A DNA stretch of 64,000 nt. Origin: Candidatus Nanoarchaeia archaeon (lineage in GTDB: Archaea > Nanobdellota > Nanobdellia > Woesearchaeales > SKIA01). This document shows, piece by piece, positions 1-64,000 of the stretch (within the stretch, counting starts at the first letter, position 1; the number at the start of each line of letters is the position of its first letter). The position numbers and the translations under genes were made by a program. The DNA is taken from the NCBI GenBank assembly GCA_028279685.1, contig JANQNG010000002.1, forward strand, positions 11,922-75,921, in the 5' to 3' direction. The notes under the pieces are model-generated. The model saw only the letters and a list, made by a program, of their open reading frames with translations, searched no databases and was not told where the DNA came from.

Positions 1-1057
1 CACTATGGGTGTTTACTGGACTATGAAATATCCTAATGAAAAAGACAAAGATCTCCTAGAGGAATGGGGATTTAAGCCAAAAGGACTTGATGTAAATATT
101 TACACACCACATGGCTATTATGACTCCTACAAAGAGAAAGGAATTCCTACTGATCACCCCTTTAGTGTGAAGCCATCTGAATTAGATGCAGAAGATTGGG
201 CAATAACGTTTGGTATTGATCGTCATGACACTGTTGGCGTGCTCATTGAACGTATTATTCATCGATTGAAAGAGCAGCTTGATGATTACGATATTGATGA
301 TATTATGCATGCGCTTATGGCAGACACTGAAGCTGATGAAGATACGCAACACGCAGCTAAAAATCTATTTGTGAATGCAAAAAATTGGGGTGTCTTCAAA
401 AAAGATGGCACTCCTCTAAGTGAACTAGCTAAAGGAGGACAAGTAACAGTATTAGATGTAAGCTGTTATGCAACTTTACCTGGTGGGTGGAATATCAAAA
501 ATCTTATTGTTGGATTAGTAAGTCAAAAACTATTCATTGAACGCATGGTTGAGCGTAAAGATGAAGAATTCAAAGACATCAATAAAAAAACAAAATTCTT
601 CAGCGAAGAAGAAAAGGGGAAAAAACAAGAATTTCCTCTTGTGTGGTTAGTTCTTGATGAAGCGCACGAGTTCCTGCCTGTGAAAGGAAAAACTATGGCA
701 ACAAATCCTCTAGTAACAATATTGCGAGAAGGTAGACAACCAGGCATCTCTTTGATATTAGCTACGCAGCAACCAGGAAAAATCCATACTGATGTAATGA
801 CGCAATCAGACACCATTATTGCACACCACATTACCGCAAAACTCGACACTGATGCCCTTGGAATGCTCATGCAATCATATATGCGCAGTGGATTGGATGT
901 TTTACTGAATGATCTTCCACGAGTGAAAGGTGCTGCTTTGATTCTTGATGACAACAACGAAAAAATATATCCTATCAGAATTCGCCCACGCTTTACCTGG
1001 CATGGAGGAGAATCACCAATAGCTTTACACAAAGAAAAGAAGATGTTTGATTTTTAG
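1..1057 (+). CDS. HerA/FtsK-like (DUF87-type) P-loop ATPase, C-terminal part; 5' end truncated by the window edge
   Basis: ORF 5..1057. Walker-B-like VLDEAHEF and LILATQ motifs are present, but no Walker A GxxGxGK[ST] occurs in the 350 aa, so the N-terminus must lie upstream of the window. Confidence 0.5.
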   Translation, partial: TMGVYWTMKYPNEKDKDLLEEWGFKPKGLDVNIYTPHGYYDSYKEKGIPTDHPFSVKPSELDAEDWAITFGIDRHDTVGVLIERIIHRLKEQLDDYDIDDIMHALMADTEADEDTQHAAKNLFVNAKNWGVFKKDGTPLSELAKGGQVTVLDVSCYATLPGGWNIKNLIVGLVSQKLFIERMVERKDEEFKDINKKTKFFSEEEKGKKQEFPLVWLVLDEAHEFLPVKGKTMATNPLVTILREGRQPGISLILATQQPGKIHTDVMTQSDTIIAHHITAKLDTDALGMLMQSYMRSGLDVLLNDLPRVKGAALILDDNNEKIYPIRIRPRFTWHGGESPIALHKEKKMFDF

Positions 1058-1060
1058 AAA

Positions 1061-2203
1061 ATGGAATTCATCCACTATTTTTCTGGAATGTCAAGGATGC
1101 TTAGAAGAAGGTTCAAGAAAGAGTATGATCAATTCGAAGGGAATGCTGAAGAGATCTGCAAACAAATCGTTGAGCAATGCTGGAACGGAAAGTTCTTCCA
1201 AACCAGTTTAGGACATTTCTCCGTGTTCTTCATGAGAGACTTCGGTATGTGCTGTGAAGCGTTACTTAATCTAGGCTATCGAATGAAAGTCATAAAAAGT
1301 TTAGACTATGCATTACAGTGTTTTTTCAAACATAACAAAATAGGAACCGATATTGCTCTTTCAGGAGTTCCTCTCTACAGCTTTGATTATCCTTCTGATT
1401 CATTGCCTTTTCTCTTAAGAAGTCTCCGTCTGGCAAAAGCAGATAGTTTACTAGAGAAATATAGAGAATTTCTACAGAAAAAAATCTTTGAGTATAAAGG
1501 TGTTTTGCTTGATGAAAAGAAAGGCATTGTGAAAGCAAACGCAAACCTTTCAACAAGCAAAGATCATTATCATAGACCAAGCTGTATGTATGCAAATAGT
1601 ATGCTTGGTATGGTCAATGTAGAAATCGAACGTATCAATAAAATATATCGATCACAGCTTCAAGGCAAAGATTTTTTTGAGAATCCATTTGCAGAATATA
1701 ATCTTAAGAAAATAATGAAGAAAACATTCTGGAATGGAATTTATTTCTATGATGATTTGTTCAAAGAGAAATATGTTGCAGGCGATGCCAACATCTTTCC
1801 TTTTTATTGCAATGTTTTCGATGCAAAACATGACAAAGCTATGTTGCTTTCCTGCATTCATGAGATCATAAAAACCAAGCTTGATATTCCCGTTCCTATC
1901 AAATACACAAATCACCAGGATAAGAAAAAAGAGATTTGGCCACAAACATGGGTTTCTCCAAATTATGAAGGAGACACGAATTGGGCTCATGTAGGGCTAT
2001 GTTATATGTATGTTATCTCAGAAGTTGATAAGAAGCTGCTAAAAAAATATGTGAATACATATGAAAAACAAATTCTTAAGTACAAGAATTTCTTAGAGTT
2101 ATATAATCCAGATGGAACACCCTACAAAGCAGGATTATACAATTGTGACGAAGGTATGCTCTGGGCTGCCATGTGGCTGGATTTGAAGAGGAAAGTATCA
2201 TGA
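1061..2203 (+). CDS. hypothetical protein, possibly an (alpha/alpha)6-barrel glycosidase-like fold
   Basis: A 380 aa ORF with no antisense competitor. Its stop overlaps the next start (ATGA), suggesting translational coupling. No motif could be assigned confidently. Confidence 0.45.
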   Translation: MEFIHYFSGMSRMLRRRFKKEYDQFEGNAEEICKQIVEQCWNGKFFQTSLGHFSVFFMRDFGMCCEALLNLGYRMKVIKSLDYALQCFFKHNKIGTDIALSGVPLYSFDYPSDSLPFLLRSLRLAKADSLLEKYREFLQKKIFEYKGVLLDEKKGIVKANANLSTSKDHYHRPSCMYANSMLGMVNVEIERINKIYRSQLQGKDFFENPFAEYNLKKIMKKTFWNGIYFYDDLFKEKYVAGDANIFPFYCNVFDAKHDKAMLLSCIHEIIKTKLDIPVPIKYTNHQDKKKEIWPQTWVSPNYEGDTNWAHVGLCYMYVISEVDKKLLKKYVNTYEKQILKYKNFLELYNPDGTPYKAGLYNCDEGMLWAAMWLDLKRKVS

Positions 2204-3087
2204 TAAACAGACATTATTTTTTTGTCAGTCTTGCAGGAATTTTATCAGGACTAGTTATTTTTGGAGGCAAAATATTCGCTGATTTCGGATTATCTTTGAT
2301 AGAATTAGCAACATTACCTTATTTCCTTGCAATTTTTGTCTTAGGACCTTTTGTTATGCTAAACAAAAAATTACGATGGACAAAAAAAATGATGCCAATA
2401 CTAATGCTCTACGGACTTGTCAGCATATTTATTGTGCTCACCCAATTTGGAGCAGTATTATTGAATGTGCCCGTAGCCACCATTGTATTGCTGCTCTACA
2501 CTCAACCATTGTGGACTATTCTGATAACAAGAATATTTTTCAAAGAAAAAATTACGAAATACAGCATTATAGCTTGCATCATTGTACTTTTAGGAGTATT
2601 ATTTCTTGTAAATCCTCTTGATATGATTCATACAAATTGGATAGGCATTCTTGTCGCCTTAGCTGGGGGAATCTCTCTATCTGGATGGGTTATTGTTGGA
2701 AGTTGTGCAAGCAAACAAAAGATCCCCCCTATTACTTCAAAATTCTCTGAAACGTTATTCATGATATTAGGACTCGCAATACTCTTTCCGGTATTATCTA
2801 TATTTATCAAGAATCCTGTAGTCACATCATTCTCATTATCATGGCCTTTGAAAGTATGGATTTATTTGATCTTATTCAATCTTATTGCACAAATACTCAA
2901 TCATCTTTCTTATCTCGAAGGTGTGAAAAAGGTTCCAACTTCAAATGCAGGAATTATTCTTCTATTGGAACCTGTTAGTGCAGCAGTATTGGCAGCATTA
3001 TTCTTGCACCAGCCAATAACACTAAATGTAGTTATTGGAGGTATCCTGATTCTGATTGCTAATTATTTAGTGATAAAGAAAGGGTGA
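2200..3087 (+). CDS. EamA/DMT-family membrane transporter
   Basis: About 10 predicted TM helices in two repeated halves, a hydrophobic profile typical of EamA. The ATG at 2200 overlaps the upstream TGA; the ORF track starts at GTG 2173. Confidence 0.55.
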   Translation: MINRHYFFVSLAGILSGLVIFGGKIFADFGLSLIELATLPYFLAIFVLGPFVMLNKKLRWTKKMMPILMLYGLVSIFIVLTQFGAVLLNVPVATIVLLLYTQPLWTILITRIFFKEKITKYSIIACIIVLLGVLFLVNPLDMIHTNWIGILVALAGGISLSGWVIVGSCASKQKIPPITSKFSETLFMILGLAILFPVLSIFIKNPVVTSFSLSWPLKVWIYLILFNLIAQILNHLSYLEGVKKVPTSNAGIILLLEPVSAAVLAALFLHQPITLNVVIGGILILIANYLVIKKG

Positions 3088-3122
3088 TGACTTTTTGAAG
3101 AGGAAATGTAAATTACTATGTA

Positions 3123-3578
3123 CTAAACGACTCTTTTCCAAGATCCATCTGGATAAGGGGCTTTTGTTGCTAAATCGGCATCATCAAAAATATAGTCGCT
3201 ATGTTGTGCATAATCAATTAGTTTTTCTTCAAGTTCAATAATGTTCTCTTCATCAAGATTTCCCACTTCAGGAACAACACTGGCAAATAATTCAAGTCTT
3301 TTAGCATCTTCTAATTTCAAATAATTATCAAAAAATTCAATAACACCTCCAAGCATACCACAATCAAAACACCTATATAAATTCAAGTCTTTCGCAAAAT
3401 ACAATGTTCCAACATCATATTCATTTTCCGTTCCAGGACAATACGTTACTAAATATGTCTTGTTCTTAGCAATTTCCTCTATAAAATAACTATTTGGGAA
3501 ATACTTCAAAAACAGATCCTCAATCTTTATTTTTTCCATTAATTCATCTGCTAATCTGACAATATCTTGTTTATCCAT
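3123..3578 (-). CDS. small stand-alone CHC2-type zinc-finger protein (DnaG-primase-like zinc-binding domain)
   Basis: The motif YCPGTENEY...YRCFDCGMLGGVIEF resembles the primase zinc finger CPFHxE...CFGCG. The protein is 151 aa and acidic. Confidence 0.4.
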   Translation of the reverse strand: MDKQDIVRLADELMEKIKIEDLFLKYFPNSYFIEEIAKNKTYLVTYCPGTENEYDVGTLYFAKDLNLYRCFDCGMLGGVIEFFDNYLKLEDAKRLELFASVVPEVGNLDEENIIELEEKLIDYAQHSDYIFDDADLATKAPYPDGSWKRVV

Positions 3579-3653
3579 AAAGCCAGAGATTAACCAGCAG
3601 TATATATTTCTTACGTAGTAACAACCAATCTTTATAAATAAAAATGATCCTTT

Positions 3654-6362
3654 TTGACTATGTTCTCATTTTATCAAAAAGAGGTGGGTGAGTGTTTTCA
3701 TCAGCTGCATAGCTCTGCAGAAGGACTCTCTGAACCAGAAGCAAAAAAGCGCCTCAATAAATATGGCTACAATAAACTCACAGAGAAAAAGAAAGAGACA
3801 CTATTGCACAAGCTCTTCAGTCAATTTACTGATGTACTTGTTATTGTCTTAATCGCTGCTGGATTGATCTCATTTCTCATGGGCGATAAAAGCGACGCCC
3901 TAGTTATCTTCATTATTGTATTAATCAATGCAAGCATTGGATTCTGGCAGGAATTCAAAGCGGAACGCTCACTCGAAGCGTTGAAAAAAATGGTCAAATC
4001 TGAAGTAGAAGTAATCAGGAAAGGAAAGATACAGAAGATTGATGCTAAATTCCTCGTTCCTGGAGACATCATAGCACTTCAAGAAGGTGATTCCATTCCT
4101 GCCGATGCAAGAATTATAGAAGCTGTAGAATTGAAAACAAATGAATCTGCTTTAACAGGGGAGAGTATCGCAAAACCAAAAATAATAGAGAGCATAGCCA
4201 AAAAAATATCAAACAAAAGCGATATGCATAATATGCTCTTCATGGGGACTGTGGTTACACATGGTCATGGCAAAGCTGTTGTTGACAACACAGGAATGAA
4301 TACTGAATTCGGAAAAATTGCTAAACTTACCACTGAAGTGAAAGAAGAAAAAAGCCCTCTCCAAAAAGAACTTAATCACACAGGAAAATTCATCGCTCGC
4401 ACCGTCTTGATTATCTGTATTCTTGTTTTCGTAACAGGAGTTGTATTAGGTCAATCTTGGTTCGATATGCTCTTTTTTGCTATCGCATTGGCAGTCGCAG
4501 GGGTTCCTGAAGGATTGCCTGCAACAGTAACTATAGCATTAGCGCTAGGTGTTTCACGCATGGTAAAAAATAACGCTATTATACGAAAACTTTCATCAGT
4601 GGAAACGTTAGGATCAACAACAGTCATTTGTTCTGATAAAACAGGAACGTTGACAAAAAATGAAATGACAGTGAAGAAAATATTAGTCAATAATAATGTT
4701 GTCGAGGTTACAGGAGAAGGATATGACATAGGAGGAGGCTTTCTTAAGAACGGCAAGGATTACAAGGATTCAACACTTGAATTATTATTGAAAATAGGAT
4801 ATTATTGTAATGACGCTTCATTTTCAGAGAAACATGAGCTTCTTGGAGATCCTACAGAAGGGTCATTAGTAATCTCTGCGCAGAAATATGGATTGAAAAA
4901 CACCACCCCTCGAATTGATGAGATTCCTTTTGATTCTGAGAGAAAGATGATGAGTACTATACATGAAATAGACAAGAAAAGAATGGTATTTGTCAAAGGC
5001 GCTTCAGGAAAAATTATTGATGCTTGCACCCATATTGTTATTGACGGCAAGAAAACAGCAATGACTGATGCAAAACGAAAAGCGCTTAGAAACACAGTTG
5101 AGCAATTTGCATCAGAAGCATTACGCGTGATGGGTTTCGCTTACAAAGAAATACATACACATGAGAAAAAAGATCATTACGAGAAAGATCTTATCTTTGT
5201 CGGTTTGCAGGGAATGATTGATCCTCCCCGACCAGAAGTTGCAGAAGCAGTTAAGATGTGTAAGGAAGCACATATGAGAATATTTATTGTCACAGGAGAC
5301 TACGGCAATACAGCAAAAGCTATTGCTAAACAAGTAGGTATTGCTGATAAAGATACTCAAGTCATCAAAGGATCTGCACTTGAGCATATGTCTGATACGC
5401 AGCTTAAGAAAATATTGAAAGCTCCTACTGCGATCTTTGCAAGAGTAGCCCCTGAGCATAAGATGAAGATCGTTTCAACACTTCAAGAAATGGGAGAAAT
5501 AGTTTCTGTGACTGGTGATGGCGTTAATGACGCTCCCGCATTGAAAAAAGCTAATATCGGAGTTGCTATGGGTATTGCAGGCACCGAAGTATCAAAACAA
5601 GCCGCCGACATGGTATTAATGGATGACTCATTTGCAACTATTGTAAAAGCAGTACGGGAAGGCCGTACTATCTATGATAACATTAAAAAATTCGTAATGT
5701 ATGTTTTCTCAGGCATAGGGGCAGAAATATTCTTGGTCATTGTTGCTATGCTCTTAGCATTGGTTGTTCCTGGTATGGAATTTATTGCCCCTATTACTGC
5801 TATCCAGATTCTCTTTGTGGACTTAGGTACTGAGGTATTGCCTGCATTAGCATTAGGAGTTGATAAAGCAGAAAGAGACATTATGAAGCGTAAACCTCGA
5901 AAACACAATGAAAGAATTATTGATAAGCATTCAATGGCAAGAATTATTCTTAATGCTACTTTTATTATGCTTATCTGCATGGCTGTGTTCTTACATATAA
6001 AACCAGAATCTATAGTGAAAGCACAAACAATGGTATTTGCGATTGTAATAATGTCGCAAATGTTCAATGCGTATAATTTCAGAGCTAAAGATAAATCTAT
6101 CTTCACGGTGAATATATTCAGCAACATTAAACTGATATTCGCTACACTAACATCAACGATTTTATTACTACTGCTCTTACACATTCCATTATTAATGGAA
6201 GCTTTTCATTTAGCCGCATTAACGCTTTCAGAAATGGGATTGATTCTTCTACTTGGATTTCTGATCATTCCATATAATGAAATAGTAAAGCTCTTTCTTA
6301 AAGAACGACGCCACACTACAATTCCACACCCAAAACTCCCTTCACAAGCAATCCCACAATAA
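3654..6362 (+). CDS. P-type cation-transporting ATPase (P2-type, Ca2+/cation pump-like)
   Basis: Phosphorylation motif CSDKTGTLT, hinge motif [22 protein letters not shown], and TM segments flanking a large cytoplasmic loop; 902 aa. Confidence 0.9.
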
Positions 6363-7185
6363 AACTTACAATAGCCACGCCTAATGAAATGGTAGCCATT
6401 TGAACAAATCGTGTCCAAAACTTGAGGCTCTTTGCTGTCGCAATATAGAAATTAAAGCATGCAATGACTGTGATAACAATAAGTAACATTATTCCTAAAG
6501 CTATGAATATATTACTGATAAGGAAATAAGGCAACACAAGAAGAACAACCGTAAGCAAATAAGCAAACCCTGTATATAATGAAGATTTCAAAGGTTTTTT
6601 CTTCTTATTTTGAGATTGTTCTTCTTTAGCACTCAAAAATTCTGAACCTGCCATACTCAATGACGCAGCAATACCCATGATTACTCCAGAAAGCGCAATC
6701 AACCTGCTGTTTTGAAATGCAAAAGTAAATCCTGCCAATGCTCCAGAAAGTTCAACTAATGCATCATTCATCCCCAACACAACGGAACCCGCATATTCTA
6801 ATCGCTCTTCTTCAATAAGATTAAGCATCACTTTTTCATGCTTTTGCTCATCTTTGATCAGCTTATGCACTCCTTTAATATGATACTTGTGTTGATAAAC
6901 TCTTTGCGCAACTTGCTCTCCCCGTTCCATTAGTTTTAGCGTAAATGACAATCCTAGTAATCTCGCTAAAAGCACATACCACCAGACCTTGAACGCATTT
7001 GGTTTGACCTCTTTTTTCGTCTGTGATTTCCAATACTCATAATGTCTCTTTTCATCACGAGAAATATCCCTCAATATCTTGCTATTTTTCTTATCTTTGA
7101 TAATCTTAGCAAGATCTGCATAGATATGATGTTCAGTAATCTCATTCTTCTGCGCATGCAGCATAAGTTTAGTGAGATTTGCCAT
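6316..7185 (-). CDS. VIT1/CCC1-family Fe/Mn transporter with an N-terminal ferritin/rubrerythrin-like domain
   Basis: The motif LEYAGSVVLGMNDALVELSGALAGFT matches the CCC1 signature. A C-terminal TM bundle is present. The N-terminal E/H-rich helical domain is ferritin-like. Confidence 0.7.
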   Translation of the reverse strand: MANLTKLMLHAQKNEITEHHIYADLAKIIKDKKNSKILRDISRDEKRHYEYWKSQTKKEVKPNAFKVWWYVLLARLLGLSFTLKLMERGEQVAQRVYQHKYHIKGVHKLIKDEQKHEKVMLNLIEEERLEYAGSVVLGMNDALVELSGALAGFTFAFQNSRLIALSGVIMGIAASLSMAGSEFLSAKEEQSQNKKKKPLKSSLYTGFAYLLTVVLLVLPYFLISNIFIALGIMLLIVITVIACFNFYIATAKSLKFWTRFVQMATISLGVAIVSFIVGLLVKGVLGVEL

Positions 7186-7265
7186 AGAGAACTATTGAAT
7201 ATCCTATTTAAATTGATTGCGATATTTTCCAGAAGCAAAATATGGATAAATACAACAGAAATCAC

Positions 7266-8366
7266 TTATTTTTCGTAGAGAGGATCATACTCGACCACAA
7301 ATCCATCATAGGTAGGATATTTAGTCATAACACCAACTTCTATAATCTCAGGAATCTTTCGCTTGATCACTTTCTCCACAAAATCAATATGCAGATGAAT
7401 CTTCCTTCCTTCCACGGCAATCATTTCTTTAGGGATTTTGCTCTTGAGCATTATTCTCTTTGCGCATACTTCCCGATCAGCAGATGATGTCAATTTTATA
7501 ACTCCGAACACCAACATTCCTTCATCATCAATCTCTTGATATGGTTTCTTGATATTCTTTGCGCGTAATTTTATCCTGTTTGCCATCTGCATGGCATCCT
7601 TAAGCTTACATGTACAGTAATGTGCTCGCATATTCAATTCTTTGCATCGTTCAAGAATTCTCATCGCTAATATCTCGCTTCCTTCAACAGCATACGACAT
7701 ATCGTCCTTACACACAATCTCCCGTTGCTCTTTAGTTTTCTGCCATACTTTATTATCTGCAACCTCTAATTCATTCAGATTCAAAAAATCAATTTTTCCA
7801 TTCACAAAATCAAGAAATTTATCATAATGTTCTTCAAGCCATGGAATAACTGGAATCTCTACTCCAACATCCCAAGAAAACTTCTTTGCTAATTTTATTT
7901 TCTCCCAATGTTTTTTATCATCAACATCAACATGAAATCTAATTTCATCCAATCCAGAATCAAATAATTTCTTCAACTTAGTTTCATCAACCAAATCAAG
8001 AGGAGTATAGAGATGTATATGAAACTCTTTGCCAAATTCTTTTTTCAATCTTATAATAGCACCACATACTCGATCTAACTTAACTAAAGGATCTCCCCCA
8101 GTAATACCTGCTCCTTTTGCCTCGCAAAGTTTTGTTTCCTCGATAATTTTGCTAAAATCATTTTCAAAATCAGTAATAGGAACTTCATTTGCATAAATCA
8201 CATCTTTGTATATTTTCTGATCAGAAACCGGACAGAAAGGACATCGTTTACCACATAATCCTGTAATAAAAAGTACTAACTTCCTACCTTGGACGCAAAG
8301 ATCACAGCCTTTTGCTAATCGATGAATACGCCAGGAATAATAAGGGGTTTTCTTGATATCTGCCAT
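7266..8366 (-). CDS. radical SAM protein
   Basis: The CGKRCPFCP (CxxxCxxC) 4Fe-4S cluster motif lies near the N-terminus and a glycine-rich SAM-binding segment GAGITGGDP follows. Confidence 0.75.
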   Translation of the reverse strand: MADIKKTPYYSWRIHRLAKGCDLCVQGRKLVLFITGLCGKRCPFCPVSDQKIYKDVIYANEVPITDFENDFSKIIEETKLCEAKGAGITGGDPLVKLDRVCGAIIRLKKEFGKEFHIHLYTPLDLVDETKLKKLFDSGLDEIRFHVDVDDKKHWEKIKLAKKFSWDVGVEIPVIPWLEEHYDKFLDFVNGKIDFLNLNELEVADNKVWQKTKEQREIVCKDDMSYAVEGSEILAMRILERCKELNMRAHYCTCKLKDAMQMANRIKLRAKNIKKPYQEIDDEGMLVFGVIKLTSSADREVCAKRIMLKSKIPKEMIAVEGRKIHLHIDFVEKVIKRKIPEIIEVGVMTKYPTYDGFVVEYDPLYEK

Positions 8367-8390
8367 AATAGAAAAAACATCTCATTATTT

Positions 8391-9041
8391 TTATTTCTTT
8401 TCTGTTGTTGCTTCCCAGAGATCGAACACAAAAAACCCTTTTTGCGTCTTCTTGCCAAGCAACTGCTTATATGCTTGAGAAACTGCCAACGCAGCAGTAG
8501 CATACGAGACGGTATTAATGAATCCTTCCTCTTTCTGTTTAATAAATCTCTCAAGATCATCAAATGTTGATGAAGGCGTAAAGACTTGAACTGCTCCTTT
8601 GCTCCCTCTATGATAAACACAAATATAGCCCATTTTTTTCTTTTTGCAGTACTCCCAAATAAATGCATTTAATTTTGGATCAGAACTTGCATCAATGACA
8701 AGGCTTGCATCAACCATAAAAAGTGTGTCCTCAGAAATTTCTTCATTAAATCCCTTGATATTGGCATCCTTATTGAGATTCTTCAATATTTTTTTCGCTT
8801 GATTCGCCTTAAATTTCCCTATATCAGCCTCTGTATAGAGCCCTTGGCGATCAATATCATCTAATTTGACTCTGTCTCTATCGATAATTCTTATTGGAAT
8901 TTTAGCTCTTGTCAGAATTTCTGCGCAAATACTGCCTATTCCTCCTAAACCAACTACTGTAACAGTCATGCCCTGAAGCTTTTTAATTCCTTTGGAACCG
9001 ATTTCTTTGAAATCCGCAAAATGTTTATATCCTTGTGTCAT
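8391..9041 (-). CDS. ThiF/MoeB/E1-like adenylyltransferase
   Basis: Rossmann motif VVGLGGIGS and DRDRVKLDDIDRQ (the ThiF D-x-D-x-V-x-x-S/D-N-L-N/D-R-Q box). It is short (216 aa) and no CxxC pairs were seen. Confidence 0.7.
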   Translation of the reverse strand: MTQGYKHFADFKEIGSKGIKKLQGMTVTVVGLGGIGSICAEILTRAKIPIRIIDRDRVKLDDIDRQGLYTEADIGKFKANQAKKILKNLNKDANIKGFNEEISEDTLFMVDASLVIDASSDPKLNAFIWEYCKKKKMGYICVYHRGSKGAVQVFTPSSTFDDLERFIKQKEEGFINTVSYATAALAVSQAYKQLLGKKTQKGFFVFDLWEATTEKK

Positions 9042-9156
9042 ATTTAAAAGGAGTCAATAATCCATATATAAATCTTGCTCTTCTAAACTCTCATGAAACA
9101 TTAAGATTCACAGGACAATCACCTCAATAACATTTATAATGCAATAATAATGCCAA

Positions 9157-10362
9157 TTGACAATGCCAAGATGTCCTAAATGTGGTCTCACTGACCCTGG
9201 AAAATGCAAAGATCCAAAATGTCCCATCAAAGCGAAGCTCTTCTCTCAAAAGAAGATTAATATCAAAGCAAAGGAGCACTTTGCAGGAAAAACTCCTAAT
9301 ATCTTTGTTGGACGATATGGATATCCTAATATCAATGTAGGCTTCCTTTCTACTGAAGAATATGATAAACACGATGAACCATTAACATGGAGTAAAGAGC
9401 ATTGGGACATTCCTCGAATTGTCGATAAACGCATCACTCTCATAAACTCCAGATTTAAAAATTTAAAGAATAATTTCAACAACAAATTTATGGAACTTGT
9501 TCAAGAAACAAGTCTTTCTCATAATCCTGTTGAAACAGAAATCACATTGACAAAAAAACCAACATTACAATTATCATTAAACATCGAAGCATCTCCTCAC
9601 GGACCTAATGTAGGCATTAAAAAAGCTTTTATTACTGAAAATGTAAAAATCCCTCGTGCAGTGGATAAAATTGTTGATGATACTGACTTCAAGGCAGCAC
9701 CTGCCATGACTTCACTATATGGTAAAGGATTTGATGAACATTATTTAACAAAAATCCTCAGCGCAGGAAATCTTGGTGTAAAAAAACAAAGAATATTAGT
9801 CCCTACTCGTTGGAGCATTACAGCAACAGATGACACTTTAGGAAAATCTATCGCAAAGGACATTTTTAATTACAAAGAAACTCCCTATCTCTCATTTCTT
9901 GATGGTTACTTAGGAAATAATTATTTGGTGCTATTTTTCCCAGGATTATGGAGATATGAATTAGTTGAGATGAGTGTAAGTAATGGAAAAATCACAGGAG
10001 TGTGGACAGATTATGAGAATTTCAAAGGAAGAAAAGACTATGCAAGCAATACTGTTGGAGGTTATTATGCTGCAAAACTTGCTGTGCTTGATTATATGAA
10101 AGAAAAGAAAAGAAGAGCTTCTGTTCTTGTTTTGCGCTTCATCAGCGACGAATATTACGCTCCATTAGGAGTCTGGGTTTGCCGAGAAGCATGCAGAAAA
10201 TCAATGAAATCAAAACCTATTGAATTCGACAATAAGGAACTGTTATTAGCATATGCAAAGAAAATAGCAAAAAAAAGATTCGGTATCGACATTACCTCTG
10301 TTCTTCGAAAGAGCAAGCTTCTCAAAGAACTCAAACAACAGAAGAGATTGGTTGATTATTAA
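9157..10362 (+). CDS. Nre-family (archaeal DNA repair-associated) protein with an N-terminal zinc ribbon
   Basis: N-terminal CPKCG...CKDPKCP zinc ribbon and about 400 aa. Overall architecture resembles the COG1602/Nre family; this is recalled from memory, not searched. Confidence 0.4.
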   Translation: MTMPRCPKCGLTDPGKCKDPKCPIKAKLFSQKKINIKAKEHFAGKTPNIFVGRYGYPNINVGFLSTEEYDKHDEPLTWSKEHWDIPRIVDKRITLINSRFKNLKNNFNNKFMELVQETSLSHNPVETEITLTKKPTLQLSLNIEASPHGPNVGIKKAFITENVKIPRAVDKIVDDTDFKAAPAMTSLYGKGFDEHYLTKILSAGNLGVKKQRILVPTRWSITATDDTLGKSIAKDIFNYKETPYLSFLDGYLGNNYLVLFFPGLWRYELVEMSVSNGKITGVWTDYENFKGRKDYASNTVGGYYAAKLAVLDYMKEKKRRASVLVLRFISDEYYAPLGVWVCREACRKSMKSKPIEFDNKELLLAYAKKIAKKRFGIDITSVLRKSKLLKELKQQKRLVDY

Positions 10363-10401
10363 CAACACAATCTTTTTAAATTCAGAAAAGGTTTATCCAC
10401 C

Positions 10402-11121
10402 ATGTCAATTAATTATAAGCAAGGGGTATTGAATTTTCTTATGAATAGATTCGGAAAACTTATAGGAGAAACTATTCTTGATAACTATCTTGAAGACGCA
10501 GGACTGAAATCATTGAACGATCTCCAAGAGCATGAACAAGTGAAATTCATAGATAATATCCTCGAATCAATTCTGAACAAACACTATTCAAGAGAGGAGA
10601 TAGAAAATATCAAGATTCAACTCAGTATCCAGGTCTGCATTGATCAAGCAGCTGATGCCACCACACAAGTATTAGGAGAAAAAATATCAATAGACCCTAT
10701 AAAAGTATCCCATAGATCAGATAAAGAATTCCTTGCAACGGCAGAACATCTGCTGAACGACAATGAACCTATTTATGTCAAAATAGAAGGTGATAATGAA
10801 GGAAGAGCTGTCTTCTTTATCCCGAAAGATCAAGTTGAGAAAATCAACGATGCTGTGTTAGATAAACTGATGGAAGGCCAAAGAGATTTGAGCCATCACG
10901 CGATTAAACAATTGTTTATGATGTTCTGTACCCCCTTATCAGAAGCATTTAAAGAAGTCCTTGAAAAAAACATCACACTGACAGTGACTTTAGGAAACCC
11001 TGAGAAGATGTTTAAAGAATTGCAAGAACCAACTATTGTATCAAGCGATATCACACTACATATCAAAACTGAGTCCTACAAAGGAATCATCTACATATTG
11101 ATATCGAAGAAAAACATATAA
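10402..11121 (+). CDS. hypothetical protein
   Basis: A 239 aa ORF co-directional with its neighbours; no recognisable motif. Confidence 0.45.
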   Translation: MSINYKQGVLNFLMNRFGKLIGETILDNYLEDAGLKSLNDLQEHEQVKFIDNILESILNKHYSREEIENIKIQLSIQVCIDQAADATTQVLGEKISIDPIKVSHRSDKEFLATAEHLLNDNEPIYVKIEGDNEGRAVFFIPKDQVEKINDAVLDKLMEGQRDLSHHAIKQLFMMFCTPLSEAFKEVLEKNITLTVTLGNPEKMFKELQEPTIVSSDITLHIKTESYKGIIYILISKKNI

Positions 11122-11125
11122 AACA

Positions 11126-12061
11126 ATGATTCTTCACGAAAGTATGGTATTTCCATTCATCAAAGATGGTGTTTTTATTGAAAAAAAGCTCTGGAAAGAA
11201 CACATCAGAACTCTACAAAGAGAAGTAGGAACTACATTATACAGAGATAAAGAAATTTGCATTCAACTACTAAAAAAAACATTTATGCAAATCATGGAAG
11301 AAATAACTCCTAAGAAGCCGTTTGGTATTATGTTCTCAGGAGGGGTTGATTCCGCACTGATTGCTCTAGCATGCAAAAAACTTAAGAGAAATTTCTATTG
11401 TTATACTGTGGGTTTCCAAGAAGATGGTACTAAAGAACCAGAAGATGTCACTTTCGCAAAACGAATAGCAAAACAACATAATCTTCCTTTAAAGATCAAG
11501 TTATACAACAAGAGAGAGTTGCTTTTGTTGCTGAAAGAAACGATGCAGATCCTCGGCGAAGATAATGATCCTGATGCCAATATAGTAGTAAATGCAGGAG
11601 TAGGTGCTGTATTACTGGGATGCACCAAACTTGCGAATAAAGACAACATAGCGTCACTTTTTTCAGGCATCGGCAGTGAAGAGATTTTTGCAGGTTATTT
11701 CCGCCATGTTAAAGCAGAAGATAAGCAGCAGGAATGTTGGAATGGTCTTTACCAGTTATTTGAACGAGATCTTATGCGGGATGGAAAAATTGCTTTAGCG
11801 ACTAACATTACTTTCATCACTCCCTTCCTTGAAGATGATCTTATTGATGTAGCGATGAAAATTCCTGCTTCTTTTAAAATAAAAGGAAAAAAGAAAAAAT
11901 TAATAATGAGGGATGTTGCTCAAGCATTAGGACTTGATACAAAGGCTGCACAACGACGCAAACAAGCTGCCCAATACGGCAGCAGAATTGATGCAACCAT
12001 AACTAAATTTGCACGCAATCATCCTAGCAAAAAAGCATTCCTTACGAGTCTATTACTATGA
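11126..12061 (+). CDS. PP-loop ATP pyrophosphatase, asparagine synthetase C-terminal-domain-like
   Basis: The SGGVDS PP-loop motif occurs in FSGGVDSALIA. The protein is 311 aa and no glutaminase domain is present. Confidence 0.6.
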   Translation: MILHESMVFPFIKDGVFIEKKLWKEHIRTLQREVGTTLYRDKEICIQLLKKTFMQIMEEITPKKPFGIMFSGGVDSALIALACKKLKRNFYCYTVGFQEDGTKEPEDVTFAKRIAKQHNLPLKIKLYNKRELLLLLKETMQILGEDNDPDANIVVNAGVGAVLLGCTKLANKDNIASLFSGIGSEEIFAGYFRHVKAEDKQQECWNGLYQLFERDLMRDGKIALATNITFITPFLEDDLIDVAMKIPASFKIKGKKKKLIMRDVAQALGLDTKAAQRRKQAAQYGSRIDATITKFARNHPSKKAFLTSLLL

Positions 12062-12552
12062 TTATCGAAATTATCAACAGAACATTGGACACGATCATAG
12101 CGAAATTTGTCACTGGCGTAATCATTATCATGCTCGCTATTGTCGTTGGTAATATCTTAAAGAGTCTTATTATTGAAATACTAAAACGAACTATACTCTG
12201 GACACAGAAACGAACAAAATCACTGAGTATACTTCTTGCTTCGTTAGTAAAATACTTCATTATTGCTGCAGGCATCATCGCAGGGCTTGACAGCATAGGA
12301 CTCCTTAATCTCATCATCAAGTTTGTTATTGCAGTCTTCGTTCTTCTTACTATTATCTATGCTATTCTCATAGCTGTTGATTTCCTTCCAGAAGTGATAA
12401 GTAAGAGAAAAATGAACCTGTATGAGGGTCAGAAAATCAAGAGAAAAAATATCAAAGGCATTATCGTGAAGAAAAGATTCACTTCGCTACTTCTCAGAAC
12501 AGATTCGGACGAACTTTTATTACTACGCTATACTTGGTTTAAAAATCCTTAG
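12058..12552 (+). CDS. small integral membrane protein (MscS-like N-terminal TM region?)
   Basis: Three or four hydrophobic helices followed by a basic tail. Its start overlaps the upstream stop. Confidence 0.4.
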   Translation: MIIEIINRTLDTIIAKFVTGVIIIMLAIVVGNILKSLIIEILKRTILWTQKRTKSLSILLASLVKYFIIAAGIIAGLDSIGLLNLIIKFVIAVFVLLTIIYAILIAVDFLPEVISKRKMNLYEGQKIKRKNIKGIIVKKRFTSLLLRTDSDELLLLRYTWFKNP

Positions 12553-12821
12553 GAACAGATCATCTCGAGCATAGAACTAATGCTCCATATTTTAGGTCGA
12601 ACCCCTTCAGGAAGGCTTCCTGATTCTGCAATTTCATCAAAATCAGAAAGAATTTTATGAATCTTCAGCTTGATATCGTCGCAGTTCTCTAGATCCTTGA
12701 CCATCTCGCTAATTCTTTGCTTAACGTTCTTTGGTATCCCTGATTCTTCCTGAAGATCATTAAGTGCTTCAACAATACCTGATAATTGCTCCTGATCTAC
12801 ACTAACTGCAGCCATCATCAC
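12549..12821 (-). CDS. UPF0147-family small archaeal protein
   Basis: A 90 aa helical acidic protein whose pattern ...SGIPKNVKQRISEMVKDLEN... resembles the conserved archaeal UPF0147 family. Confidence 0.5.
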   Translation of the reverse strand: MMMAAVSVDQEQLSGIVEALNDLQEESGIPKNVKQRISEMVKDLENCDDIKLKIHKILSDFDEIAESGSLPEGVRPKIWSISSMLEMICS

Positions 12822-13138
12822 TCCTCCTTCTCCTTCATATCTTTCATAATCTCTGATTGCAATTCTTCAGCTTTTTCTTTAAGCTTACTCTCTTGTTTCT
12901 CTAACGATTTAAGCCTGAGATCAATAACTTCTTTTCTTTTTGTAAGATCATCTTCAAGTTTTTTCTTTGATGAAGCAACCATGATATTACCAATAATTTT
13001 GTATCCTTTTTCGACGTTCTGCAATTCTTCTGTTGCCGATTCAATTTCAAAAAGAGCTGATTGATATTGCTGCTTCTGCGTAAGAAGAGAATGCATGTTC
13101 TGTTGCAGCATTGTCAGCTGATTAATTTTTTCTTGCAT
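12818..13138 (-). CDS. pfdB: prefoldin beta subunit
   Basis: Coiled-coil Q/L/E-rich halves flank a central beta-hairpin segment (KGYKIIGNIMVASS). The likely start is MQEKIN at 13138; the ORF track extends it to 13165. Confidence 0.65.
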   Translation of the reverse strand: MQEKINQLTMLQQNMHSLLTQKQQYQSALFEIESATEELQNVEKGYKIIGNIMVASSKKKLEDDLTKRKEVIDLRLKSLEKQESKLKEKAEELQSEIMKDMKEKEE

Positions 13139-13355
13139 ATGTATCGACCTTTTCTTTGATAACAAGATTTTTTGTGATGGTGTTGAATGCTGCTCTCAAT
13201 GAAGATGCATCCTTTGCCTTAATTATGAATACAAGCTTCTCATCTCTTTCTTCAATACTGTAGTTTGCTCGTTCTCCAATTTCTTTGTCCTCAAGCAAAA
13301 AGAGCTTTTTCGTCTGCTTGTCAAGAGGAACAATGATCTCAGCTTGATAGCTCAT
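13122..13355 (-). CDS. KEOPS complex subunit Pcc1-like
   Basis: A 77 aa protein with the ...KDASSLRAAFNTITKNLVI... pattern typical of Pcc1. It sits in the conserved archaeal position next to rpoP and L37ae. Confidence 0.5.
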   Translation of the reverse strand: MSYQAEIIVPLDKQTKKLFLLEDKEIGERANYSIEERDEKLVFIIKAKDASSLRAAFNTITKNLVIKEKVDTYARKN

Positions 13356-13488
13356 CGTGCAAGGACATGGGTGCTTCTTGTTCTTGGTTTAAAAAGCACT
13401 TTTGAGCCACAGTAAGGGCATCTCACTTTCTTCTTTACATATTGTGGCTCCACACTCTTAAGGCAAAAGAAGCACTTGTAGTCTGCCA
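13351..13488 (-). CDS. rpoP: DNA-directed RNA polymerase subunit P (RpoP/Rpb12-like)
   Basis: Not in the ORF track because it is under 60 aa. Manual translation gives MADYKCFFCLKSVEPQYVKKKVRCPYCGSKVLFKPRTRSTHVLAR, with a CxxC...CxxC zinc ribbon matching archaeal RpoP. Confidence 0.8.
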
Positions 13489-13490
13489 TA

Positions 13491-13736
13491 TTATATCTCC
13501 TCGACCTCTGTCTTGATCTGTGATGGTTTCACCGGTGCATACGCTTTACTGGTGAATTTAATACCGCATTTTTTGCAAGCCCAAACGCCTGAAAACTGTC
13601 GGATAACTTTAGGATAGGTGCAATTAGGACATACTGTATTCTTTGCACTCTCATTGTTGGCTAATCGAATCCTATTGGTCAGCCCATATCTAGGACCAAA
13701 TCGGGTCGCATATCCTTTTTTCTTCTTCTGGGCCAT
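13491..13736 (-). CDS. rpl37ae: 50S ribosomal protein L37Ae (eL43)
   Basis: MAQKKKKGYATRFGPRYGL...CPNC...GVWACKKCG is a C4 zinc ribbon. Start taken at the second Met. Confidence 0.85.
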   Translation of the reverse strand: MAQKKKKGYATRFGPRYGLTNRIRLANNESAKNTVCPNCTYPKVIRQFSGVWACKKCGIKFTSKAYAPVKPSQIKTEVEEI

Positions 13737-13782
13737 TTTCTTCAGGAGAATTATCACGCCTTTATAAAGGTAATGGTTGGAA

Positions 13783-15492
13783 TCAATGCTTCTTCAATAG
13801 AATTTGTATCATGGAGCCAAAGGCAGGTCTTGTGATAATAACACCAATAGAGACTCCAATTATGGTAGTAATAGCAAATCCTTTGAGTAGTCCCGCTCCT
13901 GCAAACATCAAAGGAACCATGGCTACGAGCGTAGTTAAATATGCTGCTGTGATAATAAAAAATGCTTTTTTGAGCTTCTCTTTCCAGCCTAGTTCAACAT
14001 TTCTTTTTCTTCCCAGAGTCTCATCAGTAATCACAATCTGATGATCTACTCCAGTACCTACTGCAATAATAATACCAGCAATAGCTGCCAGATCAAGGTT
14101 CCATCCAATTAATGAAGCAACACCTAATAGTATGAACACTTCAGAAAGCATGGTGATAGCCATTGGAATTGCTATAGTAAATCTTTTGTATCTTATAGAA
14201 ACAACAACAACCACGGCAAGAATAGCCAATAATCCGATCAGCAAAGCATTATCTATGAATTCTTCACCTAACATAGGAGAGATACTGTCTACTTTGACAA
14301 TATCAAGCTTCACCGGAAGACTTCCTGTGATCATGATTGTCTGTAATCGTTTCATACTCTGTAAGGCATCAGAAATGGCCTCTTGTTGCGTTTCTCCTGC
14401 GCCTCCTCCACTAATCTGAATGTCCGTTACAGCTCTTCCCTTAAGATCTGCGCCAATATTCAATTGATCAACAAGCTCATCATCAAGATATAATTCAATT
14501 TGACTCTCAAGATAACTCTGGCCGTTCTCATCAGTGTAAACATCGAGATCTTTCGTTGCATCAGCTTGACGTTGTGCTGCTTCTGGATCAAGCGTGATCG
14601 AGAATGCAAATTCACATTGCCAACCTCCTGCAGTACTAGGTGCGCAACCTCCTTGACGAGCAATACCTGAACATTCAGCGCTTCGGCAGACATACTTAAT
14701 ATCTTTACCCCCTACAAACACAGTTTCATTATTGATCTTTGCTTCAAACTTTCCTTGACTTGAAATTAAATCTTTGACTTCTTCATCGTTTGCCCCAGAT
14801 ACCTCAACAAGAATGAAGTTCTTACCGGAAAAATCCTTAACTGCTCTAACAATCACATCAGACAATCCATACACATTTACTCTCTGCTTGATGTTTTGGA
14901 TTATAAGATCAAGATCTTCCAAATTTACTTGTTTTTCAGGCTCAAGCAATACTCTTGTTCCTCCTTGAAGATCAAGTCCTTTTCGTATATTATTCGTTGG
15001 CACAGGATACACAACAATACCTAATGGTTCAACACCTAACGATCGTTGTTCTGATTTCTGACGCGTTTCGTATCTTGTGACATTAGTTGTTTCATTTGTG
15101 GTTTGGTTGAATAGTTCCTCAGTAATTTTGACTTGTTCAGTTTCATTAAGATAGATCGTCTCGAACATCTCTCTAGTAACAAGAGTATAACTTCCCTTAC
15201 TTGTCTTAATGCGAATTGTTCTATTAGGGCCAAAATCATCAATAATCGAGTAATACTCTTCTTCTGAGTTGACCTGCTGATTATTAACGCTTAGAATGAT
15301 TTCTCTGCTTCTTGGAAGTATATTTGCTTTTGGAGAATCCATTGCTTCTGCTGCTACTGTGTTTTTCTCTATTCCTCTAATAGCAACACCTTCAGGCATG
15401 ATATTTGGATTAATAGCAACAAGAGAGAAGAGCAAAAACACTAATAGAATGATGATCCTTACATTGGTAAAAATCTTTTTCAGTTTCCCCAT
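13783..15492 (-). CDS. secD: protein-export membrane protein SecD
   Basis: N-terminal TM helix, large periplasmic domain and C-terminal six-TM bundle. Its stop and start overlap the downstream secF partner. Confidence 0.8.
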   Translation of the reverse strand: MGKLKKIFTNVRIIILLVFLLFSLVAINPNIMPEGVAIRGIEKNTVAAEAMDSPKANILPRSREIILSVNNQQVNSEEEYYSIIDDFGPNRTIRIKTSKGSYTLVTREMFETIYLNETEQVKITEELFNQTTNETTNVTRYETRQKSEQRSLGVEPLGIVVYPVPTNNIRKGLDLQGGTRVLLEPEKQVNLEDLDLIIQNIKQRVNVYGLSDVIVRAVKDFSGKNFILVEVSGANDEEVKDLISSQGKFEAKINNETVFVGGKDIKYVCRSAECSGIARQGGCAPSTAGGWQCEFAFSITLDPEAAQRQADATKDLDVYTDENGQSYLESQIELYLDDELVDQLNIGADLKGRAVTDIQISGGGAGETQQEAISDALQSMKRLQTIMITGSLPVKLDIVKVDSISPMLGEEFIDNALLIGLLAILAVVVVVSIRYKRFTIAIPMAITMLSEVFILLGVASLIGWNLDLAAIAGIIIAVGTGVDHQIVITDETLGRKRNVELGWKEKLKKAFFIITAAYLTTLVAMVPLMFAGAGLLKGFAITTIIGVSIGVIITRPAFGSMIQILLKKH

Positions 15493-16463
15493 TAGCGTTC
15501 ACTCTTCTTCGTTTTTCGTTCTAAATATAATCTGATGATACCTACATTCTGTATCCAAGTATTAATAATATCGACAAGCAATCCAATCAGTACAATAGTC
15601 ATGATCTGTGAAATCACTTCAGATCTTGAAACAATGAGTCCTAGAGCAACAGCCACAATAGTAGTAACTTGCATAGTCAATCCTGTTTTCATTGCTCCTA
15701 TCACTCTTTTTATGATACTTCCTGATTTTTCTCTAAGTACTCTGGTGCTGAGGAGAATATCGGTATCTACTGAATAACCGATAAGCATAAGGAATGCTGC
15801 AATACCTGCTGTTGACAGACGGATATCAAGCAGGTTTATTATCGCCAATGTTACAATAATGTCCGATACTGCCGCTAAGATAACTGCAATACTTGGCACG
15901 AATGTTTTGAAATAAAGAAATACCACTATACCCATAAAGACGAAAGCAATAAGAATTGCTGTTAAAGTTTGATTGAAGAAAGACGCTCCTAAGCTCGGAC
16001 CTGTTGATTCAGCAGAATAGTCAATAATATCAATTTTGTTCTCTAATGTTGCTATCATCTCTTTTTCAGCAATATCTGAAGTATCTATAGTAACACCTGT
16101 GTGTTCTCCAAGCGTTCTTAATGATCGTACAACAACATCTCTCCCTGGAAATGTTTCCTGAAGATACTGATCAATCATTGCAGCATCAGCATCAGTCTGA
16201 ATGGTAAGTGAGAGTCCTCCTTTTAATGAAACTCCTCTATTGATGAAATCACCAGTCATAGCAACTTTGGAGATAATAAGAATAATAGCTATTAATAATA
16301 TGATGAAGGGAATAACGAGAAGCTTCTTGTAATGCTTATCATATACCTCAAGCACAGGATTAGATTTCTTTTTAAGTTCCTCTTCTTTTGTTTCTTCTTC
16401 AAAATATTTATGGTGCTTTCTCTTGAATTTCTGCTGTTTACGCTGTTTTCTCGATAATGTCAT
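15492..16463 (-). CDS. secF: protein-export membrane protein SecF
   Basis: TM1, a periplasmic loop, then a five-TM bundle in an SSD-like arrangement, immediately upstream of secD. Confidence 0.8.
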   Translation of the reverse strand: MTLSRKQRKQQKFKRKHHKYFEEETKEEELKKKSNPVLEVYDKHYKKLLVIPFIILLIAIILIISKVAMTGDFINRGVSLKGGLSLTIQTDADAAMIDQYLQETFPGRDVVVRSLRTLGEHTGVTIDTSDIAEKEMIATLENKIDIIDYSAESTGPSLGASFFNQTLTAILIAFVFMGIVVFLYFKTFVPSIAVILAAVSDIIVTLAIINLLDIRLSTAGIAAFLMLIGYSVDTDILLSTRVLREKSGSIIKRVIGAMKTGLTMQVTTIVAVALGLIVSRSEVISQIMTIVLIGLLVDIINTWIQNVGIIRLYLERKTKKSER

Positions 16464-16527
16464 CCAACCTAACCCCTAATATAAGGTCGTGAGAAAAGGA
16501 TTCCATTTATATAGGTTGTGGTGAGAC

Positions 16528-17640
16528 TTAAGAACTCATTTTCACAAATTCTCCGTTCTTGACTGTTTTAATGATAAATTCTTTTACTGCATCGCCGTTT
16601 TCATCAAATGAAAATTTACCTCCTGCACCATTGTATGCAATTTGATAGATGCAATCCTTTACCGCATCAGGAACATTATGAGCTTCTTCAATACACCAAG
16701 TCAGTATGTACAATGCATCATAAGCATTGGCTGCGAGCATCTCAGGATATGCATTGTAGCGTAAATAATACTTCTCTCTAAACACTCTCTGTATTGAATC
16801 ATCACTCTCTGCATCATACGGATACGGAAAAACCAATCCTTCAGCTGCAGATCCTGCTGTGGTAATAAGCTCTGATCCAATTGCTCCAGATGTCGCAAAG
16901 AAAATAATATCCATATCCAATTCCTTCGCTTGCATCAACATATTGCCTGCCATCTTTCTTGTCATGGCAAGAAGCACATACTTCGCATTTTGTTTTTTGA
17001 GTTTGAGCAAATACGTTCTATAATCTGTTTCCTGCACATCAATTTTCTGTATTGTTCCTATAATGAAGTCATTTGTTTCTTTATATTCATCAAAACTTTG
17101 AATTATGGAATCTGCGTATGCAGTATTCATAAGCAAGAGATGCAAAGGTTCTTCGTTAATAATAGGTTTAAGATAATCTGCAAAGAAAGAAATTTCTTGC
17201 TTTGTGTGAATTTGCGTTCTAAAAATATAATCTCCTGCTTCAGATACTTTATTGGATTGCGATGCAGGACTTATGAGTATAACTTTATTTTGTTCAGCTA
17301 TAGGAGCCATAGCTAATGTTACTGATGAACCATGTGCTCCAACAACATACTGTACTTTGTCAATATCAATAAGTTTTTTTAGTACAGTTGCACCAGTCTG
17401 AGGATTATACTGTGTGTCTTCAAAGAGTATTTCGTAATTATACTTATAATTAGGATTATTATTGATCTCTTCTAATGCCAGCAACGCTCCTTCTCTTTCA
17501 TATTCTCCTCCATCCGAACTTGGACCTGTTAATGCAACAGCCATTCCTATTTTTACTGTATTGTCGTTGACTACATTGCCTGTAGTGCAACTTATCATTA
17601 TTAGAGCTAACGCTAGCACTATACCAATTAGTAATCTCAT
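16528..17640 (-). CDS. ABC transporter substrate-binding lipoprotein, LivJ/branched-chain amino-acid-binding type (Peripla_BP_6)
   Basis: KIGMAVALTGPSSDGGEYEREGALLALEEINNN is characteristic of the type. The likely start is MRLLIGIVLALALIMISC (signal peptide plus Cys) at 17640; the ORF track extends upstream. Confidence 0.75.
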   Translation of the reverse strand: MRLLIGIVLALALIMISCTTGNVVNDNTVKIGMAVALTGPSSDGGEYEREGALLALEEINNNPNYKYNYEILFEDTQYNPQTGATVLKKLIDIDKVQYVVGAHGSSVTLAMAPIAEQNKVILISPASQSNKVSEAGDYIFRTQIHTKQEISFFADYLKPIINEEPLHLLLMNTAYADSIIQSFDEYKETNDFIIGTIQKIDVQETDYRTYLLKLKKQNAKYVLLAMTRKMAGNMLMQAKELDMDIIFFATSGAIGSELITTAGSAAEGLVFPYPYDAESDDSIQRVFREKYYLRYNAYPEMLAANAYDALYILTWCIEEAHNVPDAVKDCIYQIAYNGAGGKFSFDENGDAVKEFIIKTVKNGEFVKMSS

Positions 17641-17687
17641 AAGATCATCCTCCGAGGAGAAAAACACACATTTACTATATAAAATTG

Positions 17688-17708
17688 TGTTGTTAAAAAT
17701 TAACAACA
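17688..17708. promoter_or_regulatory. perfect 9-bp inverted repeat TGTTGTTAA-AAA-TTAACAACA between the divergent SBP and trmB promoters (candidate TrmB operator)
   Basis: Seen directly. It abuts the TATA-like AAATATAAAT at 17708-17717 (about 25 nt upstream of the trmB ATG). A second TATA-like CTATATAAAA at 17674-17684 faces the substrate-binding-protein gene. Confidence 0.5.
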
Positions 17709-17737
17709 AATATAAATGAGTAGATATTTCCGATAAA

Positions 17738-18472
17738 ATGGATAAAAGAAAGCTTAAAGAAATTGGTTTTACCGACAAAGAAGTTGATGTTTATCTCACA
17801 TTATTACGGGTACAAGAAGCTACCGTTTCTGAGATAGCTAAGAAAACCAAAATAAATAGAAGTTTGATGTATAGTGTTTTAGATAGTCTTGCTGAGAAAG
17901 GTATTTCCACATACATCATTAAGAATAATGTAAGATACTATAGAGCAGCAGAACCAGGAAAAATACAAGCTATGTTAAAAGAGAAAGAAAAAATATTTTC
18001 TTCATTGCTTCCTGAACTTATTGCATTACATAAGCCACAAAAGAAAAAACCTATTGTTGAAATTTTAGAAGGAAAAGAAGGTATAAAGACTGTGCTTAAT
18101 GATATTATGACAGTAAAAAAAGAATGGTTTGCATTTAATATTCCTGGAAAAGGTCGAGAATTATTGGGAGGAATGGTTGATGCATTTCAGAAAGAGCGTG
18201 CAGAAGAAGGAATTACTTTGCATGTTATTTATGTGAAAACTCCAAGCGGGATAAAAAGAGGTCAAGAACTCGGAAAAATCAAGAACACCTATGTTAAGTG
18301 CATGCCTGAATCATATGATAGTCCTGCATCAAATCTTATCTACGGCGATAGAATCGTTATTGTTTTCTGGTCTAAAGAACATCCTTTTGCAATACGTATT
18401 ATCGACAAAGATCTTGCAGAGAGTTATAAGAACCAATTCAAAGCCGTATGGAATATCGCTAAAAAAGAATGA
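17738..18472 (+). CDS. trmB: TrmB-family sugar-responsive transcriptional regulator
   Basis: N-terminal winged HTH (FTDKEVDVYLTLLRVQEATVSEIAKKTKINRSLMYSVLDSLAEKG) plus a C-terminal effector domain; 244 aa. Confidence 0.7.
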   Translation: MDKRKLKEIGFTDKEVDVYLTLLRVQEATVSEIAKKTKINRSLMYSVLDSLAEKGISTYIIKNNVRYYRAAEPGKIQAMLKEKEKIFSSLLPELIALHKPQKKKPIVEILEGKEGIKTVLNDIMTVKKEWFAFNIPGKGRELLGGMVDAFQKERAEEGITLHVIYVKTPSGIKRGQELGKIKNTYVKCMPESYDSPASNLIYGDRIVIVFWSKEHPFAIRIIDKDLAESYKNQFKAVWNIAKKE

Positions 18473-18477
18473 TATGC

Positions 18478-18647
18478 GCCGTGGGAGAGAACCGAGAGAA
18501 CGAAGTTCTCGTGGCACCAAAAATCTTTGATTTTTGAGTGTTTCGCCCTTGAGGTTTTATCAATCTATATCGATTCGAACCCTCACTCTGTTAGGCACAG
18601 AACTCGGTCTTGAGCCGAGCGCCAAACCTGACTAGGCTTCCACGGCA
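18478..18647 (-). tRNA. tRNA-Leu(CAA), class II, with an ~84-nt non-canonical intron in the T-loop (position 59/60)
   Basis: On the minus strand the 5' acceptor GCCGTGG pairs perfectly with the 3' CCACGGC+G that lies 169 nt away. The D-arm is GCC/GGC. The anticodon stem-loop CTCGG-CTCAAGA-CCGAG gives anticodon CAA. A variable-arm hairpin TCTGT-GCCTA-ACAGA is present. The T-arm GAGGG-TTCGAA is split from T-CTCTC by the intervening sequence. Position 8-9 is AA, which is unusual. Confidence 0.5.
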
Positions 18648-18689
18648 TAAAATAAAAAAATTTAAATAATTTGAAATCTTTACGAATAA

Positions 18690-18745
18690 TACTCTGTTAG
18701 GCATGGAATTTCTTTGAGTCGGTGCCACTGGTTAGACATCCGCTT
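18690..18745 (-). pseudogene. degenerate partial copy of the tRNA-Leu 5' half (D-arm to variable arm)
   Basis: GGCACCGACTCAAAGA...TGCCTAACAGAGT on the minus strand aligns to GGCGCTCGGCTCAAGA...TGCCTAACAGAGT of the tRNA, about 45 nt upstream of it. Confidence 0.35.
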
Positions 18746-18916
18746 TTATTTTACACATAAATTTTATAAACTTCGGAAATAATTCAACACATACTTCGGT
18801 GGAAGGAAGCTCCAGATCGAGCGACCTTTTTCTTTTTTGTTCTAGAAAACTAAATAGTACTTAAACAATTCCACCAAAAATGTCCTGTGGAAATTTACGA
18901 AGGTTTCGGAAGATAT

Positions 18917-19270
18917 TCACTCAATCCTTTCCCTTTCCTCAATACTATCGAAGAATTCAAAGTTTTTCAGTGTACGATCTGGACTGAACCATATCTTGAT
19001 ACTGCGGCCTTTATCTTGTCTTGTAAAAGTATCTTTACCTCCGAAGAAGTAGAATTCTTCATGGCTTTTATGAACAAGAATATCCAATGTGAACAAACAA
19101 CCTTCTTTTGAGCATTCCTTTTCATAATCTTCCAAGATACCTACGGTTAATCCCATTACATCATTGCGATCAATGTCTCCAGGATTTATTTCTTTAATCA
19201 GAGATCCTGCAGGTGTATCTGTACATGAAGCAATAAAAAGAAGTAAAAGAAATAATAACACATATTTCAT
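18917..19270 (-). CDS. small secreted lipoprotein, hypothetical
   Basis: Signal peptide MKYVLLFLLLLFIASC with a lipobox-like Cys; 117 aa. Confidence 0.45.
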   Translation of the reverse strand: MKYVLLFLLLLFIASCTDTPAGSLIKEINPGDIDRNDVMGLTVGILEDYEKECSKEGCLFTLDILVHKSHEEFYFFGGKDTFTRQDKGRSIKIWFSPDRTLKNFEFFDSIEERERIE

Positions 19271-20991
19271 TTTTTTAGCTGCAACCCTAACTCATCTAAC
19301 TGTTCTTTTTTCACACCAGAAGGAGCACCCATCATAAGATCTTCTGCATTCTTGGTCTTTGGGAATGCTATTACATCTCGTATTGACTCTCCTCCAGACA
19401 TCAACATAACTAAACGATCAAAGCCAAATGCAATACCTCCGTGTGGAGGAGCTCCATATTGTAATGCTTCGATCAAAAAACCAAATTTCTCATTTGCCTC
19501 TTTCTCTGATAAGCCTAACTTCTCGAATACCTTCTTCTGTATATGCATATCATGTATCCTTATAGAGCCTCCTGCAATTTCAAATCCATTCAACGTAAGA
19601 TCATAACCAAGACTTTGTATTTCTGCCAGCTCTCCGTCAAGTTCTTCCGCATCACTAATCTTTGGCATAGTGAAAGGATGATGCATACTCACATATCTTT
19701 CATCTTCTTCATTCCATTCAAACATTGGAAAATCTGTGACCCAACAAAACTGCCATTCCTCTTTCACAAGATTCAATTTATTTGCAAGTTCAATACGCAA
19801 AGCACCTAATGCTTCACAAGTAATAAGCCATTCATCAGCTACAAAAAATACAGTCTCTCCTTTTTGCAGATTCAACTTTTCAATCAGTTCTTTCTTTACA
19901 CTATCAAGGAATTTTGCAACACCACCTTCTAAATCATTGTCGTATTTCACCCAAGCTAATCCTTTTGCTTTATGCACTTTCACCACATCAGTAAGCTTAT
20001 CTATCTCTTTCCTCGAGAAATCATTTTTTACCTTAATACACTTGACTGTTTTCGCATTTTTGAAGACGTTGAACTCTGTTTTCTTCATTATATCAGTAAC
20101 ATCATACAATTCAAGATCAAATCGCAGATCAGGCTTATCACTGCCATAAATATTCATCGCATCTTTATAGCTCATACGCTGGAATGGTATGCTGATATCC
20201 TCGCCAAAGATCTCCTTCCAAAGATATTTCATGAATTTTTCATTTATGCCAATAATATCATCTTGCTCAATAAAACTCATCTCTAAATCAATTTGCGTAA
20301 ATTCTGGCTGGCGATCTTTTCTGAGATCTTCATCTCTAAAACACTTTACAATCTGCACATATTTATCATATCCTGCAATCATAAATAATTGTTTGAAAAT
20401 CTGAGGAGACTGAGGTAATGCATAAAACATACTTTTGTTAATTCTGCTAGGCACAAGATAATCACGCGCACCCTCTGGGGTCGATTTGCCAAGTATAGGT
20501 GTTTCAAGTTCAATAAATTCCTCTTTATTGAAGAAATCTCTCGTAGCTTTAAGGACCTTACTTCGGAGCATCAAAGTATCTTGCATTGGCCTTCTTCTCA
20601 GATCAAGATAGCGATGTTTCAATCTTGTATCTTCAGTCATTTCAGTATTGCCTTCAATATCAATAGGCATTTGTTTTGCAGTACTTAATACTCTTACTTC
20701 TCCATGAATCTCTATAGCTCCTGTTGCTATTTTTTTATTCGGTTGAGGTTTCTTTTTCACAACTCCTTGCACCTGAATAACAAACTCTCTCTTAATATCT
20801 CCTTCTTTAATATTCTCCGCAACTATTTGTGTGATCCCATAACGATCTCTGAGATCTATAAACGTCACATTACCATGATATCTCATAGAATGGATCCATC
20901 CAGCTAGCATAACTGCCTTTCCTTCATCTTTGATTCGCAATTCCCCGCAGGTATGTGTTCGATACATGGAATAAGAGATATGAATGCTCAT
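19267..20991 (-). CDS. aspS: aspartyl-tRNA synthetase, bacterial type with GAD insertion domain
   Basis: N-terminal OB anticodon-binding domain, class II motifs (FRDEDLRKDRQPEFTQIDLEMSF; GGSIRIHD...; GAPPHGGIAFGFDRL), and a ~574 aa length with an insertion between motifs 2 and 3. Confidence 0.9.
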   Translation of the reverse strand: MSIHISYSMYRTHTCGELRIKDEGKAVMLAGWIHSMRYHGNVTFIDLRDRYGITQIVAENIKEGDIKREFVIQVQGVVKKKPQPNKKIATGAIEIHGEVRVLSTAKQMPIDIEGNTEMTEDTRLKHRYLDLRRRPMQDTLMLRSKVLKATRDFFNKEEFIELETPILGKSTPEGARDYLVPSRINKSMFYALPQSPQIFKQLFMIAGYDKYVQIVKCFRDEDLRKDRQPEFTQIDLEMSFIEQDDIIGINEKFMKYLWKEIFGEDISIPFQRMSYKDAMNIYGSDKPDLRFDLELYDVTDIMKKTEFNVFKNAKTVKCIKVKNDFSRKEIDKLTDVVKVHKAKGLAWVKYDNDLEGGVAKFLDSVKKELIEKLNLQKGETVFFVADEWLITCEALGALRIELANKLNLVKEEWQFCWVTDFPMFEWNEEDERYVSMHHPFTMPKISDAEELDGELAEIQSLGYDLTLNGFEIAGGSIRIHDMHIQKKVFEKLGLSEKEANEKFGFLIEALQYGAPPHGGIAFGFDRLVMLMSGGESIRDVIAFPKTKNAEDLMMGAPSGVKKEQLDELGLQLKK

Positions 20992-21084
20992 TAAAAAAGC
21001 TTTGCCTGTTCTAGATTGATAAATATTCTACAGAAAAGAGGTAACAAGGCTCAGATTTATATATATTAATTGAATCCCTCTTCT

Positions 21085-21831
21085 ATGAAAAAAACACTAA
21101 AGAAATTGAAAAGAACGCTTTTTCCCGAGGAACATAGAGAAGAACAAAAGAATACCATAAGCACTCTTGATCAATTTGTCATGAATATGAATACTGGTTT
21201 ACTGTTATCAAAAAAAGAATCACTCAGCAATCTTGAAAGAGGCTTAATTGAACTAACAAATGGTCGCAGACATAGATCGAATGGATTGCTTATCACTGAA
21301 AATGGCTATTTTCTAACAGCAAGACATTGCCTTGAAAAAAAGAAATCTCCAAAAACAATACGTACTCATGATGGCAGAAAATATAATATTGAAAAAGTAT
21401 GTGTAAATGCAAAAAAATATGATCTCTGCTTAGCCAAAGCAAATATTCCTGGTAGACCAATCCCCTTCTTATACAAGATCTATAACACAAATAATCTAAA
21501 AGGAACTAGCATTATGCTACATACAAGAGAAAGTAGAGAAATAAAGAAAAAAAGTGGTTTTGTAACCTTCTATATTATGGGAAAAAATACTGAAAACTAT
21601 GTTGAGAACACTGATTTTTTTATCAATCATATGGAGTTACGTCCAGGAGATTCAGGAGGCATATTGACAAATCCTGATGGAGAGCTTATTGGCATAGCAG
21701 TCGCCACCATACAAAATAAAACAAAAATGATGGATTACACTAATGAGGGGTGGGGAGTCAGAATTGTAGCAGGATTAGATGTTATAGAATACTATAGATC
21801 TATATTGGCTAATAGAATAAACCATTTCTGA
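21085..21831 (+). CDS. trypsin-like (S1/chymotrypsin-fold) serine protease
   Basis: Catalytic triad contexts TARHC (His), DLCL (Asp) and GDSGG (Ser). The ORF track starts at TTG 21070; the first ATG is at 21085. Confidence 0.75.
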   Translation: MKKTLKKLKRTLFPEEHREEQKNTISTLDQFVMNMNTGLLLSKKESLSNLERGLIELTNGRRHRSNGLLITENGYFLTARHCLEKKKSPKTIRTHDGRKYNIEKVCVNAKKYDLCLAKANIPGRPIPFLYKIYNTNNLKGTSIMLHTRESREIKKKSGFVTFYIMGKNTENYVENTDFFINHMELRPGDSGGILTNPDGELIGIAVATIQNKTKMMDYTNEGWGVRIVAGLDVIEYYRSILANRINHF

Positions 21832-21844
21832 TTATAAAATCCCA

Positions 21845-21925
21845 AAAGGCGCAGGCACAAAGCCCGCCACCTTCTGGGAAAAAGAGGTGAACAAGGGCAT
21901 TCAGAATTAACTTTGTGCCCTTGCC
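21845..21925. other. GC-rich structured intergenic element (candidate small RNA or terminator structure)
   Basis: GGCACAAAG (21853-61) is complementary to CTTTGTGCC (21911-19). A nested hairpin AAGGGCA-N16-TGCCCTT is present. Local GC is far above background. Confidence 0.25.
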
Positions 21926-22034
21926 AGTCATTAGGATTGGCCTAGATATATTTAAAGATTATTGTTTTGTAACCATTCTAGAATAGTATATAAACCAAGA
22001 GCAACTTTAAAAATCCTCTGAAACACCAAAATTC

Positions 22035-22511
22035 ATGACACACAAGACTTCACCAGAGCTCATAGAAAAGCGATTAAGAAGACATATTAGAGTGCATAAG
22101 CTCCTCCTTGATAGCAAACAAAAATACAACATATTCTCTGACGATTCTCTTGAGTTCCATACCGCAAAAAAGATGCTTGAGCGTATTTTCAAAGGAAGGC
22201 TGAAGCTCACTGAGGTGAAGAAGAAATCCAAAGGATGTATCATCCCTATTAGTCTCGAGGAATACATCTCATGGAAATTGAGTTATTACTTTGACAATAA
22301 GCCTTTTGATGAAGAGCACCATATATTTCTTCTCCAAAATATCCTTGAGGAAGAATTATTGATGTTGAAGAAGAAATATAAGCTCAAAGGTTCTTTACAG
22401 AAAACAAAATTCAAGAGAGAAAGAGTATTTATTGAAGCTATTGCTAAAGATTATCCTGAAGTGAAATTCGGGATGCTGAAGAGTATTGAACATGTTTTAA
22501 AATATCCGTGA
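22035..22511 (+). CDS. hypothetical basic protein
   Basis: 158 aa ORF; no motif identified. Confidence 0.4.
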   Translation: MTHKTSPELIEKRLRRHIRVHKLLLDSKQKYNIFSDDSLEFHTAKKMLERIFKGRLKLTEVKKKSKGCIIPISLEEYISWKLSYYFDNKPFDEEHHIFLLQNILEEELLMLKKKYKLKGSLQKTKFKRERVFIEAIAKDYPEVKFGMLKSIEHVLKYP

Positions 22512-22565
22512 TTTCTCCGAAAAAAACTACCACAGTATTATTAATAATTTAATAATAAGAAGTAG

Positions 22566-23606
22566 ATGAGCAAAACAATCGCAGTGGTGATTATTTTTGT
22601 ATCGCTGATAGTATATTCATTATGTTCTTTCAATGTAGTGGACCCCAGAGCATTGATTGACATTATCACACAAGAATATGACTTTTCAAAGCATATTCCC
22701 TATCACATTCCTGAAGAGAACGGCTCATATGAACTATATTTTTGCCCAAGAGAAGATTGTGAGCAGATTCTGTATGATAAATTAGAAGAACACAATGATA
22801 TCAAATGCGCTTTTTTCGATCTTGATCTGGAAAAAATTGTTGATATTTTGGTCATGAAGAATGCTTCCGTACTGATTGATGAAGAAGATTATCATAATAA
22901 TGAGCATTTGTACACTGATAATTTTATTAAGATAACATCTTCTGGATTGATGCACCATAAGTTTTGTATTTTAGATCAAGAGATTGTCATTATGGGTTCT
23001 ATGAATCCTACCTTTCGCGGAACGTATAAGAACAACAACAATTTGTTTGTAATAGAATCTAAGTATTTATCGCAGAATTATCTCAATGAATTCTATCACA
23101 TTATGAGTTATGAAGGCAAATACAGGACGGATGAGCAAGAGAAAACTTATCCTGTCATCAACCATAATAACTTCATCATTAAGAACTATTTCTGTCCAAG
23201 CGATAAATGTGAAGAAAAAGTCATCGAAGAGTTGAAGAAGGCAAAGCATTCAATTTATTTCATGACTTTTAGTTTCACAAGTGATGCAATAGGCGATTAT
23301 CTGATCAATAAGAAAGATGAATTAACTATCAAAGGAATATTCGAAAAAACGCAAGCAGGAGGAAAATATTCAGAATATCATAAGATGAAAAATGCCGATA
23401 TGGATGTAATTCTGGATGCGAATAAAGCCAATATGCATCACAAAGTATTCATTATCGATAATACCACAGCGATATTTGGAAGCTACAATCCTACAAAGAA
23501 CGGTAATGAGCGCAATGATGAGAATATATTGATTATCTCAAATGAAAATACCACATCAGAATTTCTATCAGAATTTGGCTTCCTGAGAGCTCAAAAAACC
23601 AAATAA
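22566..23606 (+). CDS. phospholipase D-family (HKD) nuclease/phosphodiesterase, membrane-anchored
   Basis: Two HxK(x)4D(x)6GSxN motifs, HHKFCILDQEIVIMGSMNPT and HHKVFIIDNTTAIFGSYNPT, plus an N-terminal TM helix. Confidence 0.8.
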   Translation: MSKTIAVVIIFVSLIVYSLCSFNVVDPRALIDIITQEYDFSKHIPYHIPEENGSYELYFCPREDCEQILYDKLEEHNDIKCAFFDLDLEKIVDILVMKNASVLIDEEDYHNNEHLYTDNFIKITSSGLMHHKFCILDQEIVIMGSMNPTFRGTYKNNNNLFVIESKYLSQNYLNEFYHIMSYEGKYRTDEQEKTYPVINHNNFIIKNYFCPSDKCEEKVIEELKKAKHSIYFMTFSFTSDAIGDYLINKKDELTIKGIFEKTQAGGKYSEYHKMKNADMDVILDANKANMHHKVFIIDNTTAIFGSYNPTKNGNERNDENILIISNENTTSEFLSEFGFLRAQKTK

Positions 23607-23650
23607 CATAACCACTCTCTAGTCGTCATTATAATAACGTTTATAAATTT

Positions 23651-24742
23651 ATGAACATTTCTCTCCCTATGAATGAAGAGCCCGTACATACAGAGACTAC
23701 TGCTGTACAGCCCTATCTAGGGCATAAGCCAACATCAACTTGGGAGAAAATTCTCTGGAGTATTGGCATTTTCAGTGCCAGAAAAATAGCAAAAAACAGA
23801 GCAAAGAAACTTGAGAGAATAATAGAAACTGAAGACCTCAGACTAGCAGAAGATTTGATGCACCTCTACGGTAAAAATAGTGTCCTTCTCGCCGATGATT
23901 ATGTAAGACTTGAACATCTTCTTGAACAAAAGAAAGGACATAGAAATTTCAACAATATGCTCGAAGAAGATAATGACGAAGGAGCCAGAACTCTTGTCAA
24001 TCAATGGAAAGAAAACGGAACCTATGCTATCGCAGATATAAAATCATTCGAAGAACGCCTTTACATAAGAAGCGAAGAAGGAATGTATAAATACTTCGTT
24101 GAATCATCAGGAAATGAAAAGATAAAAGTTGGACGAGAGTATATAGAAAGATTCAGCAGAGCAGATACTTTAGAACCTAATTCCAATCACCTTAGCGACG
24201 TATCCGAAGAAACTTTTCTTCTTGAACTTGATCTCCTATCAAACAGATTAGATAAAGGCACTTTTGAAAGAAACTACACATATATGATAGACGTAAGAGA
24301 TTTTTGGCGAAAAAATTCTCCCTCTCTTGAAAAAGGAAAAGGAGAATTATCCAATATCCTTAAGAACAAATCAGACGAATTTCTGGAAAAAGGAAGAATA
24401 AAGAAGGTGGGCCATATTAGCATCGGATCAAAAGTCAGAACGAAAATAAATCACTGGACTGATTATTCAAGTAGTTATTTAGGAGACAGAAATGCTGCGT
24501 TCCCTATAGGATCCTACGGAAAAGTAATAGATCTCCGCAATGATGTAGCATCTGTTGAATTCTCTGAGTGCAAAAGCGGAAGATGGCAAATGCGATTAAA
24601 ACGATGTACTCTTTCAAAAAGCATTAATAGTGCTGACTACGTATTAGGAGAGCTCATCCTCTTATCATCTTATTCTTCTGTGGAAACCATAAAATTCAGT
24701 AATGCTATTGATGAAATTATATCCATCATTAACAGGGAATAG
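23651..24742 (+). CDS. hypothetical protein
   Basis: 363 aa ORF; no motif identified. Confidence 0.45.
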   Translation: MNISLPMNEEPVHTETTAVQPYLGHKPTSTWEKILWSIGIFSARKIAKNRAKKLERIIETEDLRLAEDLMHLYGKNSVLLADDYVRLEHLLEQKKGHRNFNNMLEEDNDEGARTLVNQWKENGTYAIADIKSFEERLYIRSEEGMYKYFVESSGNEKIKVGREYIERFSRADTLEPNSNHLSDVSEETFLLELDLLSNRLDKGTFERNYTYMIDVRDFWRKNSPSLEKGKGELSNILKNKSDEFLEKGRIKKVGHISIGSKVRTKINHWTDYSSSYLGDRNAAFPIGSYGKVIDLRNDVASVEFSECKSGRWQMRLKRCTLSKSINSADYVLGELILLSSYSSVETIKFSNAIDEIISIINRE

Positions 24743-24839
24743 TGTAAAACTACGATAATTCTATGAGAAACTTTATAAATAACTGCAGGATATTCTCGGT
24801 AGGCAATTTTGCCAAAAGAATATGGAGATATGAAATACA

Positions 24840-25289
24840 ATGTATGGAAATAGTGGATTTGGAAATAGGTCTGGTGGTCGAGGAGGCTTCCAGCAAAGGT
24901 TTTCCCCGGTTAAAGAGGGAGAAGAATATAATGTGAAGATTGAGACGGTTGGCGAAAAAGGCGATGGTCTCGCAAGGATCAAAGGTCTTGTGATTTTTGT
25001 ACCTAACACACAAGCAAATGAAGAATGTAAGATCAAGATCACTCGAGTCTTGAAGAAGGTTGCTTTCGGCGATAAACTAGGCCCTGCTGATGGTCCTGTT
25101 GTTGTGGAAGATTCCAAAGATGAGAAGAAAGAAGAATCAACCGTAGAAGAGATTGAACAACCTCAAGAAGAAGAAACATACGACACAAGCAACGACAGTG
25201 AAAGCTTTGGTGACGAAGAAGGCGATGCTGAAGAAAGCACTGTAGAAGAAATTGAAGAACCTGCAGAAGATAAAAAGAAAGAGGAGTAA
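24840..25289 (+). CDS. TRAM-domain protein with an acidic C-terminal tail
   Basis: EYNVKIETVGEKGDGLARIKGLVIFVPNTQANEECKIKITRVLKKVAFG has a TRAM-like OB fold. The N-terminus is glycine-rich and the C-terminus is E/D-rich. Confidence 0.7.
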   Translation: MYGNSGFGNRSGGRGGFQQRFSPVKEGEEYNVKIETVGEKGDGLARIKGLVIFVPNTQANEECKIKITRVLKKVAFGDKLGPADGPVVVEDSKDEKKEESTVEEIEQPQEEETYDTSNDSESFGDEEGDAEESTVEEIEEPAEDKKKEE

Positions 25290-25343
25290 AATCCTCATTT
25301 TTTATTTCTAAACATTTATTAATAATAGCTTCTTGTCTTATTC

Positions 25344-25787
25344 ATGGCCGAGAAAATAGGTGTTGGCTTTGGTGTAATGGTTCTAAAAGATAATAAAGTA
25401 CTTCTAGGTAAAAGACATGACGACCCTGAGAAAGCAGATTCTCTGCTAGAAGGAGCCGGAAAATGGACAATGCCTGGAGGCAAATTGCATTTTGGAGAGA
25501 CTTTTGAAGAAGGTGCCATTAGAGAAACAAAAGAGGAGACAGGAATTACCTTGAAAAAAATGAAAGTCATCTGTATCAATAATGATATTGTAGAGAAAGC
25601 ACATTTTGTCACTATAGGAATATTATGTGAAGACTTCGAAGGAGAACCTCAAGTGCTAGAGCCAGATGAAATTACAGAATGGAAATGGTTTCCATTAGAC
25701 AAACTCCCCTCTCCTATGTATTTTCCATCAGAAAAAGTATTAAAAAATTATAAAGAAAAAAAATTTTATATAAGAAAAAATGATTAA
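25344..25787 (+). CDS. NUDIX hydrolase
   Basis: Nudix box GGKLHFGETFEEGAIRETKEETGI (Gx5Ex7REUxEExGU). Confidence 0.8.
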   Translation: MAEKIGVGFGVMVLKDNKVLLGKRHDDPEKADSLLEGAGKWTMPGGKLHFGETFEEGAIRETKEETGITLKKMKVICINNDIVEKAHFVTIGILCEDFEGEPQVLEPDEITEWKWFPLDKLPSPMYFPSEKVLKNYKEKKFYIRKND

Positions 25788-26373
25788 AGCTGTTATTTTT
25801 GATGTTGGAGGAGTTTTAGAAAAGAAAATTCATCAGAGAATCATAAAAGAATTAGCAGATAAGCATAATCTTGATTACGAATGTATGCTAAAGAATTCTG
25901 AACCTATTTTTCATGATGTTATGATAAATAAATTGACTGAATCACAATATTATGAATACGTCATAAAACACAATAATCTCCCTGTCGAAGTTGAAGAACT
26001 TACTAAAAGATGGAAAGATCTTACAGAGCCTATTGAAGGTAGTTGGGAGATTGTAAATGAATTAAAAGGAAAATACAAATTAGGAATAATTTCAGATATG
26101 GGGATTGAGTGGGCAGAATTTAGAGAAAACAAAAATAATTTGAGAGACATCTTTGATGTCATAATCTGGTCTTATGATGTAAAAACAAAAAAACCAGGAG
26201 AGAAAATATTCAAATATGCATTGGAAAAATTAAAACTTAAAGCAGAGGAATGTATTTTTATAGACGATTATGAAAAAAATATTGAAATCTCTAAGAAATT
26301 AGGAATAAAATCAATTCTTTTTGAGAACTCGGAACAATTAAGAAAAAAATTAAAAAAATTAATCAGCCTTTAA
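25780..26373 (+). CDS. HAD-superfamily hydrolase (subfamily IA-like)
   Basis: Motif I FDVGGVL (DxDG-like) and a distal IFIDD motif. It overlaps the upstream stop by 8 nt. Confidence 0.65.
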   Translation: MIKAVIFDVGGVLEKKIHQRIIKELADKHNLDYECMLKNSEPIFHDVMINKLTESQYYEYVIKHNNLPVEVEELTKRWKDLTEPIEGSWEIVNELKGKYKLGIISDMGIEWAEFRENKNNLRDIFDVIIWSYDVKTKKPGEKIFKYALEKLKLKAEECIFIDDYEKNIEISKKLGIKSILFENSEQLRKKLKKLISL

Positions 26374-27391
26374 ATTCTTCAAATTTTTCTTCTCTGACGA
26401 AGAATGCACATTCGTTGTCAGGTAAGTTAGGAGAATCGATTAACTTCGCTACTCTGCATCCTTTCTTTCCTTTACGTAAATAAATTCTAAAGGTCGATGC
26501 ATGCGCAACAATGTTTCCACCGATTGGCTTCGTTGGATCTCCAAAGAATTGCGCGGGATCGGCGCTTACTTGATTCGTCACAAAGATTGCTAAGTTATGC
26601 ATATCTGCTAATTTAGATAACACATGCATATGCTTGTTCAGTTTCTGTTGTCGTTCAGCTAATGTTCCTCTTCCAATAAACTCTGCTCTGAAATGTGCCG
26701 TCAAACTATCAACAATAACGAGTTTAACATCAAGCCCCTGATTGTTAATCAGATCAGTAACTTTTTCTGCTAACAACATCTGATGATCAGAGTTATATGC
26801 TCTTGCCACTTTGATACGTTTCAATATCTCTTGAGGATCAACATCAGCACCTTTTGCAAATTGTGCAATTCTTTCTGGCCTAAATGTGTTTTCTGTATCA
26901 ATATACACTACAGATCCTTCAGGGCACTGTTTCAACACTCTTACTGCAAGCAAATGTCCTACTTGTGTTTTTCCTGAGCCAAATTCTCCAAATGCTTCTG
27001 TGATAGCTCCTGTTTCAAAGCCACCTCCCATAAGTTCATTAAATGAATCAACTCCTGTCGTTATCTTGATAACTTTATCTCTTTTAGCCATCAATTCATC
27101 GCCTGAGAAGAATCCCATATCTAATGCTTCACGCGCTGCATGAATCATCTTCCTTGAAACACTCTCAGATACTCCTGAAGCTTCCACAAGCTCTCCAGGA
27201 GTAGCTACTGCTACAGCCATAACAGTGTCGAAGCCAGCTAGCATCAGCTTTTCAGCTGTTGCAGGCCCTACACCTGGCAGATCAGCTACCGTAATATCCT
27301 TTTGTTTGGACTCTTTCTTTGTGGTCTTAGCCTCTTTTTTAGGAGCTTTTTCAGGTTCCATTAATATTGCCTCTTGTTTCATGGTAATCAC
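26363..27391 (-). CDS. radA: DNA repair and recombination protein RadA
   Basis: N-terminal HhH (DLPGVGPATAEKLMLAGF), Walker A GEFGSGKTQ and Walker B LVIVDS; archaeal-type RecA-family length. Confidence 0.9.
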   Translation of the reverse strand: MITMKQEAILMEPEKAPKKEAKTTKKESKQKDITVADLPGVGPATAEKLMLAGFDTVMAVAVATPGELVEASGVSESVSRKMIHAAREALDMGFFSGDELMAKRDKVIKITTGVDSFNELMGGGFETGAITEAFGEFGSGKTQVGHLLAVRVLKQCPEGSVVYIDTENTFRPERIAQFAKGADVDPQEILKRIKVARAYNSDHQMLLAEKVTDLINNQGLDVKLVIVDSLTAHFRAEFIGRGTLAERQQKLNKHMHVLSKLADMHNLAIFVTNQVSADPAQFFGDPTKPIGGNIVAHASTFRIYLRKGKKGCRVAKLIDSPNLPDNECAFFVREEKFEEFKG

Positions 27392-27440
27392 CTTCCATTT
27401 ATGTTTTTTTTTATTTAGTTGTTTTTAATATAAGTTTAGG

Positions 27441-27474
27441 TAAAAAAATGAAAAAAATGACGGCTCATGCCGTG
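27441..27474 (-). terminator. hairpin (ACGGC-TCAT-GCCGT) followed by two T7 runs on the minus strand, downstream of the PC4-like gene
   Basis: Seen directly; oligo-T tracts are the archaeal termination signal. Confidence 0.35.
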
Positions 27475-27494
27475 ATCTTTACGATCTTTAAAAG

Positions 27495-27788
27495 CTAAGC
27501 TTCTACAGGTCCATTATCGGCAAAGCTGACATATTCATACGCTTTGTTCAGAACCAAGACCAATTTAGGCAGATCCATAGCACGCATGCTGTTCGTATTC
27601 TGCCATTCATCATTCTTATCCTTGTAGGATCTCTCTATCGAGACTGTCCTAAAAGAACTCTCTTTGCCGTCTTTGGTGACGGCATTGTTTTTCCAAATAG
27701 TTGCGCAGATTGCGCCAACTCTAAACTTTTTTTCAGGTGTATTCAGCTTTGCTGAATGCTCAGAAAATTTTTTTTCTGTTGTGTTCAT
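27495..27788 (-). CDS. PC4/YdbC-like single-stranded-DNA-binding protein (tentative)
   Basis: FRVGAICATIWKNN...SFRTVSIERSY...RAMDLPKL resembles a PC4-like fold. The likely start is MNTTEKKF. Confidence 0.35.
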   Translation of the reverse strand: MNTTEKKFSEHSAKLNTPEKKFRVGAICATIWKNNAVTKDGKESSFRTVSIERSYKDKNDEWQNTNSMRAMDLPKLVLVLNKAYEYVSFADNGPVEA

Positions 27789-27844
27789 GTAGAACACCTC
27801 CACTTGCTTTTCGCTTTTTGTTTCAACTAAACACATAGTGTGTT

Positions 27845-27960
27845 TAGTGTGGAGCCTCCGTTATAGGGCACAGCTACTTGTGCTGTAAGATCCCTCTCAC
27901 AGCACAGGTGCCTAGGAGACTGGACGTGAGGTAAGAACCTCGTTGCCGACGTTTTTCAGT
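27845..27960. other. GC-rich structured intergenic region (candidate ncRNA)
   Basis: The 8-bp stem TGTGCTGT/ACAGCACA is enclosed by GGCAC/GTGCC. An additional hairpin GAGGT-TCTT-ACCTC is present. A TATA-like TTTATATAT lies at 27992-28000. GC content is far above the ~33% background. Confidence 0.3.
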
Positions 27961-28035
27961 ACAGCAACAATACCTATAGAATCGTTCTCCTTTATATATC
28001 TCACAAGCCAATGTCCAGTGGGAAGTGGGTATTTT

Positions 28036-28060
28036 CCGGAAATCTTCCGGAAGAATACGG
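28036..28060. promoter_or_regulatory. two tandem self-complementary TTCCGGAA octamers (CTTCCGGAAG, TTTCCGGAAA)
   Basis: Seen directly; this is the same half-site family found in other intergenic regions of the window. Confidence 0.35.
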
Positions 28061-28073
28061 AAAGATTACGAAA

Positions 28074-28718
28074 TTAAAACTTCAAGAATTCCATAACTTT
28101 AGCGACGTGCTGTTCATCAATTACAAAGATAGTATCAGTCCAACAACTCATTGTTTCTACTATATTTATTCCTTTTTGAGCAAACAAACCATACAAATAC
28201 CCTACTATTCCTGGAGTATTTTCAAGATCTTCCGGACTTTTCAAAGTGATCATAGCATAGTTGTTGCTTACTTTAACTAAATTCTTTTTGAAAAGCGTTT
28301 CAATATCCTTCTGATATTTTTCAGTCGTTATTATAGTAAAGACTTTTGTTCCTTCGACTGCATAAAAGGTGTCTACTTTCGATCTTACTTCTTTCTCAAT
28401 ATCAATCAAATTATCTAAATATATTTTTTTATCAATTATTGCTACAAGTATTTTATTCTTAATCTCCAATGAACTTTTTTTCAAAACTGAAAGTATTTCT
28501 TTTTCCTTTATACTTTCTTTACTTGTTTTTTGAACATATCTTCTGCAAGCAACAAGTATTGCTTCTACTGATGTTTTTTTATCTACTCCTATCTCTTTTG
28601 CTATTTTTCTAGAAAGCTTCGAATAATTAACTAAGTCATTCTTCAAACAATCCTGAATACTAGGATGTTCTTCAATATATTTTCCTGCTAACTCAGCTGT
28701 CGAAGTCATAATGCCCAA
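28074..28718 (-). CDS. hypothetical protein with a C-terminal ACT-like domain (tentative)
   Basis: PGIVGYLYGLFAQKGINIVETMSCWTDTIFVI resembles the small-molecule-binding ACT fold. Confidence 0.35.
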   Translation of the reverse strand: MGIMTSTAELAGKYIEEHPSIQDCLKNDLVNYSKLSRKIAKEIGVDKKTSVEAILVACRRYVQKTSKESIKEKEILSVLKKSSLEIKNKILVAIIDKKIYLDNLIDIEKEVRSKVDTFYAVEGTKVFTIITTEKYQKDIETLFKKNLVKVSNNYAMITLKSPEDLENTPGIVGYLYGLFAQKGINIVETMSCWTDTIFVIDEQHVAKVMEFLKF

Positions 28719-28726
28719 AATAAAAG

Positions 28727-29845
28727 CTAGTTTATAAATGTTTCATTTTGGACATTGTTGTTTATTTTAGCAAATTTTTTAGCAATTTGAACATATAATT
28801 TTGATGCTAATGGCACCTTTTCCCAAATAACAAACTCATTTGGCTTGTGGATACATGATTTCTCACCTGGTCCAATAACCACTGAAGGTATTCCTTTCTT
28901 TGTATAAAAACAAGCATCATCAGCACCCATTGCAACTGTTATTTTAGCATTAGCTTCTTTCTTAACTAACTGAAGAATAACTTCGTCATTTCCTGTTAAT
29001 GAAGGATCAGTTGGTTTACTATAATAAGTAACTTCTGCCAGATCACCTATCGCAGATTGAATAATCACAATAGCATCTTTATGCATAGCAGGTGTTGTTC
29101 TTAAATCACATATCATGTAACACGTTTCTGGAATGACATTCGGAGAATTTCCTGATGAAATCATAGTTCCAATTGCAATCGTGGGCACTCCTAAAATAGA
29201 ATCTTCATATTTTTTCAAATCCATCTTCTCTAAAATATGTGCGCATTTCATAATTTTCAAAAAAGCATTATTCTTGTTATTAGGATTGCTTGCGTGACCT
29301 CCTTCTCCTTTTGCAGTTATTTTAAAAAAAATACCTCCTCTATGTCCCTGTTCAACAGCTTTCAAACTAGTTGGTTCTGTTAGCACACAAGCCTGATTCT
29401 TGTAAGAATATTTTTTTGTAAACAAATCTAAAAAAGACGATGTTCCAGAACCATCAAGTTCTTCCTTAACAACAAATGCAAAACATAAATCACAAGGAGG
29501 ATTATCTTTCAACAAATCAATAGTGTTCACTAAGGATACAATGGAAGCTTTTTCATCGCTAGCACCCAATCCACATATCTTTTTACCATCTTCTTTAGGT
29601 TCTAGAGGATCAGAATCCCAAGATTTTGGATCAGTATTAACCGTATCCATATGAGCATTAAAATGCAATAAAGTATCTGATCCTGTTTTGAAATGGACAA
29701 TAACGTTATCGTCTTTTAAAACTACAGGAACTTTCATTTTTTTCAAGAAATTATAGAGGTATATGGCTAATTCTTTTTCATCTCCTGATATAGAAGATAT
29801 TTTCAAGATATCAAAGAAAAATTGCTTTAATTTGTCTTCGTCCAT
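28727..29845 (-). CDS. M20-family metallopeptidase (ArgE/DapE/LysK-like deacylase)
   Basis: HFNAHMDTV and GLGASDEKA metal-binding motifs; 372 aa. Confidence 0.8.
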   Translation of the reverse strand: MDEDKLKQFFFDILKISSISGDEKELAIYLYNFLKKMKVPVVLKDDNVIVHFKTGSDTLLHFNAHMDTVNTDPKSWDSDPLEPKEDGKKICGLGASDEKASIVSLVNTIDLLKDNPPCDLCFAFVVKEELDGSGTSSFLDLFTKKYSYKNQACVLTEPTSLKAVEQGHRGGIFFKITAKGEGGHASNPNNKNNAFLKIMKCAHILEKMDLKKYEDSILGVPTIAIGTMISSGNSPNVIPETCYMICDLRTTPAMHKDAIVIIQSAIGDLAEVTYYSKPTDPSLTGNDEVILQLVKKEANAKITVAMGADDACFYTKKGIPSVVIGPGEKSCIHKPNEFVIWEKVPLASKLYVQIAKKFAKINNNVQNETFIN

Positions 29846-29847
29846 GT

Positions 29848-31041
29848 TTACACCTTTTCTATTTTTTCCCAGTTCGAAATAGCATCCTGATAATCAATAC
29901 CTCCAACAAGTCCAAAGTATTTGTAAAGACCATTATCTTGGTTTGACATACACAACACCATTCCTCCTTTGTTTTCAACTTTCTGAATAACCTCTTGCGT
30001 TGAATTTGCTTTAGTGCTAGTGGATCCTAAATAAACTGCATCACCAAAAAATGGCATTAATGAATCTTTCATAAGAAATGCTGGAGTTGCTGCAGTAGGG
30101 CGTATATTTGGATCAATGACATAATATTCTCCTTGAAAATCTTTCAAAATATCGAAACCAACAATCCCGTGATATCCCATCTCAGCAACTTTTTTTGCAG
30201 CGTTTTGTCCTATCGTGAATAATTCATGTTCAGGTTCTTTTTCAAGATAACAAACCACTCCTTCATATTCTCCTTCAGAAGTCATAAATTGTTCTCCAAA
30301 GCCTATATAATGTATTTCATTACTTTTATCAATAAGAAATTGAATGCTATAATTATGATTTGCTTCAATATAATCTTCTACTATGATCTGAGATACATCA
30401 CTAAAAAATCCATTTAATTTTGCAAGATCTTTAGGTGATTTTAATATCTTTAGACCATCACCTGCCGAACCTTCTGTCTTCTTAAGAACAACAGCTTTTT
30501 GCTTGACTATATCCTCTAAGAAATTTGTATCTTGAAGAGAAAAAAGCTGACGTTGGGGTATTTGATCAGTAAACAAATGTAAGTTAGACTTATCATTTAA
30601 CATAAATAATAAATCAGGGTCGTTTGCATATACTTCTGGAGCAATATTGTCGTAAGGATGCAAAACATGCAACGATTTCTCAGGCAAAGAGTTAGCTAAA
30701 TCAGTATAGTGTTTAGCATTACTATTATCATACAATAATATAGGCGAATCATGTTTTCCTAACATTCCAGAGAGATTCGTTACTTGTTCCTCGGGAGCTT
30801 GCATAGGCATTAAGAAACCTGCTCCACTCATCATTGCTAGAGGAAGAAATCGTAATGTTTCTGCAACAATAGTAATATCACTATATCCTCCCTCTGCAAA
30901 AGGATACTTGTGAGTATCTCCTTTGTCTTTCCCATTAACTAACTCAGGATATTTCATAAAAAGATATGATCCTTTATATGTTTCTTCCAAAGCCTTCATT
31001 AAGCTTTTTTGTTGTATAGTTTCTGTTTCCATAGTGTTCAA
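29848..31041 (-). CDS. ATP-grasp domain protein (carboxylate-amine ligase)
   Basis: C-terminal ...HGIVGFDILKDFQGEYYVIDPNIRP resembles the ATP-grasp catalytic loop; 397 aa. Confidence 0.6.
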   Translation of the reverse strand: MNTMETETIQQKSLMKALEETYKGSYLFMKYPELVNGKDKGDTHKYPFAEGGYSDITIVAETLRFLPLAMMSGAGFLMPMQAPEEQVTNLSGMLGKHDSPILLYDNSNAKHYTDLANSLPEKSLHVLHPYDNIAPEVYANDPDLLFMLNDKSNLHLFTDQIPQRQLFSLQDTNFLEDIVKQKAVVLKKTEGSAGDGLKILKSPKDLAKLNGFFSDVSQIIVEDYIEANHNYSIQFLIDKSNEIHYIGFGEQFMTSEGEYEGVVCYLEKEPEHELFTIGQNAAKKVAEMGYHGIVGFDILKDFQGEYYVIDPNIRPTAATPAFLMKDSLMPFFGDAVYLGSTSTKANSTQEVIQKVENKGGMVLCMSNQDNGLYKYFGLVGGIDYQDAISNWEKIEKV

Positions 31042-31112
31042 ATCCTCCTATTTTTGATATATGTATTGACTAATCTCAAACATTTTTTCATCTATTTGTT
31101 CCATTTCAAACA

Positions 31113-32810
31113 TTACATCTCCTCAGGTAATTGAATACCTAGCAAGTCCATTGCATTATTTACTGTCGTCACATATGACTGCACAAGTGCGAGCTTTGTC
31201 TCTTTTTGATCTCCTGCATCTTTAACACTAACAGTGTTGTAAAATGCATTAAATGCTGAAGACAATTCATAGGCATAGTTTGCAATAATGTGCGGCTTGT
31301 ATTTTTCAACAGCAGCTTCCACTCTTAATGGAAACATTGCTAACTGCTTCACTAATTGCTTCTCAGAATCTGACTCAATATGAGTTACTTCATATTCAGC
31401 AGAACTTCCATTTTTTCTTAGTATGCTGCTTGCTCTGGCATGAGCATACTGAATGTATGGAGCAGAGTTTCCCTCAAAGTTAAGAGCTCTTTCCCAGCTA
31501 AACTCGATGTTTTTAGGATAGTCAACACCTAAAACCATATACTTTACCGCTCCAACACCAACCATTTTCGCAACATCTTCTTTGTTTTCAAGATCTGGAT
31601 TTTTTTCATCAATAACTTTCTTGGCCATTAATGTTGATTTATCTAGAACCTCTTCAAGATAAACAATTGTTCCCTCTCTTGTAGACATTTTTCCATCTGC
31701 AAGATTTATCATTCCAAATGAAACATGAAAGCAATCATCTGCCCAATCATTTCCTGCTTTATCTAATATCCCGAAGATTTGCTTAAAGTACTGTTCTTGT
31801 TCGTTTGCAACAACATACAATAATTTGTCAAAATCGAAATGCTCTTTACGGTATGTTGCAGCTCCAAGATCTTGTGTTGCATAAATTGCTGTTCCATCTG
31901 ATTTCAAAACAACTTTTTCTGGAAGCTTATACTCATCTAAGGATACAACAACTGCACCATCTTCAGTTTTCTCCGCAACTCCCTTTTCTAACATACTTTG
32001 AATTACTTCTTTTCCTTTGTCGGAAAATTTGCTTTGTCCAGTTATTTCATCAAACTGAACATCCAAGAGATTATACACTCTATTGAATGCATCCATGCTC
32101 ATCTCTGAAATAAAATCAAGAGTTTTTGTAGTGGCAAGATCTCCTTCCTCTATTTTCTTAGCAGTTAGTTTAGCTTTTTCTTCAAGTTCAGGATTATCTG
32201 CCATTTCTTTATTGAATCTCACATAGAGATTCAATATTTCCTCTTCAGGATTCTTAGCAAGTTTTTCTGGGCTACTCCAAAGGTCATAGGCTGCAACAGT
32301 TTTTGCTATATGCAATCCTACATCTCCTAAATAATTAATGCCAAAAGTTTCATATCCTGAAAACTGCATTATTTTTATCAGGCTGTCTCCTAATATTGTT
32401 GAACGGATATGTCCTACATGAAGAGGTTTTCCTATATTTGGCGCAGAATAATCAAAAACAACTAACTTATCTTCACCAATATTGTTTCTTCCGTAATCTT
32501 CTCCTTGCTCTATTACTTGGTCTAATGTTTGATTAGCAAGATAATCTGAATTAATAAAAAAATTCAAAAAACCATTTTGAGACTCTGCAGATATATACTC
32601 TGGAAACTCAGCATTATCTGCAATGAACTGTGCTGCTTCACCAGGATTATCAAAGCCTAAAACTTTTTGGAAAGGTGAACAATGAATTGCAAAGTCACCC
32701 ATTCCAGCTTTTTGAGGCATTTGCATCATAGCAGTTAATTTGTCTTTAGGAATAACTCCTCCAACAAATTCATTGAGTCCTTTTGCTAATTCTTGTTTTG
32801 CAGCTTTCAT
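31113..32810 (-). CDS. argS: arginyl-tRNA synthetase
   Basis: HIGH-type motif HVGHIRS, KMSTR (KMSKS variant), an N-terminal Arg_tRNA_synt_N-like region and a C-terminal DALR anticodon-binding domain. Confidence 0.9.
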   Translation of the reverse strand: MKAAKQELAKGLNEFVGGVIPKDKLTAMMQMPQKAGMGDFAIHCSPFQKVLGFDNPGEAAQFIADNAEFPEYISAESQNGFLNFFINSDYLANQTLDQVIEQGEDYGRNNIGEDKLVVFDYSAPNIGKPLHVGHIRSTILGDSLIKIMQFSGYETFGINYLGDVGLHIAKTVAAYDLWSSPEKLAKNPEEEILNLYVRFNKEMADNPELEEKAKLTAKKIEEGDLATTKTLDFISEMSMDAFNRVYNLLDVQFDEITGQSKFSDKGKEVIQSMLEKGVAEKTEDGAVVVSLDEYKLPEKVVLKSDGTAIYATQDLGAATYRKEHFDFDKLLYVVANEQEQYFKQIFGILDKAGNDWADDCFHVSFGMINLADGKMSTREGTIVYLEEVLDKSTLMAKKVIDEKNPDLENKEDVAKMVGVGAVKYMVLGVDYPKNIEFSWERALNFEGNSAPYIQYAHARASSILRKNGSSAEYEVTHIESDSEKQLVKQLAMFPLRVEAAVEKYKPHIIANYAYELSSAFNAFYNTVSVKDAGDQKETKLALVQSYVTTVNNAMDLLGIQLPEEM

Positions 32811-32811
32811 T

Positions 32812-34170
32812 TTACAACCTCAAAATAACCTGAGTCAAACAGTGTGGTCCTCCGTATGCCATATTCAAATGATTGAACGGTAAGAGAGTCTCTTCTACTC
32901 CTGCTTTTTTCAATACTGTATTATATTCAGTACTTATTTCAGCATAATTCCTTTGTTCTAATCCAGGAAGAGCTCCCAGTTTTTCTCCAAGCTTATGTAT
33001 ATTTTTGTAAAATACTTCCTTCTTAGCTATATCCACGCCGATAATCTTTCCATCTCCGACTGTCAGGAAATTAATGCCGTATGACATCTGCAGATCTTTA
33101 CTTACAGGAATAATCTCAAATCCTTCATCACGTAAGCAATCAGAAAATCTATTGTATTCTTTCATAAGCGTATATTTTCCACTAGGTTGTCGTTCATAGA
33201 CATCAACTGAAGGTTCTCTATTGTCTCCATTTTTTGCTTGGCCTACTCTGTTTTCAAGCACTATTGCTTTTCCTTTTGCAGGAATATTAAAGTAAGTATC
33301 CAAGTGCATTTCTGTTTGACTTTTCCATTCATCCTTAACTACACCAACTTTACTATAACCAAAGCAATCATTGTCAAAAAGTTGTGCTATTGCATCAGGA
33401 TTTGTTCTATGGCCTGTTCCAATAAATGCAATTTCTCCTGCAGGAATGAAATCTCCTCCTTCAAGTCTTCCTGAGCAATTAACTTTGTAAATTGGTTGAA
33501 TACCTAATTTCTTAAATGCGAGTTCTGTTATTGCAACTTCGTCTGTTCTCTCTTTTGAATTCATAGATCCAATAACAACTCCTTTATCAGTAGTTATCTG
33601 TTGATCTCTGAAAAACGTCTGATTATATACTGGTTTTATCTGCACAGATGCTGCATATTCAGAATTATTTTCATCACTATACGACAAATTATATGTCGGT
33701 TGAAGCAAAATAATCTCTACTAAATCTTCTGGAGCCATAAATTCAACTGAAAATTTCTTTTGCTGTCCAATTTTAGCCCGATCACACATGGTTTGAATTC
33801 CATCAGTTAACAAATGCATCGAATACAAAGCCATCTGCCTTAATTCATCAGTAACAGGACCTTCGATTATATTTCCAGTTGTGTCTCTAGTTCCATTAAG
33901 TAATATATCTCTAAGATGCAGCACTTCAGCTCCTTGCTTTTCAAGCTCTTGTACATATGCATCGTGCTCTTTTGCAGCCATCCTCCTATCCATAGGTCCC
34001 TCGTACAATGCTGCTGAAAAAAAAGCTGATCCGATAAGCATCTCTAATGAAGGCCTATGTACAATTATGGTTTTTGCAGTATCATACTCTGCAGTTACTT
34101 TTGGTTGTATTCCTTCCATTTTTGTTTTCCTCCTTTGTATAGCTCTCGCTAAGTGAATTGTTTTCCTCAT
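32812..34170 (-). CDS. amidinotransferase-superfamily enzyme (arginine deiminase/DDAH-like)
   Basis: C-terminal catalytic GGPHCLTQV (Cys nucleophile context as in the arginine deiminase GGGHCMT motif); 452 aa. Separated from argS by 1 nt. Confidence 0.6.
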   Translation of the reverse strand: MRKTIHLARAIQRRKTKMEGIQPKVTAEYDTAKTIIVHRPSLEMLIGSAFFSAALYEGPMDRRMAAKEHDAYVQELEKQGAEVLHLRDILLNGTRDTTGNIIEGPVTDELRQMALYSMHLLTDGIQTMCDRAKIGQQKKFSVEFMAPEDLVEIILLQPTYNLSYSDENNSEYAASVQIKPVYNQTFFRDQQITTDKGVVIGSMNSKERTDEVAITELAFKKLGIQPIYKVNCSGRLEGGDFIPAGEIAFIGTGHRTNPDAIAQLFDNDCFGYSKVGVVKDEWKSQTEMHLDTYFNIPAKGKAIVLENRVGQAKNGDNREPSVDVYERQPSGKYTLMKEYNRFSDCLRDEGFEIIPVSKDLQMSYGINFLTVGDGKIIGVDIAKKEVFYKNIHKLGEKLGALPGLEQRNYAEISTEYNTVLKKAGVEETLLPFNHLNMAYGGPHCLTQVILRL

Positions 34171-34311
34171 AATTAGCAGAGCTCACGCTAATTAGGCTAG
34201 CTTCTTATGCTCTGGTCTACTTATAAGAGAGCGCCGAGAAGGTATATATATTCGGTTCATTCATTCTCAACCATCTGGTTGAACTTCTCAGTACCCTTTC
34301 TGTTATGAGTG

Positions 34312-34767
34312 TCAGTTGAAATGATGCTCATCCGTCATGAATTGTTCATGATGGATGGTGTCTATGAGGTTGAAGACATGCTTCTCCGTGATTGAGTTGC
34401 TGTCTTCAAGATCGTCAATGAAGTCTTGCGCTTCTTTCTGATTCTTGAATATGCAATCAACATGAAAATCATGTCCTGTATTGATATGATGTATAGTGTT
34501 GACATTACTGCTTGCTTTGAAATATTCAAGCAGCGATTCTCTTTTTTCCGACGGTGTTTTCAAAGTGATAAACATCCTAATAGGAAACCCCAAACGTTCA
34601 TACGCAGGCACGGTGACATGCCTGAGCAACTTGCTCTCTTCCATTTTATGGAGGAGATCAGCCATCGACGACACAGGAAGATCGTTTTCCTTTGCAATCG
34701 CGTTAACTCTTGCTCTGCCATTCTTCCTGAGACCTATAATCAACCTTTTCTCTTTCTTGGTAAGCAT
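34312..34767 (-). CDS. lrp: Lrp/AsnC-family transcriptional regulator
   Basis: N-terminal HTH (KRLIIGLRKNGRARVNAIAKENDLPVSSMADLLHKMEE) plus a C-terminal RAM domain; 151 aa. Confidence 0.85.
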   Translation of the reverse strand: MLTKKEKRLIIGLRKNGRARVNAIAKENDLPVSSMADLLHKMEESKLLRHVTVPAYERLGFPIRMFITLKTPSEKRESLLEYFKASSNVNTIHHINTGHDFHVDCIFKNQKEAQDFIDDLEDSNSITEKHVFNLIDTIHHEQFMTDEHHFN

Positions 34768-34785
34768 TGTTCTCTCCCTTCTTTT

Positions 34786-34870
34786 CTTATTTCGGAATTA
34801 TTCATATACATTTGGGAATTATTCTCGAAGATCTTCCGTTGTTGTAACGATATCTTCCGAATAATTCGTT
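34786..34870. promoter_or_regulatory. three copies of a GAATAATTCCG(A)-like motif between two Lrp genes (candidate Lrp operator array)
   Basis: tcggaattattc (34792), gggaattattctcg (34814) and cttccgaataattcg (34856). The half-site TTCCGAA recurs elsewhere in the window. Confidence 0.4.
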
Positions 34871-34886
34871 TTTTTCCGTGATTATT

Positions 34887-35363
34887 TCATACTCTCGACG
34901 TGAGATCCATCAACACTATATCGGTCATGAATGCCTCACGTTTTATGTCTTCAACAATATAATGTATTCTACTATCTTCAATAACGAATTTATCATTAAG
35001 TTGTTCTATGAACCCTTCTGCATCTTTGATATGGTGAAATACTCCTTCAACCATGAAATCAAATCCGTTATTGATCCTGAATACTGAATTAATTGATTGA
35101 TGTTTAACCAGATGATTCATCAAAGCCTCTTTATCTTCTCTCGCCACTTTCAAATTCAATGTCGCTCTTGTATGAAATCCAAGTTTACTGAAATCAATCA
35201 ACGTTGTATGTTTCCTGATGATATTATTCTCATGAAACTTCAATCGGTCAAATATGGTTGATACCGGTATTGAGGTTTTTTTGCTAAGTTTAGTTAATGA
35301 CATCCTTGCATTGTTCCTCAATTGTGATATGATCCTTAGGTCATTTTTGTTCATGATTCTCAC
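34887..35363 (-). CDS. lrp: Lrp/AsnC-family transcriptional regulator
   Basis: HTH_AsnC plus RAM domain. It is a clear paralog of 61847..62329, sharing ...IPVSTIFDR...FSKLGFH...INNG(F/Y)DF(M/L)VEGVF.... Confidence 0.85.
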   Translation of the reverse strand: MRIMNKNDLRIISQLRNNARMSLTKLSKKTSIPVSTIFDRLKFHENNIIRKHTTLIDFSKLGFHTRATLNLKVAREDKEALMNHLVKHQSINSVFRINNGFDFMVEGVFHHIKDAEGFIEQLNDKFVIEDSRIHYIVEDIKREAFMTDIVLMDLTSRV

Positions 35364-35516
35364 TCGAAATTATTATCTCCGTATTGAATTACTTCTTAGA
35401 ATGTTGGAAATATTATATATTTTTGCCAATTATAATTATTACTCGTAATTATATAATTACAAAAGGAAAAAATATATAAATAATGGAATATTTCCTTATT
35501 TCAAGGTAAAATTACA

Positions 35517-36455
35517 ATGAAACGAAAAATCAATAGAGTAGGACAAAACACACTTACAGTGAGTCTACCCAGCAAATGGGCTAAAGAGAAGGAATTACAG
35601 CAAGGAGACGAAATTGAGCTCACAGAGCTTCCAGAAGGCCTTCTACTTCAACAAGAGGGAAAAAGCAGAGAATCTAAGCGTATTTCTATTAATATAGACC
35701 ACTTTGCGTATTATTCACTATCTCGCTATCTTACTGTGTTATATAGGGCTGGCTATGATAAAATAACGCTTATTCATAATAAGCATGAGACGTTTAATGA
35801 TAAGAAAGGAAAATACCTAAAAACACAGGATGTTATTAAGAAATTAGTCAATAGATTTGTTGGTTCTGAAATTATTTCACAAACAAGTTCAAAAACTGAG
35901 ATAGAATGTCTTGTTACAGAGAAACAACAAGATCTGAATAAAATCCAGAAAAGGATCTACTTTCTTATTAAAGAGACTTTTAGCGAGATTCTTAATGCAG
36001 TTAATGAAGATTATGCTACCTTTCACGATTCTATTTATAGTCATCATGATCATATTGCAAAATTCATTAATTATTATTTGCGAGAACTTATTGCTTCTGA
36101 TACACCTGCTGCAGAGAAGCATATGAGTTATTCACTCTATATGATTATTGATAAGCTTATTGATAAAATAAGACATATTAGTGAGAAAATTCATGAATAC
36201 GGCTGTAGTAAGAAAATACATAATCATCTTGGACAGATCTTTGAAATAATAAGCGATCAGTTCTTAAGTTTATATAAACAAGAATATACAAGAGATCTTG
36301 TGAAGAAACGATATAATCTTGTGAAGAAAATTGAGAAAGAGAAATACACACCGTCAGAGCTCCAAGTTATCTCAGAAGCGAAGATATTCTTGGATACGAT
36401 CAATGACTTCACAGAATTGATTGTCTGTCAGAATTTGAAAAAGATGGAAGAGTGA
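35517..36455 (+). CDS. AbrB/SpoVT-type swapped-hairpin DNA-binding domain fused to a PhoU-like helical domain (tentative)
   Basis: N-terminal RVGQNTLTVSLPSKWAKEKELQQGDEIEL is AbrB/MazE-like. The remaining ~250 aa are helical repeats, as in archaeal PhoU-like regulators. Confidence 0.45.
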   Translation: MKRKINRVGQNTLTVSLPSKWAKEKELQQGDEIELTELPEGLLLQQEGKSRESKRISINIDHFAYYSLSRYLTVLYRAGYDKITLIHNKHETFNDKKGKYLKTQDVIKKLVNRFVGSEIISQTSSKTEIECLVTEKQQDLNKIQKRIYFLIKETFSEILNAVNEDYATFHDSIYSHHDHIAKFINYYLRELIASDTPAAEKHMSYSLYMIIDKLIDKIRHISEKIHEYGCSKKIHNHLGQIFEIISDQFLSLYKQEYTRDLVKKRYNLVKKIEKEKYTPSELQVISEAKIFLDTINDFTELIVCQNLKKMEE

Positions 36456-36456
36456 A

Positions 36457-38574
36457 TTAATCAAGTTTTTCGAAATTTGATTCCATATACTCTTCTACTA
36501 AACACTTTTCAAACATTCTATACATTTTTTTATAATGATGATTTTTTGCAATTAGACAAGATTTAATTAAATCTCTGAGGTTATTATCTTTTATATTATC
36601 ATCGACTTTCTGCAGATACGGCTTTAAACGTTCGCCTGTAGTATCAGCGTAGACTTCATCACGTTCATCCTTAATATTATGCGCATGAATAGACAATTCC
36701 ATACTAGGAGATTCAGCAAAAATATGCTCATCAGTAGCCATCTTATACATCACTTGACCTAACGAAACAAGATCATTAGGCATCTGGCCTTTACCACCAT
36801 ATCTCCTATTATACCCCTTCTGCAACGCATACTTATCAGTCGTCGCAGTACCAAAATCAATAATCACAGCTCTATCTTTCTGCTCATCAACCATAATATT
36901 TGCAGGCCTAATATCTCTGTGAAACCAAATACTTGCCTGACGCATCTCGAAAAGACCGTTCATAATATCAGAAGCATAACGCAATACATCCTCTGAAGAT
37001 AATTCTTTCTTTTTTATTGTACTTTCTAAAGTATCTCCTTTAATATATTCAATTTTTACTCCAATATCTTCCTTGTGATCTAAATAACTAGTTTTGCTAA
37101 ATCCATCATCACTAATTACATCGCCAGGTTCTCCCAGAACTTTAATAATATTTTTTTGTTTTCCTTCAAACCTTTTATTAATCATATCTAAAAACTTATA
37201 CTCTTTCTGTATTTCCTTAGAGAACTTCCAAGCATCATTTTCAGCTCTAAGCACTATGCCATTAGCTCCCGTTCCAATACAACCAAGATTTTCAACTTTG
37301 CTCGTAACATCCCTATAGTTGTATAATGAATCTAGGAGCTTAAGTAGATTATGATGATTTTTAATTTTATTAGGATCAATTCCAAGTCTTGCAATTACAG
37401 GTATCTGGTAACTCTTAACTTCCCCAGGGTAAGAATCTGCAACCTCTGGAGAAACATCAAACATAAAAAATTTAGCAATAGTAAATCCATCAAATCTTTC
37501 AGGATAAAAGTTAGCTCTTTCTGGATCTACTCCTGCAAAAAACAACCTTTTTATCATCCATGCTGAGAATCTTTTGCCGCAAACAGCAACATATGGATTA
37601 GCATCATCAGGATGGACAAACCCCATAGATTCTCCACGATCCCAAGTATTTGCTAGTACTGAAGCTTCTTCCCAATCAAAAGAAGCATCATATTTATTCG
37701 CAATCTCATGAGAAACACCATACAATATAAACTCTCGAATTGAAACCCCACCATACCTTTCATCATATTTATCAGCTTCTTCAGGCGACACATTACCGTC
37801 AATCAGATATCCAATTTCGTAAGCATTAAACCTTTTGTTGTACGTAAGCACTTTTTCAATTGTAACATTTTCCTTTCTCTCAAAATCAACATTTTTAAAA
37901 AAAAGTGTTTCTATATCATCTTTGTTAAATCGTTCTGTTATCTCTATTGATTGTTCAGGAAGAATATCTACAAAGAGTTGCATACCTAATTGATAATCAC
38001 TAAGGCTATTAGGATATAACGATGCTCTCTCAGCATCAACATCTAATTTTTTCAACTTAGCAATATGTACTCCTCTAAATCTTTTATCATAACATATCGC
38101 TTCTTCATTTAGAACATTACCTCTATGAAGAATTGCAATATCCCATCCTGTAAATCTATTATCATAACTTTCTGCAATAATATGATCGATTCCTTCATTT
38201 ACCATATACTCAATTTCAGATCCACAAAATCTTGAATTAAATGTGATTGCCTTTTCATTTAGGACATTTGCTTTTATTAACTGAACAATATCATAACCAT
38301 TAAATCTTTTATCATATACTTCTGCTTGTTCAGGTGTTATTTCATTCTCATAAAGATTAGCAATATCCCAACCACTAAACCAAGAAGGATATTTATTTAC
38401 CACCTCTGGAAGTAAAGTCTTAAAATAAAGAAAATGACTAAGATCTTCCTCTCCAAATCTAGCATCATATGTATTTGCAACTTCAGGAGAAACTCCATGT
38501 TTAGCTAATTTCTCCTTATATTTGCCAAAGCGATCATCATATTCCTCAAGCGCAAACTCATCAATACTCATCAA
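36457..38574 (-). CDS. Ser/Thr protein kinase (Hanks-type catalytic domain) with ~12 N-terminal ~35-aa Y-x-x-R-F-x-G repeats
   Basis: Catalytic loop HRDIRPANIMV and IIDFGTATTD (DFG) in the C-terminal third. The N-terminus carries repeated YDARFGEEDL / YDKRFNGYDI / YDNRFTGWDI / YDKRFRGVHI / YNKRFNAYEI / YDERYGGVSI / CGKRFSAWMI / YPERFDGFTI units. Confidence 0.7.
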   Translation of the reverse strand: MMSIDEFALEEYDDRFGKYKEKLAKHGVSPEVANTYDARFGEEDLSHFLYFKTLLPEVVNKYPSWFSGWDIANLYENEITPEQAEVYDKRFNGYDIVQLIKANVLNEKAITFNSRFCGSEIEYMVNEGIDHIIAESYDNRFTGWDIAILHRGNVLNEEAICYDKRFRGVHIAKLKKLDVDAERASLYPNSLSDYQLGMQLFVDILPEQSIEITERFNKDDIETLFFKNVDFERKENVTIEKVLTYNKRFNAYEIGYLIDGNVSPEEADKYDERYGGVSIREFILYGVSHEIANKYDASFDWEEASVLANTWDRGESMGFVHPDDANPYVAVCGKRFSAWMIKRLFFAGVDPERANFYPERFDGFTIAKFFMFDVSPEVADSYPGEVKSYQIPVIARLGIDPNKIKNHHNLLKLLDSLYNYRDVTSKVENLGCIGTGANGIVLRAENDAWKFSKEIQKEYKFLDMINKRFEGKQKNIIKVLGEPGDVISDDGFSKTSYLDHKEDIGVKIEYIKGDTLESTIKKKELSSEDVLRYASDIMNGLFEMRQASIWFHRDIRPANIMVDEQKDRAVIIDFGTATTDKYALQKGYNRRYGGKGQMPNDLVSLGQVMYKMATDEHIFAESPSMELSIHAHNIKDERDEVYADTTGERLKPYLQKVDDNIKDNNLRDLIKSCLIAKNHHYKKMYRMFEKCLVEEYMESNFEKLD

Positions 38575-38700
38575 CCATACCTCTCACAGCCTCTAAAAAT
38601 AGGAATTGAAGCTAGTTTATATCTCTGCTTTTCTATCGCTTTCTATGTTTATAAAATTTACTACTTTTTAGTAGTTTCTTAATTATTTTCCATATAGAAT

Positions 38701-39501
38701 TTATAATATGTTTTTCACATCGTAAATAGATGGTACGCGAATAACATTCTCCTGTTCTGGATATTCATCTGTAGAAATATGAATTACGTTCATACCAAGA
38801 GAGGTTGCAGGGACAACATCGCTATGATATAAGTCACCAACATAGACAATCTCTGAAGGATGTGCTCCAGTGATTTCAAGAATTTTTTCAAATGGTTCTA
38901 ATGATGGTTTTTTATCTTTAACAACTTCTGAACAAATAACAAGAAATGGTGTGTCTGTTTTCATATGAAATGCAGAAAGCGGTATTGCAAGTGCATTGGT
39001 TACTTTTTCAACGGTAGAAAATACTTCTGATGTCATAATACCTAATTGATATTTATCGTCGAGATATTCTACTAAACCACACAACTCTTTATCTTCTGCA
39101 AGTATTGATGCAAAATCAGTATTACCCACAAGTCTTGCTACAAATCCAGCATCAGTATCAAAAATATTAGTGAATAATTTTCCATTCGAATGATATTGTT
39201 CAAGAAGATTATCATAATGCATTTTCATTTCTTCAGGAAATGATGCAATCGCTTCTAGTAAAGTATTATTTTGAATATGTTCTTTGTATTCTTGTATTAC
39301 TTCATTAGCTAATGCTTCAGGATCAGGAATACCTTCTTCTCTTGCTTTTGAGAAAGCAGAATATCTAAAGAACTCATGAGAATTCTGCACCGTACCTCTA
39401 CCAGGAATGTATTCTCTCTTCTTCCCATACAATGTACCATCAACATCAAAAATAACATATTTGATATTTTTCCAATTCATATGCACACCAATGTTCTCCA
39501 T
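38701..39501 (-). CDS. HAD-superfamily hydrolase/phosphatase
   Basis: Motif I FDVDGTLY, a distal VYVGD motif and a cap domain. It is embedded between kinase genes. Confidence 0.7.
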   Translation of the reverse strand: MENIGVHMNWKNIKYVIFDVDGTLYGKKREYIPGRGTVQNSHEFFRYSAFSKAREEGIPDPEALANEVIQEYKEHIQNNTLLEAIASFPEEMKMHYDNLLEQYHSNGKLFTNIFDTDAGFVARLVGNTDFASILAEDKELCGLVEYLDDKYQLGIMTSEVFSTVEKVTNALAIPLSAFHMKTDTPFLVICSEVVKDKKPSLEPFEKILEITGAHPSEIVYVGDLYHSDVVPATSLGMNVIHISTDEYPEQENVIRVPSIYDVKNIL

Positions 39502-39543
39502 TTTATAAAGTTTTCCATTTTTATTCCTGATTGGTAGTAATAA

Positions 39544-42183
39544 TTACGAAGGAACTATCGCTAAATCAATCTGACTATACTCCAACGTATCTCTATCTAT
39601 CAAGTATCTCTTCCCCACATCTGAGACAATAACGCCTTGCTCTGTAGGAACAATATCAAATCGAGGATAAGCTACAACACTCTTTTCTCTTTGTGCAAAC
39701 AGCCTTCTTCTAAATCTATCAGTCAGTATACCTTTATCTATAAAATCAAGAAACATTACCTCAATCTCTTCCCTCTTTTCAGAATATTTTTCTTTCGAAA
39801 TTCCAAGCATATGAAGCAATAAATACCAATTACGATTAAGAATCACATGATACTTTTTTACACACTCATTCATATCAAACCCAGAATCATACATAAGTTT
39901 CATTTCCCATCCATCAACATGCACATCATATTTTCCAACATAAGAATCAGGAATATCTTCTTGGATAAAGAAATGAATCTCTTCAGGAGAATATCTTAAC
40001 TTCTCTTTGAGAATCGTATTCTTGAAAATATATTTTTCTGCTTTTTCAAGAGGAACATTGTTATTCATAAAATAGGCAAGCGCATACAAATCAAAATCAG
40101 GGTGTTTCTTTTCAAGTATTTCTGATGGAAGTTGCTCATTGATGACTTGCCCTATTTTTTTCTTATCACTATCTTCTAAATACTTAACAATCCACTCATC
40201 CTCTCCACAATCATCATCCTTTAGCAAATATTCTATGCGTCCTTCATATTCAGGATGTCTTTTGGCTATAATATTATCAGATCCTACCGCTTTACTAACA
40301 ATCTCCTCAACATTCTCAGGAATGTAGTCAGCATATTCGAGCAATTCATACCATTCAAACATACGTTTCACTTCACGAATTTTCTCAATAGAAGGTTGCT
40401 TCCAAAGATCGTCATAAATCATATACAAGATTATTTTCTTCAAAGATTTTTGTTTTCCAGGAAAACTTATTCTGTCCTTAACAAAAGAAGCTGACCAAAA
40501 CATATTATCTCTTTCATATCGACTTTCTCCAAAAGGAGCATCCATGATTTTTTTAATATATTCTTCTGAAAGACGACCTAATGAATATGCCTTTTCTCTT
40601 TCTTCCCGAACATCATCTTTATAATCATCAGTACTATCAAATTCCTCGCTGAACAAATTATGAGTTGTCGCTAATTTGTAAAGAATTAATCCTAAGGAAA
40701 GAAGATCATTATTACCACCATACGCACGATTCAATGGATGAATCTCTTCAGGATTAGTTGTAGCTGCTCCTAAATCAATCAAAGTAGCGTTCATTGTTTT
40801 TTTATCATACATAATATTAAGAGGATGAAGATCTCTATAATAGAGCCCTCCTTCTCTAAGTTCTTCAAATCCAAGAATCACTCCTAACCCTACATTTAAT
40901 ATGTCTTCCTCTTGTAAAGGTTCAGGAGAAATATATTCTGTTCTCCAATTCCAGCCTAATTCAGGAGTTAATGTTTCAATGAGAGGTCTCCCTTCTACAT
41001 GCTTAAGAACTAACATACCTTTCTCTTTATCATATCGCTTACATTGAACAACATGCTTCGCATTCGGAATTCTTTGATAAAAACTGAATTCTTCATCAAG
41101 ATCATCACCAAATTTGTACGCTTCTTTGTTGAAAGGATCAATTAGCACATATGTTCCAGAACCAGGATGAGTAATATCGAGTAATGTATCAAGATCCTCT
41201 CCTTTTATCGCTCTTCTAAGTTCTTTCCGTATCACACTTTTTAACCTTGTAAAAAAATACTTAGAAGGACTTATTCCTCTTTGAGACAGCATTGGAAATA
41301 TTTCCAATTGATTAGCAATTCTGCCAAAGTACGTTTTATGAGAAGGAAGTTCATTATCGCAGTCCAGTTTATTCCAGATATCTATCACCTCTTGGATTTG
41401 CTGAGCATTCATAAATGCAGAAAGTCTTAGTGTAGAACGGAAACGATCAAAATGTATTTTTCTATCAAACTCATGATCATATGGATCATGAGGATCTCTC
41501 TGCCAATCCACATGACAAACGCTAAAAAATGATTCATTCTTTTCAAGAAGTTTATTGAATCTTTTAATTGCCTGTTGATTATAATCAGTCATCAATACAT
41601 TCATTCTCCCAAGGATACGTTCAACAACAGTTAATACATCCATATGCTCAGTTTTGTATGCAACATCGATAGCCTGTTGAAGAATATTTTTTATTTCAGG
41701 GACAGCCATAAGACCCATCCAATGTTCATGAATCTCACCCATATGATCAAATTGTTCAAGAACCTCTTTATAGTACGTACTTGTTTGTTCCTCAGCAAAT
41801 GCTTTTCTTTCTTCTTCTGTTTCTAGATCATACATCTTGACTATATCAAAAGAAATAAATTCTGTATCGGAATAATGATGAAAATGATATGCCATTTTAT
41901 GACCTATTCTATCAATAAGAAGAGGTTCATCATGATATAACTCAAGTATTTGTATGTATTGATCTTGAAGTTTAACATTATTTGGATATCGATCAAACCA
42001 TCTCATCCAATCAACAGCCCATTCAAATAATTGTTCCTTATATCTATCTTCATAGTAATCTTTCATCTCTTCGAAAAGAACCGTTAAAGCAGAGGTAAAA
42101 CGTTCTTTTTTTGTTTCTTCTAGAACTAATTTCTCAAGAGGTGCAATATCTTTAACATGCAATGAAATTTTTTCAATACTCAT
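39544..42183 (-). CDS. large protein with a central atypical protein-kinase-like domain
   Basis: YYRDLHPLNIMY (HRD-loop variant) and IDLGAATT (DFG variant), followed by NRAYGGNNDL, which is shared with the 42180..43979 kinase; 879 aa. Confidence 0.55.
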   Translation of the reverse strand: MSIEKISLHVKDIAPLEKLVLEETKKERFTSALTVLFEEMKDYYEDRYKEQLFEWAVDWMRWFDRYPNNVKLQDQYIQILELYHDEPLLIDRIGHKMAYHFHHYSDTEFISFDIVKMYDLETEEERKAFAEEQTSTYYKEVLEQFDHMGEIHEHWMGLMAVPEIKNILQQAIDVAYKTEHMDVLTVVERILGRMNVLMTDYNQQAIKRFNKLLEKNESFFSVCHVDWQRDPHDPYDHEFDRKIHFDRFRSTLRLSAFMNAQQIQEVIDIWNKLDCDNELPSHKTYFGRIANQLEIFPMLSQRGISPSKYFFTRLKSVIRKELRRAIKGEDLDTLLDITHPGSGTYVLIDPFNKEAYKFGDDLDEEFSFYQRIPNAKHVVQCKRYDKEKGMLVLKHVEGRPLIETLTPELGWNWRTEYISPEPLQEEDILNVGLGVILGFEELREGGLYYRDLHPLNIMYDKKTMNATLIDLGAATTNPEEIHPLNRAYGGNNDLLSLGLILYKLATTHNLFSEEFDSTDDYKDDVREEREKAYSLGRLSEEYIKKIMDAPFGESRYERDNMFWSASFVKDRISFPGKQKSLKKIILYMIYDDLWKQPSIEKIREVKRMFEWYELLEYADYIPENVEEIVSKAVGSDNIIAKRHPEYEGRIEYLLKDDDCGEDEWIVKYLEDSDKKKIGQVINEQLPSEILEKKHPDFDLYALAYFMNNNVPLEKAEKYIFKNTILKEKLRYSPEEIHFFIQEDIPDSYVGKYDVHVDGWEMKLMYDSGFDMNECVKKYHVILNRNWYLLLHMLGISKEKYSEKREEIEVMFLDFIDKGILTDRFRRRLFAQREKSVVAYPRFDIVPTEQGVIVSDVGKRYLIDRDTLEYSQIDLAIVPS

Positions 42184-43979
42184 GATTTATACCTCTCGAA
42201 CATCGCTTTTGCTTCAATAACATCTTCTAACTCAGGTTGCACCCACAAATCACCATCCAACAAATCAACAATAATATCGGCCAACACAGAATCAGCAACA
42301 TCCTCACGAATTTTACACAAATACTCCTGCAACAACTCAGGATCATCATACACTTCCTCTCTCTTAGTTTTAACACCTTTCTTCACAACACTATAACAGG
42401 TGAATCCAGGGCCTTCATTAAACAAATTACGACCAGTAGCCATCTTATACATCAACTGACCAACACTAATTAAATCATTATTACCACCATAAGAACGATT
42501 CAAAGAATGAATCTCAGAAGAATCAGTAGTCGCAACACCCAAATCAATTACAACAGCACGATCTTTTTTCTCATCTATGAGTATATTCCTATCGTGTATG
42601 TCTCTATGATAAATTCCTACTTCTCTTAACTCAATAATCCCATTAATAACATCTTTAGTGTAGGAAAATGTTTTCTCTATTAGGAAAGGCTTTCTGCTCA
42701 AAAGCTTCTTCTCTAATGTTTCTCCAAAAATGCGCTCTATCTTTATTGCTAGATTATGCTCCTGTATCGATCTTTTAGCATAATCTGGTTTGTCCAACAG
42801 CCTAACAACATTTGATTTTTCCTTTTGTTTCTTTCGAAGCAACTCTAATAATTCATATTCATGATCAATACCATATGAGAATTTCCAACTAATATCTTCT
42901 TCATTAAAAATAAATGATTCTCCTCCTGAAGCAAATAAACTTAATGTCTTGTAAAGTGTATTAAAAAAAACTTTCGATTCAACTATATCTTCAAGTAAAT
43001 AAGATAAACCTTGGCTTTTATATTCTTTATACCCATCATAATTTATACCTAAATGCCGAAGCATTCTAAGCTGCATTAACCCCAAAGTATTCCTTTCGCT
43101 GTAAAATCCATTCGCTTCTTCAGGAGTATATCTTTCTGAGAAAAAATATTCAAACTTTTCAAAATCATTTAACATTTCATACTTTTGAACATATTCTGGA
43201 GAAATATTTTCATTTATAATTTTCAATATTGTATTCGAAGTAATAGTATTTTTTTTAGAGCGAAATCTTATATCAGTTTCAAACATAAATTTTCTTATAT
43301 TTTTTACCGATTGAACATTATTATCTTTTCTAATATCAAAATCTTTTCTTCGTCTTTTTAGTAATGAAAGAGCAGCATTATGCATTTCCTTACTAGTAAG
43401 AGGCTTCCTATTCTGATAAATAGAAGGGTTTTGATTAAGATGAACTTTTATTATTTCATCTGCTTTTTCAGCAGAAACATTATTTTCTATCAACTCAAAT
43501 ACACTATGCGGAGTTATTCGAGAATCATAAATATTAACTTCCCGAGCTTTGACACCATTAAGAACACAATTTAGTATCTGATACGCATCAAACCTTTTAC
43601 TATACTGATTTATGTGACTCGGAAACTTTCCAAGCTTTCTTAAGAGAATTAATATATCTGATCGTCTATTAACAACATCATTAGCACGTCCAAAGATTTC
43701 TTGTTTCATTTGCAGCATTTCATAAGCAATTCCCCCAGCATGATCCTCTCTATGAGCTAACTTTTCAAGTAAACTTTCAAGGCCTACTCGTTTTCCCCTA
43801 AATCTTTTCCCATACGCATTTGCGGTAGAAGGAGGTATTTTATTCTTATAGAGAAAGACAATATCTTCTCCTTCAAATTTATGATGATATTCATTAAAAG
43901 CAACAGGAGGTATGTTGAATTCTTTCATTATTTCTTCATTTGACATAAGCATTAATCTTATTGATTCATCACTATTCAT
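42180..43979 (-). CDS. protein kinase with N-terminal Y-x-x-R-F repeats (paralog of 36457..38574)
   Basis: IYHRDIHDRNILI, VIDLGVATTD and NRSYGGNNDL. N-terminal YGKRFRGKRV / YSKRFDAYQI repeats. The stop overlaps the downstream start. Confidence 0.65.
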   Translation of the reverse strand: MNSDESIRLMLMSNEEIMKEFNIPPVAFNEYHHKFEGEDIVFLYKNKIPPSTANAYGKRFRGKRVGLESLLEKLAHREDHAGGIAYEMLQMKQEIFGRANDVVNRRSDILILLRKLGKFPSHINQYSKRFDAYQILNCVLNGVKAREVNIYDSRITPHSVFELIENNVSAEKADEIIKVHLNQNPSIYQNRKPLTSKEMHNAALSLLKRRRKDFDIRKDNNVQSVKNIRKFMFETDIRFRSKKNTITSNTILKIINENISPEYVQKYEMLNDFEKFEYFFSERYTPEEANGFYSERNTLGLMQLRMLRHLGINYDGYKEYKSQGLSYLLEDIVESKVFFNTLYKTLSLFASGGESFIFNEEDISWKFSYGIDHEYELLELLRKKQKEKSNVVRLLDKPDYAKRSIQEHNLAIKIERIFGETLEKKLLSRKPFLIEKTFSYTKDVINGIIELREVGIYHRDIHDRNILIDEKKDRAVVIDLGVATTDSSEIHSLNRSYGGNNDLISVGQLMYKMATGRNLFNEGPGFTCYSVVKKGVKTKREEVYDDPELLQEYLCKIREDVADSVLADIIVDLLDGDLWVQPELEDVIEAKAMFERYKS

Positions 43980-43991
43980 TCAACATACCCC

Positions 43992-46694
43992 TCAATCATT
44001 ATTTTTGAACGGACCGCTCATATCAAATATCTTCCCCCTGCAACTATTGTTAGTTTCATCAGATTCTCTATAATTATTATCAGAATCTACTATAAAACAA
44101 AAAGACAATAAAGCATTGCCATGCTTTTCATAATATTGTTTAACTTTATCAAATGGAACATACGGTCCTAGATACATTTGATCTTTATTTCCAGGTTCTA
44201 AGGAAATCTTACTATCCAACATTAAATCTATTTCAGGAATCCCAAATTTTATCGGAATATTTTCTAAATAATATGGACTATCATTGTAAAAATTAGCTCT
44301 AACTTGATACATAAAATGCTCTTCTCCAGATCTACTAGGACTAAAAGTCTCATAACTGTATGGATCTGCCCTTAAATCAATAGGTTCATCAGAAACATTT
44401 AATCCACCTACACACACCTCACTTTTCCTACCATCACTTACAGAAAAAACAACATGATAATAACCATTATGCTGAGAATTTGGGGTAAATGTAAACTTCT
44501 TCCCTTGACTAATCACTCTCGTACTATCTGTTAATAAAGTGACATTCGAACCTAAGGAAATATGCTCTTCAAAAACATCTTCTCCTTCTTCTTTCTCTTG
44601 AAGAACAACCCATTTATAATACAACGAATCACCATCCAGATCTTCGACATTAGCTGCAAAATTTATTGGAACTCCTATTGGAACATCAGGATAAGGATCT
44701 CCTTTAAAGAAACGTTCAGGAAATACAGTAATAATACTTGGAGAATAATTACCTTTAACTAAAACATTCCATTCTTGAGTCGATTCAAATACACCATCAT
44801 TTACCACACACTTTACTCTGTGGTTACCAGGATCAATAACCTGAAAATCTAGTTTTACCCTGTCTTTATCATTTGAAAGAGGAACATTATCAAGAAACCA
44901 AGAAAATGAAACATCATCTCTTGATATAAGATCAACCAGAGAAAAATATGCTTCGTCACCTTTTCCAAATTTATGTTTAAGCCTATATGGTCTAAGCTCA
45001 TCTTTTACATCTACCTTAAATTCAACAGGTTTATCTTTCTCTGAAGTCTCAAAAAACCTTTTTTCAGGTTTATATGCATCAATACGAGGAGCTCTATTTT
45101 CATATGATATAAAAATTATTTTCGTATAAATATCTGCTAATCTATCTGAAACAGTTCTTGTCGAAGAAGTATCAGTTTCCATCTGTGCATTTCGTATAAA
45201 ATAAACAATCTCATCATTTTCCTGTCTTTTCTTAAAATCAAATGAGAATCCATATACATAATGACTGCTTTTATCTCTTCTAAGAAACTCAGCCTCTTGC
45301 TTCTTCTTAAGAACACCATTCAATATCCAATAACACGTAGCTCCTTCAAGATTAGCAGAAGTAATTAAAATTTCAGGAAGATCATCTGCCAAACAATACA
45401 TTGGCTGTTCAAATGTTTTTACTGCTTTATTTCGCTCATTTCTTAAAGCCAAATTAGTCGTATCGCTTTGATCATCCCAAATCCATTTAACATAAGAAGT
45501 GTCAGCTCCTCCTTCTATTATAAAATTTTCACCACCATCATTAAAATAAGATTCAAAAGTAGGATATTTATTTCTAAACTCTAGAGCATCTTCAATCCAA
45601 CCTCGTTCATTAGCACGCCATTTTTCATATTCTTTAATTATTCTATTTCCTTCAAATCTTCTCCAAGAAGCATCTCCTGTCAAAAACAAGCCATACAATG
45701 CTGCTGAGCCCAGAAGTATATAAGCAGGAATCTTAATTTTATTCCAAACAGCTTTTCCTATCTTTCCAAAGTTTATTTTTTTTAACTTTCTTCGAAAGCG
45801 ACGTACTTTTCCAAAATCTCTTCCCAACTCACCAACACTTTGAAATCGCTCATCAGGGTCGTAGCGAAGACATTTTCTTAATATTCTTTGAATTCTTTTA
45901 TTTTTTATTCCTTCAAGCTTTCTCTCTAAACTATCATAACTCTTAGGATTATTCAAAACATCTTTCATTTCAGATTTCTTCTCGCATTGGAAAGGGCGTT
46001 CTCTCAGGCAAAGTTCATACAACAACACTCCTAACGACCAAACCTCTGAACGCGCATCAAATTTACCATCAAGCGTTTCAGGTGCTTGATATTCTCTATC
46101 ACCAGAATAGTCTCCTGTAATATCATCACCCATAGCAATACCATAATCAACAACCTTCACCAAACCAGATTTTTCAAGCATAATATTCTCTGGTTTAATA
46201 TCCCTATGAAAGAATCCAGCATGATGAATAGCAGCTACTCCTTTAGTAGTTTGCGAAAATATTGAAACAATCTCACCAAGAGATAATTCCTTCTTTCGCT
46301 CTTGCAAAGAAAGAAGTGTCTCTCCACGAATAATATCAAACAATAAACCATCTACCTTTCTTTCCCTTTCTATCCCATCATTCTCTTCAACAATAGTAAT
46401 ATCATTAATATTTGCTCTATAATTTGCAAGATTAGGATGTTTCAGCATTGAAAGCACATAACCTGTTCTTGATTCAACTTGAGAAAGATCTATTCCTTCT
46501 TTTCTCCTAACTCCTTCAAGCATACGATACGCATTTGAACTATCTCTCAAAGGATTTCCTGGAATAATTTTTAGAGCAAAGATATTATCTTTATTCTTAT
46601 CATCCTGAACTTCAAAGTAATTTCCCGTAGCACCTTCTCCTAATCTCTCAATAACATTATATCCAGGTGCTTCCACGGAAATAATTCTAATCAT
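43992..46694 (-). CDS. transmembrane receptor-like Ser/Thr protein kinase with a large extracytoplasmic beta-rich (Ig/PKD-like) domain
   Basis: N-terminal canonical kinase: GEGATGNYF (Gly loop), ALKII (VAIK Lys), HRDIKPENIML, VVDYG (DFG) and APETL (APE). A single TM helix lies at ~aa 323-341, followed by an ~550-aa extracellular region. Confidence 0.85.
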   Translation of the reverse strand: MIRIISVEAPGYNVIERLGEGATGNYFEVQDDKNKDNIFALKIIPGNPLRDSSNAYRMLEGVRRKEGIDLSQVESRTGYVLSMLKHPNLANYRANINDITIVEENDGIERERKVDGLLFDIIRGETLLSLQERKKELSLGEIVSIFSQTTKGVAAIHHAGFFHRDIKPENIMLEKSGLVKVVDYGIAMGDDITGDYSGDREYQAPETLDGKFDARSEVWSLGVLLYELCLRERPFQCEKKSEMKDVLNNPKSYDSLERKLEGIKNKRIQRILRKCLRYDPDERFQSVGELGRDFGKVRRFRRKLKKINFGKIGKAVWNKIKIPAYILLGSAALYGLFLTGDASWRRFEGNRIIKEYEKWRANERGWIEDALEFRNKYPTFESYFNDGGENFIIEGGADTSYVKWIWDDQSDTTNLALRNERNKAVKTFEQPMYCLADDLPEILITSANLEGATCYWILNGVLKKKQEAEFLRRDKSSHYVYGFSFDFKKRQENDEIVYFIRNAQMETDTSSTRTVSDRLADIYTKIIFISYENRAPRIDAYKPEKRFFETSEKDKPVEFKVDVKDELRPYRLKHKFGKGDEAYFSLVDLISRDDVSFSWFLDNVPLSNDKDRVKLDFQVIDPGNHRVKCVVNDGVFESTQEWNVLVKGNYSPSIITVFPERFFKGDPYPDVPIGVPINFAANVEDLDGDSLYYKWVVLQEKEEGEDVFEEHISLGSNVTLLTDSTRVISQGKKFTFTPNSQHNGYYHVVFSVSDGRKSEVCVGGLNVSDEPIDLRADPYSYETFSPSRSGEEHFMYQVRANFYNDSPYYLENIPIKFGIPEIDLMLDSKISLEPGNKDQMYLGPYVPFDKVKQYYEKHGNALLSFCFIVDSDNNYRESDETNNSCRGKIFDMSGPFKNND

Positions 46695-46790
46695 ACCACT
46701 ATACCGGAATTCAAATCCTTATAAATAGCTTACGAATATACTAACTGTAAAGTAGTATTCTTAATTATTTTCCATATGGAAATTTGTTCT

Positions 46791-47225
46791 TCAAATCACA
46801 AACCCTTCTCGCTTGATTTCATCGAGAATGAAGATCTCGTTGAGACTCGTAATATTAAACTGCTGCAAGGCATCTTTAAAGCCACCCATCTCTTTCATAT
46901 CCTTAAAAATACATTCAGCATAGAAATCATATCCATCCACCAGCGAAGACAACGTATTCACATGCAGACATTCCGAAAGATACTTCTTCAACTGTTCTTT
47001 CTTTTCTGCTTTAATAGCAAAATTGACCTTCACTGAAAAACCAATCTTCTCATAATCTAGCAACGAAACATGCTTTACAATCACATCACCTTCAAGTGCT
47101 TTCATCCTGTTGAATAATGTTGAGACAGGAACATCTATTTCTTTTGAAATCTGCGCGAGACTCTTCCTTGAATCATCACGTAAATGTTTCAATAATGCTT
47201 TTTCGCTCGACGTTATAACAACCAT
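46791..47225 (-). CDS. lrp: Lrp/AsnC-family transcriptional regulator
   Basis: HTH (EKALLKHLRDDSRKSLAQISKEIDVPVSTLFNRMKALE) plus a RAM domain; 144 aa. Confidence 0.8.
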   Translation of the reverse strand: MVVITSSEKALLKHLRDDSRKSLAQISKEIDVPVSTLFNRMKALEGDVIVKHVSLLDYEKIGFSVKVNFAIKAEKKEQLKKYLSECLHVNTLSSLVDGYDFYAECIFKDMKEMGGFKDALQQFNITSLNEIFILDEIKREGFVI

Positions 47226-47269
47226 TTTCTAATTATGTAATATATTCCATTCTTTATATGTCTTGCCTG

Positions 47270-47308
47270 TGATTTTCTGAAAATCTTCTGGATAAATCAG
47301 GAAAATCA
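47270..47308. promoter_or_regulatory. inverted repeat TGATTTTCTGA...TCAGGAAAATCA upstream of the Lrp promoter
   Basis: Seen directly. A minus-strand TATA-like ACATATAAAG (47252-47260) lies about 30 nt upstream of the Lrp start at 47225. Confidence 0.3.
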
Positions 47309-48493
47309 TCTTCTTAGGACATATTTGTTATTTTTCGGACGAGGAGATACAATTTTCTTTTCCCCTCTTGCTGTCTTCATATACATACTTTCATTCATTT
47401 CAATGCGAGGTATTCTATTCTTATTACAATAACCGAAGTTTGCTGAATAAGCAATCCCTTCCCATGCATGAAAACTAGCATCATAATACTCTAATACAAG
47501 CTCCCATTTCTCTAATGCCTCTTGAGAAATAATCTTACTCTGTCCTTCAGGTAAACTTCCTCCTGGAAACGCAAATATATCACTAATTCTTGAAGGATCA
47601 TCAACGCAACTCTCTAATGCGTTCTTCGTCATTTCAAATTCTTTTCTGATCTGTTCAGGCGATGCATGCTCTAGTCGTACATGGTGATAAGTATGATGTC
47701 CTATATTGAACCCCATATCAAGCAGTTGATTAATCTTCATAGCACCAAATCCTTCCTGGCAAAAAGGTTCTTCATATGATCCATTGAATGCTTTATCGTT
47801 ATTAGCAAAATCTATGAAGAAAATCCCTTTCAATCCCCAATCTGGATGCTTTTTATTGAATTCCTTCATAAGAGAGACAGCACAATGTTCATCAAGCATA
47901 GGCTCTCCTGACTCCTCATAAAGAGGCTCATCTCCGTTAATGATATACTCCATCTGTCCTCTATTAGCATCATCAAAGGTTAAAAGAATTGGTCTTGTTC
48001 CTTCAGGAAGATCATAACTATTGGTGATAAACTCTTCATAACTAATTGGTCTAAATCCATATCGATAATAGGTTTCAAGATGATTCCAAAAGCTTTCCGG
48101 ACTTGTTGTGTAATTATCACCATGATGATCATCAATGACATGATACATCGGAATAGGAATGGTTGTTATGTTCGGATTGCGTTGAGATGTAATCACCATA
48201 GAAGGCGTTTTCCGATGAATAGGATCTTGTCTTAATTTCCAAGCCCATTGGAAATCAATAAATTCCTGATAATCAACAGGATTGATAGTGCAGACCACTT
48301 GCGTATCCGAGGAAGCATACAATGTAGAATCAATCATTGGACGGACAATCTCAACATAGAAAGACTTGTTGGAAAATAATTTTTCTTGAACATCGTTATT
48401 GTGAATAGTAGCATCGTGAGCAAATAAAGTTGTTGTACCTAACACAAACGCCAGTGCTGCTCCAAAGATTCCTTTTTTTATTACATTCATCAT
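47306..48493 (-). CDS. secreted polysaccharide deacetylase (NodB homology/CE4 family)
   Basis: Signal peptide; LLTFDDA (TFDDG motif), HHTYHH His motif. Confidence 0.75.
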   Translation of the reverse strand: MMNVIKKGIFGAALAFVLGTTTLFAHDATIHNNDVQEKLFSNKSFYVEIVRPMIDSTLYASSDTQVVCTINPVDYQEFIDFQWAWKLRQDPIHRKTPSMVITSQRNPNITTIPIPMYHVIDDHHGDNYTTSPESFWNHLETYYRYGFRPISYEEFITNSYDLPEGTRPILLTFDDANRGQMEYIINGDEPLYEESGEPMLDEHCAVSLMKEFNKKHPDWGLKGIFFIDFANNDKAFNGSYEEPFCQEGFGAMKINQLLDMGFNIGHHTYHHVRLEHASPEQIRKEFEMTKNALESCVDDPSRISDIFAFPGGSLPEGQSKIISQEALEKWELVLEYYDASFHAWEGIAYSANFGYCNKNRIPRIEMNESMYMKTARGEKKIVSPRPKNNKYVLRR

Positions 48494-49374
48494 AATGTAT
48501 TCACTTGAAGATATTGTTTATGTTCTATAAGCTCAGGAGGCATCCTGATACGCTCTTTCTTGTATGGTGTAAAATTAGAAGGATCTCCACTCTTTGTTCT
48601 TCTCTTCTTATAGACTTTGTTGAATTTGCTATTGAACTCAAAGATATCATCATAATATTCTTCATCGCCTGCAACTTTTTTTGCAATAGCTCTGAGCGAC
48701 TCCTTACCAGTTGCCTCATAATATTCTCGAGGAATATAATCTTCAAGCGATTTCTTTTCTCCCGAAGTAAAACTATATTGCACAACCTCTGACTTGTTTT
48801 TCACTATGTCGGAAGGGATCCTTAGTATCTGCGCTTTCTCAATCACATTAGATTTCAGTTTATTGTGATCATAGATTCTTTTCCAAAGACTTCCATCTCC
48901 TGATATTTTCTTTGCAATCATAACAAGATATTCATCAGGCTGCACAACATAGAGATGTTCTTTCCTTGCTGTGTTGATAGGAATTGCAGGTGCTATCTCT
49001 TTTGGAGAAGGCTTCTTTGTCGTTTGCATGGGAACAGTATTTTGTTTCTCTTCTTTTTTTCTCAATAAAGTATACTCTCCCTTAAGACGCTTATGCTCAT
49101 CCTTGATGCTGTCTTTCTCAGCCTTCAAACGATCATACTTTGCCTGAACTTCCTTTGCACGTTGTTTCTCAATTTGATATTCCGTCAGATAAGTCCTTGT
49201 AGTCTGTACAACTTCTTTCTCATCAAATTTATTATTGATCCATATTCCTCCTGTGACTCCTCCTGCAATCAGCAAAGCAGTCATAACTACTCTTCCAAAA
49301 CGCCTCTTTTTCTGTCTAGAACCCATCCTATTTCCAGGACTTTCATGAGGTTTATTATCTGCGAAGAATCTCAT
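48490..49374 (-). CDS. membrane-anchored LysM-domain protein with a coiled-coil
   Basis: TM helix VMTALLIAGGVTGGIWI, a coiled-coil, and LysM-like YVVQPDEYLVMIAKKISGDGSLWKRIYDHNKL...ILRIP. Confidence 0.55.
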   Translation of the reverse strand: MRFFADNKPHESPGNRMGSRQKKRRFGRVVMTALLIAGGVTGGIWINNKFDEKEVVQTTRTYLTEYQIEKQRAKEVQAKYDRLKAEKDSIKDEHKRLKGEYTLLRKKEEKQNTVPMQTTKKPSPKEIAPAIPINTARKEHLYVVQPDEYLVMIAKKISGDGSLWKRIYDHNKLKSNVIEKAQILRIPSDIVKNKSEVVQYSFTSGEKKSLEDYIPREYYEATGKESLRAIAKKVAGDEEYYDDIFEFNSKFNKVYKKRRTKSGDPSNFTPYKKERIRMPPELIEHKQYLQVNTL

Positions 49375-50627
49375 ACTACCACCTTCTCATACATAGCATC
49401 AATATGTTTACTTAGTTTCTTTTCTGTCATATTCGGTATGTTTTTTGATAGAAAAAAAGGTTTAATGTATTCTATCTCTTTTTGCAGACTACGCACTGTT
49501 TGATAAGCTGCATCAATAGTAAAACAAACATCAAACTCAGTTGAATTTCTTTCACTTTCAAAAGATTTTGACACATCACATCTAGAAAAATCATGAAAAT
49601 GCTCTTTAAAATATGCTATTTCTCTTTTCATTTTGTTATGCATCATTCCCACTTTCGAATCATAAGGTGAAGCAATAAGATAATCATTTACTGTACGAAT
49701 AAACGTTCTTAGTTTCGATATATACTGTCTGGTATTTTCTAATGCGCTTTGAAGGTCAGTACAACTGTTCTTTTGATCCTTGTATAATCTCTCTCTATAT
49801 TGTTCTGTTCGAGGATCATGAAAGTTTATTATTCTATATGCTGCTTCGAGAACTTTTTCAGCAGGATTTAATAACTCATACGAAGCACATAATTCTTGTT
49901 GTCTTTCGATGAAATCTTTAATTTCATTAACTAATACTTTACTAGTGATGTTAGATATAGATGTCTTCGCACTCATCATTCTATTATAATTCTCGCCAAG
50001 TGATGTTGATTCTGTTGTTTCCATCACAACTTCTTTTTTGGCAGAATCATCAGTAACCCATTTTACTCTTTCTAGAGATATAGATACTTTTTCCGCTCTT
50101 TTTTTGAGTAACGCAATCATGCTCTCCTCAGGACATATATTAGAAGCTATCACATCCTCAATAGTATCTTTATCAATATTATCGATGAATGCATCTATCA
50201 TCAGTATTGCTTTAAGATCATGAATATCAGAAGCGTTCTTGATAAGTGATCTGGCCATTGTACTATTAATCATACTCGAATATTGAGATCCTGCAATATG
50301 AGATTCTATATTGGAAATAGATATATTCTTTTTTCTCTTTGATAATGAATTTCCATTTCGTCTATTTGCAGCATAAGTAAATAAATCAAGAAGATGTTTG
50401 TTATTCGCAAAAAGTATATTCGAAGGTATTTTTTTTTGATCACTTATTCTCTTAAAATAATCGCAAGCGACAGCATTTCGCAGATTATGTGCTCCCACGT
50501 GGCGATGTCTTGATAATTCTGGAGCAAAATAACTTAAAAATAAAGAAGATCCGAGAGGAAGGCTATGATTTACTTCTGCTTTTCTTTCTACTGCTCCTAT
50601 AATATGTGCAATTGTCATAATCATCAC
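49371..50627 (-). CDS. hypothetical protein
   Basis: 418 aa ORF whose stop and start overlap its neighbours (operonic). Confidence 0.5.
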   Translation of the reverse strand: MMIMTIAHIIGAVERKAEVNHSLPLGSSLFLSYFAPELSRHRHVGAHNLRNAVACDYFKRISDQKKIPSNILFANNKHLLDLFTYAANRRNGNSLSKRKKNISISNIESHIAGSQYSSMINSTMARSLIKNASDIHDLKAILMIDAFIDNIDKDTIEDVIASNICPEESMIALLKKRAEKVSISLERVKWVTDDSAKKEVVMETTESTSLGENYNRMMSAKTSISNITSKVLVNEIKDFIERQQELCASYELLNPAEKVLEAAYRIINFHDPRTEQYRERLYKDQKNSCTDLQSALENTRQYISKLRTFIRTVNDYLIASPYDSKVGMMHNKMKREIAYFKEHFHDFSRCDVSKSFESERNSTEFDVCFTIDAAYQTVRSLQKEIEYIKPFFLSKNIPNMTEKKLSKHIDAMYEKVVV

Positions 50628-51334
50628 TCTTTGATTTGTAATTCAACTATGCCATTAATCTTATGTAGTGCATTAAGTCCATCTTTCTTGATATCGATAT
50701 TATGTGCATTGAATACTTCATCAACCATTGTTATTCTTTCTTTTACACTATCACATAATCCGTTCACATCACTATAAGCGGGATGAATACGAAGAAGATA
50801 GTCACACAACACCACCATGTGATGCTCTTCAGCAGAGATCTTTTCTAAGTACTTATCAAATGAAAGCTGAACATATTTGTGAATAACATTCTCTGCCATC
50901 TCCTGTTCAATTGATTTCATAGGCTGCCTTCCGCCACGCTGTACTCTTCTGATAAAATTATTGAGCTTCTTTGAGCATGATTGAGCAACATAAGCTGCCC
51001 AATAAGAGGGAGATATGTGTTGTTCCAGAAAATCATAGAGCTGCTTATCTCCATACTCCTGAGCATAGACATCAGACATGAGTAATACTGCTGTGTTCTT
51101 TGAAAAATCAATTTTATCTACATCCAAATGCTTAAGATAATATTTTGATAATAGATGTTCCTCTAATGTAAGCCCCTCTTCTGAGCACTTCTTCGTTGGT
51201 TCAGCTATAATGCCTTGTTCGAAAGATATCTTTCTTTGATAAACACCTCTAGGAATTCTTTTTCCTTTACCCTGTACTTTAATATTATGAGATCTTGCTT
51301 TCAGTAGCTGTCTTACATCAACCATAGCTTTCAC
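50624..51334 (-). CDS. hypothetical protein
   Basis: 236 aa ORF; overlaps both neighbours. Confidence 0.5.
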   Translation of the reverse strand: MKAMVDVRQLLKARSHNIKVQGKGKRIPRGVYQRKISFEQGIIAEPTKKCSEEGLTLEEHLLSKYYLKHLDVDKIDFSKNTAVLLMSDVYAQEYGDKQLYDFLEQHISPSYWAAYVAQSCSKKLNNFIRRVQRGGRQPMKSIEQEMAENVIHKYVQLSFDKYLEKISAEEHHMVVLCDYLLRIHPAYSDVNGLCDSVKERITMVDEVFNAHNIDIKKDGLNALHKINGIVELQIKE

Positions 51335-52628
51335 TCGATTTAGTTTTTTTAATACCTTTACCTGATTTTTTCGAAATCTTTCCGGATTTCTTCATAATTC
51401 GTCTAATTTTCTTCAATTTAGTTGCATGTTTTTTCTTTGCATATCTGTTCTTACTAAGAATATTTTTCAATTCATTTCTAGTATCTTTCGTTATCTCATC
51501 AAATTCCTCTTTATGCTGCTTGTAAATTTCTTTCATTGCTTCAATACGCTTATCCCATCTCCATATCCTCGTGCCTCTTTCCACATAATCACCTTTTTTT
51601 ATATCTCCGACATTACCACGATATTCTCCTGCAAGTATTTTTGAGACTATTCCAAGCACTCTCTCTCCTTTATTCTCTGACTGTTGTAATTTTTGATAAT
51701 ACTTTGTAATCAATGAACGATATCTTCTCTTTGGTATTTGTTCTTCAGAAAAGGTTTTCTCTTTCAGCACATTCTTCGTCTTAATTTTTGTTTCTAGATC
51801 ATCACCAACTTGCTTTTTTGAATCATCATCATTTTTTCCAACAACTTGATATTCTCCCAGTCTTTTTCCATCTCTACCAATAATCACTCTTTCTTTCAAT
51901 TGAGTCACAATATCTTCTTTTTCCTCATCATCTGGAGTAAAATGACCTTCTTCTATGATATTCAAAGGAATATGTTCATAGCGATTTCTTATTGCTATTC
52001 TCTCTCCTTCTTGAATTTGAGGATACGCTATATTCATTGTCGCATATGGTGTGTCATTATGTTGGTTCATCACAAGACCGTAAGTATACTCAAGATAATA
52101 TTGTTCGCCATCCTCCTGCTCAACAGGAATATCTTTGAACATCCTATAATCAGTAAGAAAATTTTCAAATGTTCTGACATCCCTGCCAGAGAAAAAATTA
52201 GAAAATTTTCCATGAGAATGAGCCCATCCTGCAATTCGTTTATTGAGATTATGTTTAATATCTCTCTCTGATGTAATAGCACCTCCCCCTGATATTGTAC
52301 AATATCCTGGATAGACCGTCTGATCATGTGCAATATACGCATCATTGATAACAGGTTTTCCTTCTCTAACTGTATCTTTCTCCGCAAGAAGATAAATTGC
52401 CATTTCATGCGAAGGTAAATGAGCCTCTTGAGTTATATTCCCAAATGCACTAATAATATGTTCAAGTTTTTCTTTCGCATAAGCTGTTATATTAATTCCT
52501 TCAGCAGCAAAAGCATTAGCATGCTCTCTTATTTCAGCATTTTCCTCATCAACAGTAGTATATCCAAGCATTATTTCACCTTCTTGCATTACGTTCAACA
52601 TAGATTCGTTGAGGTAATTCCGTAGCAT
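51318..52628 (-). CDS. JAB/MPN (JAMM) metalloprotease-domain protein with a long C-terminal extension and Lys-rich tail
   Basis: Complete JAMM motif: E (SHEMAIYLL) ... HSHGKFSNFFSGRD (HxHx7Sx2D). The C-terminus is KKKHATKLKKIRRIMKKSGKISKKSGKGIKK. Confidence 0.75.
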   Translation of the reverse strand: MLRNYLNESMLNVMQEGEIMLGYTTVDEENAEIREHANAFAAEGINITAYAKEKLEHIISAFGNITQEAHLPSHEMAIYLLAEKDTVREGKPVINDAYIAHDQTVYPGYCTISGGGAITSERDIKHNLNKRIAGWAHSHGKFSNFFSGRDVRTFENFLTDYRMFKDIPVEQEDGEQYYLEYTYGLVMNQHNDTPYATMNIAYPQIQEGERIAIRNRYEHIPLNIIEEGHFTPDDEEKEDIVTQLKERVIIGRDGKRLGEYQVVGKNDDDSKKQVGDDLETKIKTKNVLKEKTFSEEQIPKRRYRSLITKYYQKLQQSENKGERVLGIVSKILAGEYRGNVGDIKKGDYVERGTRIWRWDKRIEAMKEIYKQHKEEFDEITKDTRNELKNILSKNRYAKKKHATKLKKIRRIMKKSGKISKKSGKGIKKTKSSESYG

Positions 52629-54057
52629 AACTCATAGGACCATCAATGACATTTTTCATTGAATTATAATCAAGTACATGAATCATCTCTCCAACCATGG
52701 CTGCAGCGATAATTTCATTAGACATTACTACACTAGGATTAGGACCATCGCAAATATTTCCCCCTTCTGGAAAACCTTCAAGATCTAGTTGATCTCCTAT
52801 TGAAGAAGTTACACCAGGTATATAGACAGCAACTTGCCCTGCTTTTGGATGTGTTCCTCCATCTATATAAGGTACGTTGTGTTTTTTAGTGAATGTATTC
52901 ATCCAAATTCTTGCATGCTTATTATCTACACATCCAAGCACCACATCATATTGCTTTTTAGTAAGTTCCTTTTCAGAAATTAATTTTATATTCTCTCTCT
53001 TATCTTCTCTAGAAAGCACATCTCCTAATTTTCCATTATAGACATCTGATTTTATCTTATGATCTATATTGCGAACACGCATAGAAAGCACTTCAGCCTT
53101 ATTGTGTCCGATGAAATTTCTCAATTCTGTCTGTCTATTAAGATTTTTGTGTTCTGCAACATCATAATCAACAAAATCAATCCTGCCAATTCCAAGATAG
53201 CGTAAATAAATCGAAGCCCAATTTCCTAATGCTCCCGCACCAACCACCAGCACATTATTCTTTCTATAAGTCGGAAGATTATTCTTTCTTAGATTAGATT
53301 TTAATCCTTTTCTATTCTTACTATATAAGTTATAGATAAGACGATGATTACTTGGAAGATGAGCATCATCATCGTTATACTTAAATGCATATTTCCTCAC
53401 TTCTTCAACAGCTATACCAGAAACAATTCCACTTGTAAAGCCTCCTTGATCCTTTCCATTGAATTCCTCATGTACAAGAGCATCAAGATCAGGATTCTCT
53501 TTAAGCACATTTACTCTTCCTTTATTCTTTGGCCAATAGCAAGCAATAGCGCTTCTATCTTCATCTGATGATAACGAAATAACAGGTATAGGGTTGTTCT
53601 TTCTCCTAAATGCGTAGCGAAGCACTTTTTCTTTCGAAACAACTTCATTTGTAGCATCGATAAGTATATCTGGGTTAAACCCCATGATAAACGCTTCAGC
53701 AAATCTACCATGTCTTTTGATCGTTGGAGGTGTATGGTCAATTTGATGTAATGCCTCAAAAACCATATCACTCTGCTTTTTTCCTGCAATTTTTTCTCTC
53801 TTTCCATAGAGAAATCCTTTGTCTTTTGAAGTAACTGAACGTGAATTATCAAAATAATAAATATTCCTAACACCTAAACCATAAAGTGATGCAAGCACCA
53901 TTTGCCCAAGCAAATTAGTACCCACTACAGCCACTTTTAGCTTATTTACCATCTCCTGCCTTTCATTACCCAGCATACCATCTCCGAATGCAACACTATT
54001 ACAAACATGAATTTCAGAAACCGCATCTACGTCACCCATTCGCATCGACCCCCACAA
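52576..54057 (-). CDS. E1-like (ThiF/MoeB/UBA-family) activating enzyme with two tandem Rossmann/adenylation-like domains
   Basis: The C-terminal active-type domain has VLVVGAGALGNWASIYLRYLGIGRIDFVDYDVAEHKNLNRQ. The N-terminal degenerate domain has VAVVGTNLLGQMVLASLYGLGVRNIYYFDN. Its start overlaps the upstream JAB gene. Confidence 0.75.
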   Translation of the reverse strand: MWGSMRMGDVDAVSEIHVCNSVAFGDGMLGNERQEMVNKLKVAVVGTNLLGQMVLASLYGLGVRNIYYFDNSRSVTSKDKGFLYGKREKIAGKKQSDMVFEALHQIDHTPPTIKRHGRFAEAFIMGFNPDILIDATNEVVSKEKVLRYAFRRKNNPIPVISLSSDEDRSAIACYWPKNKGRVNVLKENPDLDALVHEEFNGKDQGGFTSGIVSGIAVEEVRKYAFKYNDDDAHLPSNHRLIYNLYSKNRKGLKSNLRKNNLPTYRKNNVLVVGAGALGNWASIYLRYLGIGRIDFVDYDVAEHKNLNRQTELRNFIGHNKAEVLSMRVRNIDHKIKSDVYNGKLGDVLSREDKRENIKLISEKELTKKQYDVVLGCVDNKHARIWMNTFTKKHNVPYIDGGTHPKAGQVAVYIPGVTSSIGDQLDLEGFPEGGNICDGPNPSVVMSNEIIAAAMVGEMIHVLDYNSMKNVIDGPMSYATELPQRIYVERNARR

Positions 54058-55388
54058 CCATTATTGTAATATTCTCTTTCATATGTTTTGATAAGATTTA
54101 GCATAGACTCACAAACATCTCTTTTCTGCTCGAGTTTCTTAATTCCGATCACCCAACCAGGAAATACATTATTACTTATCCTTCCATTAATCAAATCATG
54201 AACATCATCAATATATTTTTTCTTTGGCACTAATACATCTAATAATTCATTGAATCTTGTATCAAGAATTGAAGTCTGTTTATTGCGGTGGTCTTTATCA
54301 GACATAATGACGGTTTGTGCATCACATATAACACCATAGACTTCCTCTATTGGATTAAAAGAATTAACCCCTTTGATATTATTAAAATTATGAGAAACAA
54401 TATTTGTTGCTTCATGAATTCTTTTATAGATCGAGTCATAAGTACTATTAAAAAAATCTAATTGTTTTTTCTTATGAGAATTTGTCTTTGCAAATTTATC
54501 TTCTTCTACATACAACGTTCTTTCTCTATTGAAAATTCCTGCTGGAATACCTTTTTTCTTGACCAGATTTTTATCTCTAGTAACAATTATGCGTTCTCTA
54601 ATCTGATTGACCCTTGATTTAATCTGCTGATCAATATCTTCTGTTTTAATACAAGGCACTTGCTCTTCTTCGATCTCTTCAAAAGGAACATTTTCAATTA
54701 GTGTAATTCCATTTCCCTTAGAGTAGCCAATTACTGTAAATGGCCTATCATTATCAGCATTGAATACCATTCCATATGTGTATTGCACCTCTGCAGAACC
54801 GTAAGACATAACTGTTAAAGGATGATTCTTTACCTTCTTAAGATCGAACTTATCAAAAAAACTGGAACGAACCATCTTCTGTTTATTTGGTTCCACTTGA
54901 AGATACGTTTTCCCCTTGTGTTTTACAAAACGCACATCGTCTTCTTTTTCAGTTTCTTGCATTTCAACATCAAGAAACATCTTATTGTCTTCGAGAAAAT
55001 AATTGAATGTTTTTCTATCTCTTTTTGAAAAGAAAGTGGAAATATCCCCATGCGAATGCCCCCATCCAACAACACGCATTCTTAGATTATTCTTGATATC
55101 CCTCATAGAAGTAATCAACCCATCACCTGATATAATACAATAATCAGGATACGCCTCTTGATCATGGGCAATATAGACATCACTAATAAGAGGTCTGTTC
55201 TTTTTTGCTTCTTCTTTTGTAGCAAGCATCAAAAATCCTATCTCATATGTTGGCAGACTTAAAGAAGAACAAATTGCTTTCACTCTTCGTGCAATAAGCT
55301 CACTTTTCATTTTTGCACGAGAAGTAATCCTGATAGGCGAGATCATGCTTTCAATCTTTTTATCTAATGTTGTCTCCCTCATTTTCAA
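54027..55388 (-). CDS. JAB/MPN (JAMM) metalloprotease-domain protein, paralog of 51318..52628
   Basis: VVGWGHSHGDISTFFSKRD is a perfect HxHx7Sx2D. It shares the context DVYIAHDQEAYPDYCIISGDG with DAYIAHDQTVYPGYCTISGGG in the paralog. Confidence 0.75.
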   Translation of the reverse strand: MKMRETTLDKKIESMISPIRITSRAKMKSELIARRVKAICSSLSLPTYEIGFLMLATKEEAKKNRPLISDVYIAHDQEAYPDYCIISGDGLITSMRDIKNNLRMRVVGWGHSHGDISTFFSKRDRKTFNYFLEDNKMFLDVEMQETEKEDDVRFVKHKGKTYLQVEPNKQKMVRSSFFDKFDLKKVKNHPLTVMSYGSAEVQYTYGMVFNADNDRPFTVIGYSKGNGITLIENVPFEEIEEEQVPCIKTEDIDQQIKSRVNQIRERIIVTRDKNLVKKKGIPAGIFNRERTLYVEEDKFAKTNSHKKKQLDFFNSTYDSIYKRIHEATNIVSHNFNNIKGVNSFNPIEEVYGVICDAQTVIMSDKDHRNKQTSILDTRFNELLDVLVPKKKYIDDVHDLINGRISNNVFPGWVIGIKKLEQKRDVCESMLNLIKTYEREYYNNGCGGRCEWVT

Positions 55389-56695
55389 TTCTTAAAGATT
55401 CTTTCCTCAGATATACCATGTTTTTTTGCATAGTCTTTTGCATCATCCTCATTTAACGCAATAGGAGTATAATTAGAGATGCTATGCACAGGAGTCAGCG
55501 TATTACCAATATATCCTGTTGTAATATTTCCTGTTGCTTCCCAGAGCATAAGTGCAACTCTTCGTGCTAATCCTTTATCTTTTATAGAATACTTATGAAG
55601 AAACTTAACATTAAGGTAAGACCATCTTTCCGCACCTGCAAAACAAATTCTTCCACTTGGATAGACAAAAGGATGATTATATGGCATATCACGTAATGTC
55701 GGCTCATTCTTAATAGTAACATATCTATCAGTAATATCTAGTGTTGTACCTACTCGAACACGTTTACTTCCTTCTTTTCCTTCTTCATTGAATGCATAAT
55801 ATTTCCCATCCTTCTCAAGCAAATAAGGCTCAATCTCTGCATAGAACAAATACTCATTATTGCCTCTAGGTTCATATCTTATATTACCTACTTTCTTTCG
55901 AGTTTTTTTTACTTTTTTTTTAGAAATATTTGCATCAATTTCTTTTTCTTTTTTATACAATAATAAAATTTGATTCTTAAATTTTTTACCATGTTGCAAC
56001 GCAACTTGTTCTACATCTGCACGAAGACGCAATCTATATTCATCTGCTAGCTTCTGAAGAGGCATTAATGGCTTAAGCGAATAATCTGTTCCTTTGAATG
56101 TTAAAGTTCCGTTTCTTCTAGCTTTAGAAGAAATAAGTTCATAACATGTACCAGCAATAGTCACAATACCTGGACGAGGAATTAAATCATAAATACGCGT
56201 TTCTATGTTATGTAAGTCATCTAATGCAGGATAACTATTTATTGCTGTATCGATCTTAGGATCTTCAATAACAACTTCCTTCTTTTTTTCTCTTTGATAA
56301 TTATAAATCTTAAAAACATCTTGAATAAACCTATCAAGAGATTGCTCTTTCATAGAACCATAGTAATTTATTTTTTTCGAAACTTGTGAGGATAGTTCTT
56401 TGAGTCTTCTAATAAGTTTAAAATCAATAACCCAACTCATATACTCCTTAAGATCATCTTCATTATCTTTGAATAATTCTCTCTGAAAAAGAGAAAGCTC
56501 ATCAGACTCAAAGAGAGGATATTGCTCCTTAAGATATTTCCATGCATTACCATTTGCTGAAGGAGTATTCCTTTCAATAGTATAGATACGAGAATCTAAC
56601 AACGCAAATGTTTCTCCAGACATCATGAACTTATCTAATATTGTTGGAGCTAAACAAATCTCTTTTTTCATAATACCCCCTCTACAAAAAAGCAC
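55385..56695 (-). CDS. large protein with a C-terminal ubiquitin-conjugating-enzyme (E2/UBC)-like domain
   Basis: MPYNHPFVYPSGRICFAGAERWSY matches the UBC active-site signature HPN[IV]xxxGxIC[LF]xxLxxxW, including the catalytic Cys. The N-terminal ~300 aa has no assignable domain. Confidence 0.5.
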   Translation of the reverse strand: MLFCRGGIMKKEICLAPTILDKFMMSGETFALLDSRIYTIERNTPSANGNAWKYLKEQYPLFESDELSLFQRELFKDNEDDLKEYMSWVIDFKLIRRLKELSSQVSKKINYYGSMKEQSLDRFIQDVFKIYNYQREKKKEVVIEDPKIDTAINSYPALDDLHNIETRIYDLIPRPGIVTIAGTCYELISSKARRNGTLTFKGTDYSLKPLMPLQKLADEYRLRLRADVEQVALQHGKKFKNQILLLYKKEKEIDANISKKKVKKTRKKVGNIRYEPRGNNEYLFYAEIEPYLLEKDGKYYAFNEEGKEGSKRVRVGTTLDITDRYVTIKNEPTLRDMPYNHPFVYPSGRICFAGAERWSYLNVKFLHKYSIKDKGLARRVALMLWEATGNITTGYIGNTLTPVHSISNYTPIALNEDDAKDYAKKHGISEERIFKN

Positions 56696-56704
56696 ATAAC
56701 ATGC

Positions 56705-57184
56705 CTAATCACAGAGCTTGTCCTCAAGGTTCACATACGCTGATGTTCCTCCAGGCACACTTCTTCTGGCAATAAAATCAATCAATTTATACTTCTCTTT
56801 AGCGTTGGTTTCAGAATCAATTTCTTCCTTTGTTCTAATAATCGAATCATATTCAGCAACTCGACCATCTAAATCCAAAGGTATTGGTTCTCCATTATCA
56901 ACTATTGCCTTGATCGAGACCTTGTAGTTATCAGGATCCGCATTCATATCTCTGAACCATTTACTCACTGTATTTGCTACATCTCTTTCTTCCGCATTGT
57001 ACGCTTCATTCAATGCATCTGCTTCTGGATCGATAAGTTTTCTAATCAAATCCTCCACAGTTCCTTCAAGATAAGTCTGTTCAACTTTCTTCACCAGTAA
57101 GACACCCTCATCATTGTCCTTTATCGGGACCATAGCATCAAGAGTGACATATATTGGCTTGTCATCCATAATATCAACCTCCAA
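56705..57184 (-). CDS. small acidic protein; candidate ubiquitin-like modifier precursor (internal Gly-Gly followed by a 13-aa tail)
   Basis: The ORF is robust: 159 aa, the first gene after a hairpin+T8 element, immediately upstream of the E2-like gene. The Ubl call itself is inferential. It rests on the ...ARRSVPGG|TSAYVNLEDKLCD C-terminus and beta-strand-like segments (KPIYVTL, YKVSIKAIV). Confidence 0.3.
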   Translation of the reverse strand: MEVDIMDDKPIYVTLDAMVPIKDNDEGVLLVKKVEQTYLEGTVEDLIRKLIDPEADALNEAYNAEERDVANTVSKWFRDMNADPDNYKVSIKAIVDNGEPIPLDLDGRVAEYDSIIRTKEEIDSETNAKEKYKLIDFIARRSVPGGTSAYVNLEDKLCD

Positions 57185-57228
57185 AAGTTATACTATACTA
57201 ATATCGTAATCATTCATAAGTCTTTACC

Positions 57229-57264
57229 AAAAAAAACCGCAAAATTTCCGTCGAGAAACGGAAG
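57229..57264 (-). terminator. hairpin CTTCCG-N8-CGGAAA followed by T8 on the minus strand, directly after the ATP-grasp stop codon
   Basis: Plus strand reads A8-CCG-CAAAAT-TTCCG-TCGAGAAA-CGGAAG; the TAA stop of 57267..58211 abuts it. Confidence 0.45.
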
Positions 57265-57266
57265 AA

Positions 57267-58211
57267 TTACATTCTATATTTCTTTCCTTGTGCAATATGC
57301 ATTAAGCGTCTTCCTATGAGTCTATTGAAATCATGCATATTCTCAAAATCAGGATGATCAAAGAATTTCCGGTCAATAACTCCGTATCTCCCATCACAAT
57401 CACATTCAATCACATAATTGTTTCTCTCGTGATCCTGTACAATATCAACCACACCAATATCAAATCCAACAGCATCTGCAGCCTGCAAAGCAATCCTCCT
57501 GAGATCTTCTGATGGCTCCATAAACACATAATGCGCTCCTCTAGCGATATTGATAATAGCTTCGCCAGGAGTATTAACATGTTCCTTTTCTCGTATGGTT
57601 CCAAAAGGCACCTCGTCTCCTAGCACATACATTCTCAATACACTTTTGTTAAAATCCCCATTATCTCCTATATATTCTTGCAGAAGATAAGGAGCAGCAA
57701 TAACAGAATCACCTATCTCAACATATCTTTCCTTTTCTACAATATCATATTTTCCTTCGTTATTATAAGCTACATAATTACCATGCTCCTTCATCAATAC
57801 AAAATGCTTATTTCCTGCACAATCATAAGGATACTTCAGCATAGCAATATCTCTTGTACTCATGAAAACATCTATCGCCCTCTTATTAGAGCAAAGCTCA
57901 AAGAAAGGATGGGAAATGTTGTTCTTCTTGAATAACTCATTAGATTTTATTTTATTCATGGCAATCTCTTGAGCACTATATGCGTTTATAATGGGCGTCC
58001 TCTGAGACCACCTCTCAAAATCGAATTTTGGACCGTGCATCATCATATAAGCAACATCATATCCTTCTAGCAGTTCTACATTCCCTTCTGTAAGACGATC
58101 ACATACAAACCCTTCCCTACGTATAGTCTGCTGAAGAGGCTCTACAAAATGTACATCATAATACGTATCTTTCCCCGCAATAATAGCAAATTTCAAACTG
58201 ATCCCCTCCAT
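57267..58211 (-). CDS. ATP-grasp amidoligase (RimK/glutathione-synthetase-like)
   Basis: MLKYPYDCAGNKHFVLMKEHGNY, LLQEYIGDNG...LRMYVLGDEV, and VGFDIGVVDIV...YVIECDCDG (ATP-grasp C-terminal VLEVN-type motif). Confidence 0.6.
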   Translation of the reverse strand: MEGISLKFAIIAGKDTYYDVHFVEPLQQTIRREGFVCDRLTEGNVELLEGYDVAYMMMHGPKFDFERWSQRTPIINAYSAQEIAMNKIKSNELFKKNNISHPFFELCSNKRAIDVFMSTRDIAMLKYPYDCAGNKHFVLMKEHGNYVAYNNEGKYDIVEKERYVEIGDSVIAAPYLLQEYIGDNGDFNKSVLRMYVLGDEVPFGTIREKEHVNTPGEAIINIARGAHYVFMEPSEDLRRIALQAADAVGFDIGVVDIVQDHERNNYVIECDCDGRYGVIDRKFFDHPDFENMHDFNRLIGRRLMHIAQGKKYRM

Positions 58212-58852
58212 TCTTCATACCAATGACTCGCCTCTCCATCAAGCAATACTTTTACTTCTTTATGTTTGACATCATACGTGTGATAAGCAGGATCAATAAA
58301 AAGATCTCCTGGTTCAAGATCAACCCAAGCACATGCGTGTTTTACATTTCTTCCAAAACAATCTACTTTTACACTAGTGTAATGACTTGTTAATCCTACT
58401 GTTCTTGCCATAACAACATACAAGTAAGCCATCTCTCCACAAACACCTTCACGATCACGCATTACCTCTTCTGCATTCTTATATCCATTGGTTCTCATTG
58501 ATTTTCCATAATCTATATTATTCTGCATCCAATCAAAAATACTTCTTGCTTTCTCTTGTAATGTAGAAAGTTGTATTACTTCTTTCTTTAGAAAGTTAGC
58601 AGCATTCACAGGCATGCCAAAAGGACTCTGTATGGTATCATCAACAATAAGCACTCTGTAATTACTGTTGATCTTGCTTAAGTCAAGAGTAGTATCTATC
58701 TGTTTCCTTTTCTTGAGCTTAAACCGAATATGAGATGTATCATCACAATAAGGATTAACCTGCGTTCTTCTTTTTTTCAGCGATTCTCTGATAGTACTAT
58801 CATTGTGCATTCTTCCATGAAGCTTTCGCTTAATAAGTACATTAAGAGTCAT
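58193..58852 (-). CDS. transglutaminase-like cysteine peptidase-fold protein
   Basis: GVCGEMAYLYVVMARTVGL (catalytic Cys context of the transglutaminase-like core), with downstream His/Asp candidates (HACAWVDLEPGDLFIDP). Confidence 0.6.
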   Translation of the reverse strand: MTLNVLIKRKLHGRMHNDSTIRESLKKRRTQVNPYCDDTSHIRFKLKKRKQIDTTLDLSKINSNYRVLIVDDTIQSPFGMPVNAANFLKKEVIQLSTLQEKARSIFDWMQNNIDYGKSMRTNGYKNAEEVMRDREGVCGEMAYLYVVMARTVGLTSHYTSVKVDCFGRNVKHACAWVDLEPGDLFIDPAYHTYDVKHKEVKVLLDGEASHWYEEWRGSV

Positions 58853-58861
58853 ATATTCTCC

Positions 58862-59923
58862 TCATGAAAGATATCTCATCGAATCTGTGAGATTTGCTCT
58901 CTGGACATCTCCTAAGAGCTGTGCCATCACAGCATTCTGTCTATCAGCAGCATCTAACCCTGGATGTGACTGTATAGTATCTCTTATATTTTCCAATGCG
59001 GAACTATAGCTCGCATTAAGATCGTCCTGATATTGTTGGAGCATACCAATACCTGTTGAAACTATACTCATCATATCTGAAAGTTCTACAACAGGCTCTA
59101 CTGATCCTGCAAGATCATCAAGATGTTCTTGATAAAATGAAGTGAGTGTTGACATTCTCTGTGCACCTTCAATAACAGCAGCAAATAATCGTTCAGAGAG
59201 CCATATATTCCAAATACGCTGCCTAATATGAGTAACGCTCATCGCTGAATTAAAAAACTCTCCTGTCGTATCACTTTTCTCTCTCACTACTTTCATATAT
59301 TGTTGAAGCGCATCACTATGTTTTTCGGGATCAGCATCCGGATCCAACCCTTGTAACGTTTCCTGAAGCGATTTCTCATTATACACTTGTTTAGGAACTT
59401 CCTCTTCAAGAAATTTTTTTCTCAAAGTCTCATCTCTGTTTTCAGGAATAAGCGTATCTAATGTTCCTTTTACCTCATCAAGCTTGCTTGAATATGACTC
59501 AACCATCGAATCAAGAATTGAATTTAATTGTCGCACTCTTTCCTGCTGTTCAGGGAAAATTTGATGTAAATCACGGCGATTTATGGGTTGTCTTACTATT
59601 TTATCAGCAAAATAATATTTAACATCAAGCATAGTTTTTTTCAATGGTCTTGCTTCTCTGTATTCAACATATCTTTCAAGTTCTTGCTGTCCTTTATCTA
59701 TCCCTTTAATAATATAATTAACATCTTCCATTCGAGGATTAACATTAACTGCTGTTGAACCCCCTAAGTAAGGGAGCACATCAGTTCTTGTTCGACCTAT
59801 TCTCATAGGATCTCCTGTCTGATTTCTTGGACTTGTTTGCGTTCTTGTTGTAAGAGAATTATCTTTTGTATTAACAACTACTTTTCTTCTTAATTTAAGA
59901 CTATCTTTTATTGAATCGACCAT
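58862..59923 (-). CDS. hypothetical alpha-helical acidic protein (possible Alpha-E-like partner of ATP-grasp/TGase systems)
   Basis: 353 aa from the first ATG (the ORF track starts at GTG 59932). It leads the three-gene group and is preceded by a TATA-like ATATAAAA and an AAAGGTGG ribosome-binding site. Confidence 0.45.
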   Translation of the reverse strand: MVDSIKDSLKLRRKVVVNTKDNSLTTRTQTSPRNQTGDPMRIGRTRTDVLPYLGGSTAVNVNPRMEDVNYIIKGIDKGQQELERYVEYREARPLKKTMLDVKYYFADKIVRQPINRRDLHQIFPEQQERVRQLNSILDSMVESYSSKLDEVKGTLDTLIPENRDETLRKKFLEEEVPKQVYNEKSLQETLQGLDPDADPEKHSDALQQYMKVVREKSDTTGEFFNSAMSVTHIRQRIWNIWLSERLFAAVIEGAQRMSTLTSFYQEHLDDLAGSVEPVVELSDMMSIVSTGIGMLQQYQDDLNASYSSALENIRDTIQSHPGLDAADRQNAVMAQLLGDVQRANLTDSMRYLS

Positions 59924-59989
59924 AGCAACCACCTTTTATTTAAATTAAACATAATATCAACGATCAAAACTATTTTATATGTCTTCGCT

Positions 59990-60024
59990 AAAAAAAACCG
60001 AAACAATTCCGACAGTGATCGGAA
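59990..60024 (-). terminator. hairpin TTCCGA-CAGTGA-TCGGAA adjacent to an A8/T8 run
   Basis: Seen directly. On the minus strand the order is hairpin, then T8, then the BRE/TATA of the next gene. Confidence 0.45.
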
Positions 60025-60041
60025 AAACTTCAATATACTCT

Positions 60042-60323
60042 TTAATCAATTATCTTATCACCAATTGAATAAGCTGGCATCTGTTCTACAACAGTATATG
60101 CAGATTGCTGCATCGTCATGCCGTTTGCTTCTTCACAACCGTTCATAAGACTCCCTACAATTATTCCTCCAAGAACCAATCCTTCAATATACAATGCCAT
60201 ATCAAGTTTTGTGCGCTCTCCTTTATCGTATTTTTCTTCATAGATGTAATTTCCTCTGACATCACCGCCAGTTTTAGCACGCTTTGCCAAACGATACAAT
60301 GCATTAAACGCTAATACTATCAT
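60042..60323 (-). CDS. hypothetical small protein with a Gly-rich hydrophobic segment
   Basis: 93 aa; LVLGGIIVGSLMNG is a possible TM or glycine zipper. Confidence 0.4.
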   Translation of the reverse strand: MIVLAFNALYRLAKRAKTGGDVRGNYIYEEKYDKGERTKLDMALYIEGLVLGGIIVGSLMNGCEEANGMTMQQSAYTVVEQMPAYSIGDKIID

Positions 60324-60652
60324 TGTTTTCCCTCATATTCACTATTTTTGTCCTTTCTCTTTTGAAGACTATACGGCAATGATGTTTGAGCAGGCATAAC
60401 CCCTTCCATATCATTTTGAACCAAAGGCTGCTTCTTCAAAGTATAGGGTGCAATTTTAAGTTCTTTTTCTAGTCTCTCGCGCTCATCAAGAGGCAGATCA
60501 TTCTTCAGTAGTTTATATGCACCATGACCAAACATTCCTGCCAATGATGATAAAAAAAAGCTACTAACAATCGAGTCTGATTTCACTGTCTTCTTTGTAC
60601 ACTGATAAAATCCTCCTAAACAACCATACCCGATAAGCTTTCCAAGACCCAT
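60320..60652 (-). CDS. hypothetical small protein
   Basis: Likely start MGLGKLIGYGCLGG, preceded by GGGGAAAAT. The ORF track extends it to 60784. Confidence 0.4.
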   Translation of the reverse strand: MGLGKLIGYGCLGGFYQCTKKTVKSDSIVSSFFLSSLAGMFGHGAYKLLKNDLPLDERERLEKELKIAPYTLKKQPLVQNDMEGVMPAQTSLPYSLQKRKDKNSEYEGKQ

Positions 60653-60662
60653 ATTTTCCCCT

Positions 60663-60854
60663 TTATTCGAGAAGCTCTTCAAGTGATTTCTCATATGTTG
60701 TATCTGGCATTGCAGTCGTATCTGCAATAGTAATTTCAGCTGTTGATTCAGCAACCCCTTTCTGATAGCCAATATTATATACAACAGGAGAAACTATAAG
60801 AGAGGCTAAAGCTCCATAAAATACAAAACGCTTAGCATAAGTAAATACACTCAT
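60663..60854 (-). CDS. small membrane protein, hypothetical
   Basis: 63 aa with one TM helix (FVFYGALASLIVSPVVY). Confidence 0.35.
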   Translation of the reverse strand: MSVFTYAKRFVFYGALASLIVSPVVYNIGYQKGVAESTAEITIADTTAMPDTTYEKSLEELLE

Positions 60855-61339
60855 TCTCCTTTCACCTTTTTAACAATGTAATCTTTTGCCTCTTGCATTT
60901 TCTCCCAGACTAACTCTCCTTTCTCTTTAGCAACTTTTCCTGCCTCTTCAAACGCATCATCGATACTCCCCATAGCGTCATCAATCACTTGTTTCTTCAT
61001 ATAGGCTTTCGCTTTTGATCCAAAATGATCTATCAACTCAGGCTGTTCTTCTACTTTTTCTTTTACATATTCAAACATTATCTTCCTCGTCTTCATGTTT
61101 ATATCATCGTATTCGAGCGAAGTAATTCCAAGATATGCTATTCTATTTGCATAAGTAGGATGCTCTGCAAGAACCTCTTGCTTTGCTTCAAGTTTCGATA
61201 CTAAGGCATCAAGTGCTTCATCTTCCGAGCGGCCAAGGCAAGAATACAATCCTACAGCACATAATAATGCGATTCCTGTATAGACAACAAATTTTCCAGC
61301 CCTTTCTTTTTTTGGTTTTCGAGTGTGTGTTGTTTTCAT
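60851..61339 (-). CDS. membrane-anchored hypothetical protein
   Basis: N-terminal basic stretch plus TM helix with Cys (IALLCAVGLYSC), then an acidic helical domain. Confidence 0.45.
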   Translation of the reverse strand: MKTTHTRKPKKERAGKFVVYTGIALLCAVGLYSCLGRSEDEALDALVSKLEAKQEVLAEHPTYANRIAYLGITSLEYDDINMKTRKIMFEYVKEKVEEQPELIDHFGSKAKAYMKKQVIDDAMGSIDDAFEEAGKVAKEKGELVWEKMQEAKDYIVKKVKGE

Positions 61340-61377
61340 AACAACAGATTAAATAGTATTCTTTTAATGTCTTGCCC

Positions 61378-61400
61378 AAAAAAAATCGGAAGAATTCCGA
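61378..61400 (-). terminator. A8/T8 run plus hairpin TCGGAA-GA-ATTCCGA, ~20 nt downstream of the 61419..61760 stop
   Basis: Seen directly. Confidence 0.45.
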
Positions 61401-61418
61401 AACACTCCAGAAAATATG

Positions 61419-61760
61419 CTAAAGATAATATTTTTTTAGATGCGTGTTAAAATCAACAACCATATTTTTAAAATATTCACTGTTTTCATCAAATCCTAAC
61501 AACGCAAGATTAGCGGCACCTTTCTGTTGGATGGTACAGTCATTATACTTATTAGTGAAATTAATAGTATTTCCATTCGACGATCGAATAAAATATATTG
61601 TTCCTTTATTCATAATCTCGAAAATCTCATACAAACATCCAGAAAAACTTGTACTTGATTTACTTCTAGCATCATATTTTCGAAAAAGTTTTCTCACCTC
61701 TCTTTCAAGCTCTGAAGAGTTGTTCGGCATCAATGACTGTAACATAATATTGACTCCCAT
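61419..61760 (-). CDS. hypothetical protein
   Basis: 113 aa ORF bounded by A8/T8 elements on both sides. Confidence 0.45.
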   Translation of the reverse strand: MGVNIMLQSLMPNNSSELEREVRKLFRKYDARSKSSTSFSGCLYEIFEIMNKGTIYFIRSSNGNTINFTNKYNDCTIQQKGAANLALLGFDENSEYFKNMVVDFNTHLKKYYL

Positions 61761-61846
61761 ATGCGCATATATATCTGGTTGTTTTTATGACTTACCTAAA
61801 AAAAACCGTAAAACTTCCGAAAAAACTAGAATAATCTTGTCAGTTT

Positions 61847-62329
61847 TCACAATGATTCTTTTGCTGTTTCCATCAAATTAAACAACATAATATCAGTCAT
61901 GAACGCTTCTTTCTTGATATCGTCAACAATATAATAGATTTGCGTTGATTCTATCTTAAATGCATCCTCTAATGATTCTTTGAACGCCTCCATATCTTTG
62001 ATCTGCTTGAAAACACCCTCAACAAGAAAATCATAGCCGTTATTAATCTGATACATGCTATTCACCGAAGGATGCTTGAAGAGATGCTTCTGCAGGTTCT
62101 TTCTATCTTCTCTATTGACTTTAATGAAGAGCTGTGCTTTTGCATGAAACCCAAGCTTAGAGAAATCAACAAGGCTGGTGTGCTTTGTGATAATATTTTC
62201 TTCATGTTGTTTCATTCTATCAAAGATAGTTGAGACAGGTATCCCTGTCTTTTTACTCATCTTAGTCAGTGCAATTCGTGCATTTGATCTCAATTGTGCC
62301 AGTATTTTCAGATCGTTTTGATTCACCAA
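61847..62329 (-). CDS. lrp: Lrp/AsnC-family transcriptional regulator (paralog of 34887..35363)
   Basis: HTH_AsnC plus RAM domain; 160 aa. Confidence 0.85.
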   Translation of the reverse strand: MVNQNDLKILAQLRSNARIALTKMSKKTGIPVSTIFDRMKQHEENIITKHTSLVDFSKLGFHAKAQLFIKVNREDRKNLQKHLFKHPSVNSMYQINNGYDFLVEGVFKQIKDMEAFKESLEDAFKIESTQIYYIVDDIKKEAFMTDIMLFNLMETAKESL

Positions 62330-62395
62330 CGAACACCTCTACATATCCTATATCTTTTATCATTCAAGAACTTTTGCCCTTGAAAACTGAAAATA

Positions 62396-62413
62396 TTCCG
62401 GTGTAGACCGGAA
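62396..62413. promoter_or_regulatory. palindrome TTCCGG-TGTAGA-CCGGAA (extended AATATTCCGG...CCGGAAATAT) in the divergent region between two Lrp-family genes
   Basis: Seen directly; it lies about 70 nt upstream of the 61847..62329 start. Confidence 0.4.
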
Positions 62414-62614
62414 ATATGAATTCATAGCAATAATCATGTTTGTATAGCTATCTCTAGTTCGTTGTTTCTAGAAAAATACTGCCCAAAAAACTCGCGTAAT
62501 TGTCCCCGAAAACTTTGTATTATACATTCTTCAGGGAAACTCATATTTTAAGATTCTTATCAAAATTTTGTGAAAAATAACAAAATTTATATAATAAATG
62601 TCATTATTTATTAT

Positions 62615-63595
62615 ATGAGAAGGGATAAACTAAAAATCGATCTTCTTGATCGTAAGATCCTTTACTATCTTGACATCAATGCGCGGCAGCCAACCACCAC
62701 ATTAGCAAAAAAAGTCCGTGCTAGCCCCGCAACTGTTGAATACAGGATCAAACGTATGGAACGAGGAGGGTTAATAAAGAATTATATGACCTTTCTTGAT
62801 GCGGGAAAGATAGGATACATGGTTTGGAATGTCTATCTTGAACTGCATAATGTTACAGAAAAAGAGGAATCTGAGCTGTTCACATATCTTTGTAATTTAG
62901 AGAATAGTTGGTGGGTTGCTCGTTGTGCAGGAAAATGGGACGCAGTCTATAGTATAGGAGTCAAAAACATCAAAGAGTTTTACCGTACAGTAACTGATGT
63001 CTGGAATAGATTCAGCAAGTATATCATCAGACAAAGTATTGAAGCGCATGTTGAACTTGCAGTAATATCAAGAGGCTATTTTCTAAACAAGCCAGGCATT
63101 AGTGTTCCTTGGTATACAACATTTCAGCAAGAGATACTAACAGAAATAGAAAGAAAAATACTTAAAACTATCTCGGAAAACGCAAGAATGCCAACCACAG
63201 AAATCGCAAGAAAAACTACGTTGACTCCTAAAATCGTCTCTTATCATCTCAAAGATCTTGAACGAAGAGGAATTATTAGTAGATACAGACTTCAACTTGA
63301 TGTTTCGAAAATTGGATTCAAATTCTTCAAAGCAATTGTCTATCTAAAGGTTTTTACCTATGAAATGAATATGCAACTCAAAGAATACTGTATTCAAGAA
63401 GGTAATATCTTTCATTATGAGCAAAAAATAGGACACTGGATGCTTGAACTCGAACTTGATGCAAGAGATTTCGAGCGTGCAGATAGCCAGATGAAGAAAC
63501 TGAAAGAGCGTTTCCCTGACTTTATTAGAAATTATGAATTGCTACTCATCACAGAAGAACTCAAAGGAGACCTTGACTTTAGTAAGGTATTGTAG
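62615..63595 (+). CDS. internally duplicated (tandem) Lrp/AsnC-like regulator
   Basis: Two HTH_AsnC-like units (LDRKILYYLDINARQPTTTLAKKV...IKRMERGGLI and IERKILKTISENARMPTTEIARKT...LKDLERRGII), each followed by a RAM-like segment. Start taken at MRRDKL. Confidence 0.7.
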   Translation: MRRDKLKIDLLDRKILYYLDINARQPTTTLAKKVRASPATVEYRIKRMERGGLIKNYMTFLDAGKIGYMVWNVYLELHNVTEKEESELFTYLCNLENSWWVARCAGKWDAVYSIGVKNIKEFYRTVTDVWNRFSKYIIRQSIEAHVELAVISRGYFLNKPGISVPWYTTFQQEILTEIERKILKTISENARMPTTEIARKTTLTPKIVSYHLKDLERRGIISRYRLQLDVSKIGFKFFKAIVYLKVFTYEMNMQLKEYCIQEGNIFHYEQKIGHWMLELELDARDFERADSQMKKLKERFPDFIRNYELLLITEELKGDLDFSKVL

Positions 63596-63656
63596 ATTAC
63601 TGAGGCAGTATTGTACAAGGAAATCAAGAAGTTATCGTGATGAGCATAAGCTATTC

Positions 63657-64000
63657 TTAATCAATGTGAATAAAAATATCCTCATAATCTGTTGTCGTTG
63701 TATTAGTGGCTGTACAATTCACAACATAATTACCTCCGCTATCATACTCGTGTTTCATATAAATGAAAGAACTGTCGTCTATAGTGAGATTCTCTAGGCT
63801 CTCAATAGTGTTATTATCTCCCATGTCACAAGACCAGGAAATATTTCCGATAGTGTAATTTACATTGTTATTGATGCTAAAGGCAAATATCAAAGGCAAT
63901 TTGGAAAGCCTATGCATTATATCAAGGCCAAAAATAGGAATGGTCTGTGTCATTGATTCTTGAGCAGAGTAAACATCATCTTCCACTGTAGCACCTACGG
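63657..64000 (-). CDS. C-terminal part of a beta-rich (PKD/Ig-like) surface protein; N-terminus beyond the window edge
   Basis: NISWSCDMGDNNTI and YVVNCTATNTTT resemble PKD-domain strands. The ORF is open to the window end. Confidence 0.35.
   Translation of the reverse strand, partial: VGATVEDDVYSAQESMTQTIPIFGLDIMHRLSKLPLIFAFSINNNVNYTIGNISWSCDMGDNNTIESLENLTIDDSSFIYMKHEYDSGGNYVVNCTATNTTTTDYEDIFIHID

Follow-up and report, generated by a model that had tools for sequence, protein, structure and literature searches.

A probable T-loop intron in a class II tRNA-Leu(CAA) gene of a Woesearchaeota-like DPANN archaeon

Results

An interrupted tRNA gene on the minus strand

An interrupted class II tRNA(CAA) gene of 170 nt runs from 18646 to 18477 on the minus strand of the window, by which we mean the whole stretch of DNA that was analysed (64,000 nucleotides). 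The initial annotation had placed it at 18478-18647 and was right that there is a real gene here, though it gave no strand. Read along the minus strand, the sequence opens with GCCGTGG (18646-18640) and AA, followed by the D arm GCC-TAGTCAGGTTT-GGC and a G; it continues with CTCGG-CTCAAGA-CCGAG, TTCTGT-GCCTA-ACAGAG-T and GAGGG-TTCGAAT; and, beyond the insert, it closes with CTCTC, CCACGGC (18484-18478) and the discriminator G (18477), with no CCA encoded at the 3' end of exon 2 (Table 1). When 18572-18490 is deleted, ARAGORN calls the 87-mer that is left as tRNA-Leu(CAA) with all of its stems paired, whereas the unspliced gene receives no call, which upholds the earlier proposal of a class II tRNA(CAA) gene split by an insert in the T-loop. 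The insert measures 83 nt rather than the ~84 nt first proposed, and its boundaries can be moved by -1 or +1 nt with no change to the product. The two exons are colinear and 83 nt apart, and we therefore rejected a split or permuted tRNA gene.

Table 1. Features of the interrupted tRNA gene and its 5' flank (window positions, listed from the 3' end of the gene).
Feature	Position	Strand	Description
Exon 2	18477..18489	-	CTCTC (T stem 3' strand), CCACGGC (acceptor 3' strand), G73
Insert (putative intron)	18490..18572	-	83 nt, CGATAT...CTCGGTT
Central helix, intron strand TCGG	18492..18495	-	followed by TT^C61 as 3' splice bulge or internal loop
Intron hairpin GAGAAC-TTC-GTTCTC	18496..18510	-	directly adjoins the central helix
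Intron hairpin AAAAATC-AAA-GATTTTT	18519..18535	-	from folding
Exon 1	18573..18646	-	tRNA positions 1-60 in the 60/61 register: GCCGTGG, A8 A9, D arm, CTCGG-CTCAAGA-CCGAG, long variable arm, GAGGG, T-loop TTCGAAT
Central helix, exon strand T55 C56 G57 A58	18575..18578	-	pairs with 18492-18495
Spacer 5' of the tRNA	18647..18690	-	A/T-rich, includes ATTATTTAAAT
Decayed partial copy of the tRNA 5' part (~positions 1-62)	18691..18743	-	from local alignment

In the spliced form the acceptor stem has 7 bp, which is the GCCGTGG/CCACGGC pairing predicted at the outset, the D stem has 3 bp, the anticodon stem 5 bp and the T stem 5 bp including one G-U; the variable arm, with a stem of 5-6 bp and a loop of 5 nt, is that of a class II tRNA, the T-loop reads TTCGAAT, and the ARAGORN cloverleaf confirms the anticodon loop CTCAAGA that had been named, with its anticodon CAA. 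All of the ~25 stem pairs are intact, the T-loop, G18G19, U33, G37 and G53-C61 are also kept, and folding of the spliced sequence against shuffles gives a z-score of -3.05. The pairs that bridge the insert, in the T stem and the acceptor stem, are intact in every case (12/12). If G-U is allowed everywhere, 300 nt of sequence should contain by chance 7e-3 segments of 12 nt on the 3' side that can pair with GAGGG as well as with GCCGTGG, and for the quality observed here (11 Watson-Crick pairs and one G-U) the calculated chance expectation is ~1e-5. Over 18300-18950, the sequence agrees at every position with an independent Logan assembly of the same sample, whose contig ends close to the end of the window. 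Given this pairing expectation and the identical second assembly, the interrupted tRNA is real, and neither a product of chance nor an assembly artefact.

The spacer on the 5' side of the gene is where an archaeal TATA-type promoter would be expected. At the other end (18470-18477), only 4 nt lie between the tRNA 3' end and the stop codon of the convergent TrmB gene, and an oligo-T run that could serve as a terminator of the tRNA transcript is the antisense of the last Lys codons of TrmB.

Host, neighbourhood and search for relatives

The genes of the window include SecD/SecF, prefoldin, RadA, a TrmB-family regulator and a bacterial-type AspRS, and its G+C content is 35%. The best homologues of TrmB (≤67% identity) and AspRS (≤65%) are named Woesearchaeota, Pacearchaeota, Nanoarchaeia or Nanobdellota. 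Judged by these neighbouring genes, and in keeping with the DPANN link drawn by the initial annotation, the host is a Woesearchaeota/Nanoarchaeota-like member of the DPANN; the databases searched contain no close relative. Relaxed-motif introns in the T-loop have been documented for DPANN archaea (PMC3239211). The AspRS (19267-20991, minus strand; 574 aa) has the bacterial form, including the GAD insertion domain, although it sits in an archaeal genome; its closest homologues are also DPANN, with one labelled Patescibacteria. Near the window start (5-1057 and 3123-3578) there is a borderline match to a Zot-family P-loop (22.1 bits; cutoff 20.3) and a sub-threshold match to a CHC2 primase zinc finger (22.0 bits; cutoff 24.9), and this region may be derived from a virus or plasmid.

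The search for relatives of the gene took several routes. The 117-aa ORF adjoining the tRNA is an orphan, with no homologue usable as a marker. Scanning genome contigs for the D-arm plus anticodon pattern gave 23 matches, none of them from Nanoarchaeota and all judged by their titles to be chance, and the source genome was also unmatched; nothing tRNA-like was seen among the matches listed (at least 120) in a metagenome scan with the 17-nt anticodon arm, and scans of viral contigs for exon 1 gave 0 matches. Synteny traced through the TrmB and AspRS neighbours is not kept: no relative exceeds 67% identity, and the flanking DNA is not the same. Neither a homologous intron nor a related tRNA for covariation was thus retrieved from the genome-contig scan, the metagenome matches listed, the viral scans or the related loci. 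In the annotated parts of the window (up to about 28.5 kb and beyond about 50 kb), no EndA or RtcB gene was seen.

The gene escapes standard tRNA finders

Across the whole 64-kb window, no real tRNA is reported by ARAGORN in its default, intron and relaxed modes, or by Rfam at the gathering threshold. Given a 191-nt slice, the Rfam tRNA model returns only a partial match of 14 bits, covering the D and anticodon arms of exon 1 (18593-18646). The gene is invisible to both programs because it combines a long T-loop insert with a splice motif of the relaxed kind only. ARAGORN and Rfam also find no tRNA in ~85 kb of related DPANN loci; that both the window and these related contigs appear free of tRNAs could be chance, or perhaps disrupted tRNA genes are common in the clade. 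A second GGTTCGAAT, at 44544, falls within a 900-aa ORF and was rejected as a tRNA.

Splice register and junction motif

The dinucleotide TC occurs at both junctions (...GAA TC GAT... and ...GGT TC TCT...), and cuts at 59/60, 60/61 or 61/62 would therefore yield one and the same mature RNA, such that the position cannot be fixed from the sequence. Each of the three registers was scored in the two mirror-image geometries. The canonical motif has two 3-nt bulges separated by a 4-bp helix, and cleavage follows the second base of the bulge, a position that results from the first two anticodon bases sitting in the central helix (PMC4090602). Here, a full 4-bp central helix forms in the 60/61 register only, where U55 C56 G57 A58 pair with UCGG at intron positions -6 to -3; the 59/60 position put forward in the initial annotation has 2/4 central pairs, against 4/4 for 60/61, and is thus one of three possible registers and not the best of them.

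In the 60/61 register, a bulge of 3 nt, A59 U60^C, and then an intron helix of 2 bp make up the 5' side, while on the 3' side U U^C61 lies opposite U54 (or G53 + U54) in an internal loop, with no clean bulge. The order at the junctions is then the T stem, a 1x2 or 2x3 internal loop with UU^C61, the 4-bp helix, and a loop or bulge with A59 U60^C. Scored against the strict hBHBh' form, this register has all four central pairs, an intron-side helix of 2 bp and a contiguous exon-side helix of 0 bp, and so departs from it; what it does contain is a central helix together with at least one bulge or loop splice site by a flanking helix, as in the relaxed forms hBH, HBh' and BHL. The junction motif is a relaxed bulge-helix-bulge (hBH/BHL-like) and the strict form is excluded, as the initial annotation had anticipated. 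A 4-bp central helix in an allowed register arises in 5.9% of intron shuffles, and the same helix combined with an intron-side helix of at least 2 bp in 0.8%. When the cloverleaf and T stem are imposed in RNAfold, the U55-A58/UCGG helix arises on its own, and the GAGAAC-TTC-GTTCTC hairpin stacks directly on it; unconstrained folding favours other pairings, for example of UGAGG with the intron CCUCA.

Features within the insert

The GAGAAC-TTC-GTTCTC hairpin is present in the insert (18510-18496) just as it was first described, and folding adds a second (Table 1); the insert as a whole gives a folding z-score of -1.66. Two further identities were considered and rejected: a degenerate copy of a T arm, since the similarity is not significant, and a box C/D sRNA, since inspection of the intron revealed no C or D boxes and a weak SNORD28 match (E = 3.1) lies outside it. 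The insert also holds a strict 3-4-3 BHB-like arrangement at gene positions 73-131 (window 18516-18574, minus strand), with an outer helix of 5 bp, a central helix of 4 bp and an inner helix of 4 bp, which would excise 42 nt. Shuffling gives a motif in which both flanking helices reach 4 bp or more in 1.2% of cases for the insert and in 8.75% for the whole gene, and we treat this arrangement as unexplained.

tRNA identity and the decoding of UUG

The universal tRNA core comprises U8, A14, G18G19, A21, U33, G53, T54-Psi55-C56, A58 and C61. A14, G18G19, U33, G53, TTC, A58 and C61 are present in this gene, and A8 (18639) and U21 (18624), on the minus strand, stand in place of U8 and A21. With regard to identity, the gene pairs a Leu anticodon with a long variable arm, as a tRNA-Leu should; its discriminator, however, is G73 (18477) and not the A73 of tRNA-Leu. 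The description of all other arms as canonical for tRNA-Leu hence does not hold, given that G73, A8 and U21 deviate. A73 is the main Leu determinant in the bacteria, archaea and eukaryotes studied; in those systems that have been studied, the Ser-type G73 acts as an antideterminant against LeuRS (PMC9976931). Is G73 then a peculiarity of the lineage, or a sign of decay? It could be either; together with the adjacent relic described below, this discriminator is the most unusual feature of the gene.

The codon usage of the neighbouring genes bears on what a tRNA(CAA) would read. TTG accounts for 11/49 Leu codons in AspRS. Every TTG codon tested (15/15; 11 in AspRS and 4 in TrmB) falls in a Leu, Ile or hydrophobic column, with 119 homologues for each protein; the TTG columns have a mean Leu fraction of 0.62-0.66 and a Ser fraction of at most 0.01, equal to those of TTA and CTN codons. 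As TTG codons occupy leucine positions, UUG is leucine in this genome and the code is unchanged; and as TTG is commonly used as leucine, a reader for UUG is needed.

A decayed tRNA fragment upstream

Local alignment reveals a relic of the 5' part of the tRNA on the upstream side of the gene. Its near end is separated from the gene 5' end by 44 nt, and its start lies 97 nt upstream (18743 versus 18646). The alignment scores 50 compared with 24.5 +/- 4.0 for shuffles, a score reached by 0/500 of these, and the left part alone, from acceptor to anticodon, gives p = 0.004; no significant similarity extends into the T-loop and intron. Relic and gene have the 13-mer TGCCTAACAGAGT in common without a mismatch, and the pairing of the relic's stems is lost. 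We posit that the relic may have been left behind when the tRNA locus recombined or was duplicated in tandem. As it shows what neutral decay looks like at this same locus, the intact stems of the interrupted gene become more telling; and as A8 is common to the gene and its decayed upstream copy, this nucleotide is ancient, older than the duplication, and not the result of fresh decay. There is also a perfect 8-nt complementarity between the relic (18724-18731, GTGGCACC, minus) and the intron (18511-18518, GGTGCCAC, minus), which by our estimate is found by chance in ~10% of such region pairs, and which is probably not meaningful.

Discussion

We consider it likely that this locus, in a Woesearchaeota-like DPANN archaeon, is a functional tRNA-Leu(CAA) gene with an intron, on the grounds that removal of the insert restores a cloverleaf, that the 12 bridging pairs are intact, that a central helix is present at the junctions, that a UUG reader is needed, that the host is of the DPANN and that a second assembly is identical. 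Against this reading stand the absence of a strict 3-4-3 motif at the junctions, an intron-side helix of just 2 bp, the differing unconstrained fold, the deviations G73, A8 and U21, and two negative results, in that the sequences searched yielded no homologous intron and the annotated parts of the window no EndA or RtcB gene.

The insert most likely belongs to a known type of intron, one spliced by proteins, and we infer that the tRNA is transcribed, cleaved, ligated and charged. In a primary transcript made up of the 170 nt plus a leader and a trailer, U55-A58 of the T-loop would pair with UCGG near the insert 3' end, and the junctions A59 U60^C and U U^C61 would flank a helix of 4 bp that stacks on the T stem. 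Cleavage at the two sites would be the work of the archaeal splicing endonuclease (EndA), and the exons of 74 nt and 13 nt would be joined by a ligase of the RtcB type; the resulting 87-nt tRNA would then gain its CCA and read UUG as leucine. The insert itself may have originated through duplication or recombination at the tRNA locus, an origin that would also explain the decayed 5' tRNA fragment upstream.

A different view of the same sequence is that of a recently inactivated pseudogene, in which an 83-bp insertion into the T-loop – whether a duplication scar, or the trace of a mobile element that integrated and was then imprecisely lost – broke the gene, leaving UUG to be read by a tRNA-Leu(UAA) or by another CAA copy. 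G73, A8 and U21 are indeed atypical of tRNA-Leu (PMC9976931), the BHB motif is relaxed and no better, and the adjoining decayed fragment speaks of a rearranged locus; elsewhere, mobile-element recombination has been connected with the gain of an intron alongside a 5' tRNA fragment (PMC3293823). However, some 25 stem pairs are intact, along with the T-loop, G18G19, U33, G37 and G53-C61, whilst the neighbouring copy has lost its stems; A8, which that copy also carries, predates the duplication; and a central helix that is correctly placed is improbable by chance (0.8-6%). On balance, we regard inactivation as unlikely.

Could the insert instead be two nested introns that are removed stepwise, with an inner one of 42 nt (gene positions 80-121), bounded by the strict 3-4-3 BHB, leaving first and the rest afterwards? 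The motif over gene positions 73-131, with its outer helix of 5 bp and inner helix of 4 bp, would lend itself to this, and archaea are known to remove adjacent introns step by step (PMC8450103, PMC3239211). Yet taking out 80-121 gives no better BHB for the remaining 41 nt, the helices of the motif are rich in A-U and G-U and compete with the stronger hairpin at 18535-18519, and the significance of the motif is marginal (1.2-8.75% of shuffles); we hold such an arrangement to be very unlikely.

Two further explanations carry hardly any weight. A class II tRNA with G73 could in principle accept serine whilst bearing a Leu anticodon, UUG being reassigned to serine or ambiguous; this is extremely improbable, as the TTG column composition in the AspRS and TrmB homologues contradicts it, with 15/15 codons in Leu, Ile or hydrophobic columns and Ser at ≤0.01. 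The core of a group I or group II ribozyme spans at least about 200 nt, and an insert of 83 nt falls far short of that. That the insert is a self-splicing intron (group I introns do occur in archaea; PMC6125680), that it is a mobile insertion element, or that the whole is a chance resemblance to a tRNA has a negligible probability, considering that the insert matches nothing in Rfam even at E ≤ 10, that it has no terminal inverted repeats on inspection and no second copy within the window, and that the bridging-pair expectation excludes chance.

If the reading of a functional, intron-containing gene is taken further, one could speculate that the lineage uses a tRNA-Leu with a Ser-type G73 and an A8/U21 core, under LeuRS identity rules unlike any studied so far, and that the locus is a snapshot of intron gain in the T-loop of a class II tRNA, by a duplication or recombination that left the 5' fragment behind. 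As a whole, this scenario is doubtful, and we offer it as a conjecture.

What, then, would such a gene mean? The interrupted tRNA-Leu(CAA) gene changes no established concept. If functional, it would add a class II tRNA-Leu of a Woesearchaeota-like group to the tRNAs that have non-canonical T-loop introns; no translocatable intron or split gene had been noted in class II tRNAs at the time of the survey by Kanai in 2015 (PMC4390854). It would also offer a natural substrate on which to test how far a DPANN alpha4/L3-loop endonuclease tolerates relaxed motifs, and a natural G73 tRNA-Leu with which to test the identity rules of LeuRS. Above all, the gene is a concrete case of a tRNA missed by annotation, and mainly shows why standard finders overlook genes of this kind; in the annotation of DPANN genomes, tRNA sets are often reported as incomplete.

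The closest parallel comes from ARMAN-2 (Micrarchaeota, DPANN), where pre-tRNA-Cys(GCA) has a 13-nt intron at 59/60 with a relaxed hBH/BHL motif and is cut in vitro by an epsilon2 endonuclease (PMC3239211). Both hosts belong to the DPANN, and in both genes the intron interrupts the T-loop in its 3' half, T-loop bases form a central helix stacked on the T stem, and one splice site sits in a loop with no clean 3-nt bulge. The present insert differs in its length of 83 nt and its internal hairpins, in belonging to a class II tRNA-Leu, and in its best register of 60/61. The enzyme may differ as well. An alpha4 EndA that carries an additional L3 loop is described for Woesearchaeota and Pacearchaeota, as are numerous disrupted tRNA genes and predicted tRNA sets that are incomplete (PMC5829648), and by this literature an alpha4 enzyme with the L3 loop is suggested for Woesearchaeota, as a statement about the clade and not about the host's own gene.

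The canonical intron at 37/38, with its strict hBHBh' 3-4-3 motif (PMC4090602), follows the same principle: loop bases by a 5-bp stem pair with the intron 3' end, a 4-bp helix forms, and the cuts fall on either side of it. The T arm here is thus the structural equivalent of the anticodon arm in that system; the arm is another one, the 3' bulge is unclean and the intron-side helix has 2 bp. Likewise, the non-canonical and multiple introns of Thermoproteales and Thaumarchaeota (PMC8450103, PMC4033280) lie outside 37/38, often have relaxed motifs and are missed by ordinary finders, although the phylum here is a different one. With respect to the history of the locus, tRNA-Thr(GGU) of Caldiarchaeum subterraneum combines intron gain with an upstream 5' tRNA fragment, which has been attributed to mobile-element integration and recombination (PMC3293823). 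As in that archaeon, the tRNA gene contains an intron and is closely preceded by a fragment of its own 5' part; but whereas 1.8 kb with a recombinase gene lie between the two in C. subterraneum, the fragment here starts 97 nt upstream, has no recombinase gene between it and the tRNA, and is heavily decayed.

What the first reader, a model, noticed from the sequence alone, without database searches (positions are those of the whole stretch)
36457..46694. Cluster of four Hanks-type protein kinase genes plus a HAD phosphatase-like gene
Four consecutive minus-strand genes encode Ser/Thr-kinase catalytic domains (HRDIRPANI, YRDLHPLNI, HRDIHDRNI, HRDIKPENI; DFG/DLG/DYG). 43992..46694 is a textbook receptor-type kinase: Gly loop, VAIK Lys, HRD, DFG and APE, then a TM helix and a ~550-aa extracellular beta-rich domain. 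The other three form a divergent subfamily that shares NRxYGGNNDL after the DFG and lacks APE. A HAD hydrolase (38701..39501) sits inside the cluster and is a candidate cognate phosphatase. The cluster is flanked by Lrp regulators. Such a dense eukaryotic-like kinase signalling locus is unusual for a small archaeal genome.
Basis: partly seen in the sequence, partly recalled or inferred. Interest (0 to 1): 0.75.

Follow-up and report, generated by a model that had tools for sequence, protein, structure and literature searches.

The report
DPANN kinase array with HAD phosphatase
A small Woesearchaeota-type archaeon carries four protein-kinase genes in a row, three from an undescribed family with a new 25-residue helical repeat, and related genomes keep this array beside a phosphatase and two gene regulators, which points to a lineage-specific signalling circuit.

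Summary
Four consecutive minus-strand genes all pass Pfam's Pkinase threshold, with a HAD hydrolase between them.

- **K4** is a canonical receptor-type Hanks kinase: PknB-like domain, one transmembrane helix and an orphan ectodomain.
- **K1-K3** are ancient paralogs (25-38% identical) of an undescribed family of about 250 sequence clusters, found only in Woesearchaeota/Nanoarchaeota assemblies.
  - Catalytic Lys, Glu, HRD-Asp, Asn and DxG-Asp are 93-96% conserved, so these are not pseudokinases.
  - The activation segment is shortened, lacks APE and carries the signature NRxYGG-x-NDLxSLG.
- **The cluster is not a one-off.** Tandem arrays recur in most related loci.
- A convergent AbrB-type regulator abuts the array in 13 loci.
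  - An Lrp gene is usually transcribed divergently from the AbrB-type gene.
  - HAD-superfamily phosphatases sit in or beside the array in 8 loci.
  - One relative fuses an inositol-monophosphatase domain, 27 repeats and the kinase in one protein.

The most likely reading is a conserved kinase/phosphatase/transcription-factor signalling module. Whether the capped HAD dephosphorylates proteins is unproven. I rate it a new variant of a known kind, of moderate-to-high interest.

The parts
43992..46694 (-). K4: canonical receptor-type Hanks Ser/Thr kinase. Kinase domain aa 12-284 (DNA 45843-46661), TM helix about aa 322-341 (DNA 45672-45731), orphan ectodomain aa 342-900 with two weak Ig-like segments.
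   Evidence: Pkinase 124.7 bits. Aligns to PknA/PknB through HRD, DxG and APE. One TM segment with a basic inside flank. Homologs cover only the kinase domain. Ig-like hits.
42180..43979 (-). K3: cytoplasmic kinase of the new family, sub-type 'HRDIHDRN / NRSYGGNNDL', with about 3 degenerate N-terminal 25-aa repeats. Its stop codon overlaps the K2 start (ATGA).
39544..42183 (-). K2: divergent member of the same family (YRDLHPLN, DLG, NRAYGGNNDL). The kinase domain lies mid-protein (aa about 361-613), with unique N- and C-terminal extensions. No repeat was detected by the HMM; there is only a weak BLAST match to K1 repeats.
38701..39501 (-). HAD-IA hydrolase with all four catalytic motifs (DVDGT at 19-23, T157, K197/K198, GD..D at 222-228) and a conserved insertion of about 130 aa between motifs I and II (C1-type cap).
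   Evidence: Orthologs (39-45% identity) sit in the kinase arrays of L005, L010 and L013.
36457..38574 (-). K1: cytoplasmic kinase of the new family, sub-type 'HRDIRPAN / NRRYGG'. The repeat solenoid spans aa 29-373 (DNA 37456-38490, 10 HMM-detected units) and the kinase domain spans aa about 425-700 (DNA 36475-37302).
35517..36455 (+). AbrB/MazE/SpoVT-type DNA-binding domain (aa 10-45) plus a helical C-terminal domain of about 250 aa with unknown function. It is convergent with K1, and the two stop codons are 1 nt apart. This is the gene most consistently linked to the kinase arrays.
   Evidence: PF04014 25.0 bits, matched by 7 of 7 orthologs. Orthologs at 39-47% identity. Convergent position in the window, 11 genome loci and 1 metagenome contig. 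Sequence.
34887..35363 (-). Lrp/AsnC-family regulator, transcribed divergently from the AbrB-type gene. The same arrangement recurs in 6 other loci.
34312..34767 (-). Second Lrp/AsnC-family gene, directly downstream of the first.
46791..47225 (-). Lrp/AsnC-family regulator immediately upstream of K4.
46735..46781 (-). Intergenic element, copy 1: palindrome TTCCATATGGAA, a 20-nt exact repeat and a short hairpin. It lies just upstream of a TATA-like box (ctatttataagg, about 27 nt before the K4 ATG).
38655..38699 (-). Intergenic element, copy 2 (TTCTATATGGAA, the same 20-mer and a hairpin). It lies upstream of a TATA-like ttttataaa and the K1 start.

Best explanation
The region is the kinase arm of a signalling module conserved in Woesearchaeota/Nanoarchaeota (DPANN) archaea.

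Shown:
- K4 is a canonical membrane receptor Hanks kinase with a cytoplasmic kinase domain and an orphan extracellular domain.
- K1, K2 and K3 are soluble, catalytically intact members of a lineage-specific offshoot of the Hanks-type fold. Its activation segment is cut down to about 23 residues between DxG and the alpha-F Asp, with no APE or alpha-EF and the signature NRxYGG-x-NDLxSLG. Its catalytic-loop Lys is replaced by Arg, His or Trp.
- Most members carry an N-terminal solenoid of 25-residue two-helix repeats of a type not in Pfam or the PDB.
- The genes form a tight co-directional cluster: an ATGA overlap, 12-42 nt gaps, and internal GAG(A/G)GGT ribosome-binding boxes.
- Related genomes keep the same neighbourhood: kinase array, a HAD-superfamily phosphatase, a convergent AbrB-type regulator and a divergent Lrp.

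Inferred:
- K4 relays an envelope or external cue.
- The solenoid kinases use their variable repeat surfaces to bind cytoplasmic partners or ligands and phosphorylate proteins. The adjacent AbrB-type and Lrp regulators are the most likely targets or local controllers, by analogy with B. subtilis AbrB.
- The HAD supplies the phosphatase arm of the module.

My estimates for the HAD's role: about 35% that it directly erases the kinases' marks, about 45% that it acts on a small phospho-compound tied to the pathway, and the rest unknown.
For: Kinase identity and activity:
- Pkinase scores above threshold for all four.
- K1 aligns to p38 from the Gly loop to the DFG; K4 aligns to PknA/PknB.
- The K1 model (pLDDT 87.6) finds ERK2, ROCK and Stk1 by Foldseek.
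- Invariant G, K, RD, N and DxG in 7 sequences.
- Beta-3 Lys 93%, alpha-C Glu 93%, HRD 94-95%, Asn 94%, DxG Asp 96% in 161 family domains.

Family reality and range:
- 252 cluster representatives at E<=1e-30, against about 68 bits for the best ordinary kinase among the candidates scored in the word-index profile search.
- All 17 genome loci come from DPANN-labelled or similar MAGs.
- No family members on viral contigs.

Repeats:
- Exact 25-aa period; consensus from 514 units.
- Solenoid at pLDDT about 95-98.
- No Pfam hit even at E=10.

Conserved module:
- Tandem arrays in 12 of 17 loci.
- AbrB-type gene convergent in the window, 11 other genome loci and L033.
- Lrp divergent from it in 7 loci.
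- A HAD-type gene in or beside the array in W, L005, L010, L013, L014, L015, L019 and L033.
- The remaining flanks differ between loci, for example Lhr helicase versus RLI/ABCE1.
- P0008 is an IMPase + 27 repeats + family kinase fusion.

Operon signals.

Precedent: AbrB is phosphorylated by the Hanks kinases YabT, PrkC and PrkD, which inhibits DNA binding (PMC4837961). Finished Nanoarchaeota genomes lack two-component systems (PMC5847659).
Against: - No biochemical data exist for any member.
- Substrates are unknown. The peptide-binding P+1/APE region is missing, so protein substrates are an inference.
- The HAD has a large conserved C1-type cap and belongs to HAD-IA families (TIGR02253/CTE7, YjjG-like). 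It travels with inositol-monophosphatase fusions, and both types are canonically small-molecule enzymes.
- The usual partner of Hanks kinases is a PP2C. I found no such gene in the part of the window that was scanned, but the genome is not available.
- The AbrB-type gene is convergent rather than co-transcribed, so the link could be regulatory, or simply compaction.
- The K4 ectodomain does not recur in related arrays. Only L015 has a similar receptor architecture.
- The IMPase-kinase fusion is a single cluster representative.
- Several loci are short or come from the same MAG, so the locus counts are not fully independent.
Confidence: 0.55

Rival explanations
1. This is a metabolic kinase/phosphatase operon. 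K1-K3 are small-molecule kinases (for example acting on an inositol, sugar or nucleotide derivative) that evolved from the protein-kinase fold. The HAD and IMPase enzymes act on the same phospho-metabolites, and the AbrB and Lrp genes are ordinary local regulators.
For: - The activation segment is short and lacks the APE/alpha-EF peptide-binding platform.
- The catalytic-loop Lys is replaced.
- The partners are capped HAD-IA and IMPase enzymes, both canonical small-molecule phosphatases.
- An IMPase domain is fused to a family kinase. From my own knowledge, this recalls the IMPase-like NADP phosphatase/NAD kinase fusion MJ0917.
- L033 also carries a P-loop AAA_33/6PF2K-type kinase next to its HAD.
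Against: - The family keeps features specific to protein kinases that small-molecule kinases of this fold lack: GxG loop, HRD, the alpha-F 'DLxSLG' anchor and a G-H-I-like helical lobe.
- It passes Pkinase, not APH or choline-kinase, as best hit.
- Three to five diverged paralogs with long, variable protein-interaction-type solenoids are hard to explain for one metabolic step.
- Different HAD subfamilies are recruited in different loci.
Confidence: 0.12
2. This is a diversifying conflict system (antiviral defence, or host interaction in an ectosymbiont). Tandem kinase paralogs use variable solenoids as sensors of foreign proteins, and the MazE/AbrB-fold protein acts as an antitoxin-like partner.
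For: - Lineage-restricted, tandemly expanded paralogs with 1 to about 27 repeats and variable surface positions.
- Weak similarity to single-gene kinase defence models PD-T4-6 and mad6.
- The partner's N-terminus matches MazE_antitoxin and doc_partner models.
- An E1/ThiF-containing operon of unknown function lies 3 kb away.
Against: - The PADLOC hits cover only the generic kinase core, score lower for K1-K3 than for the ordinary K4, and no system partner genes are present.
- The locus sits among housekeeping genes with uniform composition.
- Gene order is conserved across species rather than variable as in defence islands.
- No relatives on viral contigs.
- A convergent 312-aa AbrB-type protein is not a toxin-antitoxin layout.
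Confidence: 0.12
3. The kinases form an ordinary signalling array, but the HAD is an unrelated passenger. Its adjacency reflects inherited gene order in related small genomes, not function.
For: - Window-type HAD orthologs were found next to kinases in only 3 other species, and one short contig (L021) shows no kinase within 2 kb upstream.
- From my own knowledge, capped HAD-IA enzymes are abundant housekeeping phosphatases.
Against: - The flanks outside the module differ between loci while the HAD stays.
- Start/stop overlaps with kinases, for example L010 5576/5579.
- Other HAD subfamilies and IMPase-HAD fusions occupy the same position in further loci, on either strand.
- An IMPase-kinase fusion protein exists.
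Confidence: 0.1
4. K1-K3 are pseudokinases or recent duplicates of a mobile-element cargo gene. These are the first reader's refutation scenarios.
For: - The Gly loops of K2 and K3 are degenerate; only the central Gly is kept.
- GC in the cluster is slightly lower (0.32-0.33) than the window mean of 0.35.
Against: - All catalytic residues are present and 93-96% conserved across the family.
- The paralogs are 25-38% identical and closer to orthologs elsewhere.
- No integrase, transposase or viral context.
Confidence: 0.03

Closest known systems
Bacterial receptor Hanks kinase / phosphatase operons (PknB-PstP, PrkC-PrpC, Stk1-Stp1)
   Same: K4 has the same layout: an N-terminal cytoplasmic PknB-like kinase domain, one TM helix and an extracellular sensor domain. 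A kinase and a phosphatase gene share one cluster. Best solved and NCBIfam matches are PknA/PknB and PASTA kinases.
   Different: There are no PASTA repeats, and the ectodomain is an orphan with two weak Ig-like segments. The phosphatase is a capped HAD, not a PP2C. Three additional soluble kinases of a different family are co-transcribed.
Archaeal ePK networks (Sulfolobus ArnC/ArnD/ArnS with PP2A/PTP and regulators ArnA/ArnB/ArnR; review PMC5007285)
   Same: Archaeal Hanks-type kinases that act on transcription regulators, in lineages without two-component systems.
   Different: The Sulfolobus kinases are canonical (with APE), are not arranged in tandem arrays, lack the 25-aa solenoid, and use PPP/PTP phosphatases.
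Hanks kinases fused to helical repeat sensors (TPR-, Sel1- and WD40-linked bacterial STKs, PknG)
   Same: A kinase domain joined to a long repeat array that presumably binds partners. TPR proteins even occur inside two related arrays (L004, L033).
Atypical kinases without an activation loop (RIO, Bud32)
   Same: A very short segment after DxG and no APE. There are weak Bud32 and RIO hits.
   Different: The family keeps HRD, the alpha-F DLxSLG anchor and a C-terminal helical lobe, and scores best with Pkinase. It is not a RIO or Bud32 ortholog.
B. subtilis AbrB regulated by the Hanks kinases YabT/PrkC/PrkD
   Same: An AbrB-fold DNA-binding regulator functionally tied to Hanks kinases. Phosphorylation inhibits DNA binding (PMC4837961).
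   Different: Here the regulator is 312 aa with an unknown C-terminal domain and is genomically linked (convergent). Phosphorylation is untested.
HPr kinase operon with the HAD pyrophosphatase PpaX; IMPase-like NADP phosphatase/NAD kinase fusion MJ0917 (both from my own knowledge, not checked here)
   Same: Precedents for a HAD or IMPase small-molecule phosphatase co-encoded or fused with a kinase. The window HAD gives a weak PpaX hit of 34 bits.
   Different: The kinase folds differ (P-loop HprK, NadK). The similarity is too weak to claim orthology.

Membership tests
Hanks-type / eukaryotic-like protein kinase (Pfam PF00069) | Profile match above the curated threshold | tested here: met
   K1 52.9, K2 42.3, K3 42.4 and K4 124.7 bits against a cutoff of 31.7.
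Hanks-type / eukaryotic-like protein kinase (Pfam PF00069) | Gly-rich loop GxGxxG (subdomain I) | tested here: inconclusive
   K1 GTGANG and K4 GEGATG are complete. K2 GSGTYV and K3 ASGGES keep only part of the loop. The central Gly is invariant in 7 sequences and 86% conserved across the family.
Hanks-type / eukaryotic-like protein kinase (Pfam PF00069) | Beta-3 Lys and alpha-C Glu (subdomains II and III) | tested here: met
   [AS]-[WYF]-K-F Lys is invariant in 7 sequences and 93% conserved across the family. Glu is 93% conserved. K4 has FALK.
Hanks-type / eukaryotic-like protein kinase (Pfam PF00069) | Catalytic loop HRDxxxxN and Mg-binding DxG (subdomains VIb and VII) | tested here: met
   All four genes have them. 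Asp, Asn and Asp are 94-96% conserved. The Lys at D+2 is kept only in K4; the family has Arg, His or Trp there.
Hanks-type / eukaryotic-like protein kinase (Pfam PF00069) | APE motif / alpha-EF / P+1 loop (subdomain VIII) | tested here: not met
   Met in K4 (QAPE). Absent in K1-K3 and the whole family, where NRxYGG replaces it and only 23 residues separate the DxG Asp from the alpha-F Asp.
Hanks-type / eukaryotic-like protein kinase (Pfam PF00069) | Alpha-F Asp motif DxWSxG (subdomain IX) and bilobal ePK fold | tested here: met
   The family has D-L-x-S-L-G with Asp 96% conserved. K4 has EVWSLG. The K1 model matches ERK2, ROCK and Stk1 at E about 1e-7.
Hanks-type / eukaryotic-like protein kinase (Pfam PF00069) | Protein Ser/Thr (or Tyr) phosphotransfer activity | not testable with these tools
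   Requires an in vitro assay.
PknB/PrkC-like PASTA receptor kinases | N-terminal kinase, single TM helix, extracellular PASTA repeats | tested here: not met
   The kinase and TM layout is met for K4. There is no PASTA domain. NF033483 scores 113 bits against a cutoff of 450, and the match covers the kinase domain only.
HAD-superfamily phosphatase | Four catalytic motifs (DxDxT, S/T, K, (G)DxxxD) | tested here: met
   DVDGT at 19-23, T157, K197/K198 and G222-D223...D228 are invariant in 4 orthologs. HAD_2 46.3 bits and Hydrolase 42.4 bits.
Cognate protein phosphatase of a Hanks kinase (PP2C/PPM type) | PP2C domain encoded with the kinase | tested here: not met
   No PP2C hit in the five cluster genes or in the neighbours scanned at 28-64 kb. 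The phosphatase present is a capped HAD-IA. Protein-phosphatase activity is untested.
AbrB/MazE/SpoVT DNA-binding regulators | Swapped-hairpin N-terminal domain (PF04014) | tested here: met
   25.0 bits against a cutoff of 24.7 for the window protein. All 7 orthologs match, with a best E of 2.4e-8. The C-terminal 250 aa have no match. A PhoU relationship was rejected.
Lrp/AsnC regulators | HTH_AsnC/HTH_24 plus AsnC_trans_reg ligand domain | tested here: met
   HTH_24 is above its cutoff for 34887-35363 and 46791-47225. The ligand domain is weak. NCBIfam Lrp models score 33-57 bits, below equivalog cutoffs.
Known anti-phage kinase systems (PADLOC: PD-T4-6, MADS mad6, BREX PglW) | Full-length match and the system's partner genes | tested here: not met
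   Only kinase-core matches were found (K1 at most 55 bits, K4 143 bits), and no partner genes.

The most novel reading that the evidence does not exclude
In Woesearchaeota-type DPANN archaea, HAD-superfamily and inositol-monophosphatase-family enzymes have been recruited as the dedicated erasers for a lineage-specific Hanks-derived kinase family. That family may have non-canonical specificity: its catalytic loop carries Arg at D+2 or D+4, as in tyrosine kinases (my own knowledge). Its new 25-residue solenoid reads cytoplasmic partners, and the adjacent AbrB-type/Lrp pair is its direct phosphorylation target. This would be a complete writer/eraser/output circuit of a composition not known in any organism.
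Probability: 0.2. Interest if true: 0.8.

Novelty: new variant of a known kind. Interest (0 to 1): 0.6.

Why it matters
DPANN archaea have tiny genomes, depend on hosts, and finished Nanoarchaeota genomes have no two-component systems (PMC5847659). How they sense and regulate is therefore largely unknown.

A conserved, multi-paralog kinase module with its own repeat type, a non-canonical phosphatase partner and linked transcription factors would be a leading candidate for their main signalling circuitry. It also adds three things to what is known:
- a new helical repeat family of about 25 residues;
- a naturally truncated activation-segment variant of the protein-kinase fold;
- a testable case in which HAD or IMPase enzymes might replace PP2C phosphatases.

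All components are small soluble proteins that can be expressed and assayed.

Tried and rejected
1. **Word-index homolog searches.** Searches with K3 and with the family profile found only 4-5 relatives and wrongly suggested an almost orphan family. The exhaustive profile search corrected this.
2. **PhoU idea for the AbrB-type protein's C-terminal domain.** No Pfam, NCBIfam or PDB hit, and hhalign against E. coli PhoU gave probability 3%. Rejected.
3. **Defence-system membership.** Only generic kinase-core hits in PADLOC.
4. **Viral or mobile origin.** No family member on IMG/VR contigs. The surroundings are housekeeping genes.
5. **Reverse test from the HAD in metagenomes.** Only two true orthologs were found. 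One is identical to L010 and one lies on a 2.8-kb contig, so this was uninformative.
6. **Strict pairing of kinase sub-types within arrays.** No rule was found.
7. **The 12-nt palindrome / 20-nt element.** Absent from related loci, so it is genome-specific.
8. **tRNA and Rfam scans of the window.** Nothing found.
9. **AFDB fold search.** The library was unavailable.
10. **Exact look-up of K3's contig and cluster names.** No record and no names.
11. **Literature searches for this family or DPANN kinases.** Nothing found.
Full report
**Observation.** The five ORFs lie exactly at the stated coordinates on the minus strand. All four kinase candidates exceed Pfam's Pkinase gathering score of 31.7 bits: K1 (36457-38574) 52.9, K2 (39544-42183) 42.3, K3 (42180-43979) 42.4 and K4 (43992-46694) 124.7. 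The gene at 38701-39501 matches HAD_2, Hydrolase and Hydrolase_like. Lrp/AsnC genes flank the cluster. K4 has one hydrophobic helix at about residues 320-341, preceded by a very basic stretch. K1-K3 and the HAD have none. There are minor corrections: K4 has DYG; K1 has a 4-residue insertion in the shared motif; K1 probably starts at the ATG at 38571; and the 'beta-rich' ectodomain rests on only two weak Ig-like hits.

**Organism and context.** The window encodes an archaeal RadA (443 bits, above the equivalog cutoff), NreA, ArgRS, AspRS, arginine deiminase and SecDF-like proteins. Composition is uniform at about 35% GC, and there are no tRNA or Rfam hits. This is ordinary chromosome, not a mobile element. 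Relatives of K1-K3 come from MAGs labelled Woesearchaeota, Nanoarchaeota or 'Nanobdellati'. Five TPA bins are titled Methanosarcinales, but they have the same gene neighbourhood.

**K4.** It aligns to PknA/PknB through HRD, DxG and APE. Its database relatives, mostly bacterial Hanks kinases, cover only the kinase domain (at most 39% of the query), so the 558-residue ectodomain is an orphan. K4 is a textbook receptor-type Hanks kinase without PASTA repeats.

**K1-K3 belong to an undescribed family.**
- They are only 25-38% identical to each other. Orthologous segments in other genomes reach 61-72% identity to K3, so the duplications are ancient.
- The word-index search found four relatives. An exhaustive profile search of 1.84 billion representatives found 252 with E<=1e-30, and the top 150 all score at least 252 bits. 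The best ordinary kinase among the candidates scored in the word-index profile search reaches about 68 bits.
- Across 161 family kinase domains the beta-3 Lys (93%), alpha-C Glu (93%), HRD (94-95%), catalytic Asn (94%) and DxG Asp (96%) are conserved. The family is therefore under selection for catalysis.
- What differs from canonical Hanks kinases is the segment after DxG. The consensus is DlG-x-AT-x(7-9)-NRrYGG-x-NDL-x-SLGQ-x-MYKMATG, with only 23 residues between the DxG Asp and the alpha-F Asp and no APE or alpha-EF.
- The Lys two residues after the catalytic Asp, kept in K4, is Arg (K1 type), His (K3/K2 type) or Trp in the family.
- An AlphaFold model of K1 (mean pLDDT 87.6) has a normal bilobal kinase fold that matches ERK2, ROCK and Stk1.

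**A new repeat.**
- N-terminal to the kinase domain, most members carry tandem units with an exact 25-residue period. K1 has 10 HMM-detectable units within residues 29-373, K3 about three degenerate ones, and K2 none by HMM. Relatives have from 1 to about 27.
- The consensus from 514 units is P-E-x-A-N-x-Y-D-x-R-F-x-G-x-D-I-x-x-L-x-K-x-G-[I/C].
- Each unit models as a 9-residue helix plus a 4-residue helix, stacked into a solenoid at pLDDT about 95-98.
- The repeat is portable: P0089 has 15 units with thioredoxin and peptidase-like domains and no kinase.
- No other ORF in the window carries the repeat.

**The cluster is one instance of a conserved module.** I annotated 17 genome loci, three metagenome contigs and the window with family-specific HMMs.
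- Same-strand tandem arrays of 2-5 family kinases occur in 12 of the 17 genome loci.
- The 312-residue gene at 35517-36455 (+), which has an AbrB/MazE/SpoVT N-terminal domain, has orthologs at 39-47% identity (28% in L033). These are always convergent with and abut the 3' end of the array. This holds in the window, 11 other genome loci and L033. In the window the two stop codons are 1 nt apart.
- An Lrp gene is transcribed divergently from the AbrB-type gene in 7 loci, including the window.
- Orthologs of the window HAD, with all four catalytic motifs and the cap conserved, lie in the arrays of L005, L010 and L013.
- A second HAD type, often fused to an inositol-monophosphatase domain, lies in or beside the arrays of L005, L010, L013, L014, L015 and L019. 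L033 has yet another HAD.
- Genes outside this set differ between loci, for example Lhr helicase versus RLI/ABCE1. The association is therefore specific rather than a frozen syntenic block.
- One family representative, P0008, fuses an IMPase domain with intact DPLDGT and WDYCAG motifs, 27 repeats and a family kinase domain in a single 1318-residue protein.
- Canonical Hanks kinases also join some arrays (L012 and L013). L015 has a K4-like kinase-TM-ectodomain protein. The K4 ectodomain itself does not recur.

**Operon signals in the window.** K3 and K2 overlap by ATGA. The K4-K3 gap is 12 nt and the K2-HAD gap is 42 nt. Internal genes are preceded by GAG(A/G)GGT boxes. K4 has a TATA-like box about 27 nt before its ATG. 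A 45-50-nt element precedes the TATA-like boxes of both K4 and K1. It consists of the palindrome TTCCATATGGAA, an exact 20-mer and a hairpin. It occurs nowhere else in the window (chance expectation 0.03-0.05) or in related loci. This suggests two co-regulated transcription units: K4-K3-K2-HAD, and K1.

**Interpretation.**
- Shown: four kinase-fold genes with intact catalytic residues; a receptor-type K4; a lineage-specific family with a truncated activation segment and a new solenoid repeat; and conserved linkage to HAD/IMPase phosphatases and to AbrB-type and Lrp regulators.
- Inferred: the kinases are protein kinases. The family keeps the protein-kinase-specific GxG loop, HRD, the alpha-F anchor and the C-lobe helices. 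The solenoids would bind partners, and the adjacent regulators would be targets or controllers. Hanks kinases phosphorylate B. subtilis AbrB and inhibit its DNA binding (PMC4837961). Finished Nanoarchaeota genomes lack two-component systems (PMC5847659).
- The HAD's role is the weakest link. Operon logic, the recruitment of different phosphatase subfamilies to the same position and the IMPase-kinase fusion all argue for a functional partnership. However, a capped HAD-IA enzyme (TIGR02253/YjjG-like; closest structure PH1655) and IMPases are canonically small-molecule phosphatases.
- I put about 35% on direct erasure of the kinases' marks and about 45% on a small-molecule role.

**Rivals.** I considered a metabolic small-molecule kinase/phosphatase operon, a diversifying defence or host-interaction system, a passenger HAD, and pseudokinases or mobile cargo. 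Each is weighed in its own section. The last is essentially excluded.

**Novelty.** No paper in the searchable library describes this family, the repeat or kinase arrays in DPANN archaea. The finding is best filed as a new variant of a known kind: Hanks-type kinase signalling with a new kinase subfamily, a new repeat and a non-canonical phosphatase partner. It is ordinary in principle, unusual in composition, and typical rather than exceptional within its lineage.

Noticed in passing
window 46735-46781 and 38655-38699 (minus strand): An exact 20-nt repeat, ATATGGAAAATAATTAAGAA, is embedded in a conserved stretch of about 50 nt. The stretch has the palindrome TTCCATATGGAA and a short hairpin. 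It occurs exactly twice in the window, each time just upstream of a TATA-like box, before K4 and before K1. It is absent from related loci. It is a candidate shared operator.
   Followed up: partly
window 49371-59932 (minus strand): A co-directional block of unannotatable genes contains a tandem ThiF/E1-like protein (52576-54057; ThiF 142 bits, weak PADLOC E1-E2 hits). It also has two paralogous proteins of about 440 aa (51318-52628 and 54027-55388) with an HSHG...S..D motif that looks JAMM-like by eye but has no family hit. A RimK-type ATP-grasp (57267-58211) and a transglutaminase-like protein (58193-58852) follow. This may be a ubiquitin-like conjugation or conflict system.
   Followed up: partly
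window 34312-34767, 34887-35363, 46791-47225, 61847-62329, 62570-63595: There are five Lrp/AsnC-type regulator genes in 64 kb. One has two HTH domains (62570-63595). This is a striking density for a small genome.
   Followed up: no
window 19267-20991: The aspartyl-tRNA synthetase is of the bacterial type (NF001750, 813 bits) in a genome that is otherwise archaeal (RadA, NreA). It is probably a horizontal acquisition.
   Followed up: no
P0008 (metagenome protein, 1318 aa) and P0089 (906 aa): P0008 fuses an inositol-monophosphatase domain, 27 of the 25-aa repeats and a family kinase domain. P0089 has 15 repeats together with thioredoxin and a weak peptidase-C13-like region, but no kinase.
   Followed up: partly
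L033 755-4364 and L004 7760-10528: Some related arrays also contain a TPR protein. In L033 there is also a small P-loop AAA_33/6PF2K-type kinase next to a HAD with faint polynucleotide-kinase-3'-phosphatase similarity.
   Followed up: no
L011, L012, L015, L017, L018: These loci come from TPA assemblies titled 'uncultured Methanosarcinales archaeon'. They nevertheless carry the same kinase/AbrB/Lrp module as the Woesearchaeota MAGs, so the labels may be wrong or the bins mixed.
   Followed up: no
L001 6127-7998: The 623-aa gene directly upstream of the family kinase P0002 has no Pfam hit. Its C-terminus (…NNWVVNDNRITAIDLEDKG…) looks like an APH/Kdo-type kinase catalytic loop by eye.
   Followed up: no

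Follow-up and report, generated by a model that had tools for sequence, protein, structure and literature searches.

A 25-residue repeat family with a predicted alpha-solenoid fold, N-terminal to a Hanks-type kinase domain in a nanoarchaeial genome

Introduction

Ser/Thr kinases joined to a tandem-repeat module for recognition or regulation are represented in mycobacteria by PknG, which combines a kinase with TPR, by PknD, which has an NHL beta-propeller, and by PknB, which has PASTA. Among helical repeats, LRV (Pfam PF01816), described from an Azotobacter vinelandii protein (PDB 1LRV), has alternating alpha and 3-10 helices that form a right-handed superhelix. The TALE/BurrH, mTERF and PPR repeats and the designed left-handed alpha/alpha toroids (dTor, DHR) are also among the closest systems to the repeat described here. 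The genomes of DPANN archaea measure about 1 Mb, and their lineage-specific proteins are mostly uncharacterised.

In this study we analysed a 64,000-nt stretch of DNA from Candidatus Nanoarchaeia archaeon (GCA_028279685.1, contig JANQNG010000002.1, positions 11,922 to 75,921), called the window below, in which a tandem repeat had been predicted in the N-termini of three kinases. We defined the repeat in the first of them, K1, modelled its fold, collected its family and compared it with the known repeat classes.

Results

Four tandem kinase genes take up about 9.3 kb of the locus, all on the minus strand. K4 (43992..46694), the first gene of the cluster, combines a canonical Hanks kinase domain with a single hydrophobic segment and, in its C-terminal region, PKD/Ig-like matches; the repeat-family HMM described below found no repeats in it. 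It is followed by two paralogues of K1, namely K3 (42180..43979; 599 aa), which is of the same kinase family as K1, and K2 (39544..42183; 879 aa), with a kinase domain at residues 361–599. A gene for a HAD-family hydrolase (38701..39501, minus strand) lies between K2 and K1 and is found in the equivalent position at related loci. K1 (36457..38574; 705 aa) is identical to its database counterpart P0001, which begins at an ATG one codon downstream and is thus 704 aa long. Convergent with K1 is a gene for a protein with an AbrB/SpoVT-like N-terminal domain (35517..36455, plus strand; 312 aa), a conserved neighbour of the kinase cluster. The locus is conserved and syntenic in related genomes, where the tandem paralogous kinases carry 0–16 repeat units. 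Scans of the window for tRNAs and Rfam families were empty. PADLOC reported matches to PD-T4-6, mad6, PglW and MkoA; these were confined to the kinase domain and therefore gave no evidence for a defence system.

The C-terminal domain of K1 (36505..37287, minus strand; residues ~430–690) is a Hanks-type (eukaryotic-like) Ser/Thr protein kinase by profile and by motifs. Pkinase matched residues 453–676 with E = 4.4e-14, and its score with PF00069, 52.9 bits, exceeded the gathering cut-off of 31.7. The catalytic motifs were GxGxxG (GTGANG), K450, E458, HRD at 552–554, N559 and D573 of DFG; G436, K450, E458, H552-R553-D554, N559 and D573 were invariant in an alignment of 18 family sequences. Judged by these motifs, the kinase appears to be catalytically intact. 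K1 thus resembles PknG, PknD and PknB in joining a Ser/Thr kinase to a tandem-repeat module, but its repeat is from another family and precedes the kinase, with no membrane segment in between. The kinases differ as well: K1-type kinases form a separate clade, so far only from DPANN-type archaea, and the closest solved kinases matched the K1 domain with E values of only ~1e-7.

N-terminal to the kinase domain, and separated from it by a linker of ~30 residues, K1 contains a repeat array at residues 12–406 (37357..38541, minus strand). It consists of 15 tandem units, a count that includes three units with insertions or degeneracy; 12 are significant by HMM. The consensus, YDKRFsGeDIaeLvkaGIsPEeAnk, is 25 residues long, and we named it the YDxRF repeat. 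In residues 1–410 the pattern [YFC]xx[RW][FY] had 11 matches, where 0.45 would be expected and none of 20,000 shuffles gave more than 4. BLOSUM62 autocorrelation of K1 had a peak at lag 25, 11 SD above the shuffled sequences, whereas lag 35 was at background (−1.17). These values and the unit starts set the period at 25 residues and not at the ~35 of the original prediction. That prediction had also counted about 12 repeats in 36457..38574 and set the feature at 37500–38574; the array is real, but it continues past 37500 to 37357 and has 15 units. The nine motif strings quoted for 36457..38574 all occur in K1, at residues 36, 87, 112, 137, 162, 245, 270, 332 and 357. At the DNA level there is no tandem repeat, which marks the units as old and diverged. 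K1 has neither a signal peptide nor a membrane segment.

The units, all on the minus strand, were delimited as follows. Unit 1 (38470..38541; residues 12–35, 24 aa; YDDRFGKYKEKLAKHGVSPEVANT) was placed by the family HMM and the register, and unit 2 (38392..38469; residues 36–61, 26 aa; YDARFGEEDLSHFLYFKTLLPEVVNK) is weak against that HMM. Unit 3 (38317..38391; residues 62–86; YPSWFSGWDIANLYENEITPEQAEV) was found by the family HMM and modelled with a pLDDT of 98. The family HMM, the register and the AlphaFold2 (AF2) model all delimit unit 4 (38242..38316; residues 87–111; YDKRFNGYDIVQLIKANVLNEKAIT), unit 5 (38167..38241; residues 112–136; FNSRFCGSEIEYMVNEGIDHIIAES), unit 6 (38092..38166; residues 137–161; YDNRFTGWDIAILHRGNVLNEEAIC) and unit 7 (38017..38091; residues 162–186; YDKRFRGVHIAKLKKLDVDAERASL). 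Unit 8 (37936..38016; residues 187–213; YPNSLSDYQLGMQLFVDILPEQSIEIT) is degenerate and not significant by HMM, and was placed by the register and the AF2 helices. Unit 9 (37843..37935; residues 214–244; ERFNKDDIETLFFKNVDFERKENVTIEKVLT) has an insertion, an HMM i-E of 0.018, and extra helices in the model. The family HMM and the register again agree for unit 10 (37768..37842; residues 245–269; YNKRFNAYEIGYLIDGNVSPEEADK) and unit 11 (37693..37767; residues 270–294; YDERYGGVSIREFILYGVSHEIANK). Unit 12 (37582..37692; residues 295–331; YDASFDWEEASVLANTWDRGESMGFVHPDDANPYVAV) contains a 12-residue insertion predicted to be a small beta-hairpin. Unit 13 (37507..37581; residues 332–356; CGKRFSAWMIKRLFFAGVDPERANF) and unit 14 (37432..37506; residues 357–381; YPERFDGFTIAKFFMFDVSPEVADS) rest on the family HMM and the register; unit 15 (37357..37431; residues 382–406; YPGEVKSYQIPVIARLGIDPNKIKN), a degenerate C-terminal cap, was placed by the register and the model helices.

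The AF2 model of the array had a pLDDT of 92.6, part of which is due to the regular input that a repeat protein provides, and two models with regular helix–helix–loop units had pTM values of 0.80 and 0.88. Each unit was modelled with one 9-residue helix, one helix of 4–5 residues and an 8-residue loop. In the family alignment, positions 1, 5, 10, 13, 18 and 23 are conserved, as are the acidic positions 2, 9 and 21, and R4 is present at 76%. In the predicted unit, the 9-residue helix (positions 7–15) would be followed by a tight turn (16–19, with G17 and I18) and by the short helix (20–24), capped by S/P-P-E; an extended loop carrying Y1, R4 and F5 would then run into the next unit. Y1, F5, I10, L13, I18 and A23 would form a continuous hydrophobic core of a solenoid, with the freely varying positions 3, 8, 11, 12, 14–16, 22 and 25 on its surface. 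With its tandem helical units, its hydrophobic periodicity and its single predicted domain, the array is predicted to be an alpha-solenoid; the modelled secondary structure and its confidence are in line with the solenoid first suggested from the sequence. Instead of making structural contacts, R4 and the three conserved acidic residues could form a periodic ligand-binding ladder.

Comparison with known repeat classes gave no assignment. An hmmscan of arrays against NCBIfam and Pfam, with matches listed to E = 10, placed the repeat in no catalogued family, and a sequence-profile search of the PDB gave no solved counterpart of the repeat; these searches, like structure search, are less sensitive than HHpred. 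The original prediction saw no obvious match to TPR, MORN, pentapeptide, Sel1 or ankyrin repeats, and this held: the models for these classes and for HEAT and HEAT_PBS had no match on arrays at E ≤ 10, and the period is 25, where these classes have 33–40 (or 5, or 23) residues. TPR, Sel1, HEAT and ankyrin repeats share with the YDxRF repeat a conserved hydrophobic core, a variable surface, a copy number that varies and a tendency to be fused promiscuously to enzymes, but they have periods of 33–40 and two full-length helices per unit.

The family HMM draws on 689 units from 150 proteins, and only ~12 of the units are K1's own; K1 matched it with E = 2.9e-79 and 12 significant units. An exhaustive HMMER search of 1.84 billion (1.84e9) protein representatives with a 50-column repeat profile collected 340 proteins with E values up to 1e-3, of which 81 had values of 1e-30 or below. 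Neighbouring units were exactly 25 residues apart in 273 cases over the family. No TM-like segment was present in 140 of the 150 top members. Members have no precomputed Pfam annotation and are named "hypothetical protein"; those named to a source are almost all from Woesearchaeota or Nanoarchaeota, with one from a candidate-phyla-radiation (CPR) bacterium, where the gene context is genuinely bacterial. About half of the members are fused to the K1-type kinase; among the top 150, 78 have such a domain following the array on its C-terminal side. The rest comprise short lipoproteins, caspase-like/thioredoxin fusions that are secreted, and a small number of fusions to other enzymes. All the fusion partners are enzymes: the kinase, a caspase-like peptidase C13 with thioredoxin, GNAT, and an inositol-monophosphatase-family domain with kinase. 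A synthetic 10-unit consensus query returned 17 repeat-only proteins; a word-index search of 5.8 billion proteins with the 50-column repeat alignment gave only 17 candidates and nothing useful; and a scan of a viral collection with P0002, a protein with a clean array, gave no relative. A literature search found no relevant description of a DPANN kinase repeat.

The other two kinases to which the repeat had been assigned differ in this respect. K3 contains 3–5 degenerate units at residues 31–174 (43458..43889, minus strand: 31–54, 56–63 (partial), 128–149 and 151–174), with a family HMM E value of 4.8e-16 and fragments continuing to residue ~290. The strings YGKRFRGKRV and YSKRFDAYQI quoted for it are present at residues 56 and 126, and the whole of K3 aligns with two repeat-kinases, P0043 and P0050. 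The N-terminus of K2 has no repeat units by the family HMM; the only repeat-like traces lie C-terminal of its kinase domain (residues ~697–745; 39949..40095, minus strand) and are not significant (E = 0.14). An N-terminal repeat therefore stands for K1 and, in degenerate form, for K3, but not for K2.

Discussion

The claims that K1 residues 12–406 have a repeated helical fold and belong to a distinct family are well supported. We consider it probable that this array is an uncatalogued 25-residue alpha-helical repeat that provides a rigid scaffold for binding or targeting, with proteins as its most likely partners. Kinase, caspase-like peptidase, thioredoxin and GNAT partners commonly act on proteins, which fits a portable targeting module. 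The array, presumably cytoplasmic in K1, would recruit substrates or regulators, or kinases of the paralogous set, to the catalytic domain, and specificity would diversify among the tandem paralogues K1, K3 and K2 through the number of units and their surface residues. The ligand- or protein-binding sensor proposed originally is plausible in view of the domain architectures and of the contrast between conserved core positions and a variable surface.

The distribution of export signals raises a different explanation: the repeat may be primarily an extracytoplasmic, adhesin-like surface module of episymbiotic archaea for host or envelope components, in which case its presence on kinases would be secondary and the kinase arrays would sense an intracellular form of the same ligand. 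A hydrophobic N-terminus is present in 40 of the 79 non-kinase members and a lipobox in at least 23 of them, compared with 0 of the 78 kinase members; the caspase-like/thioredoxin fusions have a signal-like N-terminus, and the taxonomy of the named members fits episymbionts. Since predicted lipoproteins (at least 23) and secreted caspase-like fusions carry the repeat too, the partner need not be a cytoplasmic protein. At one locus (L022) a repeat lipoprotein adjoins a kinase-like and an AbrB-like gene, but the pairing of this lipoprotein with a repeat kinase was rejected; the adjoining gene encodes an APH-like kinase that is unrelated and has no repeats. Moreover, the longest and best-conserved arrays (up to ~17–21 units) are on proteins that, like K1, have no signal peptide or membrane segment. 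We regard a primarily surface role as unlikely.

It is somewhat less likely that the array is a strongly diverged form of a known helical repeat, such as LRV (the best candidate), a HEAT/PBS-lyase-like or TPR/Sel1-like repeat, or tandem HhH, and no new family at all. The period of LRV (24, compared with 25 here) and its pairing of one normal alpha-helix with one very short helix per unit resemble the YDxRF repeat, as does its stacking into a continuous helical solenoid, which for YDxRF is a prediction. The Pfam LRV model was absent from the matches to K1 (E ≤ 1) and from those to five clean arrays (E ≤ 10). The pattern L-x-x-x-G-[IV]-S-P-E-x-A-x-x-Y is superficially like the HhH signature L-x-x-x-G-I-G-x-x-x-A-x-x-I, and one clean array had a weak, non-significant HTH_29 match (E = 0.009); neither the Pfam HHH models nor likeness to the RuvA, Pol beta or Topo V folds placed the repeat in HhH or (HhH)2. 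If profile–profile comparison linked it to a known class, it would be an ordinary diverged repeat.

Still more doubtful is a modular nucleic-acid-binding solenoid in the style of TALE/BurrH, mTERF or PPR, with about one unit per nucleotide, by which the kinase would be anchored to DNA or RNA. Judged by a significant structural match, a 30–35-residue unit and a basic binding groove taken together, the array did not qualify as one of these repeats, and we give this explanation very little weight. Finally, low-GC genomes such as this one (32–38% GC in the window) yield biased, Lys/Glu/Asn/Ile-rich proteins, but a compositional or chance artefact is refuted by the motif counts, the lag-25 autocorrelation, the score of K1 against an HMM built almost wholly from other proteins, and the exact 25-residue spacing in a family of 340 members.

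The uncatalogued protein-binding scaffold thus remains the reading that we prefer. The repeat is the most conspicuous non-catalytic element of the kinase locus and is recognised by no catalogue. With its profile, register, predicted fold, 340 members and three architectures defined, hundreds of "hypothetical proteins" could be annotated, and a confidently predicted 25-residue solenoid without a PDB counterpart is a reasonable target for structure work and repeat-protein engineering. A more far-reaching idea, which we offer only as an outside chance, is that YDxRF is an alpha-solenoid of a structurally new kind, without counterpart among solved structures, that arose in ultra-small episymbionts and has largely stayed with them (DPANN, with transfer to CPR), and that it provides a single scaffold for recognition on either side of the membrane. 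If so, it would act outside on surface lipoproteins and secreted caspase-like/thioredoxin enzymes and inside on a multi-kinase signalling locus, and would serve as the layer for recognition in a system of host interaction and signalling specific to the lineage. Comparison of the array, kinase and lipoprotein forms may give a handle on signalling and surface recognition in these symbionts.

The repeat array of K1

K1 (36457..38574, minus strand) closes a run of co-directional genes in the order K4, K3, K2, HAD-family hydrolase, K1. The mechanical ORF call, which encloses 37500..38574, starts at TTG and gives a protein of 705 aa (MMSIDEF...). The public version, P0001 (704 aa), begins at the ATG that directly follows the TTG (both codons lie in 38569..38574), and of the two the ATG is the likelier start. 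Residues 453−676 form a protein kinase domain according to Pfam. Residues 1−430 had no Pfam match, and the NCBIfam matches to K1 were confined to its kinase part.

All of the motif strings quoted in the original prediction were found in the sequence; however, the period is 25 residues and not the approximately 35 proposed. The BLOSUM62 autocorrelation of K1 residues 1−410 peaked at a lag of 25 (0.16, relative to −0.98 ± 0.10, mean ± SD, for shuffled sequences; z = 11), with secondary peaks at lags 50 and 75, whereas lag 35 was at background. The pattern [YFC]xx[RW][FY] occurred 11 times in these residues, compared with 0.45 expected and a maximum of four in 20,000 shuffles. When the six-frame ORFs of the window were searched with a family HMM derived from 689 units in 150 different proteins, K1 matched with E = 2.9e-79 and 12 significant units. 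Three more units, at residues 187−213, 295−331, and 382−406, were recognized by register and predicted helices and are degenerate or contain insertions. With these the units start at residues 12, 36, 62, 87, 112, 137, 162, 187, 214, 245, 270, 295, 332, 357, and 382, and the array comprises residues 12−406 (37357..38541). The units share about 25−40% identity with each other. Because no tandem repeat was found at the DNA level, we conclude that they are old and diverged.

The 25-residue register is broken at two places, at which the pLDDT of the predicted structure falls to 74−79. One is a stretch of about 58 residues with extra predicted helices in units 8−9 (residues 187−244; 37843..38016), and the other is a 12-residue insertion in unit 12 (37582..37692) predicted to form a small β-hairpin (residues ~309−318). 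These breaks could be specialized binding sites or hinge points.

The other kinases of the cluster

The repeats had been assigned to the N-termini of three kinases, which was an overstatement: K1 carries them and K3 has decayed units, but the family HMM detected no units in the N-terminus of K2. K3 (42180..43979, minus strand) matched the HMM with E = 4.8e-16, with units at residues 31−54, 128−149, and 151−174 plus fragments. Because K3 aligns over its whole length with the repeat-kinases of other genomes, its N-terminus is a decayed array. The sole traces in K2 (39544..42183, minus strand), at residues ~697−745 and C-terminal of the kinase domain, were not significant (E = 0.14). The HAD-family hydrolase gene (38701..39501, minus strand) lies between K2 and K1. 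The cluster begins with the gene for K4 (43992..46694, minus strand), a Hanks kinase of receptor-like build: after a canonical N-terminal kinase domain come a single hydrophobic segment (approximately residues 322−342) and a C-terminal region of ~560 residues with weak PKD, Big_9, cadherin-like, and Ig-like matches. YDxRF units are absent from K4.

The YDxRF family

The original prediction had called for a search of metagenomic proteins with an HMM of the repeats. With the 50-column, double-unit profile A1, HMMER searches of 1.84 billion representative proteins gave 340 proteins at E ≤ 1e-3, of which 247 reached E ≤ 1e-10 and 81 reached E ≤ 1e-30. The family numbers about 340 clusters and is centered on DPANN archaea. 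Among the top 150 members a spacing between neighboring units of exactly 25 residues was by far the commonest (273 pairs), followed by 50, 24, and 26, and the three close homologs P0002 to P0004 are kinases whose 9−12 units are very clean and spaced at strictly 25 residues. Copy number across the family ranges from 2 to about 17−21.

Conservation per position was determined for 546 units. The strongly conserved positions were Y1 (69%, plus F in 14%), R4 (76%), F5 (85%), I/V10 (87%), L/F13 (91%), I/V/C18 (92%), P20 (67%), and A23 (81%); D2, G7, D/E9, G/N17, E21, and N24 were moderately conserved, and nine positions per unit (3, 8, 11, 12, 14−16, 22, and 25) were essentially free.

The kinase family of K1 lies C-terminal of the array in 78 of the top 150 members; in a few, units flank the kinase both N- and C-terminally. 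A second recurrent architecture, found outside the window in P0007 (database name 'caspase family protein [Candidatus Woesearchaeota archaeon]'), P0030, P0035, P0066, P0077, P0109, and P0119, starts with a signal-like N-terminus, continues with a caspase-like Peptidase_C13 domain and then a thioredoxin domain, and ends in a C-terminal array. P0144 combines a GNAT domain, HEAT repeats, and a YDxRF array; P0005 (1318 aa, also outside the window) carries an inositol-monophosphatase-family domain, about 17 units, and a kinase in one chain. Many members are repeat-only proteins of 200−360 aa. TM-like segments were absent from 140 of the top 150 members. A hydrophobic N-terminus was present in 40 of 79 non-kinase members and a lipobox (e.g., ...LAGC or ...VGGC) in at least 23 of the 79; no lipobox was found in any of the 78 kinase members. 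About a quarter to a half of the non-kinase members are repeat-only proteins whose signal peptide has a lipobox. These (P0054, P0069, P0082, P0087, P0101, P0103, P0105, P0160, P0161, and others, none in the window) are predicted surface lipoproteins; those with source names are called 'hypothetical protein' from Woesearchaeota or Nanoarchaeota. These varied architectures indicate a portable module, used on cytoplasmic kinases, predicted lipoproteins, and secreted enzymes.

Predicted structure and comparison with known repeats

Structure prediction, suggested earlier as a check for a solenoid, gave AlphaFold2 models with regular helical units at high confidence. For K1 residues 1−400, with a 28-row alignment, the mean pLDDT was 92.6 and the pTM 0.80; for five units (residues 62−186), with a gapless in-register 35-row alignment, they were 98.2 and 0.88. 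In both models the unit is a 9-residue helix (positions 7−15), a 4-residue turn, a 4−5-residue helix (20−24), and an 8-residue non-helical stretch.

Pfam-A searches of the arrays gave nothing at E ≤ 1 for K1 or at E ≤ 10 for five of the cleanest arrays, apart from one marginal line, HTH_29 (E = 0.009; 28-bit cut-off). NCBIfam gave nothing at E ≤ 1 for the K1 array, and the precomputed Pfam fields of the repeat-only proteins were empty. Neither A1 nor A4 (125 columns, 35 rows) matched PDB sequences, the best hits (E = 0.04 and 0.12) being irrelevant proteins. Foldseek searches of the PDB reached at best E = 0.17, with TM around 0.1−0.2; the most similar natural structures were TALE, mTERF, and PPR proteins, none of them at a significant level. 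The prediction of a helical solenoid carries very high confidence, and the solenoid has no significant match among solved structures. The lack of an obvious fit to TPR, MORN, pentapeptide, Sel1, and ankyrin repeats noted at the outset held in the Pfam, NCBIfam, and PDB profile and structure searches, and within these comparisons the repeat was not assignable to HEAT, LRV, HhH, TALE, mTERF, or PPR either. A literature search found no published description of it. The repeat is real, has a period of 25 residues, and is recognized by none of the catalogs searched (Pfam, NCBIfam, and PDB).

Host organisms and locus

One genome of each species was scanned, and the kinase family was encoded at 18 loci, in MAGs of Candidatus Woesearchaeota, Nanoarchaeota, Nanobdellati, and Nanoarchaeia and in five labeled 'uncultured Methanosarcinales archaeon' (L004, L006, L009, L011, and L012). 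These five have a GC content of 29−42% and share their kinase family with the Woesearchaeota and Nanoarchaeota loci; the AbrB-like neighbor gene is also present in four of them (L004, L006, L011, and L012). Their taxonomic labels may be unreliable. One family member, the repeat lipoprotein P0160 (L021, 8001..8960), comes from a Candidatus Peregrinibacteria bacterium (CPR). Because its gene adjoins mfd and lies amid genes for MurD, DNA polymerase III β (dnaN), and RNase J, it is truly bacterial, which suggests that the repeat was transferred between DPANN archaea and CPR bacteria.

Tandem paralogous kinases, two to four with 0−16 units, recur at related loci. In at least 13 of 20 of these, the kinases precede a gene in the opposite orientation, for a ~310-aa protein with an AbrB/SpoVT-like N-terminus and no recognizable domain past its first ~70 residues, and AsnC-type regulator(s); this gene order, conserved in many DPANN-type MAGs, is shared by the window (32812..46694), L002, L004−L006, L008, L010−L013, L015, L016, L019, and L020. 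The HAD hydrolase gene adjoins the cluster in L010, L013, and L019; in L019, as in the window, an arginine-deiminase-like gene is found downstream. PADLOC matched only the generic kinase domain. The locus looks like a vertically inherited chromosomal signaling locus and not a mobile island. Together with the homologs in other genomes and a window GC content of 32−38%, the synteny suggests that the window comes from a DPANN-type archaeon.

Elsewhere in the window, a run of co-directional minus-strand genes (48490..56695; 294, 418, 236, 436, 453, and 436 aa), almost without Pfam assignment, surrounds a ThiF/E1-like protein (52576..54057; PF00899, E = 1.7e-42) and may be an uncharacterized E1-associated system.

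Proposed role of the array

We predict that K1 is active as a Ser/Thr kinase, because every catalytic residue (GxGxxG, K450, E458, HRD 552−554, N559, and DFG D573) is present and invariant across 18 family members; its kinase domain is only distantly related to solved kinases (E ~1e-7). Several features of the array are typical of an alpha-solenoid scaffold: a periodic hydrophobic core, nine free positions per unit, variable copy number, and promiscuous fusion to enzymes. Proteins are common substrates of the families to which most of the fused enzymes (kinase, caspase-like peptidase, thioredoxin, and GNAT) belong. From these features and fusion partners we infer that the array is a module for binding or targeting, most probably of proteins. 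The existence of lipoprotein and secreted forms raises the possibility that the primary role of the family is extracytoplasmic recognition. A conserved nucleic-acid-binding module, which the sub-significant likeness to TALE, mTERF, and PPR proteins might suggest, is argued against by charge, the K1 array being strongly acidic (pI 4.7, about −24) and other arrays having pI values up to 9.2. As a putative protein-binding module, the array would recruit to K1 its substrates, its regulators, or the paralogous kinases encoded alongside it. None of the catalogs searched recognizes the repeat itself; as a kind of protein, a Hanks-type kinase joined to an alpha-solenoid scaffold is familiar.
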